Origin: Craspedostauros australis
Taxonomy: Eukaryota
DNA length: 64,000 bases
Assembly (NCBI GenBank): GCA_030167865.1
Contig: JALAGF010004627.1
Coordinates: 1-64,000 of the forward strand
Reading direction: 5' to 3'
Both the position numbers and the translations under genes were made by a program. This document shows, piece by piece, positions 1 to 64,000 of this stretch. A model generated the notes under the pieces. The model searched no databases. It was not told the DNA's origin and saw only the letters and a list, made by a program, of their open reading frames with translations. The stretch's first letter is position 1; every line of letters begins with the position of its first letter.

Positions 1-1292
1 ACAAATATGTGGTTGGTTAGTATGTAGGAGAGAAAATTTCTGGAGGCCAATAACGGAGTGCAGGTCGACTCACTCGGGGGGCTCATATCTTTCTGTTGTT
101 GTTGTTGTTGTTGTTGTGCGCACCTGCTTCTGCTCGTCCGATTACACGTAGTCACGCGCTGTTGCTCGTGGCAGGAAGCGTGTTCACCGTTCTCATCGCG
201 TGGATCGGCACAAGATCTCGTTCTTCGTTTTTGCGTTCGATTGACGTCATCAACCATCTCGTGCGGGACACGATTCTCGTGACTGATGTTGATCGTGTTT
301 GCTTTTGAATTTGCAATGCTTGAATTCATCCATGACTGCGAAGATATCCATGGAAGTCGTCTTTGTCGAGGACGGAGACGAATCCGAACTGTGATTTGAC
401 GAATTTCGCGGAAGTCTCCGCCCGTTTTACGTGGGGAACAGACACGGGAACATCACGCACTGAGTCGACAACATCTCCGACTCTTCTGGTGGCAACTTCG
501 TCGAGTTGCACATGTTACAACAGATTTGGATACCCGTTTTAACCGCTCAAATTTCGAAGTGGATGTCCTCGAATTTGACATTCTCCGCCAAATATGTCCA
601 CTGGGTCATCCACCTATCTGAATTAACGGCCGTGGCCGAAATCCCACCCATGTGACAACATGTGTGTGAGAGGAGTTGGCCACGCCGTCGCGCGATCATC
701 CCGCCACAATAACATGCGGAACAAACACGAAATCAGGTTTTTGGCACGACAAGATTCTGCTCAAGGCCACGATGATCGCAACATGACATGAAGAGAGCAC
801 AGGTTTTGTCAACACACGACCGCTTCCGACAAGACCATCATTGGTTTTCCCCACCGCCAACAACCGGGCGACCCAGCAACCGAAACGACGGCTTTGGTGA
901 TACACACACGCCGATAGCCACACACAACTTCAAACAACGGGCACGCTCGCCTCAAAGACCTCGCGATAGGACGACTGCAACGACGACACAAGATGCGAAG
1001 CAAACATCAAACTTGGGAAAGAGAATGTGAATCGAGTGGTTGCGCCCGTCCTCGCACTCGCACTCGCAGAGTGGAACAAACCAAAGACACGGAACACCCC
1101 CTTCGACACCCACGCTCACGACAAAAGATCATCATAATACTCATCTCGGGCACATCACCACTGTCATCATCGCCATCACCATCGTCGAACGAGATCAGCT
1201 GCCTGCCATAATCCGGTCACCCAAGCAGAAAACGGAAACCGCTACACGACAAACGACAAACGATTATCGTTCACCAAGCCAACATTAACAAG

Positions 1293-3892
1293 ATGCCGAT
1301 GACAAAGACAAGCATGATGGGCAAGCTGGCGATCGCCGTCGCTTGCATTGCTGCTCAGGTCGCATCAGAAGACCCCGGTCCATGCTACTCGTCGACAACC
1401 GAGATCCGCAGGGCTGAGCAACTGATCGGCAATACCGCGACGCAGCGTGTCTACACCATCTGCCCAGGAACAGAGCTCCGAATGGGACAGTTCGACGTCG
1501 ATAGCGAGCTCATCGACGACGGCAGCCGTACCTTCCATCCCCTTCCAGTCCGATCCAACATGGTCATCCGCTGCGGTCCTGACGGAAAGTCGAGCAACGA
1601 ATGCGTCTTCACCGGAGGCGATTATCACGTCGATGCAACCAACTTCCTGGGCATGGACGACGATATTGCCGAGAACGTTCGCTTTGAGGGTCTCACATTC
1701 GAGGACGCCAAGAGATACTCTGTCTGGGCCTCCATGAAGGGAGACATCACATTCAAGGACTGCATCTTCCAGGTATGTTCCTACGTGTGTGCTTGGACTT
1801 GGGCGTATGCCTACATTGACATCAGCACTGGCACCTGCGGTTGCGCTCAGTCAGGACAACAGAGGTCTCCTCTTCGTCCTCCGCTGCTGCTCGCGCCTTT
1901 CGTGCTTGGTGTTCTGTGTCACATCGCTGCATGCACCGAATTCATTGCTCTTTGGCCATTGTTTGCTCTTCTGGGTGGTGGACAACGAGACTGTTGGCAT
2001 GACACCATGCCCGCATGCGCAGTGGGACTCCGAGAGACTGCGACGAATGAGGAGAAGGCCGCGCGCGCCTTTTTGTATTTTTGCTCTTGTCAGCATTGTG
2101 TTCGCTTTTCCTCGTCATTTTTTGGTACCGACAACCATGACGGTTTCTGAGGATGGCAGCGCAAAACGCTGTCTGGCCACAAATTTGACACGATAGGCGA
2201 ACGGAAAATGTGGATCGGCTGGGCTCTGCTCTGCTCTTGTCCCATTTCAAAACACTGCCATGGAAGCTTGCTCGTGCAGCCTCTGCTTTGCCATTCACAT
2301 GTGTCTCCATTCTTATGGACGGGTGCACGTGCATGGCATGAGCAGTCGAGCAGTTGAGCAGCCGCTTACCAATCTCTCCTCGCATGCACACTGCACTCGG
2401 TAACACACGCTCTTTTGATTTGGTCTCACCCATCGTTCTTCATCATTTCTTCCTTTTTTCGATTCTTCCGCTCTACTTCATCATCAATGCTCGACTTCCA
2501 CTATGTTTGCAGGATCACAAAACAGCAATCGTTCCAGTACTTCTGGATTACACCGATCCAGAACAGCCCGAGTCTCATCTCTCCGTCACGTTCGAGCAAT
2601 GCAGCTTCACCGTAAGTCTACTTGCAGGTGGCAGGCTGGTTCCAGAACATTATGTCTCTCTGTCCCGCGTACATCTGCAACTATCCTTTTCACTCCCTGA
2701 CACTCTCCTTCCGCTTCTCGGTTCCATTGATTGCTGCCGAACCATCGATCGTCGATGACCATTGTGTCTTGGCGGTCTTGGATATGGCATCGTCCCCTTG
2801 CCAATCTTCGATCGCGATACTCAACCCGCGCGGCTCTACCCATGCTCTCACCCAAAATACGTGATCACAGAACAACCGCTTCTTTGGTATGGGATCCAAC
2901 ACAGCGATTGTATTCGGAAACGGCAACCAGAATCATCTGGACTTCCGCCAGACCACATTCACCAACAACAACATGCTCCACAACAATACTTTGGTAAGTT
3001 GCGATGGCATCGTCACGCACTGTGTTTGCCTATGAGGAGCTCTGCATGACAGAACCTGATGTGTGAATGAATGGCAGTTTCTTTGAAGCTGGCTGGTATT
3101 CTGCCTCTTCTTCATCCACTCATACCTTTCCCCTTCCATGGTTTATTTTCCACCACACGTCACACGCCACCACTCAACTGTGTCTCACACATTCGATGCC
3201 TCTGCCCTCACGACGAGCAGCAAGCCACCAGAAGCTTCCTCATCGAGACGTTGGGACCGCTCAACGTCGAATTCAGCTGCTTCACCGACAACCAGCTCGG
3301 TGTGTCCCCCATCTCTGTCTTCGGAAACACCTTCACCTCCAGCGAGAACTATGCCGTCAGCAGTAGCAGCAACATTGTGACATCCGACACCCAGTACTGC
3401 TCGTTCGCTTCCGTCTTCGAGACCCTTCAGCAGTTCGAAGACTTCAATCCAGTCTGTGCCCAGGCAACAGCGACTAGCTGCAAGTCTGAGAGCACTGATG
3501 CACCAACGAGCGCACCAACTATGGAGCCATCGGAGATGCCAACCATCGCACCAACGGCAGTCCCAACCCGGGCACCAACCACCTCGCCAAGCGGAGCGCC
3601 ATCCAGCATCCCAACCATCTCACCAACGGCAGTCCCAACAGGCGCTCCATCAGCAACCCCAAGCAACACGCCAAGTGCCCAGCCAAGCGTGGGCCCAACC
3701 GCGACACCGACTTCCATGCCAACCCGTTCGCCGACTTCCACCTTCGTCTTCAACACCGAACAACCGACTGCCAACACTGACCGATCTATCAATGGTGCCG
3801 AAGGTGGTGACGACGGCAGCGGCAGCAACAGCATCAGCATGATGGCATCGGCTGTGGCGATGCTTGCCGCGATCATCGGCCTCCTCCTTTAA
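1293..3892 (+). CDS. Secreted, probably GPI-anchored cell-surface protein with a P/T/S-rich stalk (~457 aa, 4 exons: 1293-1772, 2513-2611, 2871-2993, 3221-3892)
   Basis: N-terminal signal peptide (LAIAVACIAAQVAS). Three GT..AG introns, all phase 0, join one continuous frame. Right-handed beta-helix-like repeats (VRFEGLTF, ITFKDCIF, VTFEQCSF, LDFRQTTF). (APT/SPS)n stalk. G/S-rich linker followed by a hydrophobic C-terminus. Confidence 0.8.
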
Positions 3893-5331
3893 TTGCCGCG
3901 TCCATACAGCATCGACAGCAGCAACAACAGCAACAAGAACGATGGATGACAACGACAGCAAATGCTGAGCATCCACGCCTACCAATTAATGGACCAATAA
4001 CTGGCACCACCCGAAAATCGAACAGAACACAATCTTCCACCGCAAGCTGCACATCCTGGTGCACTTGCTTTTACGTCAAATCCGCATCCACTTGCCATCT
4101 CTGCCTGTGGATGTCCAAAGTGACACAACCTCGTACTTGACAGTACTATAATGTGGTGAATTTGCGGACAAATGAATCAACATATTGCGCCGCACGGATA
4201 CAAGCCATACATGAGATAAAACAGAGACACGGAACTATTCGATACAGGCATACTCGTACCTTCCAGAAATAAACAACACATCCTGGGGAACATGAGAGGA
4301 CACTGATTGCCAAGCCACGCTTTGCATGCCCCCGTTATTTGGGCGGCGCAGCGCAGAACAACACAGCAGACGAAGCATCAACAGTCCAAGTTTATGTAAA
4401 GATAGTAGAGCAAAGCAGCAACATACAATAATCAATGAGCCCTCGGGTCATTCATCACGCGAGCGCTGCGAACTGCGGAGTGGCAACAAACAGTCAACAC
4501 ACTCTTGTGTACATGAATGAACGAATGAAGCTGTTACAAGATGTGCAAAACTTCAGCGCTCCACTGATGTGACGCCTTGGTAGGATCCCTTCCTCTCCCG
4601 TGACATGTGGCATGTTACCATGCTCGGAGGTGGCAAACGGATGGCATCGACGATTTCATCGCCAACTCCACTTTGGGCATTTGACGGTCGGTTTGCTCCC
4701 TCCACGGCGCTGTCATTTGGTTCCCGCAACACGTTCGTTCCTTGTGGGAGTATGGTGTTTCAGTGTTGGATCCCACACAAGTTGTGGGGCGCAGCGTCCA
4801 CGATCATGTCCCATGTTCGATGGCACATGGCACGTGGCGCAAAGCTGATGCTGGCGCCAATGCCCACGTCAATTTTTGTGTGTTCCGGTTGCAATCGTGG
4901 ATGTGGATCGCTTCCGCAATCACATTCGCCAAATCTCCATCGTGCTTCTCGAATCGTGTCTGTTTCGGCTGCACCAATTATAATCCGCCAAGTTCCGATT
5001 TCCATTTTATCCTATCGGTCGATTGCAAACGTGGACACGCCTAATCACGTCTCAAAGCGAGAATCGCAACCAAACAAGCGAACAACGAGGGGACGCGCAT
5101 TCTTTGTGTGTGCGTTGATCCTTTTTTGGTTGATGTCACCATCAACGATACTCTGCGCGGATCGCGACCACCACCACCACCACCACCACCACAGACCACA
5201 AGTCCGAACACACGAAGCAACAAACGATCGGGCCGACCGAGCCGACAGGAAAGATCGTTTGGAGCATTGAGAAAAAAACAGTCCTCGCAGATCTGTCGCG
5301 CAATCGAGATTGCGCCGCAAAGCACCCCACG

Positions 5332-6660
5332 ATGTCCAAGTTCTGGAGATCATCAGGTTCATCAGGTTCCTCAAGTTCATCGTCGTCGGAAGAGTCGGAT
5401 GTGGGCGCAGATTCGGCAGCAGCATCTGGTGAATGGTCGGAGGCATCTCGCTCTGCGCCTGCAACGGCACCAGCGTCGAGCGAAATGGAGGATGGACAAG
5501 TCGGCGATCCTCGCGGTCTCTTGTCATCGGACTTGTTGTCATCACGGCGACAGCGGGAGGAGCAGATAGATGATGCGGACGCCAAGGAAGATGAAGCCTC
5601 AGACCAGACCGATGCATGGCGGAGGATCAAGTCTAGCCAGGTGTTTGCGGCCGTTCCCAAATCAACCAAAGTCAAACCAAGCGACTGCACGAGGTTGGTT
5701 TGCATCAGCGACACTCACGGCAAGCACAACGATGTCATCCTGCCACCCGGCGATATCCTGCTGCATGCCGGGGACTTCACCAAGAGCGGCGAGGTGGGCA
5801 CCATGCGAGATCTCAACAGGTACTTCGAAGCGTCCGGCTTTGATGAAGTCGTGTGCATCGCCGGCAATCACGACATGACGTTGCATCCCGAATTCTATGA
5901 AACGAACTGGAGACGCTTTCACACGAAGAAATTCGACACTCAAGCTGCCTCGGTTGCATTGACGTCGTGTACGTACCTGCGCGATGAGGAATGCACGAGC
6001 GGAGGGTTGCGGATGCATGGCACCCCATGGTCACCAGAATTCTTCAACTGGGCTTTCAACCTGACGCGAGGTCCAGAAATCCGCAAGCTGTGGCAGGCCA
6101 TACCAGACCGTGCCGACGTGCTGTTGGTTCACGGCCCGCCGTTGGGCCGCGGTGACATTACCACCTCCGGCGTACGTGCCGGGTGCCTCGATTTGCTGGA
6201 GGAAATTCAGGATCGCATCCAACCTCGGCTGACTGTGTTCGGGCACATCCACGAAGGTGCGGGGGTGTCGTTCGATGGGACGACGATCTACGCCAACGCA
6301 AGTTCGTTGGATCGCAAGTACCGCACATCGCACTTCCCAATCGTCATCGATGTGCCACACGATACCTCAAAGCCAGCCATGCTGGTGGAACCAGAGTGCA
6401 CGCTGACTTTTGACGACTTCATCAATTGGTTGCAACGCCGTGGACATGGAAACTTGGTCGAGCATTGTGGCGTGTTGGGCAGCGGAGACGGGGCAAGCAA
6501 GCAATACGCACAGGACAAGAGCAGGATCACGGGCAACGCTCTATTCGAATCTGAGAACTTCTTCACCACGTGCTCCTTGCTCGGGATCCACCATCTGGGA
6601 AAGCAGGGATCCCAACAGCTCCATGGCGCAGTCGCGGAGTTGTATGCAGAATCATTCTGA
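5332..6660 (+). CDS. Calcineurin-like metallophosphoesterase (MPPED1/239FB-like)
   Basis: Motifs ISDTH, HAGDFT, IAGNHD, HGPP and FGHIHE in a 442-aa ORF. Confidence 0.9.
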   Translation: MSKFWRSSGSSGSSSSSSSEESDVGADSAAASGEWSEASRSAPATAPASSEMEDGQVGDPRGLLSSDLLSSRRQREEQIDDADAKEDEASDQTDAWRRIKSSQVFAAVPKSTKVKPSDCTRLVCISDTHGKHNDVILPPGDILLHAGDFTKSGEVGTMRDLNRYFEASGFDEVVCIAGNHDMTLHPEFYETNWRRFHTKKFDTQAASVALTSCTYLRDEECTSGGLRMHGTPWSPEFFNWAFNLTRGPEIRKLWQAIPDRADVLLVHGPPLGRGDITTSGVRAGCLDLLEEIQDRIQPRLTVFGHIHEGAGVSFDGTTIYANASSLDRKYRTSHFPIVIDVPHDTSKPAMLVEPECTLTFDDFINWLQRRGHGNLVEHCGVLGSGDGASKQYAQDKSRITGNALFESENFFTTCSLLGIHHLGKQGSQQLHGAVAELYAESF

Positions 6661-6898
6661 GTCGATTCAGACAGCGACGACTGATCACAACTACTCTCCT
6701 TCGAGTCCCCCGGTGTCTCTAATGCAAGCTGACTGCGTGCTCGTAGGACACACAAGCAGGCAAACACCGACGTTTACTAATACTACTATATTATGGAGGA
6801 CTCTACACAAAGATGCCGAGCAAGAGCGATGATAGTAATAAATAGCGTTAGCAGATAGTAGCATCCATGTCCACATCCATGTTCACATCCGTGTCCAC

Positions 6899-8494
6899 TT
6901 ATGTGAAGGTGGCAGCAGCCAACAAGGCTGCACCGTAGCTTGCTTCCGTGCTGTCAGCCTTCAGCACATCGATCGATGCGCCGTCATGGAACGCTTCATT
7001 GAGACGGCGCTTCCTCAGCTTGCTCCACATATCGTTCCTGGAACCGCCTCCGCAGGTGTACACGGTGGTGGGTTGGGAGGATCCAAGCTCCTTCAGGACC
7101 TGGAATCCATCGCGCTCGACATCGCCGATCGACTGCAGGATGCCATGCAGATACTCCTGCCTGCTATCTGGGACAGGTTCCAGGACAGGTTCCTTGCTGC
7201 CGTCAGCAATCGGAAAGCGTTCGCCGACCTTCGTGAGAGGGTAGTACGATAACGGACTATCCGTATTCGGATCGATGATGGCGCTGAGTTCCTGGAGTTC
7301 ATCGACGCTGAAGTCCAGCTGCCTCAAGATCGCGCACCCGACGTTGCTGGCACCGCCAACAAGCCAGGCATCTTCATCCGCACCTGAAAAGGTTGGAAAC
7401 CTGTGGCTGTAGACGCCGCGATCCGCATCCTCGACGTAGGTTTCGCTGAGCTGCTTCATCGCAAGAGTGCTGCCCAGTGATGTCACTGCCGTCCCGAATG
7501 CAGGCTTCGTGCCAGCCGCCGCAAAGAATGCAGCATTGGAATCGGTGGTGCCACCAACAATGGTGGTCCCAGCCGGCAGTCCGAACCTTTGGCACATCCG
7601 ATCGCACACCGTCCCCATCTGTTTGCCTGGCGACACCACACCCATTGGGATGGGCGTCTTCGCTGGTTGGTGCGTGTCGACAATTCCAGCATCTTCAAAG
7701 CATTGATCCATCCAGCGTGGCCACGCCTTGTTGCGAACGTCGTATCCCAATTTCAAGCAGTTGTGCCAGTCGCTGCTGACCGGCGTTGCTTTGCCCATGA
7801 GGTTTGCCGAAATGAAGTCCGATTGGTGACACAGCACTTCATCCGATGACAAGGGCCGTTCCTTGGCCCAGGATAAGAGCTTGGCAAGCGATCCCGTCTT
7901 GGCGCGGGCCGTGTGCCTGGGTGGCGCATACTTGTCGAGCAGGTCCACAGCGTGCTGACCAGCCGCGCGTTCCTCATCGGTGCTCGCACTTCCGACAACA
8001 TCGTAGTTGTACATGCGCGGTGGCCTCGTCATCTCCAGCGTGTGCTTGTCAACCAGCAAGCAGCTGGCGGATGTGCCCGAAATGCACATGGAAACCACCT
8101 GCGCCAGCTTGTCGTCCTTGGCAGCGCCATCCAGCAAGGTCTCCACCGCCTTCCACCACGCATCCGCATCGTCGTATCCTCCTATGTCGAGAGTTTGGTC
8201 GTTCCATGTGATGGCCTGCGTGTACACCTCCTCGAATGGCTCCGTGGCGGCGCTGTTCGTCGCAGGTTCGATGATGGAGATTCTGGCCCCGGATGTGCCC
8301 AGATCGAATCCAACGAAGCGTCCGCCTTGCGATTGCTTGTTGGTGGCTGCAGATGGCGTGGATGCCGACATTGCCAATGCCTGGGCCTGGTGCTCTTGCT
8401 GCGATAGAAGGACAGCGAACGTGCCAATGCTGATGATGCATGAAGAGACCATGAGAGTGCTGATCATGGTGGTGGTCCTGCTTCGTAAATACAT
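6899..8494 (-). CDS. FGGY-family carbohydrate kinase (D-ribulose/xylulose kinase-like), probably organelle-targeted
   Basis: GFDLGTSGAR, GTTDSNAA, TSLGSTL, GGASNVG, GGGSRN and EASYGAA motifs. Hydrophobic leader. Start at ATG 8494 or 8467 is uncertain. Confidence 0.88.
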   Translation of the reverse strand: MYLRSRTTTMISTLMVSSCIISIGTFAVLLSQQEHQAQALAMSASTPSAATNKQSQGGRFVGFDLGTSGARISIIEPATNSAATEPFEEVYTQAITWNDQTLDIGGYDDADAWWKAVETLLDGAAKDDKLAQVVSMCISGTSASCLLVDKHTLEMTRPPRMYNYDVVGSASTDEERAAGQHAVDLLDKYAPPRHTARAKTGSLAKLLSWAKERPLSSDEVLCHQSDFISANLMGKATPVSSDWHNCLKLGYDVRNKAWPRWMDQCFEDAGIVDTHQPAKTPIPMGVVSPGKQMGTVCDRMCQRFGLPAGTTIVGGTTDSNAAFFAAAGTKPAFGTAVTSLGSTLAMKQLSETYVEDADRGVYSHRFPTFSGADEDAWLVGGASNVGCAILRQLDFSVDELQELSAIIDPNTDSPLSYYPLTKVGERFPIADGSKEPVLEPVPDSRQEYLHGILQSIGDVERDGFQVLKELGSSQPTTVYTCGGGSRNDMWSKLRKRRLNEAFHDGASIDVLKADSTEASYGAALLAAATFT

Positions 8495-9072
8495 GTTGTA
8501 CGAGCAGCTCGTAAGCACGCGAAGAAGACCGATGTATGGCACAGCACTACTCCTCCACAATGGATACCCGGAGGCGTTTGCGTATTCGTAGCTCTTTTGG
8601 ATGATGGATGAAGAGCAATGGGATGTGAGGACAATCAAGGGAACCGACCCCGCTTGTTGCGCCGCCGTTCGCCTGTCTTGGCCATCAACAAAGATCTGTT
8701 TGTTTCCGTGTCTGTGTGTGCGTTGTAGTTGTGCCGATTGGCGAATAGGCCTTTTTCAGTCCATCACAACAAAAGATTCAGATTTTCTGCGGTGTTCTCC
8801 TTTCTTCGACTTTTGTGGCAAAGTTTTCGCCGCAGAGAGAAGGGGGAATGACCAACAACCACAACAGCATTGTCCGAACCACAAGTCACCTCGGGTGCGC
8901 CAAGGCGAAGGACACATCAAGGATCGCAGCTGTCCAGGTCTGCTTCTGTCCGCTGCTATTTCTTCTTCCTCCTTGTGTGGTGCTGTGAATGTTGACTTGG
9001 CGTCGACGTTTTGTCAACATCTGTACAATCTACTGATTGCATCTGATCGTCATCAGGGAAGTACGCGGACGG

Positions 9073-12000
9073 ATGGTCAGTGACAGGACCATTATCAACA
9101 ACCAACAAGTCCACGAGCTATCGCCTGTCCTTCAGTGCCGTCCTCCAACCCGCGCATCAACGCTGTTGCATACTATACATACTGCTCGTGCTCCCAGAGC
9201 GGAGGATCAAGCATCAAGCATCACTGGACGGCCAGACTCCTTCTGCTCTCCAAATCCCTACCATACCCGAGCTAACCAACCGGGTTACATCACCATCGAA
9301 CTGGAATCATCCGCGGACGACTCGGGAGACGAGACACCGCAGACAACGGCAGAAATGACTTCGTCGGGATCAGCAACGCCGCATGGCGACGATCACAGCG
9401 TCACGAGTGAACGAGACAATGACGCCCTCAGCGACAGTCACCAAGACCAACATCATGAGCACGATCAACGCCATTTGAATGAGCACGATCAACACCACGA
9501 GCACGAACATGAGCACGACGATGACTGGAGCAGGAAGGTGGAGACGGACGAGACCACCGCGCACTCTGGCATTGACTTCCCAACTCGGGCGGAGACGGTC
9601 ACCAGCACGCCAATGGGAGCCGCATCCATGACAGCGATTGCTGGAGATCACGACGTGGGCGACGCCCTCATGGGCCAGCCGGCTATTGCATCGCTGGGAT
9701 TGGCTCCCAAACGCGACGAGCCCACGCTCAAGGAGATCCTGGTGGAGCGGGAACGGCAGAAACGGTTGGAATCGGAACGGGCGCGGTTGAAGAGACAGTT
9801 TGCGTTGGCCAGCAGTGGCAGGGGAGCTGCTGACGATGACGCCAGCCTGGGCCTCCACGATGCAACGCTGATCAGAGAGCACGGCAGCGTGCAGGGGACG
9901 GTGGGCGATGAGAGCACCATCGCCCATGCCGAGTTGGATGACAACGACGAACGCAAGCTCACCTACCCAATGGAACGATTCTTGCAGGAGCAGGAGTCGC
10001 AGGTTGCCGGTGCTCCGCAAACACCGCCCTCCGACGCGCCATCGGTGACACAGTCGATCTCACGAGCGGACCAAGCACTCGCAATGTCAGCAACACCCGA
10101 GAGCGAAGCGGCGCAGGATCTGGTCTGTCGCGATGCAGTCTCGACGGCAACGCCGGAAGCATCTTCAATCCACCGCTCTCAAGAGGATGCATCTCTTGAT
10201 GCACGCCCGGTGACCAGCGACGATGATGACAATGCTGCTAATGCTAACGCTCGCACAGACAATGGCGTCCTCATGGAACGATTCCTCACCCAACCCGTCG
10301 AGCTGGGATCGTTGGAGGACCGACCCGCTGATGTGGCCTCGCAGCGCACCGTGTCGTTTGACATGGGACAAGAAACCCCCGACAGGAGCCGAGCTGTGGC
10401 TTCTGGCAGGACAACGCCGGCCGACGAACCCCGAGACGAACTCCTGCACGCGTCAACGGATGTCATGACTTCAATGTCCTCGCTGCCTCCGATTGGTCAG
10501 ATCATCCCCAGTGTAGACCTGCCATCAGGGACAGCGCCAGCGACAACGGAAGGCGCACTGTCAGAAACAGCTGCAGCTGCCGCCGGTGCAGGAAGAGGCG
10601 ATGCAGGAGGAGCAGGTCTCAACGCTGGAGCGTCACTTCAACAGCGACAGCGCCACGAAACGCCGCCTTTGACACCAGACCATCTCGTGCCGGAGATAAT
10701 CACAAACCGCCACGATGGCAGCCCGACCCAAGACAGCCCATCTCTCGGAGTCTCATCCATTGCATCAGATCAACCACGTCTGCTCAGATTGACCGAGGCG
10801 GAGATCCAGGAAATGGCAGCGATCGAAGAGGTCAGCACCGGAAACGCCCCTCCGTCCGAGAGAGGCGATATTTCGGAGTCATCGTTTGTGGGGGAACTCA
10901 TGGGCGACTTTGGACCAAACGTGGACCCTGCCGGCACGCTTAGCCAGGGAACTACTGCCACCGCCGTCGAGTCCATCTCGGTGCGAAGCGGCAACCCAAG
11001 TGCCATGCATTCAATCGAACACTCCCATGATCACGATCATGATCACCAAAGCCTCGATGGGATGGGCGGTGCACCATCGATCTCCGACCATTCCAACATA
11101 CTCGCGTCCAGCGTCACAGCGAACCCGCCCAGTGTCATCGAACCGGACAACCAAGGTCCTGCGTTCGCTCCAGATGATATCAACCCTTCGACGAGCGATT
11201 CTCTGGCTGACAACATCAGCGACGGCAACGTCTCCAACACACCCCCAGGACGCGCTTCAGTGCCAGATTCAGGATCGCCGGAGCTCCAAGCGCAGCTCGG
11301 GGCCCAACCATCGTCGGACGAGCCAATCCATGCAACTGCTCCAAGTTCGGAAAGCAATGCTGTCATCCGCCAACTAGCATCGGTCGACGAAATCGAGCCT
11401 GACATCGCCGAAGTGGTGAACAGGCGAATCCGACCGGGCATGGTGTCGCTGCTTCCCGGCCAACGGCGATCGGCCAGAGACCTCAACGCTGACGTGCTGG
11501 AGTCCCCGGTGCGCCGCGTAGCATCGGTCCCCGTCAACATGGACATCAACGTCGATGGGTTTGATTACGACAAGTTCGCGCCGCTCTCTCCCAACTCCAA
11601 GTTCTCAGACTCCTTGCGAGATCTGCCACCAGATGTATGGAGCCCGGCCGGAAAGATGGCCATCTCTCCATTGCAAATGGCCCGCAAGCCCATCGTAGTG
11701 CCTGAAACCGCGCAAGCAATGCCCATGTCGATGTCGATGCCAAGACCGTTGCCAACACCAGATGAAATCGAGATTCGTGAGTCGCCGGTGTACGGATCAA
11801 CTGAAGACATTGACAGAATGCTGCGAGACAGCAAGCCACCAGCTGTGAAACGATCCTCAGAAGCACTGGAACATGGTCAACCAATCAGTGAAGAAACGCC
11901 GCTTTTGTCGGCTTCAGGTATACCCAGAGAGATCGTGGCCAACAGCTGGGATTCGAAGCAGAAAGATGAAGACAAGCAGGCGCAGCAGCAAGGCCCATCG

Positions 12001-12666
12001 CCGTCGAATCTCCCCACATCAGCATCACCCTCCGAGACAGATTCTCCCATTCAACGAACGTGTTTCTCCGCCACAAAATTCACAGTAGCAACGGTGGCCG
12101 TGGAGTTGATAGTGGTATGGATCCTGACCAGTTGGTCGTCAAGCCTTTGCACCACCTTGGGACTTCGGCGGTTGTTCACTCTGATGATTCTGCTCCCACT
12201 ACAACTGGCGCAAACGAGCAGCGTTGGATTGCAGCAAATGCACGCGACAGACTCCCAGCTCAGGCGAGCTCCTGGTTCCCTGATGTCGTACGAAGACAAG
12301 CAAGAATGGGCCCGGCAGAAACTCATAGATGCCTGCCGTACTGGTGCAGCAGTGAGCATCTTGCTGGCAGCCATCGTGCTATCCATGAGTGATTTTGACG
12401 TTCTATTCGCATTATCCGTCGCCACCGGCGGAGTGCTGAGCACCGTTGCTTCTGGTTTCGTCGGTGTCGTGGTCGCCTTCCACCTAACAAAGCTGGACGA
12501 CAATGACATGGAGATTGCTCGGGCGGGCATGATGGCAGTTCACAATGTCGTCTGCGTGGCGGTGATGATTCTATCAGTCATCGTCTTCTTCAACGTATTC
12601 GATGATGCCCAAGATCTTGGTGCAGCTTCCATGGAGATCGAGTGCCAGAATCTTCTGGGCAACTAG
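9073..12666 (+). CDS. Large acidic/disordered protein with a C-terminal multi-TM domain resembling a degenerate MgtE/SLC41 membrane domain
   Basis: Open frame of about 1200 codons, about 1000 aa low-complexity, then about 5 hydrophobic helices. LLPLQLAQTSSVGLQQ loosely matches MgtE P-x-GNxGxQ. Start uncertain (9073 or 9355). Confidence 0.65.
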   Translation: MVSDRTIINNQQVHELSPVLQCRPPTRASTLLHTIHTARAPRAEDQASSITGRPDSFCSPNPYHTRANQPGYITIELESSADDSGDETPQTTAEMTSSGSATPHGDDHSVTSERDNDALSDSHQDQHHEHDQRHLNEHDQHHEHEHEHDDDWSRKVETDETTAHSGIDFPTRAETVTSTPMGAASMTAIAGDHDVGDALMGQPAIASLGLAPKRDEPTLKEILVERERQKRLESERARLKRQFALASSGRGAADDDASLGLHDATLIREHGSVQGTVGDESTIAHAELDDNDERKLTYPMERFLQEQESQVAGAPQTPPSDAPSVTQSISRADQALAMSATPESEAAQDLVCRDAVSTATPEASSIHRSQEDASLDARPVTSDDDDNAANANARTDNGVLMERFLTQPVELGSLEDRPADVASQRTVSFDMGQETPDRSRAVASGRTTPADEPRDELLHASTDVMTSMSSLPPIGQIIPSVDLPSGTAPATTEGALSETAAAAAGAGRGDAGGAGLNAGASLQQRQRHETPPLTPDHLVPEIITNRHDGSPTQDSPSLGVSSIASDQPRLLRLTEAEIQEMAAIEEVSTGNAPPSERGDISESSFVGELMGDFGPNVDPAGTLSQGTTATAVESISVRSGNPSAMHSIEHSHDHDHDHQSLDGMGGAPSISDHSNILASSVTANPPSVIEPDNQGPAFAPDDINPSTSDSLADNISDGNVSNTPPGRASVPDSGSPELQAQLGAQPSSDEPIHATAPSSESNAVIRQLASVDEIEPDIAEVVNRRIRPGMVSLLPGQRRSARDLNADVLESPVRRVASVPVNMDINVDGFDYDKFAPLSPNSKFSDSLRDLPPDVWSPAGKMAISPLQMARKPIVVPETAQAMPMSMSMPRPLPTPDEIEIRESPVYGSTEDIDRMLRDSKPPAVKRSSEALEHGQPISEETPLLSASGIPREIVANSWDSKQKDEDKQAQQQGPSPSNLPTSASPSETDSPIQRTCFSATKFTVATVAVELIVVWILTSWSSSLCTTLGLRRLFTLMILLPLQLAQTSSVGLQQMHATDSQLRRAPGSLMSYEDKQEWARQKLIDACRTGAAVSILLAAIVLSMSDFDVLFALSVATGGVLSTVASGFVGVVVAFHLTKLDDNDMEIARAGMMAVHNVVCVAVMILSVIVFFNVFDDAQDLGAASMEIECQNLLGN

Positions 12667-13206
12667 GCAAGATGGCAAGGCCGGGGTGGAGAATGATGGG
12701 TGCTCGTTGGTCGATGGTGCGAGCGCACGAGGCAACGGTCTACCTTGAAACCATTGGAGGTTGCGGTCTCATCTGAAAGTAGTAAAGCCGGATTGGTCAT
12801 CCGAGGCAAGCTATCATACTTGCAGAGCCGGAAACCATTCTCCATAAACCAAGGTTCTCCTCCCCTTCCTCTTCCTCCCTTGCTGTCGGAGACACTACTA
12901 CAATGCTTCGAATTGGCTCATCTTGTGATCATCGTGTTAGCGTCCGGTTGCATGTTCGTGCTCGGGCCAATGAATTGGGTAGATACACGTGCGTAGTCGT
13001 CGTTTACCTCAGCTGCGTGGATGAAACAAACGAAGACATGGAGACATGGGTGACAAGTCAATAGTCGTAAGGATGGAACCAACTCCACCCGAGCAAGGAA
13101 CCGAGCCGTGTACTTCTGAAACTACGAGTATAGAGTATCCTCTACTCGTACTATGCATACTCTACTGTTACTGCGTATATGGGATTCTCCATTTATCACC
13201 GTCGAT

Positions 13207-14163
13207 TCATTTCTTCTTGTTATCGTGGATGACATCGCTGTAGATCAGATCAAAGTTCCGGTTGACGAACCAGGTCGATCTTTTGATGTTGCCAACAAAA
13301 TCGTATCCAGCACGTGCTAAGAGAGTCTTGATGCCCTGATCTTTGCGGGCGTTGGATCCATCTGCTTCTACAAAGATGACGCCGAATTGGTACTCATCGA
13401 AGTTGAGCGACTGCAGGGCCAGCAGCTCGGCTCCTTCCACGTCCAACGAGAAGAAATCAAAGTGATAGGGCTTGCCCACGGCCTCGTGCAGAAGGGTATC
13501 CAATCGACGGCACTTCACGGGCAAGGCATTGTCGATAAGCTCCTTATTCCACCACGTCTTCTTGAAATCTTCGCTGGCGAACTCCAAGAAGCCAGAAACG
13601 GGGGGAGTATGTTTGACCTGCACCCAATGCAAGTCTTTCTCGTCCAGACATACACCTGCGTGGATTCTCGCGATTTCATGGCGACGATTCTTCCGCAACT
13701 TCTCGTAGCTGATGGGATCTGCCTCAATGAGCACGCCCTTCCACTCCAATAGCTTGGAAAATACGTAGGAATTGCTGAACCAGACACCATCGAGGGCACC
13801 CATTTCGATGTAGGAGCCACCACAGAGGTTTTGGAACCAAGTCTCCAAGAGGTACTTGTCTTCTTCTGTTTGTGACTTGAAGAATTCTTCTCGCACACGT
13901 CGGTGGCACAGGGTCGCTCTCGTTTTGAGAAGCGGCGGTTTCACAGGCGGCATCGTCATGGGCGTTGCAAGCCGTGATGGCGGCTCGTAAGGTGGATCAG
14001 AGCGGATACTTTCATATTTTGCGATGGTTGTCTCCTTGGCAGGCTGGACGGGCTGGAGCGGCCTCAGCAGAATGGCAGCAACCAGGATGACTGACAGGAG
14101 CGCAGCCCATTTGCGCGATGGCTTTGCGATTTGCGACAATGATGATCCTTGCACCATCGTCAT
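13207..14163 (-). CDS. FkbM-family SAM-dependent methyltransferase, type II membrane anchored
   Basis: SQTEED, YIEMGALDG..SNS, WKGVLIEA and DFFSLDVEGAE motifs, plus an N-terminal TM helix. Confidence 0.88.
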   Translation of the reverse strand: MTMVQGSSLSQIAKPSRKWAALLSVILVAAILLRPLQPVQPAKETTIAKYESIRSDPPYEPPSRLATPMTMPPVKPPLLKTRATLCHRRVREEFFKSQTEEDKYLLETWFQNLCGGSYIEMGALDGVWFSNSYVFSKLLEWKGVLIEADPISYEKLRKNRRHEIARIHAGVCLDEKDLHWVQVKHTPPVSGFLEFASEDFKKTWWNKELIDNALPVKCRRLDTLLHEAVGKPYHFDFFSLDVEGAELLALQSLNFDEYQFGVIFVEADGSNARKDQGIKTLLARAGYDFVGNIKRSTWFVNRNFDLIYSDVIHDNKKK

Positions 14164-15507
14164 GTTGAATCGGATTGAAGCGGAGATGGGGTGGGGCACT
14201 CGTAGTCGTACGTGTGGTAGATTTGGTCAGGGCTGGGGCAGAGCGGGCCTGGATTTGGCCGATGTTGAGGCGATGCGCCGATGATGGGGATCACCGCGCC
14301 TCGCTGTGTTTTTGGCGGCGTTTCTCATCCGTGTTGTTGTTGGGCGGAGCCAAAACAGAATCGGAAATCTCTCCTGAGTTTCGGATACTTCTGTGACGTG
14401 TGTGAGGCGATGACAGACCACAAGACTGGATTGAAACCATCATTCCCGAATCGGAATTGATGTTTGACACGTCATAGTGACGACAGTATACATATGGTTC
14501 CAATGAGCTACGACATGCGAAGCATCAACATGCTGTTCTCTGCAGCTGTCGTTCACACGGACACCGAAGACACAAAACAGACGAGAACGGCTGCGCACAA
14601 AACCCGAACCGCGCACTCGAACTTGAGAACTGGCGACAACCGACACATCACTGAAAAACGACATCACAAGCCCAGTCCACCAACAACGAATCCAGCCAAC
14701 CCGAGCACAATCCTCCATCCATGTGGCCCACGCACAACGATGGCTGATCTCCCTGTTCAATTGGCGCCTCCTGCTGGAGGCAAACACAATGGGGTGATGG
14801 CAAGGCGCTCAGATCGATAGATCGTGCGACTACTCGTGTCAGCACAGAACAAGCAAACATGCAGAATCTTCGCGACGATCCCCCCACAAAGAAGCACCAC
14901 AAAAGCAAGGAACGTAGCATCGAGAACAGCAGTGAAATCTACGACGACGTCGACAACGACGACGACGACGACGGCTCGAAAGCAACAACTCTATCCGCTC
15001 CCACAAGGGCAGCAACGGCAGAGGGAGCTTGATTTGAAGTTGCGAGCAGAGTGGGACAGCCGCTCCTGCGAACAGACGTTGGGATCTCCCACATCACCCT
15101 GCCACGACACCGACCCCACAGCATCGATAACCTTTTCGTTGTTAGTGGTGATCCTGCTACTACTGCCTTTGGTTTTGTTGATTGTCACGCTCCGTCGACG
15201 AGTGTTCAGACACTGCAGATACGTTGGCAACAAAGGTGCCAGGAACATCGTCTTTCCATCAAAACGGCCAACCTGGAAATCCAACTTCCACTCATTGCTT
15301 CGCCCCCTTGCATCCTATTCCATCGTACCGCAAGAAGCAACCGAATCAGCAGCAGTGTCCGTATCACCATCAGCATCAGCGTTTGCACTGCTACTGCCAA
15401 ATCTATCACGACCGCGACCGCCATCCTCGCCATCAGGAGCGACACAATCAGCAGAATTGGTAGTGGTAGCGACAGCGACAGCGACAGCACGCGTATTTGA
15501 AGTCAAG

Positions 15508-18500
15508 ATGTCAGACGCTCCAAACATGCGCGGGCGCATCGGAAAGAAGCTGCGTTCGTTGACGCCAAATCGAAGACGTCATGGAGAAGCAACTTCAGTT
15601 GCTTCCAAAAAGAGCGGTTCCATAACTCCAAAAGGAAAGCCTCTCCCCGAACCGATCCTTGTGTACCACGAGAGCGCGAGATCCATCGTGTTTCGGAACT
15701 ACGCCAGGAGATCTGCCAGCAACGACTCTCTCGAACGCCACAGCCATATCCATGAGCTCGACTCAACTCCAGAAGAGGCACACGGCACAGCCGACGATAG
15801 CAACGCACAATATCACAAGGCTTCCAGCGACGGCGCCATCCATGATTCCGAGCGCAACCTTTCGCAAGAGCTCAGCGATTTCGCAACCGTCTTCCTCCCG
15901 AACGCTGGCGCCGACTTGGCAAATCTGGAGAAGAACAACGTCCAAGTCCAGGGGTTCCAACCCAACGTCGTCCCGCTGGAGAAACTGGAGCTGGGCCCGC
16001 ACGATGAGTACATTCCGCTTCTCGAGCAGCCTGCCGATGCGCCCATGGCAGAGTGGACCGACGCCGAGAGGGAGGTCATCGGTATGCTGCGCGATCAGCG
16101 CGCTGTGGTGAAGACCATCAAGGACTCCGATTGGACAAACTTCCTCATGAGGTTCCGCTCTTCCGACAAGACCAAGAAGGCCAGCAAACATCCCAACGTC
16201 CATGACGACATTGACCCGCACGAAAAATTCCCATTCAATAGCTTTGTGACATCGACCACCCTGCTTCCCGCCAATGGCAAGAAGATGCGGTGCTACGGTT
16301 CCTTGTTGCATTACAGCACGGGCGTGGTTTTCGCCTTGCCCACCTTCGAGGGAGCGGCAGAAACGGAAGAAGAGGCCGTCCAAAGGACCGAAACGTGGAG
16401 CTGGCCCAGCGGCTATTCCGCAAAGACGGAATTCAACATCGATGGCCGAGGGCAGCTGATCAATGGCCGCAAGGAGGCGCTGGTCTCGCTTGAGCGCTTG
16501 AGGGAATACAATAATGATTTCCTGACGAAAAGAGACTACATCATCGGAGGCCGCACCGTCAGAGGTGGTCTCAAGGTCGTGCCCTACAACGAGGTGTACG
16601 TTCGAGTTGGTGGGCTGGGGCGAATCGTAGCAGAACGTGACGTTGCTACGGGACGAACGTGCGTGGACAAAGATGGCTCTGGCAGGTCGTTGGATCTTGG
16701 CGTGGGCATTCCCGCTGCCCTGTTCGTGCGGTCGGCGTCGTTTGGACACCTCATCTCGCTCTTTCGCACAAGAGCAAGACTTCTGCACATGTTCGGAGAG
16801 AAGCATTGCAAGAACATCCCACTTCTCTTGCTCTCGCCTGATGCCGGCGCTCGTGTTGTGACAGAAGCCATGCAGCATGACATTTTGAAGTTGGCTGCGC
16901 GTTCCCTGAATCCTTTCCAAAATCGTAAGTGCGACAACGTGGCCTCGTCCTTGGGAATCTTTGAGGCTATCATGAATACTCGTACGAATGCTAATATTGC
17001 TGGTACGATGTGCTATTCGAACGCGGCTTCTTTGCGTCGGAGCTGTTTCATATCTCTGCTTCAGTCTGCATTTATGGCCTTCCCTCACCATTGCAACGCT
17101 TTCTCGTGCCGCTTCTTCACTCTCGCATTCGTTCATCCGTCTGTTCATCCATCCGCTCATTCTCCTGATACCTTGCGCATCCTCTCATGATCCACGTTTC
17201 TTCCAGCCGTCATCGCATACGACACCACCATCGAGAATAGCTCGAGCTCCGGTCTTCAAATGAAGCTGGAAGAACTGATTGAGCTTGATGAGACGATCCG
17301 CACCACGCTGACCCTCGAGGAATGTGTCAGACTCGCGGGTGGGTTTGGTGCCACTGACGAGACCGTGGTGGAAGTGCTGAGAGATGCTTTGGTCCAGGAC
17401 AAGTCCTCACAGACTCGGGATGGTGCTCCCAGCTCTCACATGCTGCAGGAGATCGTCAATGAAGGACTTTCCGGAGCTGTGCGTGCCGGGGATTACCACA
17501 CGGCACGGCAGCTACTCATTCTCTACACTTTGGTCGCATCCGAAGGCAACAAATTGGACGAACAGGCACTGGCCAAGCACGACAAGGAGGACCAGGCGAA
17601 AGAGGACGCACAAGATCGGGATGGGAAGAAGAAGAGCAAGAAGTTAGAGTCAAAAAGCTCGTTGGGTTCAGCTGCGGTCATGCTCTCCAGGCAGGGCAGC
17701 TCGATCAGCACGTTCAGCGAGGAAAGCCTCGGGGCGCCATCCCCAGCACCGCCACCGCCACCTTTGGATACGGATCGACTGCGGAGTGCGACGAACTCGG
17801 ATGGGCTTTTGGCAGTGCTCGGGGCTGCTCAGGTGCTGAAGGCAATGAAAGATGGAAGCGCCCAAAAGCGAGCTGATGAAACCATTGTCTCAATCGAAGA
17901 GTGAGTTTCCGGGGCAACGAGTGCCTCTTCGTTGCGAACCTTGTCGGTTCAATTTGGCTTGGGCTTGGGCTTTGCTTGATCTTGGTTCGTTCGTGTCGCT
18001 TACCTGTCTGTGGCATATACTCCCTGTACTTGTTCCCACGCCACTGCGTGTGAGCTCAATCTGTCACCGTTGTTCCTTTCGCGCTCACTCTCGCCGTGTG
18101 CCTACTCTCTGTTTCATCTTCGCCGACCGTCAATGCGAATGCTCCTACCAATGCACTCATATCAACGCCTCGTGCTGCTTGCGCTGCTGCGCATCGATTC
18201 AAAAGATGGATTGAACATGGCGAACAATCCATGGCCTTCCGTCTCGCATCGTGGCGAGACCAACGAGCTGCGCAGGGCGACCTCCGAATCGCCACAGAGA
18301 AGGACAGCAACTTCATGGCGTTTGTCAGCAACAAGGCGATATCCAATCGAAAGGCATTCGCCACGCAGCTGAAGGATGCAGTCGCGAATACGGACTTCAA
18401 AGACGTCAGATTCCTGCACGCCATCCTGCAGATCCTCGGTCAGATGCACTCCCCATGCCTCCGATTGGAGTTGCTACAGTACGTGCTTGGACTGGACAAT

Positions 18501-18581
18501 CGCTACTCCGTTGCACATGTCAAACGATCTGTCGAATTGGCCGCCACGTGCTTGAGCATCGCAACAGCGTGCAGCAGCTAA
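15508..18581 (+). CDS. Uncharacterised protein (~828 aa, 3 exons: 15508-16924, 17207-17900, 18206-18581)
   Basis: GTAAGT..TTCCAG and GTGAGT..AAAG introns join three long ORFs in frame (2487 nt in total). Coding-like composition. Confidence 0.78.
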
Positions 18582-18804
18582 ATTGAACTTTGATCGAGGC
18601 TGAACACGAATCCCGCATAGTGAAGAATTGGTCTAATGTGGACATTGCAAAAATACGTAACATACATACTCGTACGCATAGCACAAGTAGGAATTCATTG
18701 GTGCGTGCATGCTGATGCGTGCATACAGACAGACACATTGTCCCCCAACGCTTCAAATTTCTGAAGAAGTCTATGTTGGGCTGATGGATGGATGGATGGA
18801 TGGA

Positions 18805-21800
18805 TCACTTCAGTGTTGCCCATGCGGCGATGGAGGATCTGATGACATCTTGGGTCACATCAGATCGATGTAATTCGTCTGCGTTGCCTTGCTCTGCCTG
18901 CGACAGGATGGTCGGGTCCATTCTAGATCTGTTTTTGGCAAGTCGCTCATTGTTGGTTGCGCAATGCTGGCCTTCCTGCTCGCCCACGGTTCTCTGGGGG
19001 GATCGGGAGGTTGTTTGAGTCAGCGCGTTCATAATAAAATCAATAGAAGACTCTTCATCCTCTCGTGTCGCAAGGTTGGTGTTAGAGGCATCGATTCCGC
19101 CTTCTCCGATTTGTGATTGTAATTGTGACGATGAACGTGACGACGTCTGCGACGCCTCTATCTGTTTGCCTTCGCGTGGTTCGAACATTTCAGAAATCTC
19201 CACCTCCAAGTGTCCATCGCAAGCAGTGTGCCCAGCAGCTCCCATGGGACGAGCATTTCTGCTGATATCATCATGGGTGCTGCTGCCTTTGGCGGCCGTT
19301 ACAGCTGCTGCATTCAGCACCGTCTGCGCTGATTCCGTGGGGAACTTGTTGTTTGCATCGAAGATAAGCCGAGAACTGAGAGAATAACTTTGAGCGATGG
19401 TATTCACTGGGGCGCTGTCGTCGTGGACAGCATCTTCGGCATGTTCGACATCTCCACGGTCCCCATCAATGGGCACGGCCAACGCCCGGATTCCAACCGC
19501 GAGACCTTCAAAATCTGCTCGTTTTGGCCACAGTTGAGGCGCGTCAACCAATGCGTGGGCCATCAAGTCACCTTGATTCGTTGAAGTCAGCACGCACAGT
19601 GCAGAATTGATGGGTGATGAGACACCCATGGCTCTGCTCTGTTGTGGCGACAGAATTTCTTCAATCGGAACTTCAATGGCAGACAAGCCGGAAATGAATG
19701 ACGTGCTATCAAACAGCTTGGGGATGGGGTACACTGCGGTCGTTGCAACGCTGGATGATTGTTCGAGGTGGCGTAAGTTTGGCGTTGAGATTACTTCGAC
19801 GGGTTCTGTTTGCAGCAGCGGTCTGCTTCTTGGCGACTGGTACAGATGCAGACCGAACGTTGATCGCGACTTGTTCACTGCGAAGATGGCCGAACTGAGA
19901 TACGAGCTTGATCTGGTGGGGGAGTTGGGGTGGATGGGAGAAAATATCGTGCCACCACCACGCAACCCGTTGGTTTGGAATGATGTGAAGTGATCGTCCG
20001 TCGAATGGCCGAGCAACCATGCCGTGACGGGCTTGAACGGCATGCGGCCATCAAATTCCCATACCTTGCCGCCGTCGATGGAGCTGATCCAGAATCGGCT
20101 GTCGGTCCTCCAGTCCGTGTGAATTCCACTGATCGAGAGCATTCCCTCGGTCATCATCTCGTTGGCGCTTGGACTCCATTGGAATGTCGCCTTGTTGCTG
20201 CGCAGATCGATGTGGTACAATCCAGTCCCGTTGCTACTCGCAGATCTTCGATGGACCGGGTCTGCCGACAGAGTCGGTGCGACGAATGATCTCCCAGCGG
20301 CCCAAAGACACATGGGATGCGCTTGTGTGAAGTCCACCAACGTTATTTCTTTCAGATGCTGCATCGTGTGCTTCTTATTGTGCATCGGGCATGCAGCATC
20401 GACTTCATGGATGACATTCCGTACCGTCTTTTGCGTATGACTCACAATCACCAGTTTGGGATCGGTGAAGCTGTTGCCATACTTGGGATGAGCAGCGACA
20501 CACACGGGATGATACGATCCGAAGAGGCTCGTCATGGAGCGAAGGTCAATGCGTTGTGTTTCTTTCATGCTGATGTGGCTGCCGCAGTTTCTGCAACTGC
20601 AAACGCCGACATTGATCCCCATCTCATCATTTGCGCCCTGCGTCACATTGCCATCGTCGTCCATGCTCTCGTCATCAACGCATTGAATTTTCAGCAGACT
20701 GACATGGGTACTTGTGCGAACGGCTACCGTGAGTGATCGATTTTCGACATCCCACGTGCCGCACTGCTTGACTTCAAGAATCGTATCCCCGACATCGACA
20801 GAGGTAATAGAAGTTGAAGCTTCGTGCCTCCGTTCATTGGAATTTGCCGTCTCCTGATTGCAGTTGCGATACTCGGGACGAGCGAAAGGCTGATGGCGGA
20901 AAGTGAACGCCGAGAGTCGCAGTCGCTCTTGGAAGTGCCCACATGCGTGCAGAATGTATCTGCACTTGTCCTTGTGTTGTATTCGGCTGCCATCTGAAGT
21001 ACGAGTATGACATTGGCACGAGATGCACAGGACACAGTTTCCGTATTGCAACGGATCCACATCCGTATCGGGCTGGCTTCGCTTCCAGCCTTTGATGCCT
21101 TCGGTCCATTCGATTTCGTCCCTTTCCCCGTCCATGCAAGTATTGATGTTATCCAACCCGAACGGGGCTAGATACGCTGGATCTGACGTCATCTGCCGCT
21201 GGTGACATATGGGCGTTGCATTCGAAGCCAATCCTGTGCCGTGGCTTGCTTTCAATTCATTTGACTTCGCATATGGAGCATCATAACTGTCCATGTTCTT
21301 GATCATGCGTTCAACGTCGGCGGCACCCCAATCGGTCCTCGTTAGGATAGCAAGGCGGCCGGCTTGTGTGAAGTGGTCCGCATTCGAGTGTTCATAAAGC
21401 GTCCGCGTGGGAACTTCTGGGGACGATGACGATGACGAAGATGATCCTGAGGCTATGGTGTGGGCAGAGGTCGACGAGCTTGGTCTCGCAGGTGGCGTTG
21501 ATCCTGACACGAGCGAAGATGATTCTGATGACGATCGTGCGAGGGATGATTGCGCTCGTGCCTTGCGCTCCGGCTGTATTTCCTCCGGCGTAGCATCGCC
21601 ATTATCACTACGGCGCGATGTGCTGCCTTCGTCTACGGGAGATCCATCCTTCACGGTTTGGCCAGCAGGGACGCAGATCGTTTCTGGTGCTCGCTTTCTA
21701 TTACGGCTCTCAGCATCTTCTCCCGCATCTATGGGCGAACCAGTATTGCCGTCCGCGGTAGCGTCGGCAGGGCCATCCCGCAGCCGACCCTTCTGCCAAT

Positions 21801-22110
21801 GACTCCAGTCCCCCTCCCGCAACACCAGCCGATCTTTGACGAGCCCTTCATCCAACGTGTAGTTCCACTGCGCCTTCAATCGTGTGATCTCGCTGTGCAT
21901 GTGATGGATGGGCATGCCAGCAGTGAAGTTCTCCCTGGGCACCCGCCATGATCTGGCCATCTTTCGTCGCGATTCCTCCCTGTGTGCACCATCATTTCGA
22001 AACAGCACGACCGGTGCGCCCAGTTGCTGGAACGACCTGTGCTCCAGCTTCTCCGCCTCGGAGTCTCCTCCTGTTCCCGATCCGAAGCTTCTCCCTCCGT
22101 ATCCTTGCAT
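18805..22110 (-). CDS. TAF1C/Rrn6-like beta-propeller protein (candidate RNA polymerase I SL1/core factor subunit)
   Basis: Intronless ORF of about 1100 aa. Motifs VAVRTS, HPMCLW, HIDLR, FDGRMPFKPVTAW and TNQGDL recall the TAF1C/Rrn6 signatures (D-x-R-x-P-x-x-P-x-x-x-W and GD). Start approximate. Confidence 0.6.
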   Translation of the reverse strand: MQGYGGRSFGSGTGGDSEAEKLEHRSFQQLGAPVVLFRNDGAHREESRRKMARSWRVPRENFTAGMPIHHMHSEITRLKAQWNYTLDEGLVKDRLVLREGDWSHWQKGRLRDGPADATADGNTGSPIDAGEDAESRNRKRAPETICVPAGQTVKDGSPVDEGSTSRRSDNGDATPEEIQPERKARAQSSLARSSSESSSLVSGSTPPARPSSSTSAHTIASGSSSSSSSSPEVPTRTLYEHSNADHFTQAGRLAILTRTDWGAADVERMIKNMDSYDAPYAKSNELKASHGTGLASNATPICHQRQMTSDPAYLAPFGLDNINTCMDGERDEIEWTEGIKGWKRSQPDTDVDPLQYGNCVLCISCQCHTRTSDGSRIQHKDKCRYILHACGHFQERLRLSAFTFRHQPFARPEYRNCNQETANSNERRHEASTSITSVDVGDTILEVKQCGTWDVENRSLTVAVRTSTHVSLLKIQCVDDESMDDDGNVTQGANDEMGINVGVCSCRNCGSHISMKETQRIDLRSMTSLFGSYHPVCVAAHPKYGNSFTDPKLVIVSHTQKTVRNVIHEVDAACPMHNKKHTMQHLKEITLVDFTQAHPMCLWAAGRSFVAPTLSADPVHRRSASSNGTGLYHIDLRSNKATFQWSPSANEMMTEGMLSISGIHTDWRTDSRFWISSIDGGKVWEFDGRMPFKPVTAWLLGHSTDDHFTSFQTNGLRGGGTIFSPIHPNSPTRSSSYLSSAIFAVNKSRSTFGLHLYQSPRSRPLLQTEPVEVISTPNLRHLEQSSSVATTAVYPIPKLFDSTSFISGLSAIEVPIEEILSPQQSRAMGVSSPINSALCVLTSTNQGDLMAHALVDAPQLWPKRADFEGLAVGIRALAVPIDGDRGDVEHAEDAVHDDSAPVNTIAQSYSLSSRLIFDANNKFPTESAQTVLNAAAVTAAKGSSTHDDISRNARPMGAAGHTACDGHLEVEISEMFEPREGKQIEASQTSSRSSSQLQSQIGEGGIDASNTNLATREDEESSIDFIMNALTQTTSRSPQRTVGEQEGQHCATNNERLAKNRSRMDPTILSQAEQGNADELHRSDVTQDVIRSSIAAWATLK

Positions 22111-22718
22111 GCTTTGGGAACATGCACGGCGCGTCGCAGGTCCCGCGGACGGATCGCAACCAACCCAATCCACCAGACCTCCGCAGCCTCGATTTGTTCT
22201 TTGTGCCTTGAGTTCTTGTGTGTGATGATGGCGACAGGGCACACAGACATCAAACTCTGACAACATGCAAAAAGAGGTGAAATTGTTTGGTGGCAGATTT
22301 TGGCGGGACTCGGCCACATGATTGACTGATTCTTAGTATTGGCAACCTGTGAACTAGACGCTCCATGGTACATGCGCTCTACTCTCCGCAGAGGAGATTG
22401 ATGTGCATCGCTGCTCATGCAATGACTGCAACGTTTCCAACAATCTACACATAGTACGAGTGCATACGTTCCTCAATTCTACTCTACGACTTATTCTACT
22501 CCGCGCGCCCATATGACTTTGCGACTTTGTCATGTCTGTCTTCATGATGAATGTGGACGACATGGAACGAGACTCCTCTGGAGGGAGCCATGCTTTGTCG
22601 CGGGCTGTGGGTGACGACACCCGAAATCACAACTTGGCTGTGAATGCTACAACCTAATGCTGGTAAATGCGAGTGCGGGACTGCTTGTCTCGTGCATCAG
22701 CTTGGCGCCTTGATGGGT

Positions 22719-25196
22719 TCACATCTCGTCTAGTTTGGAGCGCTTCTTCGGTCGTACCCCGCTCAGCAATGCGACGGTGGGGTCGTTGTCCCTGCTCTTC
22801 GCAATACCCATAGCGGTCTCACCTTTGTTGTTCGTGATATCCAAGTCGATTGTCACATGCTGTGCCTTGACCAGTAGACTCGGCACTGCCACTTCATACC
22901 AGCAACTTGCAAGGTGGAGTGGTGTGTTGCCATCGCGATTTTGGATGGTCGCGTCCACAGCCTCCGACTCGATTAGCCACTCCACCATGTTGGCATTTAC
23001 TTTTCTGGCAGCACGGTGCAACGGCGTGTCGCCATCCTTGTTCTGAATGTTCCCGATCGGTAACGCCGACGCGAATAGGCGGCTCATCGAATCCCCAGGT
23101 TCAATACTGAAACCCTGATCCAAATTGTGGTTCGGAACAACCTCCGTCCGCAAGAGGTTGTAGATTTTGGTGATCTTCATTTCATGGTTGATTTGAAAGA
23201 AGCAGTCATCTTCGTGGCAGAGATGTGCTGGAGTGATGCCGTCCTTGTTCTGGATGCTGAGATCAAATTTATCTTTGTGTGACTCGAGCAGGTACTTCAG
23301 AACAGCTCGTGATGGATTCGTGAAAGCAACGTGGAGAGGGGTGTTGCCATCGTTGTCCTGGACATTGATATGCATCTTCACTTCGTCGGAGTCGAGCAGT
23401 GTCTTGACAGCTCCGTGTGTGTCGGCCATGCACGCGAGGTGAAGCGGTGTCCGTCCATCTTTCGTTGGGAGGTTGGCGTTCAGATTGATTTGATCAGACT
23501 CAATCAAAAACTTGACTGCCTCTTCAATCCCCAATCTGCAGGCGATATGCAACACCGACTCGCCGTCATTGTTGCGGATATCACCATCGATGGCACCGGC
23601 GGCGCACTGGAGGAGATCGAACATACCATAGTCGTGCCTTTCCTTGAGGGAAAGGTGAAGTATCGTGTCACCGTTCTTGTTTTGGATGGTGAAGTCCAGA
23701 TAGTCCACTCCCGACTCGCCCAGCCACTCGAAGACTTGCTCGCTTTCTTTGATAACTGCAACATGTAGCGGCGTGTTGCCATCATTGTTTTGCAGACTCA
23801 TGCCGACCTTGCTTCCATCTGACTCAAGTAGGTACTCAAGTAAGCCCAAAAAATCGGAAGAGCACGCAATGTGAAATGCCGTGTCGCCGTTCTTGTTCTT
23901 GAAGTAGATCCCATCTTCCACAAACCCTGATTCGACGAGGTATCTGATGACGTCGACATTGAAGCTCCTGCATGCGACATGAAATGGTGCATGGCCATGC
24001 ACATTCGTCACTTCCAAATCAATCGCGGTTTTCTTGGACTCGAGGAGGTATCGGATCAGATCAATGCCTCCAGACCTGCAGGCACAGTGAAATGGCGTCT
24101 CACCGTCTTTGTTCTGAATGCCGAATGCAACCTTGATTTTCTCCAATGTTACCAAGCGTCGCATCACGTCCAGGAACCCGTGTCGGCACAAAGTATGAAG
24201 TGGGGTATCTTGTTCCCTGTTGTCTTGCAAAGTGACATCGATGGCGTTTGGATACATTTCGGCCAGATACAGGGCCACGTCTTGACGCCAATTCGTGCAA
24301 GCGCAATGAAACGGCGTTTCCCCTGCCCCGTTCCTGCAGGAGAGATCCACCTTCACTTTGTCCCACTTCACCATGAGCTCAACCAGTTGTCTGGAGGCGT
24401 TTCCGCAGGCCAGATGAAACGGAGTATCACCTTGTTCGTCTCGGACGTTGGGATCAATGTCGATTCGATCCGATTGAAGCAAAAGTTCCATCGTGCCATT
24501 GGTGGAGGTGAGGCAAGCATGGTGGAGTGGTGTCCGTCCGTAGTCGTCCCGAACGTTCGGGTCGATGCTGACGCCGTCTGCGTTGATCATGCACTCCAAG
24601 ATGCGCGAATTGTGACATTTGCAGGCATGATGGAGCGGCGTCATCCCCCACCTGCCCGCTGAATTGCAAATGGTCTTGGTTGGATCGATTTCCACGAGGC
24701 GCTTCACCACGGGGAAGTCTTGCCTGAAGCAGGCAACGTGAATCGCTTGATCGCCATGATGGTCCCGCAGGAGCTGATCGACGTTGATTCCATCTGTTTG
24801 CAGCACGTATTCGGCCACGGCAACAGATCTATGCATACAGGCATAATGCAGGAGTGTCCGTCCGTACTTGTCCTGCATGTTGACGTCGGCCTGCCCGCGA
24901 GTTGATTCGATCACGTATTTCACCATGTCCACATCCCTCTTGCAGCAGGCGAGCATAAGTGGCGTCATCCCCTGCGTATTGGTTGCGTTCACATCGTCAC
25001 TCCTCTGATGTGTCTCGATCAAGTACTTGATGACAGCAATTGAATCGCCGAGACAGGCACTGTGCAGAGCTGTGCCGCCCGAAACGTCTCGCGCATTCAG
25101 GAGATCGCTGGCGTGATCTGATTCCAGCATTGACCGGACCGTCTCAAGGTCGCCTTGCTGACATGCATCGTGCAGATTCTGGACGAGTTCTGACAT
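22719..25196 (-). CDS. Ankyrin-repeat protein (~825 aa, about 20 repeats) with a C-terminal basic NLS-like motif
   Basis: Repeated G-x-TPLH/TPFH-x-AC units. Ends in RPKKRSKL. Confidence 0.92.
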   Translation of the reverse strand: MSELVQNLHDACQQGDLETVRSMLESDHASDLLNARDVSGGTALHSACLGDSIAVIKYLIETHQRSDDVNATNTQGMTPLMLACCKRDVDMVKYVIESTRGQADVNMQDKYGRTLLHYACMHRSVAVAEYVLQTDGINVDQLLRDHHGDQAIHVACFRQDFPVVKRLVEIDPTKTICNSAGRWGMTPLHHACKCHNSRILECMINADGVSIDPNVRDDYGRTPLHHACLTSTNGTMELLLQSDRIDIDPNVRDEQGDTPFHLACGNASRQLVELMVKWDKVKVDLSCRNGAGETPFHCACTNWRQDVALYLAEMYPNAIDVTLQDNREQDTPLHTLCRHGFLDVMRRLVTLEKIKVAFGIQNKDGETPFHCACRSGGIDLIRYLLESKKTAIDLEVTNVHGHAPFHVACRSFNVDVIRYLVESGFVEDGIYFKNKNGDTAFHIACSSDFLGLLEYLLESDGSKVGMSLQNNDGNTPLHVAVIKESEQVFEWLGESGVDYLDFTIQNKNGDTILHLSLKERHDYGMFDLLQCAAGAIDGDIRNNDGESVLHIACRLGIEEAVKFLIESDQINLNANLPTKDGRTPLHLACMADTHGAVKTLLDSDEVKMHINVQDNDGNTPLHVAFTNPSRAVLKYLLESHKDKFDLSIQNKDGITPAHLCHEDDCFFQINHEMKITKIYNLLRTEVVPNHNLDQGFSIEPGDSMSRLFASALPIGNIQNKDGDTPLHRAARKVNANMVEWLIESEAVDATIQNRDGNTPLHLASCWYEVAVPSLLVKAQHVTIDLDITNNKGETAMGIAKSRDNDPTVALLSGVRPKKRSKLDEM

Positions 25197-26335
25197 CCCT
25201 GCACGTGTTCGGCGCGGTTTGCGTATGGCTGGATGGGCGGGTAGGTGGGTGGAATCAAATGTTACCTGCATGAAGAGAAGCAAATGGAGAGAGCACGCGC
25301 GAGTTGTGTTGGCCTACGCGAGGGATGGCTCGTTGGCAGTTCCAGTTCCATCGATCGATTGTCCTGATCGACTGGGGGCAGCAAGGAACGACACCCTGGT
25401 GGCTTCGAAAAGAGAAGGTGGAGGCTGTCACTCACTTGAGTACTCGTACGGATGGCGGGAAAGGTGTGCAGCAGCGGATGAGAGTGCCTGCGGGTGCAGA
25501 GGCTGACGCAGAAAAAGTGGGCGGAGGTTGAAAGGGAAGGCAGAGTCGCCACTGGGGTACGCAATGCGTTGGAAGACGGCTGGAGTAGGAGCTACGAGTA
25601 CGACCGATTGTATGAACAGGGCAACAATCGTCAAGGAGGGAAGACACCCATTGTTCTCGTTGTTGGTTGCATTTTCCTTCGTCCGAGACTTCTGAGGATG
25701 TCGTTCTCGTTCTCGCGCGAGTGCGTGTGTGCGGATACTCGCCCACAACGCAGCGCCATTGTGACGCCGGTTCCACTTCTGTGTTGTTCCATCACGAAAT
25801 TCGCAACCAACAATCCAATCTGGTCCAGTCCACTCGTGAAACAGAGAAGATTCGATCGAATAAGTCGAATGGAAGATTCGCGTTATTGTCTTGTGTTCAT
25901 CTAGGACAGTCTTAATCAGAATCTTCCGTTCTTTCTCTCATATAATAAATTATTTCCCATGGCTTACCACACTGAGTACTAGAAATGATATGGTAGTATA
26001 TCATATATACTATGTATGTGATACTAGTACGGCAACCATTTTGAAATCGTGTGAGTCCATTGTATCCTATGAGAATTAATGTAGACGTAGCTGATTTCCA
26101 ACAACGGATTTGGCCGCCGTCGGTGGTTGTGTTTCGATGAGTGTATATTTCTCACTATATTCAATGTAACGAAACAAGTTTGTATAACTGCCGAAATCTA
26201 AGTTGCAATATTATGAAGGAGAGGAGAGTAATGATTGTTCTCCTGTCCTGTTGATGGGGCACCTTGTGGGTGAGTCATTTCATGCACCCATTTCATGCAG
26301 CCGGTTCCGGTGCCCTCCAAGTGAGCGCAAAAGAA

Positions 26336-28487
26336 TCACGTCGTCGTTACATTGTTGTATAGTTGGCTGGTGGTCTCCTGACTTCTGTTTTCTTGCTGTT
26401 TCCTTGTCCGCAGCCACTTCAGGTGATTACTCCGGTCGAGTTTGCCGCTCTCTGTCAGCGGTATGCAATGGGGTGGGATTCCGCACGTCAAGAGAGTGTA
26501 CTGGCATTCTGTGTGCGATCCTGTTGGTGTTGAGGAATGCAATGTAACATAATACAATGGAATGCAACGTACGTGGAAAGGTACAGGTGCGGATATGAGT
26601 GAGATGTTGGGTGTGGGATGTTCCCAACGTGCGTTGAGAAAAGACGAATACGACAGAGGCGATGTGAGTAAGTAGAATAACAGTTTGCAGGTGCGTACTC
26701 CACCAGACACAAATCATAATCGATTGTGTGACATTGGAGCTTCAATGATGGCACTCGCAGTTGTATTCGTCGAGAAGTTACTTTTGCGTCTGTCTTGTGT
26801 GTTTGCACAGCACCGTGCACAGCGCCATCCCGGCTCGTATGTTTGCACGTACCTGCGAATACTCTCAGATTCTGCGAGTGCGCCCAGCCTGCCTTGATCA
26901 TTTCCACGACGGATTGGAGCTTGGCATCCTGGAAGCAAAACATCATCTTCAAGGTGAATGGCATGACTTGGCTTGTCTGCACAAGCTTTCGGAGCAACTC
27001 TAATTGGACTCCTCCGAATTGAAACTTGAGACCCATTCCATAAACGACGACCAATACCTCCCCTGGTTTGGAATCGCTTGTTCTCTCTGAAGCGCAGCTC
27101 TCGTTGGCCGCAGAACATGTGTACCAAAGATTCCTGATCTGAGTTCATCCAAGTGGGATGCCATTCCAAAAGGGGTAGGAAGAAGTCGTCAAAGGTCATC
27201 AAAGATGAATCCAGAGCAACAGGATAGAATGCAACAGAACGGAACAGAGCAGAGGAGAACACAGTGGAGGAGAATCAATGGAGAGGGTTTGTGAGCCAGT
27301 GCCAGCCACTGAATCTCGAAAGAGCAGCAGTGCATGGAATTCAACCCAATGAGCGCGTTCGTCACTGCATGAATTGACGTGATATCACAAGAGAATGCGG
27401 CCTGAGAGCGCACGATCTCCCGGCAATCCAAGTCAATTTGATTGAAGCCATGCGCGGAACCCGAACAACTTACAATGGAGTTGACATCGTTTGAATCCAC
27501 CGGGAATGATTCGGACGGGCCGTTGTCATCAAAGGCTGAAGGATACGCGACAGTCTCGGAATGGATCATATCCAATGGCCTATGCCGCGTCAAGCAGCAC
27601 AATACGACCGGCCGCCGCATTTGCCGCGTCGTTCGCTTTGTCTCGTTGCAGCCGGCAGGTATCGTCTTCCCACAGGACAGAATTTGGATATGGCCCGTCG
27701 ATAGCTCCGCCAAATCTTGCCATGACAGATCGCAAAGCTCAATGCATCGCTTTCCAATTGCGGTTGGCCCGAAGAGGTCTCGTTTCAGCTGATAGTACGC
27801 TACCATTCGTTGCGCGGCAGCTTTGGGGTTCCGTGACTCCGTGGCGCAGATAAAGGAATGGCGGTAGATCGGATTCTTGATGTTGGAGTACGCAACCGAC
27901 AGCGCTTGATCGAATGCAGGCTTGTCGACAATGCGCGACAGCTCCACCTCCAGCTGATCTAGTGACGTTTGTTCTGGTGAATACAGATCCGCAGATCCGC
28001 ATGCGAGAATAGGAGTCGTGGAATGTTGCTCCGCATTGGAGGTGTACTCCGAGGTTGCTATCGTTGTAATGCTGTCCTCATCTCGTCCCTCATTCCGACT
28101 GCCCGACGTGCCACCATATTGAGGCCTCTTCTCTGCCACGCCTTTGCTCGCGTTTGGATCGATCCGCCCCAGCAGCGATGTCCTCTCCGATACCACGTCG
28201 GCATCTCCGATGCTGCTGCATTCTTCCGTCACCAGTGATGTTTGAGATATGCTTTGCGCAAGCGATCCCGCATGAGGAATGTTGCCCAAGGTACCAGCGA
28301 TCGCCTCTACCCCTGCCTTTGCCTTTGCAGATGATGTGTTTCCTGCTGCGTTGTCTGCAGGAGCGCTGAGCGATGTTGCTGCGGCCGCAACAGACGCCAT
28401 CAACCATCCTAGCACTCCGTCGTCGTGAGCGTCCTCTTCATTTCGGTCGCTTCTGATGGCAGGGCCCTGCCTCTGTATTCTGTCCAT
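26336..28487 (-). CDS. Diatom-type CRAL-TRIO/Sec14-like protein (~494 aa, 3 exons: 28487-27474, 27138-26853, 26520-26336)
   Basis: Motifs FICATESRNPKAAAQRMVAYYQLKRDLFG, IRNLWY, VLVVVYG and G|SHTECQYTLLTCGIP..HLKWL. GT-AG introns keep the frame. Confidence 0.72.
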
Positions 28488-29376
28488 CCCCACTCTTTCA
28501 GTTTGGAGGGCGTACGAGCTAGAGATGCTGCAACCCAATGGAGCAGAGGAATAGCGTATGTCCGTGGTGGTGCGTGTATGTCTGTATTATATTCTATTAT
28601 ATTATATGAGTTATGGGGTATAGTGTACAAACAAGGACTCATCCCATGTCTCGTCTTGGCCTCCAAGATGACGGAAAGTGCTTTCTTTGTTGTGTGATAC
28701 GAGCGACGAGTGCGTCGCGTCTCGTCCTCTCTCCATGTTTTTGCGTGCGTTTTTTGGCGGGAGTTCCTCGGTTTTGGTCGTGTTTCGTGTTCGTTATTTT
28801 GCTTTGCTATCAATCCCATACTCGTTCACGAATTATCCAGGACTCAATCATCGCCCGCCAAAATGCAGACGTGCTGAACACCACCGATCGCATCACCTCA
28901 TGTCAGATCATGTCACATGCCATCCCTCTCGCTCTCTCTCTTTGGAGAGTGTATTCATGTGTGAAGGCAATGTTACCTGCTATAATCTACCGCTCTAATC
29001 TACTGCTCTTCTATTCTCCTGTCTCTACACGAGCACATGCTCGGACTGGGATGAGCACTTGATGCCACTGCCTCCAAGTTGCGCACGCATGCACGTGGAT
29101 GATCCGTCGGTTCCATCTGCCGCTGTGTAGAGATGCGAGGGGGAAGCGTCGTGCGAGCTGTGCATTGCCTGTGTTTGTGTGCGTGATTGTGGAGCAACGA
29201 TGAAGACGGAAGAAGGCGAGCGATGGACCCAAGCGAAGCGGTGATGTATAATACAATACAGTACTTTGATGGCGTGAGGGGATATTAGTGGCTTCTTCCT
29301 GTTTCGTCCAAGCGAGCTACATGTATTTATCAGGGAGGACTGTGGCTGGCACAAATCCCGGAGTACGCGGCACTGT

Positions 29377-32300
29377 TCATTGGACACGGCTTCTCCGCAA
29401 GTCAAATTCATCGACGTCGTCAATGGTCGGACCCCAAGGAGCTTGTCTATCGTGGCTGCTGCGACGATCATTGGAATCAGAAGTGCCATCGTCGCCGTCT
29501 TCGTTTGGAGGAGCGCTGTTGGATCTCAGAGGCTTTGGCCAGCGCTGCCTGCCTGTCTCCTTTCGTTCCTGGCTTTGATGCCGTTGGCGCTCATGCGCTT
29601 GCTGCTGTTGCGTCGGTCGCTGTCGCTGATGTTGATGTTGATATTGCTGATGGTGGCGTTCTTGTGGCTGCGCCTGTTGAGGTTGCTGTTGAGGTTGCTG
29701 TTGTTGATGAGTCGGTCGCTGCCAATCGTAATCTTGTTGTGTATTCTGCGGCTGCTGTTCCCGTTGGTTTTGCCCCTGCTGAGGGGGGACCGTGGCTGCG
29801 AATGTCCCAGTTGTCTGATCTGCCTCGGGCGAGTTCCGGTACTCTTTTTCAGGTTCTGTCTCCGGTACTTGCGCATTCGCCTGCTCGGCGTGAAGGCTCA
29901 TAGATGGAGGTGTGCCAGACAAGGCAGCATTGGTTTGCGCTTCTTCAATATCGTCTCCATTTGCTTCGCCCGATACTTCGGCGTCGACGGTCATTGCGAC
30001 CTGTACTTCAGGTTCCGGCAAAGTCAGCATGCGTGGAGGTCGTTGAAAATTGTATCGCGGTTGCAAATTAGGCTTGGGCGCGACAGATATTTCAACATCG
30101 CTGTCGACACCAGCCATGCCTCTCTTCTTTCGCCGTCGGAGGAAAGTGGGCACTGGCAGCTCGAATGGTGTCCACACCGTCTTGACGGTCATGATTTCCA
30201 TCCTCTGCGGTAGCACAGGGCGGAAGAGCTTGGAGAACACCCTGTTCTGCCAACCAGGAATGACCTGGCTTTCGCCGCCAAGCAATGCCATCACGCCATG
30301 GTGCGCAACGGTTTGGGCGGACTTGACATAAAAGGGGATGTGCCAGCACAGCGCTCTCTGCGTATTGCTCCGTGCCCGGAACTGGGTGCTCACGGGGCCA
30401 GGAACCAAGCATGTCACGCCCACGCCATAGGGCTCCATCTCGTTGCCAAGGGAGCGCGAAAGCGACAGTCCGAAGGCCTTGGTCGCGCCGTACAAGGCGC
30501 ACTTTGGAGACGCCGACGCGAGACCGGCCATGGATGACAGCATCAGGATACGCCCTCGTCTCTGCTCCTTCATGTCCTTTCCATACAGCTGGGCCAATTT
30601 GCTGTATGTGAGAGTGTTGACTGTGACCATGCGGTTGATCTCGTCAACCGGCATATCCACGGCGTCGCCTTCCCCGCCAATTCCTGCGTTGTTGACGAGA
30701 ATGTCCACACAAAGTCCCGCTCCGGTCGTGGCCTGGTGGATTTTTTCGGCTGAATTCGGATCCGATAGATCAGCCTCCAAGACGCAACATCGCACTCCGT
30801 AGCATGCTTCCAGATCGTACGCCAGTGACGTCAATCGATCGACGTCTCGTGCAACAAGTATCAGCGGCACCTCCCACCGTGCCAATTCGACAGCTATGGC
30901 CCGCCCGATACCTTGAGAAGCACCAGTGACGAGTGCGTAATTGGGCTTTTCTTCTTGCAGATACTCCGATTGTTGTTGCTGCTGCTGTTGCTGCTTCTGC
31001 TGTTGGTTTGACAGCCTCTTTCTGGCGTTGTTTGCTTGATGCGCTGACCGGCGTTTCAGTGCTTGCAGTGCAACCAGTTCATCAAACACCGACAGCCGAT
31101 GGATTTTGGCGATCTCACGCTTGCGAGCGGATCGGACGCGGCGCATCTGCGCAATGGTGTTGTGGAGAGTCCTTGCATTTGGTGATTTTTCGTACAGCAT
31201 CGACAGCGGTTTCCGCAACTTGGGATAGCCGTTGGAACCTGACGAGTCAGTGTCGCCATCACTGCTGCCGTTGCGTCTGTCGTTTGCGCTGGCGTTGATG
31301 CCGTTGATGCCGCTGTCGTGTTGTGATTGCTCGATTGATTCCAAGGCCTCAATCTCTGGTTCCGGCACATCTTCCGGCAAAGGAGGCGGGAGAAAAACCT
31401 GCCAGACGCCACGCGATGGCAGCCCAGGCAGCGGCGCAAGGATGCGCTTGCGATGCACCTCCATGTGAGCCCAGCTCGTGATCGCCATGCCCAATCCAGC
31501 CAGCGCCACATTGCGCGCGAACGGATCCGAAACCAACGGAATGATGCGCTTTGCCAGTGCCTCTCCGCCTGCCTCTGATGCTCCGGTCACGACGCGCGAT
31601 GGAATGGTCGCCAGCAACATGAATGGCGGAGCGGCCGGGGGCATGTGGTACCACAGCTGGCTGCCGACCTGCTGGCACTGACGAAGCCCGATCCTGGCAC
31701 GCTGTTGGAAATAGGCCCAGAACAGCGCCGCGGTGCTCGGGTAGACAGACGAAGGCCTCGTGTCGGTCGCATCAGACGCGTTTGCCTTCTCATTGGACTT
31801 GTCGTTCACGTCGCTGAGCAGCGAGAATGGCCATGGCGGCCACATCTTCACCCGGCTCACCAGCTGCACATCATCATTGTTGCAGCACGAAGTTCCGATA
31901 CCTTGCATTCGTCTCCTGCTGACGCCATCGATGCTGACAGTGACTTCGTCCGCGCTGCCATCAAGACTGTCATTGCCACTTGATCCCGCGCTCATATCGA
32001 TGCGCCGACGCATGCAAGCGTCCAGGAAGCGCGAATCGACAGCACCTCCATCGAGTCCGCCACCATCGCAGTCATCAGCCTTGCTGATATCGTTTCTTCC
32101 ACCTGCTTGTTGCGTTGATGATCCTACGAGTACATTCTCGAGGAGACCAGAATCCACAGCGGCTGATCGAGAATACAGTTGGAGTTGTGTGCGCTGGTCA
32201 TGTTTTTGATCTTGATCTTGCCCGGGCTGTGGGAACTGGAATGGTGAGATCTGCGACTGCTGTTCCTGCTTCGGCTCTTGCTTTCGTCTTGTGACCGCTG

Positions 32301-32460
32301 AATTCCAAGCACTGTTGGGATGAGCCCATTCGGACAATGCCCTTGCGCAGTGCGATGCTGCCAGGACTGCGAACAGCACGGCCAACATCGTAAGCCGCAA
32401 CGGTTTCAGCTTCGGTGTTCTGAGTTGTGCTTGCTTCATTCCATTCGCTTCGAATCCCAT
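29377..32460 (-). CDS. Short-chain dehydrogenase/reductase with a long N-terminal extension and a Q-rich tail (~1027 aa)
   Basis: TGASQGIG, NNAG, SS and YGATK catalytic motifs, plus a signal-like segment. Confidence 0.88.
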   Translation of the reverse strand: MGFEANGMKQAQLRTPKLKPLRLTMLAVLFAVLAASHCARALSEWAHPNSAWNSAVTRRKQEPKQEQQSQISPFQFPQPGQDQDQKHDQRTQLQLYSRSAAVDSGLLENVLVGSSTQQAGGRNDISKADDCDGGGLDGGAVDSRFLDACMRRRIDMSAGSSGNDSLDGSADEVTVSIDGVSRRRMQGIGTSCCNNDDVQLVSRVKMWPPWPFSLLSDVNDKSNEKANASDATDTRPSSVYPSTAALFWAYFQQRARIGLRQCQQVGSQLWYHMPPAAPPFMLLATIPSRVVTGASEAGGEALAKRIIPLVSDPFARNVALAGLGMAITSWAHMEVHRKRILAPLPGLPSRGVWQVFLPPPLPEDVPEPEIEALESIEQSQHDSGINGINASANDRRNGSSDGDTDSSGSNGYPKLRKPLSMLYEKSPNARTLHNTIAQMRRVRSARKREIAKIHRLSVFDELVALQALKRRSAHQANNARKRLSNQQQKQQQQQQQQSEYLQEEKPNYALVTGASQGIGRAIAVELARWEVPLILVARDVDRLTSLAYDLEACYGVRCCVLEADLSDPNSAEKIHQATTGAGLCVDILVNNAGIGGEGDAVDMPVDEINRMVTVNTLTYSKLAQLYGKDMKEQRRGRILMLSSMAGLASASPKCALYGATKAFGLSLSRSLGNEMEPYGVGVTCLVPGPVSTQFRARSNTQRALCWHIPFYVKSAQTVAHHGVMALLGGESQVIPGWQNRVFSKLFRPVLPQRMEIMTVKTVWTPFELPVPTFLRRRKKRGMAGVDSDVEISVAPKPNLQPRYNFQRPPRMLTLPEPEVQVAMTVDAEVSGEANGDDIEEAQTNAALSGTPPSMSLHAEQANAQVPETEPEKEYRNSPEADQTTGTFAATVPPQQGQNQREQQPQNTQQDYDWQRPTHQQQQPQQQPQQAQPQERHHQQYQHQHQRQRPTQQQQAHERQRHQSQERKETGRQRWPKPLRSNSAPPNEDGDDGTSDSNDRRSSHDRQAPWGPTIDDVDEFDLRRSRVQ

Positions 32461-33123
32461 CACTGCGCCAATGATTCGCACGAGGACGAGAACGAGTACT
32501 CTTGGAGCAGCAACCTCTTTTCGCAAGTGCTTGAGCTGCCGTCTCTCTGTTTCGCTGAGTTGCCTCCGCGTTGTTCTGTTGAATGTTGAATGTTGACTAT
32601 TGAATGTTGAATGTCGAGCGTGGATTTTGTTGTGTGTCCGTGGAAGTTGTTTCTCTCGGACTTGTTGGCATCCCCTTTGGCAAATCTTGATTGGATTGAT
32701 GTGTGGTGGATGTTCGCGTTCTCTGTTGGCTGTGTTCTTGCGATCCCTTCGACTCCCGTGGTTGCGCATCTTTTGTGTTGCTTGCGCTGGTCGTGACAGG
32801 CACGGGCAGACCGTCGCAGGTTTCCGCAGTCGCGATCATGCCCATCACTTGTCGAGGGTAGAGCACTCTTCTCGAATTTTTTCTTACGGAAGGCATCGAG
32901 GCAGCTCCAAGTCGAGGGCAGCACAGGTATAATACATACTCATAACGCAACAAGAGGTGTTTCAATGAAGCCCATCGCTATACGGAACCACTTTGCTCAT
33001 AAAATGCATACCCGCCAAAGCGATGGGTCAATGATTATTGTCATCTGATCTTTCTGCGGAAACTATTATAGTTTGACAACATGGCATAGAACGGCCCCTG
33101 TGTACAGCGAGCACATCGGACAG

Positions 33124-34018
33124 TCACTTCCTCGGTTTCATCTTGGTAAGGTCGTCTTCCGTCGCAGATTGCCGAAAGGCTTCATCAAGCTTTTCAAAAG
33201 CTGACCGCATTTGGCCCACCGAGGCAGGCGTCTCCGTTGGCGATCCTTGTGCGATGGAATCAATAAAATCCGCATCGTATCCGTGGTCCTTCAGCAGCTC
33301 GCGCGGATCGATCACCTCCCTATCTTTCACGGCGACGCCCTGCAGCAACACCTGTCCACGTATGCGGTTGTTGGCCTCTTCCGGATAGCGGAAGTTTTGA
33401 AATCTGTTCCAACAATCACAAGATATCATCGGTGACGCATTCGAGTACGAAGCATCATGAGTGGGTGGATGAATACGTGGATGCGTGAGCACATGAGTGA
33501 GGCCACGAACGTATGCAAAGTATGGAGCACTCAGGTTGAGCCAACATAGCAGCTTTCACAGAAGTGGCATCCAAGATATGGTGGAGTGCGAGTGAAATGC
33601 GACGAACAAGTGCTCTTCCAGCATGACGCGCAAAGCGCAAACAAACACCGGCGACTTACATCCACAAATTGCGCTCGTCCAATGCACCCACGTAGGATTC
33701 CACGACAAACTTGCGAAAGAGTGGCCGCAGCTCCTGGCGGTAGCGAATGGCGGCAGCGGAGACAACCAGGTGCGTGTCTCGTTCCAACGCGGTTTTGAGC
33801 AACCCATTTTCGGACATCAGCTCCCATCTCGCGTACTCCGCGTGCGATAGGAACGCCGCGTGGTTCATGTGACCGAGGTAATCGACGTCGACAATGCCAA
33901 CCCTCGCCGTGTAGGTGTGCGCGTTTGCGTGTCCCAAACCCAGAAGCTTGGATCCTCCGGTGCGCTGGTAGCCACGGGCGATGGATGTCAACACGCGAGG
34001 GATGTGAATTGGTGCCAT
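33124..34018 (-). CDS. Hotdog-fold thioesterase (4HBT/THEM6-like, 212 aa, exons 34018-33660 and 33403-33124)
   Basis: DVDYLGHMNHAAF..E.AR and IRYRQELRP motifs. A GTAAGT..ACAG intron restores the frame. Confidence 0.85.
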
Positions 34019-35006
34019 GACGGAATGCTGCGATGTCGCTTGAGTGTAGAGTGAGTGTTTCCCGATTCTTTGGTGTGCGTGTTGCTGAATGTGTGTGTGT
34101 GTGTGGTTGGGTATGTGGTTGGGTATGCGTGTTGTTGACTACTCCATGAGGTATCGAATGCAAGTGATCGAAAGCGAAAAAGTGATAAGGTGAGACAGCG
34201 GACTTGTTTTGGGGGAATGGTCAGAGCGATTGTCACGTCAGCCGTCAGCCGTCTTCCGCTTGACGATGGCAGCGCTGGTAGCGGTGGTCTTGACTGCTGT
34301 CACTTTGAAGTCTTGCATCAAAATGGTCTTGACAGCATCGCGGCAACATCATCGCTCCAGCACGCAGCAGTGACGCCGACATGAGGAGGAGGAGATGGAG
34401 CTGCAGCGCTACATGGCGATGACGACACTTGCATCCGCGCCCCCAACATCCGATGCGGCGCAGTCGCAGCAAAGGAACGATCCGCGCAACGAAAGAAGGC
34501 TCGAGATTGTCCCAGCCGACATCTTGGTTGATGTGGATGGTTCCAGGAAGGTCTCTGCAACGCAGAAATGGGAGCGTCGATGGTTTTGGTAGCGATGTAT
34601 CATCGGATTCTTGATGTCTGTTGTCAACGAGCACAAACGAGAACTGCGTTCGCGTTGACCCATGATGTGACGAATGATGACGTGGACGACAACGTCGATG
34701 CACAATTCGTCAGCAGAAAAGCGAAGCGTGATGACCGCAACAAACCGAAGTGTCACCATCCGTATCCACGATCGAGCGGGCGAGTGTGGTGTTACTGACA
34801 CACAACTCAAGAACATCACGAGGACACGGACGACAACGCAAGAGGAAGAAAATCAATCACAGCAACCACGCCAACATCTTCATCCTCATTTTCGTGGGAT
34901 ACTTCAACCCTTGTGGGTTCCTGTTTGGTGCAATCTGATCGATTGCATTGTTGAAGGAAGACATCACACGGACCTCAATTTTAGATGCAGCACTTGGGGT
35001 CAAAAC

Positions 35007-36781
35007 ATGCAGCTGCAGCCGCCTCCGAAGATTGATCGCCCTTCTTCCTCCGGCGGTCATATTAGTACTCGCACACTGGCACTGGCCATCGCAGTTGCTG
35101 TGGCAATGGTGATGACGACGATGATGATGCCGTTGCGGCATTCGATTCTCCCAGTTGCGCATGGGTTCACCCACCAAGCCAGGGCCTACTCCCGACCTTT
35201 CCACAGGCAGCGTCACAATCTCCAACTGCGCCAACCTACCAAATCATCTCATCGTCATGGTAGTGTCGGTGGTGCGACTCGACGCATGGCTTCCCTTCCT
35301 CACGATAGCAGCCTCAATGGCCAGGTGAACGGCAACAACATGGACGATGCTCCCAAGACGGCCACGACATTACCCAACATCCCGGCCAATGCCCACAGAG
35401 TCGTATTCATGAGGCACGGTGAATCCGAGTTCAACAATGCCAATATCTTCACGGGGTGGTGTGATGTTGCGTTGACAAGGCGCGGTACGTTGACGCATAC
35501 TGCTCGCTGTATTGGTCGAATGGCACTGCACTGCACTCAATAGCGAAGTGTTGTGCTTCGCAACAGTGTCATGACTGACGCACAAGCAGGTGATTTCTTT
35601 GGAATCACATTCCAACATGCTATGCTGATACTCGCCGTACTCATGCCCGTACCTGATCCACCGTTCAATTGCTCCCATTGCGTTCTTTGGGCATCGCACG
35701 AATCGTGCACACTCGTGTCGTGCACTGCAACAACCCATCTCTCACCGATCCGCCCACAAAAGGTGTCGTTGAGGCCATCGAGGCAGGACAGGTATTTCGG
35801 TCGCATGGTCTGGTGTTCCAAAGATGTTATACATCCTTGCTGACCCGATCCATCGTGACTGCGCACCGTGCCCTCGAGGCTGCCGGCGTGTCGTACACTC
35901 CGCTGGAGTACGAGTGGAGGCTGAACGAGCGGCACTACGGCGCCCTGCAGGGATTGTCGAAGGAGCGCACGGCCGTACGTTTGGGTAGGGAACGGGTGAT
36001 GCGGTGGCGACGTTCCTTCGAGGGTCGGCCGCCACTGATGGCAAGCGAGCATCCGCACCATGATACGATCAACAACGACCCGCGATACTCAACTTTGGAG
36101 AGCGTACCGCTGGGCGAGTCGTTGCAAGATTGTCAGGAACGCGTCGTGGATGCGTGGAAGGGCATCTTGAACGATTTGAAGTCCAGAAATCCTGCGTCGA
36201 ATGATGAAGAGCAGCAGCGGCAAACGACAACGCAGACGCTTGGTACGGACGACCGCTACACGCTGGTGGTTGCACATGCCAACTCCTTGCGTGCTCTCGT
36301 GATGCATCTGGATGACATCGCCGCGGATCGGATCGAATCGTTGAACATCCCGACAGCAATCCCATTCTACTACGATATCGATCTGAGAACCGGAGAGGTC
36401 CTGAATGCCAACAGGTCCGGCTTTGGACAGCAGCAGCAGCAGTCGTTGGACGATGTGCCAGGAGTTGGCAAATTTCGCGGTATCTACATCAGCGATGAAC
36501 GCAAGAAACGAAGCTTCTTGGAACGCCGCCGTGCCGCCAATGACCCCTGGCTGTGGGCTTTGCATGACCATCAGGTGGACGCTTCCATGTTGGCAGAGGA
36601 TGGAACCAATGTCAGGAGTGGTAGCGGTAACGATGTTCCAGGAATCGTCAGTGGCAGCAACAATGATGACAGTATTGACAACAACTCCCTCGATGGATTG
36701 GACGGTTTGAATGGATTGGAAGAGGAAGCACGGCAGAATACGCAGATGTTCAGCAACCTGAAAGGTAACTTGTTGAGTTAG
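35007..36781 (+). CDS. Cofactor-dependent phosphoglycerate mutase (dPGM), probably plastid-targeted (498 aa, exons 35007-35484 and 35763-36781)
   Basis: RHGES..N..N.FTGWCDV, YTSLLTR, WRLNERHYGALQGL, ESL, AHANSLR and LNIPTA motifs. Signal peptide followed by AHG-F and a transit-like region. Confidence 0.92.
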
Positions 36782-37913
36782 TGATTGCACCGATGGACAC
36801 GAGAAGAGATTGTGCATCGCCTTTGGAGCAGTAGAATACACACACACTCTCTTGCAGAGTACAGATGGGACATCTTGGTAGACACAAGCTTCGTGGGCGA
36901 TGTTCAACCATGATCATGATCATCATCGGTCATGCAGTGCTCCTATGAGCTCTGGCTCCTACGACATGAAAGAAATGCCTCCTTTCATTTCGATCGAAAC
37001 TTCTCTAGTCTACAGTTTGACCAAGAGTCTACGAGTCCCGCAAATTTGATAGGAGTGATTGAAACGTCATTCAATCACGCAAAGTTTGGACGGCGATGCC
37101 GGAGCGCTTCCCACGCTCGCGCGTGAAAGGGCTTTTCACGCCTGACATGCTTGCCACATGGTTCGGTGGACACCAAGTTTGGATGTGCCCTTCCGTTTTC
37201 AACTCGTACATTTTGTTGTATCCACGTATGTCTTGGTACTCATGCTACGCAAACTTGGATGACATTCGGGATTGACATAGGGCGATGTGGAAGGAAACGG
37301 AGAAAGGAACAATGATGACTTCGTCACAGCGAGGATGACACCCGATTCAGGGCGGGCCTTGTGCACGATGGCTGCGCCAAAAATCGCGTCCGACGCGCTT
37401 CTCTTGGTGGGGGTTGGAGGGCGTAAAACGAATGGAAACGTGAAGAACGACAGAGAGGCAGCGAGGCAGAGAGGCGGAAAGAAAAGTGAGGAGAGGGTTC
37501 TATCCGAAATCACGTAACGACAGCGATGTGACGCGCATAGATAGGAGGGGAGGGGAGAACATCAACAGCGACTGTGCATGCAGGCGTAGCAGAAACGGTG
37601 ATGGTGAGAAGCCCCGAAATCATCAAAGTGTTCATGGCAGCCACCCAACGAAGGTGGAAGAAGGTGCAAAAGCAAATTCAAGGCAGAGCACACATGCACA
37701 AGGGCACAGGCAAAGAGAGAGAGAGAGAGAGAGAGCAACGCATCAAGGGAGAAGAACACAAGCAACGAGAAGCGCAGACAGAACGACAAAACAGAGGAAG
37801 CCCAACCGCTCTCTCATTCAATCGGCATCATCCATTCTGACAACGCAACACCTCCACTCCATCCAACTTCACTCCACTTCATTGCGCTGCACGCCACCAC
37901 ACTGAATCAGACC

Positions 37914-39005
37914 ATGCTGGAAGTCGAAGCAACCGCACCAAGGTCTCCAATGGCCGCATCCACAGCCACGTCATCGTTGAGCGATCTGCTGAGGTCCTCC
38001 GGGGTGAGCTCGCACTCCAGCGCCCCGTTTCTGCGAGAGGACGAGGACGATGATGACAACGAGATCGTGCTGTTCGGCGATCCGGCAGAGCACGAGGAGG
38101 AGGAGCTCAACTTCGGCCGCGGCTACGGCTTCGACTACCAATACGACTCCGGCTTCTACTACAGCGACGTCCAAGGCAGCGATGATGCTGACAACCAGGG
38201 CGAGGTGGCTTCCTACGCATCGGGAGGATCATCGACGGGGTCTGCCTCTGCGGGGGTGGAGACCAACCGACCGGGCTACACGCGCGGAGAGCTCGCTCAG
38301 ACCGTGACCTTCGTGCACTCCAACAAGGATGCTGAGACCGGGGACTTCATCCAAGAGCGGAAGCCGCTCTCGTGGTGCCTGGAGCAGAACAAGTGCGAGC
38401 AGGTGGAGCCCGGTGTCTGGGCTGGTGCCTGGTACTTCACGTACCTCTTCGGAAAGCACCAGGGCGAACGGGCCTGGGCGGAGGCCAAGAACACGCGCCT
38501 GGTCAAGGAGAGCTTCGGCAAGGCGCAGAAGGTGGACAGCGACACCATGGATCAGATGCTGCAGGCCAAGGCCAAGGGAAATCGCGCCTTCAGCCGCGGA
38601 CAGCACAAGACCGCGCTTGACAGCTACCTCGCGGCGGAGAAGCTCATGGGCGGCGACGTCGCCGGCATGTACCTAGTGCCCAACCAGCGCGCCGAGCTCG
38701 TCAAGATCCTGTCCAACCAGGCCGAGTGCTACCTGCGAATGAACAAGTACGAATCCGCGCTGCTGCAATCGACGGCAGCGCTCAAGCTCGACAAGACGCA
38801 CAAGAAGAGCATCCTGAGGCGCGCCAAGGCGCTCTTCCATGGGTGCAAGCAGGAGGGGGCCTTCCATGATGTCATCGCCACGCAGATCATGGATGATCTC
38901 AAGTCCATCCTGGATGATCAGAACGAAAATCAGAATGCTGAAGCCCTGGACTTGATGAGGCAGATCAGCACCAGTCCCATCGATGGAAAGACACCGACAG
39001 CCTAA
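37914..39005 (+). CDS. TPR-domain protein
   Basis: KAKGNRAF, LSNQAECYL and KSILRRAKA form a three-TPR module. Acidic N-terminus. Confidence 0.82.
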   Translation: MLEVEATAPRSPMAASTATSSLSDLLRSSGVSSHSSAPFLREDEDDDDNEIVLFGDPAEHEEEELNFGRGYGFDYQYDSGFYYSDVQGSDDADNQGEVASYASGGSSTGSASAGVETNRPGYTRGELAQTVTFVHSNKDAETGDFIQERKPLSWCLEQNKCEQVEPGVWAGAWYFTYLFGKHQGERAWAEAKNTRLVKESFGKAQKVDSDTMDQMLQAKAKGNRAFSRGQHKTALDSYLAAEKLMGGDVAGMYLVPNQRAELVKILSNQAECYLRMNKYESALLQSTAALKLDKTHKKSILRRAKALFHGCKQEGAFHDVIATQIMDDLKSILDDQNENQNAEALDLMRQISTSPIDGKTPTA

Positions 39006-39785
39006 GCACAGACCGACAAAGATCGAGGCGACGTACCGACCCACGCGCGATTTAGAGTCAGCAACACCAGGCTCAACCGCCAACAACAACAACGACGACG
39101 ACGGATGCATCGAATGGCATCTTGTGTCATTGATCTTCTTGCATTGCCTGAGAATCATTCGTTGATTTCATATGAAGACTCTCTGCAGATTGGCGACTGC
39201 CACTTCTCAGCCAACAACAAACAAAATCTCACTGCCAACTCCGTGGCGCCAGCACGACAAGGCATTGCTTTGCCTTGCGCAACACGCACATGGCCATGCG
39301 TTTCGCAGAAAACTCCTGCCGGCAAACAAATGGCGAGAAGTGCGCCATGAGACGCGGGAGCACGGACGGCGGAAAGCAAGGCTCCTTTCCACGAAAGCAA
39401 GCCCAACCACAAAAAGAGAGCATGAAGGATTGAATCGTTCCATGCTCTCCATTGCACCAACGCAAGAAAACGGCCACATCCACCGTTGCTTGCGCTGTTC
39501 ACAACAACTTCCAGGGAGCCACCATCGTCCCATCAAGCTCACGGGGACGAACTCAAGAATCCAATTGTATTTTGCATACTACATACGTCGATCAACACTA
39601 TCGACGCACACACTCTCTCGTTCTCTACCAATAGAGAGAGAGAGAGAGAGAGAGAGAGAATCAACCATAACTCTACGAAACTCAACTCCAGCCTGTCATG
39701 TTCGATTGCATGCTCGTACTAGTCGAGTAGAACACTATGTTCCTATCCCCGCTGTTCCTTACTGAGATTAGATGAGTGTCGAAAC

Positions 39786-40934
39786 TCAGCGCTGCCCGTC
39801 CGCACCTGAATATTCCCTCGCTTCCACCAAGTTGAAGTTGCCGTACTGATCAATGTTGCGGATCACAGCTACACCACACAATGTCTTGCAGATCTCCACG
39901 TTGATCGTCACATCGGGATTCTCCAGCTTGACCTTGCAATCTGGTTTCACCTTCATCACCTCCCCCGCAACAGCCTGGATGATATCGTTGCTGCGTAATG
40001 TCTTGCCGCAGTTGCGTCGCTTCGATGTCACAGCAAAAGTCTTGGCTTCAGCTGGGAAGTACCGCTTCAGCAATGCCGCGGTTGTGAGCTGAATCTCTTC
40101 GGCTGATGCAAAGCACGTGGCTTGCACGGGGATCATCCTTGCGAGGAACCGGGAGCAGGGGATACCGCGCTTCTTCTCTCGCAGGTCGGTGATGATTGTG
40201 CGCACTGTTTCGATTGGGTCCCATGGTGGGACATCAAGGACAGTCGCCGCTGCCGTCGTTGAACCTGCAGCTGTAGATGATGTCGACGCTGCGATTGATT
40301 TTGACTCGGAACCATCTGGGATCGAAGCTCTACTTGTTGCGTCGTTGACATCGTTTTTTATTGATTCATCAGCCTTGTCCTTGACAGCCTCTTCGGCATC
40401 GGGTGCTACCTCATCTTCAGACTTCCGTTGCTTCTTGGCTGCATTCGACACATGTTTCGTTTCCAATGTACTTGCATCAACTGTGTCGGCATCACCCGAA
40501 GCCTCATTCTGCGCCGTATCGTCGCCATCCTTCGCTTCCTGATCCTGTTGCTGTTGTTGTTGCTGCTGCTGCTTGTCAGCCTTAATGGACGGAATGAGGT
40601 TGCAGTTGTCCATCACGCACATCACAAAAACGGTGCCCCTGCAGCCTGTGTCAAAGATCCGAAAGTCGGAATTCTTTTCTCGCTTGGATTGCTGCAGCAT
40701 CGCGATTTCATCATCCAGACTGAGCTTGGCATCGGATGGCTTCTCCGCTACCGCGTCCTGCTCGACATAATACCGCAAGATGTCCAGTCCTTCACGTTCG
40801 CACTTGATCTCCCTGCTCGTCTCGGATGTCAGCAACATGGCCGGTCCGCCGCGTCTCGGATTGTTCCTGTACTTGGCGCCTGGTTTCTTCTGATCACCAT
40901 GGAACTTGCGCTTCTTTTCGCCAGATGAGCTCAT
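39786..40934 (-). CDS. THUMP-domain protein (THUMPD1/Tan1-like tRNA acetylation adaptor)
   Basis: SRFLARMIPVQATC, TFAV..KRRN, KVKLENPDVTINVEICKT and FNL motifs. Confidence 0.88.
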   Translation of the reverse strand: MSSSGEKKRKFHGDQKKPGAKYRNNPRRGGPAMLLTSETSREIKCEREGLDILRYYVEQDAVAEKPSDAKLSLDDEIAMLQQSKREKNSDFRIFDTGCRGTVFVMCVMDNCNLIPSIKADKQQQQQQQQQDQEAKDGDDTAQNEASGDADTVDASTLETKHVSNAAKKQRKSEDEVAPDAEEAVKDKADESIKNDVNDATSRASIPDGSESKSIAASTSSTAAGSTTAAATVLDVPPWDPIETVRTIITDLREKKRGIPCSRFLARMIPVQATCFASAEEIQLTTAALLKRYFPAEAKTFAVTSKRRNCGKTLRSNDIIQAVAGEVMKVKPDCKVKLENPDVTINVEICKTLCGVAVIRNIDQYGNFNLVEAREYSGADGQR

Positions 40935-41407
40935 GGTTTCTGTGATGTGGTCTGCAGGAATAGAATGGCTCAGAACGGATCAGAATGGAGTCGAGTTTCG
41001 TCGAGTGCAGCCAAGCAACAGATTTCGAGTCTGCTCGAAGCATTGTACGAATACCCTGGAGTGTGGATGCTGGTCACCTATCCATGCGAGTTTTCCGATG
41101 GATCTCGGAACGCTTGTGTGTTGTCCACCACTTCGATGTTTGGTTCTCACAGTTCCACCTCCTGAAATCCAGGAATGCCACGATGGGCCTTAAATCGTGT
41201 TGATTTCTACGGACATCCGTACGTTAATTTCGTTACCACACACAACTCTTGATTTGGGACGTCATTTACAACACTAGTTTTCACAAGCACTAATGGCATC
41301 ATTCGAGTCCACGAAACTCGAGAGGCTTCAGATGCTGTGGTTCCTCACTCGTTGATCGCCCAACCACAGAGACAGCCGCAATCAGAAGAACCGCAGCAAC
41401 GGCAGCA

Positions 41408-41696
41408 ATGGCAGCATTGGCAACAATGACACCAACAATGTGGTTGATGCATCAAAAGAGGATGATTGGTGTCATCTTCATCGCGTGCATGGTGGTGGCA
41501 ACGAACTCACTGTCATCACCATCCCTGTCATCTTCATTCCAACGCAGCAGCAGCAGCAGCAACGGGAATGAGAATCACCAACCAATACGGAAGAATGCCG
41601 TGATCGGCGGTGGCATCGCCGGTCTCGCCTTGGCGCATGCCTTCGAGAACAACAGCAATACCGACAGCATCCACACCAACAACGACAACGACAACG

Positions 41697-41763
<67 letters not shown>

Positions 41764-42338
41764 CGTCGCTTAGAAGGCATGATTCGAGGCCGAGCACATC
41801 CAGCAACAGATGCGACAGAAGATCGATGATGCCATGATCCCCACACACACCACAAGGCCCATCATCGATCGACTCATCGACAATGCCGATCGTTTCTTTG
41901 AGTTAGGGATCTACTTCCACAATCCCTTTACGCAATGGACCAAGGCGATGATGGCCACCAACGGAAATCGCAACCGCAATGGAAGCACCGGCGAACGCCA
42001 TGCCACAGTTTCTTGGACAGGACACCAATCAGTCCATCCAAGGCGCCTACTGTTAGGCCAACGCCATTCAGCAGTACACCATGTAGTACAATGAACAAGC
42101 CGATGGTGGGAACAACCTCGAAGGCCTCCTGCAGATAGAATACAAGGACAAGCGATGGTCCACCATCACGAGAATCATGGACATCACAGGTGTCACGACC
42201 AAGGCTGATTGGTCTGCTGGGGTATCTGGAGTCCTCGTCGGGACCGTTGGCCAAGTTCTGGGATGTGTTCTTCTTCACCATGGATAAGACGGGCGTTGCG
42301 AAGATGATCTTTTTGGATGCCGCAGTGCCGAGGGTATG
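41408..42338 (+). pseudogene. FAD monooxygenase pseudogene, copy A
   Basis: Homologous to 53632-55275. About 0.8 kb is deleted at an (AAC)n tract, TGG has become TAG at about 41771, the GD motif is deleted and there are frameshifts. Confidence 0.9.
41678..41764 (+). repeat. (AAC)n/(AACGAC)n microsatellite
   Basis: More than 20 consecutive AAC units. Confidence 0.95.
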
Positions 42339-42744
42339 AGAATGTATGGAGCAGTGTGAAATCGCGATTTGAAATCGTGATGCGGTACAGATAGGTTATG
42401 TGGATGGCTTTCGCTTGGTGTTGATGGACCAGCCATACTCGTACGATCCAGACATTCCATACTTCTCACAAACCACAACACGCATTCACAATCACAAACG
42501 GACACCTCCCAATCAATCAATTAACCAACCAATCAACCATCTCCCTTTTCCATCCTACTCGTACAACAACACACTCACATTCACCAGAGTATCAATGCTG
42601 TCTCCATGAGCCGTTCTAATTACTCGACCAGCAGAATACTCCAAGACAATCCAGGATTTCATCAATCATCGATGTACCTTTCCTTTTCACATTGCGGGCA
42701 GAAGCATCATCAACTCGGACGAGCCGATCCCCTCTCTTGTCATG

Positions 42745-44049
42745 TCATGCCCGTTTCAACATCTCACTGCCCTGCAGCAGAATGTTAAATGTCTCGTTCG
42801 TGGAACCCATTATACCCCGACGTTTGTTTGTTCTCATCAGCATCTCCCCAAACAGAGCCTGTGGCCGCGACCATGTTGGAAGGGAACACAGCACTGCTCT
42901 CACCTTGTTGCGATGATTTCGCCGCAAGATGCGTTCAACAAGCGCATCGTACCAATGGGCATGTTCGTTGGCACGCGGGCGTGGATCAATGTGGAGATAG
43001 GTGAGTTGGGAAGTTTCCTCCAAGGCTTGCTGAAGTACTTCCATTTGGGCCGAGAGGATCTCGGTCGGAACTTCAAACATGCCAGGATGCCCAACGACAC
43101 CGTATAGGAGAGATGACAAACCCTTGTTTCTCAGGAGCGATATCAATGTGTCGAACATGATCATCTGCTCTTGTCGCGATAACCCGGTACAAAAATTGCA
43201 AACCTGTAGCTTCTTCAGGTGTGATGCATTTGAAAGGAGTTTGATGATTGGGTCGATTTCTTGTTGTGGACAGATTTGTTCGGCGCTGCCGAAACAATAG
43301 AAACCTATGGTGAGCCTGTCGATGCGCTTGTTTGACCGGAATAGCTTTGCCAAGCTATCACAAGTGAAACGGGTGTCAACAAAGGATATTTCGGTGACGC
43401 TGCAATTCTTTGGAGACAGCCATCTGCACAAATCAGCGCCCCCATTGGCGAGCTCGCAGGAACTGAACCTTACACATTTCGAGTGTTGGGAGATGTTGAA
43501 CATGAGCTTGTCACAATCAACAAGATCACAAAAACTCAACTCCACATGATGTGTCACAAGAGGGATATTGTGGAGCTGCTTGATCTCCACGAACCATCGA
43601 TGCAAGCGAATGCCTTTGTCGAATGAAGATTTGTGTGGATGTTCGGCAGACAATTGAATTACGAAACGAATCGCTTGCTTGTCTTCTTCTCCGAATTGGT
43701 CATCGTTGCCAAATTCCAGATTCAGGGATAGGATGTGCATCTGCCCGCATCCCCTGCAACACGGATCGTTCAGTAGAACACGAGGTGATAAAGCAATGGG
43801 CTTGTGCCGCTTCGCCATTGATTCCAAGTCAGCAAAGGTGAATCCTGCTTCAATGGCCAAGTCCCAATATTCCATCCGCTTGGGTGTGACACTGTAGCAG
43901 TCGATGTGCTCTGCTGGTGGGTACTGCGGAGTGAACACGGTCTTCGGGACCCACCATTTTCCATGGAGTTGTTTCCAGAAAGTCTTGAAGTCTGGATCAT
44001 GGTTGATGTTGGCATTGGTGTTGGCGACGGCATCCATGTCGTGGTTCAT
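42745..44049 (-). CDS. LRR/RNI-like protein, paralog A (434 aa)
   Basis: Intact intronless ORF with LxxLxI/V-type repeats (IDRLTI, LKKLQV, LSSLLY, LTYLHI) and a C-terminal cap (LRRNHRNKVR..LP..P.AL). Confidence 0.8.
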   Translation of the reverse strand: MNHDMDAVANTNANINHDPDFKTFWKQLHGKWWVPKTVFTPQYPPAEHIDCYSVTPKRMEYWDLAIEAGFTFADLESMAKRHKPIALSPRVLLNDPCCRGCGQMHILSLNLEFGNDDQFGEEDKQAIRFVIQLSAEHPHKSSFDKGIRLHRWFVEIKQLHNIPLVTHHVELSFCDLVDCDKLMFNISQHSKCVRFSSCELANGGADLCRWLSPKNCSVTEISFVDTRFTCDSLAKLFRSNKRIDRLTIGFYCFGSAEQICPQQEIDPIIKLLSNASHLKKLQVCNFCTGLSRQEQMIMFDTLISLLRNKGLSSLLYGVVGHPGMFEVPTEILSAQMEVLQQALEETSQLTYLHIDPRPRANEHAHWYDALVERILRRNHRNKVRAVLCSLPTWSRPQALFGEMLMRTNKRRGIMGSTNETFNILLQGSEMLKRA

Positions 44050-44997
44050 CCTTTTCTTGTTGTCGCTGTTGCTGGTCGTTGCTGTTGGTGGTACAATCGT
44101 ACGAGTAGAGCTGGTAGAGTGCGTCGTCCCAAATCAGTTGCGCTTGGATGGCGATTATGAGCTCATCTGCTCAAGCTTACTGTCCTCCATTTCATGATCC
44201 TGTGCATTGATCACGAAGCAACATGTCGTCAGTCAACATGCTTTCATGGACTTGCGCAGTTCCACCCACGGTGTATGGTATGGTATAGTACGACCGTGGA
44301 CAGCCACATCACGATTCGAAGCTGGCTAGCTGGCCCACACGATACGACCTTCGATGGTGCCCAACTTGGCCACGCTGTGCAGTTGCGCCTCTTCATGTGA
44401 TACCATTGTTTGTGTATCATGAGTAGGCACATCCTCTGTGATGGTCTTGGGGAGTCGACCACGATACTGTTATATTATACTCCGATCGATACAGTTCTTC
44501 GGCAGTTGCATGTCATCGAACGACTACCATGGGCGGACCCACGATGTGAAGAATCCACGATGTGAAGGAATCACCACGATGTCTTCTTCGGTCGGCATCA
44601 GAGAGGCGTTTCTCACGTTTTGTTGCGAGGATGACGACGATGACGATGTTGGTGACACCACTCGTGTTTCAATCGACAACAAACGTATCCAGGACTCATC
44701 TCGCCTCACTCAATCACTGCGAACTCTGTGGCGATGACGATGGCCATGGTGGTGCTGCAGACATCGTCGTAGAATGCTGATACAGATCGTCACAACCGCA
44801 ACACTCACATGATGATCACCGTTGCCATCAAGTATCTATTCACAGAGCATGCCAATGCTCCGTCTCTCCCTCTCTCTCTATTTCTAGAGAGACTTCGAAC
44901 GATGCCGGCTGGTTGACTTGGTTCCTCACTCATTGATCGCCCAACCACAGAGACAGCCACAACCAGAAGGATCACAGCAACGGCAGCATTGGCAGCA

Positions 44998-45099
44998 ATG
45001 ACACCAACGACGTGATTGATGCATCAAAAGAGGATGATTGGTGCCATCTGCATCGCGTGCATGTTGGTGGCAACGAACTCACTGTCATCACCATCCCCG
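44998..45099 (+). pseudogene. FAD monooxygenase 5' remnant, copy B
   Basis: Matches the first ~100 nt of the intact copy, has TGA at 45013, and homology stops at 45099. Confidence 0.85.
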
Positions 45100-45437
45100 A
45101 CACTTTTCTTCCATCGTGAATTGAGAACCACCGACGGCCATTTCCTTTGACAGGCGCAACAATCGCAGCAACGACACCATCACCAACATCCACCACATTG
45201 TTGTATCCCATCGCATCAGCCCATTGCCTCAGTATGATCACTGGAGAGAGAGAGATCAGATCCACCACTGGACATTGGACATTGGATACTGGATACTGCG
45301 CCATCAGCAATCACGTTTGTCGCAAAAGGCCTTCCATTGGACATTCAACATTGCGCGATTGGAGGATTGAACGAAGCAACAGAGCAGATCATTCCCAAAA
45401 CAACACAATACAAGGCAACAGAAGGCAACACAAATCG

Positions 45438-47007
45438 ATGGAAGACAACAGATTCCCGTTCACCAGCAAGGCTTCACGGTCGTCCTCCTCCACGCCTGGC
45501 ATTGAACGCAAGACCGGTCACCAGTACGATCGCAACTCTGCGCCATCACCAAGCTCCATGTCGTCATCGGCAGCATCATCGCCCACCGGCTACAGCTCCG
45601 CCTACACCTCCAAGTACATGGACGACCTGGGCAGCAAGCAGCAGGCTGTGTCGGCGACGACAATGAGGCAGAGTTCTACATGCACTCGCAGCAGAACTTC
45701 GACGCCGACATGATTGACTCCACCAGCGCGAGGAGGGTGGTGGACAGCGACGAGGAGCCCTTCGACGAAGGCCTGGACGATGACATTGACAGCGACAACA
45801 GCGACGACAATGAAGGTGCCGACGCCAACAGCCGCAGTCGCAGCCACAGTCGCAACGTCAGCGCGGGTGCCAGCGACAACACGCAGCAGATAGATGATGA
45901 CATCGAGAGCCAGTGTTCCGATGAGGAGGCGGGCGACAAGATGACCGACAAGACGACCGATGGAGGCTTCGACGAGTTCACAGACGAGGACGACTCCATG
46001 CGAGACGACTCCTTTCGTGGCGAATTCCGTTCCACATCCTGCCAGCCTCCACGCACGATCGGAACATCTCCCGACACCAGCAACACCAACACCGCGCCGT
46101 CCAGGACGTCCCCGCCAGCCAGAGGCAGCCCAACACCTCCTCCAACGGGGGCTCGTCCTTCGGCTTCTCCTCCGCCAAGAGGATGTCTTTCATCTGCCAG
46201 GAAGGTGGACTGTAGACCGTCATCGAAGGCGAGGAGGGTGACGAGACGGAGCGACCATCCACCAGAACTGTCAACAAACGCAAGCCAGGCGAATTCGGTG
46301 CCCATTCCAATGGGGATTCCGGACTCTTCTCCTCCATGGTCTCCGCCAAAAACGATGGGACCCAGCGCATGGCCGCCACCTCCAATTCATCCAACAGCAA
46401 CCACGGCAACCAGGACTCCACCAACTCCCTTCCCAAGGAATCCAACCACAGCAATGTGGACATGGACATGGACGGTGAGGATCCAGCTTCCACAAAAAAC
46501 CCAGCGTCAACCTACATCTCCACATCCACCAACCGCCTCATGAGCGGCAGTTCCGCTTCAGCCGGAGTGGTCTTGGACAAAAGCCAATCCACTCATTCCG
46601 CCATCCTCCTCAACAAGACCAACGGCACCAACGAGGACATGCCCACCCAGCTCGTCTCGCGCACCAACTCCATCGAAATATCTTTCACTCCCATGATGCC
46701 CGCAACTGCTCCGGCGCAAACCATCACTCAAGGTCCACCAGCCAAACAGCTCCCGCGAAAAGAACCCACCGGACCCTCCAAGGGATCCAGCAAGCATCTT
46801 GATCCGAAGAACGTGGTCGAGCAGGACACCGGCAACACCACAAGCATGCATTCCGTCGACATTGAGGCGCAGACGGCCACCACAACCACAAAGCCGACGT
46901 TGCAGGAACCAGCACCTAGCAAAGGCAACATCATGATCCCCATCGTCATCGTGGCTGTCCTCATCATCGGTGGTGGCATTGCAGCAGGCGTCGTGCTGGC
47001 GGGCTGA
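45438..47007 (+). pseudogene. Disrupted gene for an acidic disordered protein ending in a single TM helix, inside unit B
   Basis: Coding-like segments in shifting frames (shift near 45650 and another within ~46020-46150), in-frame TAG at 46213-46215, and a stop immediately after IVIVAVLIIGGGIAAGVVLAG. Confidence 0.65.
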
Positions 47008-47464
47008 AACAGCAGTTTTGTTTTTGCAACTCTCGCTGCCGACGCCTCTGACTTTCGTTGACCGCAAGTCAAACATGCCGATCGCTGGAGATGGAGTATC
47101 CCAAATAGTAGTATCGTAGTAGTATTATCGTGACTCGTTTTGCCTTTTGGTGTTGACGTTGCGTGGTTTCTCGTCATCGCAGATGCATCACTGTTGCGAT
47201 CTTGGCAGGAACACGCACGGGCATGGACATGGGTGCTACATACACACACTCGACTCGCTTGCAGTCAGTGGAGTTAGACGAGAGTAGTTGTCCTACAGTT
47301 GTTTAAGGCAATGCAGCATTGTATAATATCAATCATCGACACACCTTTCTTTGCTTTGTGAACACCGAGCGCTTAACAGAAACTCCGTCGCTTTCACGAG
47401 TGTGGCCAGTTGGCTGTCAATTTCATTGCGCTGGCAGAAGGCTGATGATCTTATCACGGCAGCG

Positions 47465-48820
47465 CTATTTATTTTGTCGTTGCTGATCATGAAGCTCGGC
47501 GCGACGATCGTCCCATGTCTGTTTCAACATGTCACTGCACTGCAGCAGAATGTGAAAAGTCTCGTTCGTGATACCCAATGGATCACATAAACCCCAACGT
47601 TTGATTGTTCTCATCAGCATCTTCCCAAACAGGGCCTGTGGCCGTGACCATGTTGGAAGGGAATGCAGCACTGCTCTCACCTTGTTGCGATGATTTCGCC
47701 GCAAGATGCGTTCAACAAGTGCATAGTACCAATCGGCATATTCGCAAGACGGGCTTGGGTACATGCTGAAATAGGTGAGTTGGGTAGTCTGCTCCAAGGC
47801 TTGCTCAAGTGCTTCCATTCGTGCCAAGAGGGTCTCACGCGGATGCTCAAACTCCTTGGGATTCGAGCAGTCGAAGTATGTGAGAGATGACAAGCTCTTG
47901 TTTCCCAGGAGCGATATCAATGCGTCGAACCTTGTCTCCTGATCTGGCTCCGATGACCGGCCCCAGATAGGGGAAACCTTTAGCTTCTTCAGGTGTGATG
48001 CATCTAAAAGGAGTTTGATGATCTGGTCGACTTCTTGTGGTGAGTAGGTTCGTTGTCGGTTGTAGTCCTCAAAGCAAGTGATGTTAAGCTTGTTGATGCG
48101 CTTGTTTGACTGGAATAGATTTGCCAAGTTATCACAAGTGATACGGGTGTCCAAAAAGGTTACTTTGGTGATGCTGCAATTGTTTGGAGACAGCCATCTG
48201 CACAAATCAGCGCCCCCATTGGCGAGCTCACAGGAATCAAACTTAACCCACTTCGAGTTTTGGGAGATGTTGAACATGAGCTTGTCGCAATCAACAAGAT
48301 CACATGAACCCAAATGCACACCATGTGTCGCAGGGATATCGTGGAGCTGTTTCATCTCCACGAAGTATTGAGTCAAGCGGATGCCGTCGGCCCATGGAGA
48401 TTCGGGTGGGTGTTCGGCAGCCAATCGAAGTACGAAGCGAATCGCTTGCTTGTCTTCTTCTCCAAATTGGTCATCGTCGCCGAATTCCAGATACAGGGAT
48501 CGAATGCGCATCCGCCCGCATGCCGGGTAAAGCCAACCGCTCAGTAGAACATGAGGTGATAAAGCAAGGTGCTTGTGCTGCCGCTGCATCGATTTCAAGT
48601 CAGCAAAGGTGAATCCTGCTTCGATGGCCATGTCCCAGTGTTCCATCCGCTTGGGTGTGACACTGTAGCAGTCGATCTGCTTTGCTCGTGGGGACTGCAC
48701 ATTGAACACGGTCTTTGGTGACAGCTCTTTTCCGTGGAGTTGTTTCCAGAAAGTCTTGAAGTCTGGATCATGGTCACTGTTGGCATTGGTGTTGGTGACA
48801 TCATCCATGTTGCGGTTCAT
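47465..48820 (-). CDS. LRR/RNI-like protein, paralog B (451 aa)
   Basis: Intact ORF, colinear paralog of A, with a C-terminal extension read from the foreign segment. Confidence 0.8.
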   Translation of the reverse strand: MNRNMDDVTNTNANSDHDPDFKTFWKQLHGKELSPKTVFNVQSPRAKQIDCYSVTPKRMEHWDMAIEAGFTFADLKSMQRQHKHLALSPHVLLSGWLYPACGRMRIRSLYLEFGDDDQFGEEDKQAIRFVLRLAAEHPPESPWADGIRLTQYFVEMKQLHDIPATHGVHLGSCDLVDCDKLMFNISQNSKWVKFDSCELANGGADLCRWLSPNNCSITKVTFLDTRITCDNLANLFQSNKRINKLNITCFEDYNRQRTYSPQEVDQIIKLLLDASHLKKLKVSPIWGRSSEPDQETRFDALISLLGNKSLSSLTYFDCSNPKEFEHPRETLLARMEALEQALEQTTQLTYFSMYPSPSCEYADWYYALVERILRRNHRNKVRAVLHSLPTWSRPQALFGKMLMRTIKRWGLCDPLGITNETFHILLQCSDMLKQTWDDRRAELHDQQRQNK

Positions 48821-49722
48821 CCTGCTATGTGTTGTCGATGCTGTTTATGGTGGGGGCTGTCGATAGTGTTGGTTGCACAGCAGCAGAGCAGGCAGAGTAT
48901 GTGGTCCCAAAGCAGTTGTGCTTGGATGGTGATTGTGAGCTCATCTGCTCGAGTTTGCTGTCTTCCATTTCATGATCCTGTGCATTGATCACGAAGCAAC
49001 GTGTCGTCAGTCAACACGCCTGCATGGACTTGCGCAGTTCCACCACTGCGTATGGTGTGGTATGATACGACTGTGGATAGCCACATCATGATCCGAAGCT
49101 GGCTAGCTCGCTCGCTCGCACGATACGGCCTTCGATGGTGCCCAACTTGGCCACGCTGCGCAGTTGCGCCTCTTCATGTGATACCATTGTTTGTGTATCA
49201 TGAGTAGGCACATCCTCTGTGATGGTCTTGGGGAGTCGACCACGATACTGTTATATTATACTCCGATCGATACAGTTCTTCGGCAGTTGCATGTCATCGA
49301 ACGACTACCATGGGCGGACCCACGATGTGAAGAATCCACGATGTGAAGGAATCACCACGATGTCTTCTTCGGTCGGCATCAGAGAGGCGTTTCTCACGTT
49401 TTGTTGCGAGGATGACGACGATGACGATGTTGGTGACACCACTCGTGTTTCAATCGACAACAAACGTATCCAGGACTCATCTCGCCTCACTCAATCACTG
49501 CGGACTCTGTGGCGAATGATCAACCATCAGTCTTCCGATGAACACGGAACGTGTGCGAGACAGGTCATTTTGTGGCGATGGCAATGACGATGACGATGAC
49601 GATGGTTGTCGTGGTGGTGCTACAGACATCGCTACAGAATACTGACGCAGATCACCACAACTGCAACGCTCACATGATGATCACCGTTGCCATCAAGTAT
49701 CTATTCACAGAGCATGCCAATG

Positions 49723-49758
<36 letters not shown>

Positions 49759-49878
49759 TTCTAGAGAGACTTCGAACAATGCCAGCTTGTTGAGTTGCCT
49801 AGTTCCTCACCCATTGATCGCGCAACCACAGAGACACCCACAACCAGAAGAATCACAGCAACGGCAGCAATGGCATCA

Positions 49879-51171
49879 ATGACACCAACGACGTGATCGA
49901 TGCATCAAAAGAAGATGATTGGTGCCATCTGCATCGCGTGCATGTTGGTGGCGACGAACTCACTATCATCACCATCCCCGTCGTCCCCGTCGTCCCCGTC
50001 ATCCTCGCTCCAATGCAGCAGTAACAGCAGCAGCAATGGGAATGGGAATGGGAATGAGAATCACCAACCAATACGGAAGATCGCAATCATCGGCGGTGGC
50101 ATCGCCGGTCTCTCCTTGGCGCATGCCTTCGACAACAACAACGGCAACGATGCACACAACATTCATGTGACATGCTTCGATGCGAGACCAGAATTGGGCG
50201 TCGTCGCAGGTGCGGGTGTGCAGCTCAACAGCGGCATGGCAGTGCTGAAGCAGATCTATCCGTCCCTGCAGCATGCGGTGGCCGATGCCGCGCTGCCGTT
50301 GACGACCGTGCGATCCAAGACCACCAACTGGATCTCATCCAACAAGGAGTTCCAACTGCTGCACTTCAATCTCAGACAGATGATCATGGATGCAGAGCGA
50401 CACCACAACGAAAGCGCTGATCCAGGAGGAAGGCGAGGTCATGGCGTACCATGCTCCATCATGCGAAGAGCGTTGCAGGAGGCGCTGCTGGAGGAGCTGA
50501 AGACGACGCCCGTGCATCTTGGCAAGCAGGTGATGAATGTGGAATGTGACAAGACGGAGGCGCGAGATGCCATCCATCTCGGGTTTGAAGATGGAACGAG
50601 AGAAGAGCCGTACTGGTACGATATGGTGGTGGGCTGTGATGGTGTCAACAGCGTCATCGAGCAGTACATCAACGGCGATGCGCGGTCGCCATCAGACAAT
50701 CAACGCAATTCACCAGCTGTGAACTCTGGTATCCGCATCCGGTACGTCATCCAGGATGTCGCCAAAGAGGACAGCGACAGCAACAGTGGCAGCAGCAGCG
50801 ACGACGGAACGAACAAAATGACACAAGATTCCGTCTTGCAGCAATTCTTTGGCAACGGCGCCTACTGCCTCACTGGCAACTACGGCCAGGTTATCAAACA
50901 CGACACCACCAGAGACTGCTTCATCATCTTCCGCAACGCCTTGCCCTTCTCCAAGCCCGCCGTCAGAAAGGACGATGAGAACGTCGCTTGGAAGGCATCA
51001 TCCGAGGCCGAACGCATCCAGCAACAGGTACGACAGCAGATCGATGATGCCACCAACCACAACACGCAATCACAATCACCCAGCCATCTCCCTTGTTCCA
51101 TCCTACTCATACTCGTCACAACACACTCACATGCACCAGAGTATCAATACTATCTTCATGAGACGTTCTAA
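49879..51171 (+). pseudogene. FAD monooxygenase copy C, 3'-truncated
   Basis: TGA at 49894, but open again from ATG 49900. Compensating frameshifts at about 50395-50455. A deletion at about 51052 fuses the gene to 3' flank sequence and removes the GDAAH motif. Confidence 0.85.
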
Positions 51172-51296
51172 GTACTCCACGAGCAGAGTATTCCAAAGCT
51201 ATGTCGGATCGCATCAACCATCGATGTGTCTTTCTTTTCCACACAACAAGCAGAAGCACCATCAACTTGGACGAGCCGATCCGCTCTCTTGTCATC

Positions 51297-52613
51297 TCAT
51301 GTCCGCTTCAACATCTCACTGCCCTGCAACAGAAGATGGAAAGTCTCGTTCATGGGATCCATGGGACCCATTGCATGCATTGTACCACGACGTTTGCTTG
51401 TTCTCGTCAGCATCTGCCCAAACAGAGCCAGCGGCCGCGGCCATGTTGGAAGGGAACACAGCGCTGCTCTCATCTCGTTGTGATAATTTCGCCGCAAGAT
51501 ACGTTTAACAAGTGTCTTGTACACACGAGCATGTTCGTTGGGCAGGGATAGACCATTGTGGAGATAGGTGAGATTGGTAGTTTCCTCCAAGGCTTGCTGA
51601 AGTGCTTCCATTTGTGCCGAGAGGGTCTCAGGCGGAACCTCAAACATGCCGGGATTCCAGAAGCCTCCGTATCTGAGATATGACAAGCTCTTGTTTCCCA
51701 GGAGCGATATCAACGCATCGAACCTTGTCATCTGCCCTTGTCGCGATACTCTGTTCCAAACATCGGCAACCCCAAGCTTCTTCAGGTGTGATGCATCTGA
51801 AAGGAGTTTGATGATCTGCTCGGTTTCTTGTGAATGGATGTGTTGGGCGCCGTGGACCAGACCGAGATTGATCTTGAGCTTGTTGATGCGCTTGTTTGAC
51901 TGGAATAGCTTTGCCAAGCTATCACAAGTGATACGGGTGCCAAAAAATGATACTTCGGTGACGCTGCAATTGTTTGGAGACAGCCATCTGCACAAATCAG
52001 CGCCCCCATTGGCGAGCTCACAGGAATCAAACTTAACCCACTTCGAGTTTTGGGAGATGTTGAACATGAGCTTGTCGCAATCAACAAGATCACATGAACC
52101 CAAATGCACATGATGTGTCACAAGAGGGATATCGTGGAGCTGCTTCATCTCCACGAAGCATTGACGCAAGTGGATGCCTTCGTCGAATACAGATTTGGGT
52201 GGGTATTTGGCAGCCAATCGAAGTACGAAGCGAATCGCTTGCTTGTCTTCTTCTCCGAATTGGTCATCGTCGCCGAATTCCAGATTCAGGGACCGAATAC
52301 GCATCCGCCTATGCCTCTCGCCAAGCCAATCGCTCAGTAGAACACGAGGTGATAAAGCAACGTTCTTGTGCCGCCGCTTCATCGATTCCAAGTCAGCAAA
52401 GGTGAATCCTGCTTCAATGGCCAAGTCCCAATATTCCATCCGCTTGGGTGTGACACTGTAGCAGTAGATCTGTTCTGCGTGTGGGTACTGCGGAGCGAAC
52501 ACGGTCTTCGGTGGCAGCTCTTTTTCATGGAGTTGTTTCCAGAAAGTCTTGAAGTCTGGATCATGGTCACTGTTGGCATTGGTGTTGGCGTCACCATGCA
52601 TGTTGAAAGCCAT
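51297..52613 (-). CDS. LRR/RNI-like protein, paralog C (438 aa)
   Basis: Intact ORF, colinear paralog of A, B and D. Confidence 0.8.
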   Translation of the reverse strand: MAFNMHGDANTNANSDHDPDFKTFWKQLHEKELPPKTVFAPQYPHAEQIYCYSVTPKRMEYWDLAIEAGFTFADLESMKRRHKNVALSPRVLLSDWLGERHRRMRIRSLNLEFGDDDQFGEEDKQAIRFVLRLAAKYPPKSVFDEGIHLRQCFVEMKQLHDIPLVTHHVHLGSCDLVDCDKLMFNISQNSKWVKFDSCELANGGADLCRWLSPNNCSVTEVSFFGTRITCDSLAKLFQSNKRINKLKINLGLVHGAQHIHSQETEQIIKLLSDASHLKKLGVADVWNRVSRQGQMTRFDALISLLGNKSLSYLRYGGFWNPGMFEVPPETLSAQMEALQQALEETTNLTYLHNGLSLPNEHARVYKTLVKRILRRNYHNEMRAALCSLPTWPRPLALFGQMLTRTSKRRGTMHAMGPMDPMNETFHLLLQGSEMLKRT

Positions 52614-53631
52614 CCTGCTATGTGTTGTCGATGCTGTTTATGGTGGGGGCTGTCGATAGTGTTGGTTGCACAACAGGTAGAGCTGGTAGAGTATGCGGTC
52701 CCAATCAGTTGCGCTTGGATGGCGATTATGAGCTCATCTGCTCAAGCTTACTGTCCTCCATTTCATGATCCTGTGCATTGATCACGAAGCAACATGTCGT
52801 CAGTCAACATGCTTTCATGGACTTGCGCAGTTCCACCCACGGTGTATGGTATGGTATAGTACGACCGTGGACAGCCACATCACGATTCGAAGCTGGCTAG
52901 CTGGCCCACACGATACGACCTTCGATGATGCCCAACTTGGCCACACTGCGGAGTTGTGCTTCTTCATGTGATACCATTGTTTGTGTAACATGAGTAGGTA
53001 CATCCCTCTGTACTGGTCTTGGGGAGTCGACCACGATATTGTTATATTATACTCCGATCGATACAGTTCTTCGGCAGTTGGATGTTATCGAACGACTGCA
53101 AAGGTGGATCCACGATGTGACGAATCCACGATGTGAAGGAATCCACCATGATGACTTCTTTGGTGGACGTCAGAGGCGTTTCTCAGGTTTTGTCGAGAGG
53201 ATGACGACGATGACGATGTTGGTGACACCACTCGTGTTTCAATCGACAACAAACGTATCCAGGACTCATCTCGCCTCACCAAACCATCCGGAACTCAGTG
53301 GTGAATGAATCAATCATCAGTCCGATGATCAACATGGAGCGCGTGCGAGATGATTCGTTGCGTGGCGATGACGATGACGGCGGTGGTGGCGCTGCAGAAA
53401 TCGCTGTGAAATACGTGTACTGATACAGATCACCACAACCGCAACGCTCGCCGATGATCACTGTCACCATCAAGTATCTATTCACAGAGCATACCAATAC
53501 TCTGCCTCTCTCTCTCTCTCTAGAGACTTCGAACACTGTCGGCGTTTTGACTTGGTTCCTCGCTCATTGATCACCCAACCACAGAGACAGCCGCAATCAG
53601 AAGAATCACAACAACGGCAGCATCAGCAACA

Positions 53632-55275
53632 ATGACTCCAACAACGTGGTTGATGCATCAAAAGAGGATGGTTGGTGCCATCTGCATTGCGTGCATCGTG
53701 GTAACAACGAACTCGCTGTCATCACCATCCCCGCCATCTTCACTCCAACGCAGCAGCAGCAGCAACGGGAATGAGAATGAAAATCACCAACCAATACGAA
53801 AGATCGCAGTCATCGGCGGTGGCATCGCCGGTCTCTCCTTGGCGCATGCCTTCGAGAACAACAACGGCAACAATGCACACAACATTCATGTGACATGCTT
53901 CGATGCGAGACCAGAATTGGACGTCGTCGCCGGTGCGGGTGTGCAGCTCAACGGCGGCATGGCGGTGCTGAAGCAGATCTCTCCGTCCCTGCAGCGTGCG
54001 GTGGCCGATGCCGCACTGCCGTTGACGACCGTGCGATCCAAGACCACCAACTGGATCTCATCCAACGAGGAGTTCCAGCTGCTGCAGTTCAACCTCAGAC
54101 AGATGATCATGGATGCGGGCGGCGACACGACGAAGGCGCTGATCCAGGAGGACGGCGAAGTCATGGCCTACTCCATCATGCGGGGAGCGTTGCAGGAAGT
54201 GCTGCTGGAGGAGCTGAAGACGACGCCCGTGCATCTCGGCAAGAAGGTGGTGGATGTGGAATGTCAAAAGACGGAGTTGCGAGATGCCATCTATCTCACA
54301 TTTCAGGACGGAACGAGGGAAGGGCCGTACGATATGGTGGTGGGCTGTGATGGTGTCAACAGCGTCGTCAAGCAGTACATCAACGGTAATATGCGGTCGC
54401 CATCAGACAATCAACGCAATTCGCCAGCTGTGTACTCTGGTATCCGCATCCGGTACGCCGTCCAGGACGTCGCCAAAGAGGACAGCGACAGCAACAGTGG
54501 CAGCAGCAGCGACAACGGAATGAACAAACCTGCACAAGATTCCATCCTGCAGCAACACTTTGGCAACGGCGCCTACTGCCTTACTGGAAACTACGGTAAC
54601 GGTATCAAGCGTGGCACCACCCGATGCTGCTTCATCATATTCCGCAACGCCTTGCCCTTCTCCAAGCCTGCCGTCAGTGCGGATGATGAGAACGTTGCTT
54701 GGAAGGTATCATCCGAGGCCGAGCGCATCCAGCAGCAGATGCAACAGCAGATCGACGATGCCAAGATCCCCACACACACCACAAGGCCCATCATCGACAA
54801 TGCCGATCGTTTCTTTGAGTTAGGGATCTACTTCCACAATCCCTTTACGCGATGGACCAAGGCGATGGTGGCCACCGACGGAAATCGCAACCGCAATGGA
54901 AGCACCGGCGCAGACAAGGCTGCCGTCCTGACTGTCTGCGGTGATGCGGCGCACGCCATGCCACCGTTCCTGGGACAGGGCGCCAATCAGGCCATCCAAG
55001 ACGCCTACTGTCTGGCCAACGCCATTCGCCAATACAATATGCAGTACGATGAACAAGCCGATGGCGGGAACAGACTCGAAGATATTCTGCAGACAGAATA
55101 CAAAGACAAGCGATGGTCCACCACCACGGGCATCACAGCCAAGGCTGGACTGCTGGGGTACCTGGAGGCCTCGTCAGGGCCGTTGGCCAAGTTCCGGGAT
55201 GTGTTCTTCTTCACCATGGACAAGACGGGCGTTGCGAAGAAGATCTTTCTGGATGCTGCCGTTCCGAGGATATGA
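53632..55275 (+). CDS. Group A FAD-dependent monooxygenase (zeaxanthin epoxidase/salicylate hydroxylase-like), the only intact copy
   Basis: GGGIAG, VGCDGVNS and GDAAHAMPPFLGQGANQAIQDA motifs. Signal peptide plus Ser-rich transit-like leader. Confidence 0.92.
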   Translation: MTPTTWLMHQKRMVGAICIACIVVTTNSLSSPSPPSSLQRSSSSNGNENENHQPIRKIAVIGGGIAGLSLAHAFENNNGNNAHNIHVTCFDARPELDVVAGAGVQLNGGMAVLKQISPSLQRAVADAALPLTTVRSKTTNWISSNEEFQLLQFNLRQMIMDAGGDTTKALIQEDGEVMAYSIMRGALQEVLLEELKTTPVHLGKKVVDVECQKTELRDAIYLTFQDGTREGPYDMVVGCDGVNSVVKQYINGNMRSPSDNQRNSPAVYSGIRIRYAVQDVAKEDSDSNSGSSSDNGMNKPAQDSILQQHFGNGAYCLTGNYGNGIKRGTTRCCFIIFRNALPFSKPAVSADDENVAWKVSSEAERIQQQMQQQIDDAKIPTHTTRPIIDNADRFFELGIYFHNPFTRWTKAMVATDGNRNRNGSTGADKAAVLTVCGDAAHAMPPFLGQGANQAIQDAYCLANAIRQYNMQYDEQADGGNRLEDILQTEYKDKRWSTTTGITAKAGLLGYLEASSGPLAKFRDVFFFTMDKTGVAKKIFLDAAVPRI

Positions 55276-55575
55276 GAATGTATGGAACGGTGTGAAATCA
55301 CGATGTGATGCAGATAGGTTCCGTGGACGGCTTTCGCTTTCTGTTAATAGACATTCCATACTTCTCGCCAACCAAAACGCACAGTCACAATCAATCAACC
55401 AACCCCCCTTTCCATCATACTTGTACAACAACACACTCACATTCACCAGAGTATCAATACTGTCTTCATGCGCTGTTCTAATTACTCGCCAAGCAGAGTT
55501 GTCGATGCCTTTCTTTTCCACACAGCAAGCAGAAGCACCATCAACTTGGACGAGCCGATCCGCTCTCCTGTCATC

Positions 55576-56904
55576 TCATGTCCGCTTCAACATCTCACTG
55601 CCCTGCAGCAGAATGTTAAATGTCTCGTTCGTGGAACCCATTAGACCCATGAGATCCATTTCAGCCATTCTACTCCGATGTTTGCTTGTTCTCATCAGCA
55701 TCTCCCCAAACAGAGCCCGTGGCCGCGACCATGTTGGAAGGGAGCACAGCACTGCTCTCGCCTTGTTGCGATGATTTCGCCGCAAGATGCGTTCAACAAG
55801 CGCATCGTACCAATGCTCATGTTCTTTGGGAAGGCTTGGAGAAACGTGGAGATAGGTGAGTTGGGTAGTCTGCTCCAAGGCTTGCTGAAGTGCTTCCATT
55901 TGTGCCGAGAGGATCTCAGGCGGAACTTCCAATATGTCAGGATCCCCAAAGTGACAGTATGTGAGATATGTCAAGCCCTTGTTTCCCAGAAGCGATATCA
56001 ACGCATCGAACCTTGTATCCTGTTGTTGTCGCGATAAACTGTTCCACATACCGTAAATCCTGAGCTTCTTCAGGTGTGATACATCTGAAAGGAGTTGGGT
56101 GATCTGGTCGATTTCTTGTTGTGAGGAGATTCGTTGTCCGTTGCCGTCCCAATTGGAAGTCATGTTGAGCTTGTTGATGCGCTTGTTTGACTGGAATAGC
56201 TTTGCCAAGTTATCGCAAGTGATACGGGTGTCAACAAATGATACTTCGGTGATGCTGCAATTGTTTGGAGACAGCCATCTGCACAAATCAGCTCCCCCAT
56301 CGGCAAGCTTGCGGTGACAAAACTTAACACATTTCGAGTTTTGGGAGATGTTGAACATGAGCTTGTCGCAATCAACAAGATCACATGAATACAAAGCCAC
56401 ACAATGTGCCACAAGAGGGATATGATGGAGCTGCTTCATCTCTACGAAGCGTTGAGGCAAGTGGATGTATTCATCGAATGGAGATTTGAGTGGATGTTCG
56501 GCAGCCAATCGAAGTACGAAGCGAATCGCTTGCTTGTCTTCTTCTCCGAAATGGTCATAGCTGCCGAATTCCAGATTCAGGGATCGAATGCGCATCCGCC
56601 CGCAGCCCCCGTGAAATGAATCGGTCAGTAGAACACGAGGTGATAAAGCAATGTATCTGTGCCACAAATCCATCGATTTCAAGTCATCAAAAGTGAATCC
56701 AGCTTCGATGGCCATGTCCCAGTGTTCCATCCGCTTGGGTGTGACACTATAGCAGTTGATCTGCTCTAGTGGATGACTCTGCACATTGAACACGGTCTTC
56801 TGGTCCCGGCATTTCTGATGGAGTTGTTTCCAGAAAGTCTTGAAGTCTGGATCATGATCGCTGTTGATATTGATGTTGGCGACAGCATCCATGTTGTGGT
56901 TCAT
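55576..56904 (-). CDS. LRR/RNI-like protein, paralog D (~442 aa)
   Basis: Intact ORF. Start placed at MNHNMDAV by analogy with paralog A. Confidence 0.8.
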   Translation of the reverse strand: MNHNMDAVANININSDHDPDFKTFWKQLHQKCRDQKTVFNVQSHPLEQINCYSVTPKRMEHWDMAIEAGFTFDDLKSMDLWHRYIALSPRVLLTDSFHGGCGRMRIRSLNLEFGSYDHFGEEDKQAIRFVLRLAAEHPLKSPFDEYIHLPQRFVEMKQLHHIPLVAHCVALYSCDLVDCDKLMFNISQNSKCVKFCHRKLADGGADLCRWLSPNNCSITEVSFVDTRITCDNLAKLFQSNKRINKLNMTSNWDGNGQRISSQQEIDQITQLLSDVSHLKKLRIYGMWNSLSRQQQDTRFDALISLLGNKGLTYLTYCHFGDPDILEVPPEILSAQMEALQQALEQTTQLTYLHVSPSLPKEHEHWYDALVERILRRNHRNKARAVLCSLPTWSRPRALFGEMLMRTSKHRSRMAEMDLMGLMGSTNETFNILLQGSEMLKRT

Positions 56905-58010
56905 CCTTTTCTTGTCGTTGCTGATTGTTGTTGCTTGTTGCCGTTGGTGGTACGATCGTACGAGTAGAGCAGGCAGAGCTGGTGGAGCAGGTAGAGTATG
57001 TAGTCCCAAATCAGTTGCGCTTGGATGGCGATTATGAGCTCATCTGCTCGAGTTTGCTGTCTTCCATTTCATGATCCTGTGCATTGATCACGAAGCAACG
57101 TGTCGTCAGTCAACACGCCTGCATGGACTTGTGCAGTTCCACCAAGGTGTATGGTGTGGTTCTGTGCGGTGTGGTATGACCGTGGACAGCCACATCACGA
57201 TCCGAAGGTAGCTCGCTTGCTCGCTCGCACGATACGATCTTCGATGATGCCCAACTTGGCCATGCTGCGGAGTTGTGCCTCTTCATGTGATACCATAGTT
57301 TGTGTAATATGAGTACAGTACATCCCTCTGTGATGGTCTTGGGGGAGTCAACCATTATACCATACGAATGCACACTATGTACTTCGGCAGTTGGATGTCA
57401 TCGAACGACTGTAATGGGCGGATCCACGATGTGAAGGAATCACCACGATGACTTCTTCAGTGGACATCGAAGGCGTTTCTTGAGTTTTGTGGTGAGGATG
57501 ATGATGGCGACGATGACGACGATGATGACACCACTCGTGTTTCAATCGACAACAAACGTATCCAGGACTCATCTCGCCTCACCCAACCGTCGGTCCATTT
57601 TGTGACGATGGTGATGGTGACGATGGTGATGCTACGAATCGCGCCGCGGAATACTGATACAGATCGTCACAACTGCAATGCTCGCTGATGATCACCGTCG
57701 CCATCAAATATCTATTCACAGAGTACATCAATACTCTCTCTCTACAGAGAGACAGAAAGACAGTGGCCTCGTCTCGACTCTACAACCCTCTTCCTCGCAA
57801 GAGGCAAAACGAGCATCCACCAGCAAAAGTTGCCGATCCATGCATCCATCCTTACGAGTATACATCGTGAACTAGCATTAGAGTGTTATTGGTGCCCGGA
57901 ACGTACCTACGATACCGCCAACACCGCGTCAAATATGGCACATACATTTTACACAACGATCACCCTTGATCAGCTGGTTCCCCTGCCTGTTATTCCAATC
58001 TCGTCGTGTG

Positions 58011-61000
58011 TTACTCCTCCAACGGCGGGCAGGCGTCGTCTATTGTGCGGGTGGTGCCCGGGAGCGGAGATGGCATGGGATAGTCGTATTTCTGATGACA
58101 AGCGCACACAACTGGCCGATTGGCGGACCCACAGGTGTACGCGATCTCGCAGAGGGCACGCGTGAAATCGTGGCACCCAATGAAGTCGTTGAAGTCGGCG
58201 TTGCACCGGATGTTTTGGAAGTTGTTGGCCACGTCGTCGAATCTTGGCACAAGGTCGCGATCGGGGATGATGTTGAATGTGTACCGGTCTAGACTTTCTG
58301 GCCTGACGGGAGGATCGAATGACAAGCCGGAGATCCTTGCATTAGGTCCCGAAATTGCGACTGCTGGGACCTTCGCCTGGGCACCCGTGATGATCGACAG
58401 CCCACCGCCAAGTGAGTGACCGGTGACCTGGACGTGGTCGAACTTGCCGCTCTCCTTCAATTCCTCGACGAACGGTGTGATGATTCGGTAGAAGGACACG
58501 TCTCCGACAGCTGATGATTCCACTCCGTTCATGAGGAGGACGAGTTCTGGGAGAGTGCGAAAGAAGGCAAAGCGGAAGAAAGGTAAATGGGAAACGCGAG
58601 GAGGGACAGGGTGAGATGGACATGGGATGGCGACAACGACAACGACATGGCAACACGACAACAATAAAACAAGATCCAGTGCGCTTCAAACGAGCAACAG
58701 AGTGGTTTTGAGTGCTGTCGCATCAGGAATATGACCACAACTTCGAGCAAGATTTCGAGCAGCGTTTCCCAGCAGAATGTTCCAGTCGCATTCAGCATGC
58801 TTACCATCCAGGATAGGCGTCCATATTTCACCAAGTGGGAGAATTCCTCGCAGCACCTGCACTAGCATGGCCGCTGACCAAAGCTGGCTATCCGCGAGAA
58901 GATCGAACGCATTCTGCGTGCCGCGGATGCTCACGATGGCGAGGTTGCTTTCAGGGACCGTGAAGAGCTTGAAGTTCGCAGCTGAGTCCACGTTGTTTGT
59001 GCGCTCTCTGTATTCGCTGACCATGGTCGTATCGAGTTTGACACCCTTGTTTGGGAACCAGCCATCCAATTCGTCTTGGACGAGGTCGAGCTTGTTGTAC
59101 GCCAGGCCAGCCAAGAAGCTGTGACGAAGCAGTTGTAGAATCCCGCCACGTGTTGGTGGTGTGCGGCAAGTAGCAGGCAATAGCAGCAGGGGCGGCAGTA
59201 AAGGAAAAAGTGAAAAGTGTGTGAGAAATCCATCGTCACTCTGCAGGCGCATGATCGCAACACCGTCATTCTTTGCACCTTGGGCACAAAAGCATGAGTA
59301 GAGGCACTTACATGTAGTCGCCGATGGTGGAATTGGTACCAAATACTTCATTGATTTCTGGGAGGCTGCAGGTTGGGTACCTCATGTCATCGGGCTGTGG
59401 TGGATAGTAAAAGTCGTTCAGGTACGTGTGCTGGAGGTCGTTGGTGGATTCGGAGCTGGTGCCGATGGACAGGAGGAAGATTCCGACAAAGATCAGACCA
59501 AAGCCCCACAACAATCGAGACCATACGATGCGGCTCTTGTCGTGCGTGATCTTCTTCACCAGATTCGATAAGCGGGATGTGTTGGCCCATCTCTCTTCTG
59601 CCGTGTCGCCGTCGACCAGGTCCATGTTACCTCTCTCTTCGATCGCGACAGCCACGTTCATGTAGTGGCGAAGGCTTGAGTTGAGTGCGACGAATACAAA
59701 GAGTCCAGCGATCGCCCAGTTCCGAAGGTATATGAGTGTGGCAAATGGATAGATGAAGTAGAAGATGTGCTCCAATGCGAACAAGATCCATGCCATGCGC
59801 TCCGTAACCTTGGTGACTCGGTTGTAGTGAGAGACCAGGTAGATTCTGGATATTGGTTGTGTATGGTCGAGGACATGCCATTGCATTGAGAGAGAATGGA
59901 AATAGAAAAGGGATGCGGCGATAGCGAAAATATAATACAGCAATACAGTACAGTCGAGTAGAACAGTGTTCATGAGGTGAGAATGGTTGAACAGCATGGA
60001 GCGCGATCAATACACGGTGGGTGTGCTGTGCCATGACAACTTCCGCAAACATCAACGTCTGCTTCGATCTGGAGACGTCATACATGTGCCCATCAGACAT
60101 CAGACGTACTACTCATCAACCGCGTTGGAGTAGAATATGCCGACTCATTTTCGCCGCAAACTTACCCTTCGCTTGGCTTGGAACCCAGCTTGTCCCATTT
60201 GCGTTTGGAGTCGCCACGCGGCGCAGAGTAAGGTCCGCTGGTTTGCCTCATGCCATCTTCTGCGATGAACGAAACAGCAGGATCGACCTGCGGGGTGGTC
60301 TCCCGCGCGAATGTGACACCGGCCGCTTGCTCCTTCTTTGGTTTGGCTTCCGTCTGGTCCTCTTCCAGGAATTCCCTGGCGCTGGAGTACTCTTTGGTGT
60401 CCTCCGGATCCATTCGAGATTCCTGGTGGCTTGGACCGCCGAAGCGTTGATCGGCCTGTGATTCCGCCATCTCAGGATCATCCTGATTTGCCGCGGCTTC
60501 GATATCATCTCTGCCGTCACCGCGAGAACCTTCGTTCAGAACGATATCAATCGATTTGAGCTGAGCGCCATTGCCTTCGTTGTCATGATCGGGGTCGTCA
60601 CCGTTCTTGTCTTTGTCCTTGATGCCCGTGCGTGCCTGGATGTAGTCTTTGGCCACCTTGGAAAGCTGCCGGGTGCGCTTAAGGACCTTCCACGCCGCCA
60701 GGGCCAGGACGATCGTCGCGACTATGATGAGCGGAAGTTCGGTGTCCAACCAGACGAGGACGGCGATGCACAACCACAAGATGAGGAGGGTTCCGAGGAG
60801 AGAGCACGCTATGTTGCTCTTGATCTGAGAACGGGTGAGGGCACCCGGGCCGTCGATGATGGCGATGTAACGCGAATTGGCGGGTCTGCAAAAGATCCTC
60901 TCCAGTCCCCATGTGGACTTGGTGAGGAAGGGACGGTAGTCCTGGACATCGTCGATTCGAAAAAGTCTTTTGGGCGGATCGAGGGGTTCGAAGAGCTTGA

Positions 61001-62033
61001 GGCCTCCCGGGGTGTCGGTGCTGAAGAATCCCATCTTGGTGAGCTGCGCCCACCAGTTGGCCTTGGCCTTATCCCTGGTCGATTCGATGATGCTGGCCTT
61101 GTGAATATCGTCGGAGTCTTCGCTATCCTTGAGGAATGATTGTGCCAGATACGTGTCCATCTCACGACCGCTGTAGGCGTGAATCTGTCGCCAGATGATG
61201 CCCTGCTTGATGACGTCGAAGAGGGCATCGCTATTGGCACCATTGCTCTTCCTCACGAAGGTGAGCGCGGCTGTGACCTCGTAGTACACTGCCAGCATGG
61301 AGAAGACGAAGAACATGACGGTGATGCAACCGAACCAGACCAGCGATGTCACCGTCCACCAATCCTCGATGGCTGACATGAGCGTGATGCAGAGGACCGT
61401 GACGGGGATGCCGAGGAAGAAGACGAAGAAGATCCATTCGACGACGACGTCGTTGTAGTTGTTGTTGGCGAAGAAGATGAGCTTCTTCATGAAGCTGTGT
61501 CCCGACCACAGCTCCGAGCAGAAGGTGCTGGTGAGCACCATCGCCGCTGCAAATCCGTCGATGAAGACGATGATGCAGAGCATGACCCCGATGAGCACGC
61601 CCATGTTGAAGTCCTTCGTGATGGAGGTCTGGCCGGATTGCACGGCCATGTCGAGCACGAGGAAGAGCAGCACCTGGAGGCAGAAGGCGAAAAGGATGCC
61701 TGACCAGAGAATAGCGACGGTGGTGTACAACGCCCTGAGGGCTTGGAGATTCCTGGTGCTGGTCGACATCTTCTTGACCGTGATGACGCTCTCTTCGATG
61801 GCGGGGTCGTACTGCTCCTCGAGGATGACCTGGCTGTTGTTGCTCTCGAAGACGCGCGCGGCATTGTTGCGTGAGCGGAAGCGCACGATGCTTGATGCCA
61901 CCGGCAAGGTGAAGTGGTCGACGAAGCTCTTCGCCACCATCAAATTCTCCTTCACGGAGCCCGTTGTGTTGTCGCCCTGCGTGCGTTCGGAAAACATCAC
62001 ATTGCGGTGGTCGTGGTCTGATGCCGACGCCAT
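58011..62033 (-). CDS. Multi-pass membrane protein with a C-terminal class-3 lipase domain (~1083 aa, exons 62033-60166, 59845-59312, 59118-58805, 58546-58011)
   Basis: VSIRGT, TGHSLGGG, DLVPRFD and GCH motifs, about 9 TM helices. Three GT-AG introns give a continuous 3252-nt frame. Confidence 0.88.
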
Positions 62034-64000
62034 GGTGCAATGGTTTGTGGTCTGTGTCTGTGGGTACTGTTGTTGGTGATTGGAGAAGAGTTGCGGTTGT
62101 GATGGCCGTCGCTCAGATGAGAGGCGTCTTTGTTTCCAATGCTGTTCGTCTTTTTACTGTTCGTTTGGAGGAAAGCGAGAGAGACAGCAATTGATGAAGT
62201 GCTCCCAATTGCAATTATGGGGACAGCGCAGAGCTGAGTTGAATAATCTGTGTGCTCTCTCTATCTCTCTCCTCCGTCGATGGATGTTGCTGTGGTGATG
62301 TTGTATTGGTGGGTGGTGCGTGGAGTACTCTACTTGCAGTTGTGGCGAAATGGAGGCGGTCCAACACGATCTGGCGCGGTTTTACGTGAAGGTTTGGTCG
62401 GACTCGTGCTTTGTGTTCCCGTCTGTTCGTCTCTCTGGTTCATGTCTTTGCTCATTCCTTTGTTTCTCATTTGGCGCACTCGAAGCGGGAATCAGGGAGG
62501 GGAGTCTTTGGTGATGTTCGTTGTGTTCATGGTGGATACTGGTGGGAACGCAGTCGGACTGTTTTCATCGCGCACCGCGCACTGTGGGAGGGAACAACAG
62601 AGCTTCCGATTGGTTTGTTGGCAGCAAAACGGAAAAGACGACTCCGCAGTCCCTCTTCGACGCGTTTATTCATTCCGAGGCGGCCGGACAGCGACGAACT
62701 CTTCGCGCGCTCACTTAATTCTGCAAAATGTCTTAAAAAGCTATCCTTGTACGCGGTCTCCAACATGACATCACGAGAAGTATTCTATTCTAGTACATTT
62801 GTTGTCCATGAAGGAGAAGTCGAAGCGTTTCATCCGCCATGCCAACAATCTTGTTCCAACTGTGAGAGCCACCAATGCAAGCAATTGTCTCAAGGTCGTC
62901 ATCTTCCCCATCGTTGAACAGTCGCCGTGCCGTTCAACCATGCCTGTGCATGGTATGGCAATCCACGACCTGCTCTTTGCAGTTCTGTGCATCATCCACG
63001 TCTGGTCAATCCCGTAGTGGCATTCTTCGGATTTGTTCTTCCAGCACTTTGATGAGAGGACAGAAAGGATGGAGAGAAAGAGAGCATCGGTCATCACCTC
63101 ACTAAGGCCTCCGCCATTTCCGCAAGATTCACGTCACGGGAGATGGATGAGTGGCGACACCAACGCATCGGCTGTCTTGCGCATGGTGTCGACAGAAGCC
63201 TCTTCTCCAAATTCTGCCTTCGACCAGAACAAGCTCTCAGGAGAAACATACTCGTGCTTGAAGATTGCTGAGCCGTGCCCTCGCGAGGCGTTGCGACCAC
63301 GACACATGTTTGGGAACGGGCATCACAGTTGCCGCGAATGTCATCAGACGCAGCGGATTGTCGATTCACACTTTCTGTTCTTTCCTCATTCCGCTCCGAC
63401 AAACTTTCTCATAGACGAATATCAAGATCGCAACTTCATTCATTCATTCATTCACAATGCTCAACTTCTCGATGTGTGCGTGTCTCTCGCTCACTCTATC
63501 CAGAGAGAGAGAATGTGTGGTAGACCATGGGAACATATCTTTCAGAAGAAACAGGAGGGCGGTGTGCAACGGCGTTCTTCTATTCGTACTCACATTACTG
63601 ATTATTGCCGGTCGGGACTGTTGCTCTGTCTGCGCCGCCCCCCAATGGACGTGCATCAAGTCGATCCCGACGGGGAAAGGCACAGAGCGAGAGTCGTGAC
63701 CTCTCCATCTTCGCTACCGACAACAACATCACCATTCATCCAATGATCCACACCCACATTCGCGGTAGCTTCGACATTTACATTTCACATTATCACAGTT
63801 GGAGACCGAAGCTCGGCGCTCCTGGCGCTGATTTTCACCCGACGCCCCACCTGTGGGATTCATAGCTCGTATGGTACCACGTCACAATACACTACTCTCC
63901 GTTCATCCATTCGTGGATCCACACAATTTCGTGCACGGCTTGCCCATCCCGCAGGCAGGCCATGCACGTGTTCGACGTTCGTTCGTTTGCTTGCTCCGTC

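Follow-up and report, generated by a model that had tools for sequence, protein, structure and literature searches.

In clusters of plant NLR and Cf/RLP genes, the solvent-exposed residues of the xxLxLxx segments of the leucine-rich repeats (LRRs) are hypervariable. Lamprey variable lymphocyte receptors consist of LRRs only and are diversified by a gene-conversion-like exchange of LRR segments. Diatoms are not known to have NLR receptors of the classical kind seen in plants and animals, and little has been learned about their molecular recognition of viruses, parasites, bacteria and mates. Brown-alga LRR-ROCO and NB-ARC-TPR proteins are reported as candidate immune receptors (PMC3341825, PMC11378527), and Seminavis robusta contains tandemly expanded LRR gene families (PMC7335047).

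We analyzed a window of 64,000 nucleotides, the whole stretch of DNA under study, which contains a tandem array of LRR genes. Three marks of the birth-and-death mode of plant R-gene clusters were observed: the units form a tandem array of paralogs, they show conversion or unequal exchange with one another, and omega exceeded 1 at the exposed LRR residues of the strands and in the loops next to them, against a conserved hydrophobic scaffold. However, unlike the plant proteins, the window proteins were without NB-ARC, TIR, CC, signal peptide, membrane span and kinase, their repeats of 24–38 residues, predicted to include helices, would be of the ribonuclease-inhibitor type rather than of the 24-residue plant-specific type, and sequence homology between the two groups was undetectable. 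The predicted fold class (Z 11.8–13.3 over about 250–265 residues) and a predicted soluble, cytoplasmic state were shared with ribonuclease inhibitor, RanGAP and the NLRP/NOD LRRs, and the LRR-only architecture with ribonuclease inhibitor and RanGAP. In contrast to these, identity in the structural alignments was 13–16%, the window family comprised a handful of sequences, and its members carried enlarged variable strand-to-helix loops in the last four repeats but lacked any partner domain such as GAP or NACHT. The lamprey receptors are likewise LRR-only recognition proteins diversified by conversion-like exchange, but their assembly is somatic and the products are secreted or anchored in the membrane, whereas no sign of somatic change was seen in the window.

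The brown-alga receptors share with the window proteins a probable stramenopile lineage, fast-evolving LRR modules and a proposed role as pathogen receptors, but they are reported to diversify by exon shuffling and to carry ROC-COR GTPase domains, whereas the window genes were single-exon and LRR-only. For diatom LRR families, probably from the same kind of organism, published work already includes tandem duplication and, for some LRR genes, signs of positive selection (PMC7335047, PMC5485032); unlike the window proteins, the examples described there are transmembrane receptor-like proteins. In the passages covered, a literature search found neither a site-level mapping of the LRR face nor a soluble LRR-only family.

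Organization of the tandem array

The array was built of units of 3.8–4.8 kb and contained four intact, single-exon LRR genes (434–451 aa) on the minus strand, at the places given in the sequence-only reading:

42745..44049, minus strand: p1, 434 aa, intact, single exon (ORF list and alignment; tblastn with p3 spans residues 1–438)
47465..48820, minus strand: p2, 451 aa, intact (ORF list, alignment and tblastn)
51297..52613, minus strand: p3, 438 aa, intact, the copy used for modelling (ORF list, alignment and tblastn)
55576..56904, minus strand: p4, 442 aa counted from the conserved ATG (ORF list, alignment and tblastn)

Protein identity among the four copies was 66–71% in a four-way alignment, in which the six scaffold blocks quoted in that reading were invariant columns. 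The open frame of p4 extended past the conserved ATG to a TTG at 57009, and p2 had a C-terminal extension of 16 residues that was also present in the metagenome relative P0002. All coding indels among the copies were multiples of 3.

A gene for an FAD-dependent monooxygenase was co-duplicated with the LRR gene in divergent orientation. It was intact in one of the four units and decayed in the other three:

53632..55275, plus strand: FAD-dependent monooxygenase, sole intact copy, 547 aa (Pfam FAD_binding_3, E = 1.4e-12; tblastn)
49879..51012, plus strand: truncated copy, residues 1–364 only, without the C-terminal third (tblastn)
41432..42336, plus strand: decayed copy, fragments in three frames with residues 87–354 deleted (tblastn)
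45016..45117, plus strand: remnant, residues 7–40 only (tblastn)

Contigs of run X1, whose RNA nature is a guess, spanned all four LRR genes and not the bodies of the FAD genes. This run gave 622 contig pieces, and 439 of them, at 90–99% likeness, were further variants, a mere hint of the high polymorphism in alleles and copy number that goes with R-gene-like clusters. Runs X2 and X3 overlapped with low-complexity repeats only.

Gene conversion between units

The non-coding DNA upstream of the LRR genes contained a homogenised block:

44108..44738, no strand assigned: block of unit 1, shared with units 2 and 3 (repeat families D7 and D10–D13)
48886-49519: counterpart of the block
52679-53308: counterpart of the block
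56985-57611: counterpart of the block

The upstream DNA of p1 and p2 was 100% identical over about 300 nt, and that of p1 and p3 over about 200 nt; the coding regions were 69–97% identical per 100-nt window. The upstream DNA of p4 was less similar (76–95% in the conserved part), and the downstream flanks were largely dissimilar (39–92%). Adjacent non-coding DNA had been described as nearly identical between units, which was true of the upstream side but not of the downstream side. For the upstream block, uninterrupted agreement extended over 51 variable sites in one run and 33 in another, lengths reached in 0 of 5000 permutations. Tree signals formed a mosaic. Gene conversion homogenises the upstream DNA between units. 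Rfam gave 0 matches in 41000-58500. Two plus-strand ORFs in the upstream DNA (44438-44737 and 49219-49587) were not accepted as genes, since unit 3 does not preserve their frame.

Predicted fold and domain content of the LRR proteins

The structure of p3 was predicted with AF2 (pLDDT 73.8, pTM 0.74) from six sequences, with low confidence in the variable loops (pLDDT 52–68). The model showed at least 9 alternations of strand and helix. In a Foldseek search of the PDB, the best matches were the LRR domains of tropomodulin/leiomodin, NLRP, NLRC4 and TIR1, and five matches had E ≤ 0.001. VIA-align against 48,161 chains gave Z values up to 14.2 across residues 24–388 of the model, and the named matches included CARMIL, NLRP1/3/9/14, NOD2, RanGAP, ribonuclease inhibitor, Skp2/TIR1/COI1, internalins and designed LRRs. 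Among the 50 structural matches listed, seven, including the first-ranked, were chains of axonemal complexes without names. Strands started at alignment columns 147, 168, 192, 220, 245, 280, 313 and 351, a spacing of 21–38, with conserved hydrophobic residues as xLxΦx and helices ending in LxxN/S. Three repeats were of canonical length (24–28 residues) and the last four were enlarged (33–38 residues). The register table showed what defines an LRR protein, namely tandem units of 20–30 residues with the core LxxLxLxx(N/C)xL. The predicted structure supports an LRR solenoid in which a parallel beta-sheet forms one face, of the ribonuclease-inhibitor type rather than the plant type; the solenoid envisaged in the sequence-only reading stood.

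Pfam gave no LRR family at E ≤ 1 in any of the four proteins, and a profile search of PDB sequences gave no LRR chain at E ≤ 10. Membership in the LRR class is therefore defined here by fold and repeat pattern, since no curated LRR profile matches. The Pfam hit of p4 to SAWADEE (E = 0.033), which at 14.7 bits stayed below the cut-off of 28, was attributed to chance, and the LuxR/HapR regulators, SipB and an odorant receptor found by the profile search of PDB sequences were insignificant (E ≥ 0.06).

The maximum Kyte-Doolittle average over 19 residues was 0.75–1.27 in the four proteins, and their first 30 residues averaged -1.0 to -1.5. This hydropathy supports proteins predicted to be soluble, with neither signal peptide nor membrane span, as had been suggested. 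Pfam detected no NLR-type STAND NTPase (NB-ARC/NACHT) in the four proteins, and there is no space for such a domain of about 300 residues because the LRR fold occupies residues 24–388 of 438. No kinase domain was detected by Pfam either, and the signal peptide and membrane span that mark receptor-like proteins and kinases were absent. Pfam found no ROC GTPase or COR domain, and the LRR protein is too short for them. No F-box was found by Pfam at E ≤ 1; the first 20 residues were unmodelled (pLDDT < 50) and might hold a divergent motif.

Hypervariable patches and codon-level selection

The three hypervariable sites named in the sequence-only reading were present as written, at columns 245–258, 280–289 and 314–321, and those of p3 were confirmed by translation. 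In p3 the patches were delimited as follows:

51834..51881, minus strand: patch 1, strand KLKIN and the following loop, columns 245–260 (translation)
51747..51779, minus strand: patch 2, strand KLGVA and loop, columns 280–290, selected sites 282, 284–286 and 288
51648..51680, minus strand: patch 3, strand YLRY and loop, columns 313–323, selected sites 315, 317, 318, 320 and 323
51537..51566, minus strand: patch 4, strand YLHN and loop, columns 351–361, selected sites 354, 355, 357 and 361

The counterparts of patch 1 in p1, p2 and p4 consisted of unrelated residues; windowed pN there was 0.35–0.45 versus a pS of 0.13–0.28, and columns 249–252, 254, 256, 258 and 260 had a fast-class posterior of at least 0.8. 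Variability was wider than the three sites originally named, and included patch 4 and N-terminal patches at columns 30–45, 79–99 and 142–172. Fast-class sites made up 33 of 148 positions in strands and strand-to-helix loops versus 13 of 224 in helices and helix-to-strand loops (Fisher p = 3.6e-6). The selected sites of the strands alternated with conserved hydrophobic residues, as at columns 168, 170 and 172 around V169 and L171. Gly was enriched 3.6-fold at selected sites (p = 9e-7), together with Tyr, Cys and Trp. At 10 of 27 selected sites, versus 18 of 199 others, the relative P0002 had a residue that occurs in no window copy (p = 4e-4).

The codon analysis used four recombining sequences, and its site models were our own implementation, of which only M0 was cross-checked with IQ-TREE. 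Whole-gene omega was 1.30–1.41 under M0 and 1.44 under GY+F3X4 in IQ-TREE. The M1a/M2a and M7/M8 comparisons gave a 2dlnL of 79–89 on all three topologies; a neutral dual-rate null accounts for most of the M1a/M2a signal (lnL -3712 vs -3750). When the synonymous rate was left free, the dual-rate test gave a 2dlnL of 14.2–20.7, with omega 3.0–3.6 at 22–26% of sites, and null simulations with mosaic topologies attained 14.2 in 0 of 40 cases (maximum 8.37). In a partition defined a priori by the secondary-structure classes of the p3 model, omega was 1.64–1.86 for strands and ascending loops (p 6e-4 to 6e-3; three topologies, two codon-frequency models) versus about 1.2, not significant, for helices and descending loops. 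Omega above 1 was thus concentrated on strand and ascending-loop positions. With NG86 and local dS, omega was 1.35 in strands (CI 0.69–3.0) and 1.25 in ascending loops (CI 0.80–2.0), neither significantly above 1. Synonymous divergence was about 1.9 times higher in loops (pS 0.25 vs 0.135), so part of the hypervariability reflects older or less-converted sequence and not solely faster amino-acid change. For the neighbouring gene, comparison of the truncated with the intact FAD copy by the same code gave an omega of 0.44, significantly below 1 (p = 6.6e-5).

These data bear on relaxed constraint combined with mosaic age, in which the proteins would be functional scaffolds whose loops tolerate any residue (omega about 1); blocks reset by conversion would appear conserved and those it spared hypervariable, with neither positive selection nor a repertoire function. 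The dual-rate null describes exactly this situation, and every omega fitted under it was 1 or close to 1, one third of the sites evolving about 7 times faster, but none of the 40 simulations of it attained the observed likelihood ratio. The NG86 intervals include 1 and pS is raised in the variable loops, whereas the omega of the combined strand-plus-loop partition was significantly above 1 under every topology and both codon-frequency models. Conversion tracts are demonstrable, and omega in the helix partition was also about 1.2; however, the patches follow the repeat register and not arbitrary tract boundaries, and whole-gene omega exceeds 1. We consider relaxed constraint unlikely. The diversifying selection proposed earlier for the variable positions was supported by the structural partition and by the site-class models, including the dual-rate model with its 40 simulations. 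Four findings had been named that would speak against it (omega of 1 or less at these sites, scattered variable residues, a non-solenoid fold or no expression); none was obtained outright, with the NG86 estimates on local dS (1.25–1.35, CIs including 1) as a partial exception.

Relatives of the LRR family

Only four relatives were found among 1.84 billion cluster representatives, and the detectable sequence relatives were confined to a few environmental fragments. The relatives at 46–69% identity likewise had open frames. A profile search with the six-sequence alignment gave no relatives beyond the same two proteins, and in a scan of metagenome DNA 140 stretches matched the pattern and 0 were upheld by tblastn. 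The codon analysis was restricted to the four window copies because no DNA of the relatives was confirmed by tblastn. A feature search of the Atlas with a protein language model gave as leads diatom hypothetical proteins and LRR_TMOD-LMOD/LRR_6 clusters. The family appears to be narrow and lineage-restricted, and the host group is probably diatoms.

Possible functions of the array

Many reproductive proteins evolve fast, and the family might likewise act in reproduction rather than defence, by recognising gametes or mating types or as part of sperm flagella. Among diatoms, two sex-regulated LRR receptor-like genes of Pseudo-nitzschia multistriata have Ka:Ks > 1 (PMC5485032), the mating-type-biased MRP2 and MRM2 encode LRR proteins (PMC6261938), and genes of high piN/piS in Seminavis robusta are enriched among sex-induced genes (PMC7335047). 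However, the published diatom LRR cases are transmembrane, whereas the window proteins had no signal peptide or membrane span, and no sequence relationship to them was found. The axonemal-complex chains among the structural matches listed, with the first rank, point the same way as the precedents, but similarity of LRR folds is generic. A reproductive role is quite unlikely in our judgement.

F-box-LRR and PRAME-like families offer the comparison for proteins that bind a constant core and choose their targets with a variable LRR face. The window proteins might similarly be substrate adaptors of a ubiquitin ligase or a similar complex, with the terminal blocks on the constant core and the LRR face picking changing targets. 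Their long invariant terminal blocks and variable repeats fit such an architecture, and one Atlas match names a PRAME C-terminal domain cluster (score 0.88), but Pfam at E ≤ 1 gave neither an F-box nor a BC-box nor any further adaptor motif. Structural matches included Skp2, TIR1, COI1, FBXL17, KDM2B and LRR1-CUL2 (Z 9.8–12.8), which are no higher than those to NLR, RanGAP and ribonuclease-inhibitor LRRs. We regard this role as distinctly improbable. Decaying pseudogene duplicates that are open merely by chance, an idea to which the whole-gene omega near or above 1 and the decay of the adjoining FAD gene within the array might lend credit, are very unlikely to the point of being negligible, given a probability of about 2e-8 that all four frames stay open when the observed substitutions are placed randomly, the in-frame indels, the long invariant blocks, the open frames of the relatives and the X1 contigs (if RNA) over the LRR genes but not the FAD gene bodies.

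The reading that we favour, and hold to be probable, is that the genes encode binding proteins that are soluble, diversify on one surface and keep their docking blocks constant. Each protein would be LRR-only and of the ribonuclease-inhibitor type, with about 9–11 irregular repeats between N- and C-terminal caps. The array would have evolved by birth and death with gene conversion: a two-gene unit of an LRR gene and a divergent FAD monooxygenase gene would have been duplicated to four copies, and ongoing conversion would keep the upstream DNA, and the scaffold in part, alike among the units. Diversifying selection would target the strand-to-helix loops and, in the beta-strands, those alternate residues that point outwards, and selection on the loops, enlarged so that the last four LRRs are repeats of 33–38 residues, would keep the surfaces of the paralogs distinct. 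The ligands of the variable face may be diverse or may change fast, while the invariant blocks at the two termini may dock onto a common partner. The cluster could then be a small recognition or adaptor repertoire, directed at products of pathogens or viruses or at cues of mating or of self and non-self.

A constant scaffold with a face that changes faster than neutral is the pattern of immune or mate-recognition receptors. As a soluble LRR-only family with few relatives and the signature of a recognition surface, these proteins are therefore a concrete, testable candidate. The locus also has a built-in control: the neighbouring enzyme gene is under purifying selection or in decay, whereas the LRR genes retain their open frames and are pushed to diverge. 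Since this control lies in the same units, the array offers a small and clean case, beyond plants and animals, of conversion and diversifying selection at work side by side. More speculatively, and doubtful, the cluster might belong to a hitherto unrecognised intracellular recognition system of diatoms, in which soluble LRR-only sensors without an NLR-type NTPase would have their specificities reshuffled by conversion, be diversified by selection from viruses, other intracellular parasites or mates, and signal via their invariant terminal blocks to one common partner. If so, the variants at 90–99% likeness in run X1 would belong to this sensor repertoire, either as additional members or as alleles of high polymorphism.

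Organization of the LRR array

The cluster contained four LRR-like paralogs, p1 to p4.

LRR genes of the array
42745-44049, minus strand: p1, intact ORF, 434 aa
47465-48820, minus strand: p2, intact ORF, 451 aa
51297-52613, minus strand: p3, intact ORF, 438 aa
55576-56904, minus strand: p4, intact ORF, 442 aa counted from the conserved ATG

The units were arranged in tandem, with their starts about 4.77, 3.79, and 4.29 kb apart, and a tblastn search of the whole window with p3 found p1 to p4 and no further copies. The proteins showed 66-71% pairwise identity, and mean column identity was 79%. The sequence-only reading had described a conserved scaffold, three hypervariable sites after LxxLx motifs, and four intact copies, and this observation was confirmed as a whole: all the scaffold blocks that it quoted were invariant in the alignment, and the residues at the three sites were exactly as quoted in the alignment and in the p3 translation. 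Each LRR copy carried 91-148 substitutions per 1293 nt. When the observed number of substitutions was scattered at random on the consensus for each copy, the frame stayed open in 0.5-3.2% of the 20000 trials run for each, which gave a product of about 2e-8 for all four frames being open by chance. Indels in the LRR coding sequence were multiples of three; those upstream were of 1, 2, 4, and more nt.

The array also contained an FAD-dependent monooxygenase gene (Pfam FAD_binding_3, E = 1.4e-12), whose copies were located by tblastn. The ancestral unit originally consisted of an LRR gene and this divergently oriented neighbor. Only one of the four FAD genes was intact, whereas all four LRR genes were. 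The FAD gene product had a hydrophobic, signal-like N-terminus.

FAD gene copies and ORFs at an FAD site
41432-42336, plus strand: decayed FAD copy in three frames, residues 87-354 deleted
45016-45117, plus strand: FAD remnant, residues 7-40
49879-51012, plus strand: truncated FAD copy, ending at residue 364 of 547
53632-55275, plus strand: sole intact FAD copy
45680-46543, plus strand: low-complexity Ser/Thr/Pro/Asp-rich ORF
46336-47007, plus strand: low-complexity Ser/Thr/Pro/Asp-rich ORF, overlapping the preceding one

A long AAC-type repeat at 41665-41772, encoding a run of about 25 Asn within the decayed copy, was skipped as a repeat in read mapping. Between units 1 and 2, the expected site of the FAD body was occupied by the overlapping Ser/Thr/Pro/Asp-rich ORFs (45147-47007, plus strand), for which Pfam gave no family. 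Because ORF 46336-47007 has a terminal hydrophobic stretch, its product could be a mucin-like membrane protein. Elsewhere in the window, 22719-25283 (minus strand) encoded an 854-aa protein in which ankyrin repeats made up nearly the whole length (Pfam Ank_2, E = 1e-115), and the long ORFs at 9037-12666, 14824-17190, 18805-22317, and 60162-62033 matched no Pfam family.

Contigs of sequencing run X1 overlay all four LRR genes at a binned depth of 55-449, and the FAD gene bodies (depth 0-2.3) and 44504-46255 were uncovered. Since this run was taken as RNA by guess only, the coverage is a hint, and no proof, that the four LRR genes are expressed. A 325-nt X1 contig matched 46529-46853 with 19 differences. 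Over 41000-58500, the run gave 622 short contig pieces, 183 at ≥99% likeness, 195 at 95-99%, and 244 at 90-95%, and several contigs jumped between paralogs at homologous positions (e.g., 51358 to 55683 and 51522 to 55832). These variants and switches represent either extra paralogs or divergent alleles beyond p1 to p4, or assembly chimeras.

Sequence exchange between units

The four units were aligned with MAFFT. Upstream of the ATG, p1 and p2 were 100% identical over about 300 nt and p1 and p3 over about 200 nt; identity in the LRR coding regions was 69-97% per 100-nt window. The adjacent non-coding DNA had been read as nearly identical between units, and this held for the upstream regions of p1/p2 and p1/p3, but not for that of p4, which was less similar, or for the downstream flanks, which were largely dissimilar. 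Informative sites alternated in runs among the three possible groupings of the paralogs. A GENECONV-style test found agreement runs of 51 variable sites (p1/p2, upstream), 33 (p1/p3, upstream), and 25 (p2/p3, within the coding region), none of which was reached in 5000 permutations, and the clustering of like site patterns was matched by 0 of 10000 permutations. Therefore, gene conversion or unequal exchange operates between the units.

The conserved upstream block was also considered as a gene, and this was rejected. It contained identical plus-strand ORFs of 99-122 aa at 44438-44737 and 49219-49587, but their frame was broken in unit 3 (53039-53308), so these ORFs are probably non-coding; the block had no match in Rfam. 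X1 contigs extended past the ATGs into the upstream DNA for as much as about 450 nt, so the block may in part represent 5' UTR or a divergent promoter that is shared.

Predicted fold and relatives of the LRR proteins

Pfam assigned no family to three of the copies and gave only one sub-threshold chance match for p4. Among 1,835,955,588 cluster representatives, four relatives were found, of which word-indexed searches recovered two. The relative P0001 was full length (479 aa, 46% identity), and the other three were fragments (69%). No fused form of the LRR protein was found among the same representatives at E ≤ 0.001 in a search without a length filter.

An AlphaFold2 model of p3, built from a six-sequence alignment, had a mean pLDDT of 73.8 and a pTM of 0.74 and showed short strands alternating with helices. 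The best Foldseek matches in the PDB were the LRR domains of tropomodulin/leiomodin, NLRP, NLRC4, and TIR1, with five matches at E ≤ 0.001, and the LRR solenoid expected from the sequence was thus predicted. VIA-align against 48,161 chains gave 98 chains with Z ≥ 8; among the 50 entries listed, the best reached Z 14.2 over model residues 24-388. The named entries among these 50 were all LRR proteins, including CARMIL (13.8), NLRP9 (13.3), NLRP3 (12.8), RanGAP (12.1), ribonuclease inhibitor (11.8), Skp2, TIR1, COI1, internalins, and designed LRRs, and 7 of the 50 were unnamed chains of axonemal complexes. An Atlas feature search returned diatom hypothetical proteins and LRR_TMOD-LMOD/LRR_6 clusters at a score of 0.94, with recognition under the benchmark, and was taken as a lead only.

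Strands started at alignment columns 147, 168, 192, 220, 245, 280, 313, and 351. Three repeats were canonical and ribonuclease inhibitor-like (24-28 residues), and in the last four, insertions in the strand-to-helix (ascending) loop extended the length to 33-38 residues. The LRR class was thus recognizable by fold and repeat pattern, but by no curated sequence profile. The proposed lack of a signal peptide and transmembrane segment agreed with the hydropathy data: the maximum 19-residue mean was 0.75-1.27, with no membrane span, and the N-termini were hydrophilic. The four products are predicted from these data to be soluble LRR-only proteins of the ribonuclease-inhibitor class.

Selection on the LRR genes

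Whole-gene NG86 comparisons gave a pairwise dS of 0.15-0.21 and dN/dS of 0.85-1.26, and maximum likelihood, which corrected for a kappa of about 3, gave a pairwise omega of 1.20-1.81. Under M0, whole-gene omega was 1.30-1.41. IQ-TREE (GY+F3X4) gave an omega of 1.44 and the same best tree, (p1,(p2,p3),p4), which validated the in-house implementation at the M0 level. The same code gave an omega of 0.44 for the intact/truncated FAD pair, significantly below 1 (p = 6.6e-5). Standard site models strongly favored a positive class under all three topologies (2dlnL 82-89 for M7/M8 and 79-88 for M1a/M2a), in line with the proposed diversifying selection, and assigned 21-22% of sites an omega of about 6.

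Because conversion makes synonymous divergence uneven and may thereby mimic a positive class, a three-class model with a synonymous rate for each class was fitted against a null with all omega ≤ 1. This dual-rate null alone raised the fit considerably (lnL -3712 vs -3750), but the alternative still exceeded it by a 2dlnL of 14.2-20.7, with an omega of 3.0-3.6 in 22-26% of sites. In 40 parametric simulations under the dual-rate null, with mosaic topologies imitating recombination, the statistic was at most 8.37, and none attained 14.2 (empirical p < ~0.025); the simulated tail was heavier than chi-square, so the nominal dual-rate p-values are too optimistic. The genes were also partitioned beforehand by secondary structure, with separate branch lengths.

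Omega by structural partition
Strand and strand-to-helix loop: 147 codons, omega 1.64-1.86, p against omega = 1 of 6e-4 to 6e-3
Helix and helix-to-strand loop: 222 codons, omega about 1.2, p against omega = 1 of 0.2-0.34

NG86 with local dS gave 1.35 for strands (CI 0.69-3.0) and 1.25 for loops (CI 0.80-2.0), neither significantly above 1. The pS was 0.25 in loops compared with 0.135 in helices, so the hypervariability is partly that of older, unconverted sequence.

Position of the fast sites

With the posterior taken as the minimum over the three topologies, 49 fast sites were found at 0.8 and 14 at 0.95. At 0.8, they made up 33 of the 148 positions in strands or ascending loops, compared with 13 of the 224 in helices or helix-to-strand (descending) loops (p = 3.6e-6); at 0.95, the counts were 9 of 148 and 5 of 224 (p = 0.09). 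Within strands, selected sites interleaved with the conserved hydrophobic core: columns 168, 170, and 172 flanked V169 and L171, column 282 had L281 and V283 on either side, and column 315 had L314 and Y316. Strand residues that alternate with the hydrophobic core of an LRR face its concave side, and the selected strand sites would thus point to the concave face. Other selected sites occupied the loops directly after the strands, where variability had been noticed, and further ones, unlisted in that reading, lay in the N-terminal repeats (columns 30-45, 79-99, and 142-172). Gly and Tyr were each 3.6-fold overrepresented at selected sites (p = 9e-7 for Gly), and Cys and Trp were overrepresented there too. 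The independent, metagenome-derived relative P0002 had a residue absent from all window copies at 10 of 27 selected sites, compared with 18 of 199 others (p = 4e-4). The contrast was weaker for P0001 (27 of 45 vs 152 of 366, p = 0.025) and was not significant when restricted to variable columns.

Discussion

The cluster consists of functional genes in tandem that code for soluble LRR-only proteins. Sequence is exchanged between units, and amino-acid change outpaces synonymous change and is concentrated at strand-exposed and ascending-loop positions. This mode of evolution is that of plant resistance-gene clusters. The variable strand and loop surface would bind ligands, a different one for each paralog; candidates are pathogen or virus products, mating cues, and substrates of ligase-type complexes. 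Selection would remove conversions that erase paralog differences, which would account for the higher local dS too, and the long invariant blocks at both ends of the proteins would touch a constant partner.

According to the model, the fold is the same as that of ribonuclease inhibitor, RanGAP, and NLRP LRRs. However, the architecture fits none of the receptor families, since the proteins have no NTPase domain, membrane anchor, kinase, or ROC-COR. Tandemly expanded LRR genes are described in Seminavis robusta (PMC7335047), two sex-regulated LRR receptor-like genes under positive selection in Pseudo-nitzschia multistriata (PMC5485032), transmembrane LRR genes with mating-type bias in diatoms (PMC6261938), LRR enrichment in Nitzschia putrida (PMC9054022), and LRR-ROCO candidates in brown algae (PMC3341825, PMC11378527). 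Among the full texts searched, no paper described a diatom family of soluble LRR-only proteins under diversifying selection at individual sites.

This reading of the structure and evolution of the LRR cluster is moderately supported. To our knowledge, recognition molecules of this sort are essentially unknown in the group to which C. australis belongs, and the cluster is a candidate recognition repertoire of moderate to high interest.
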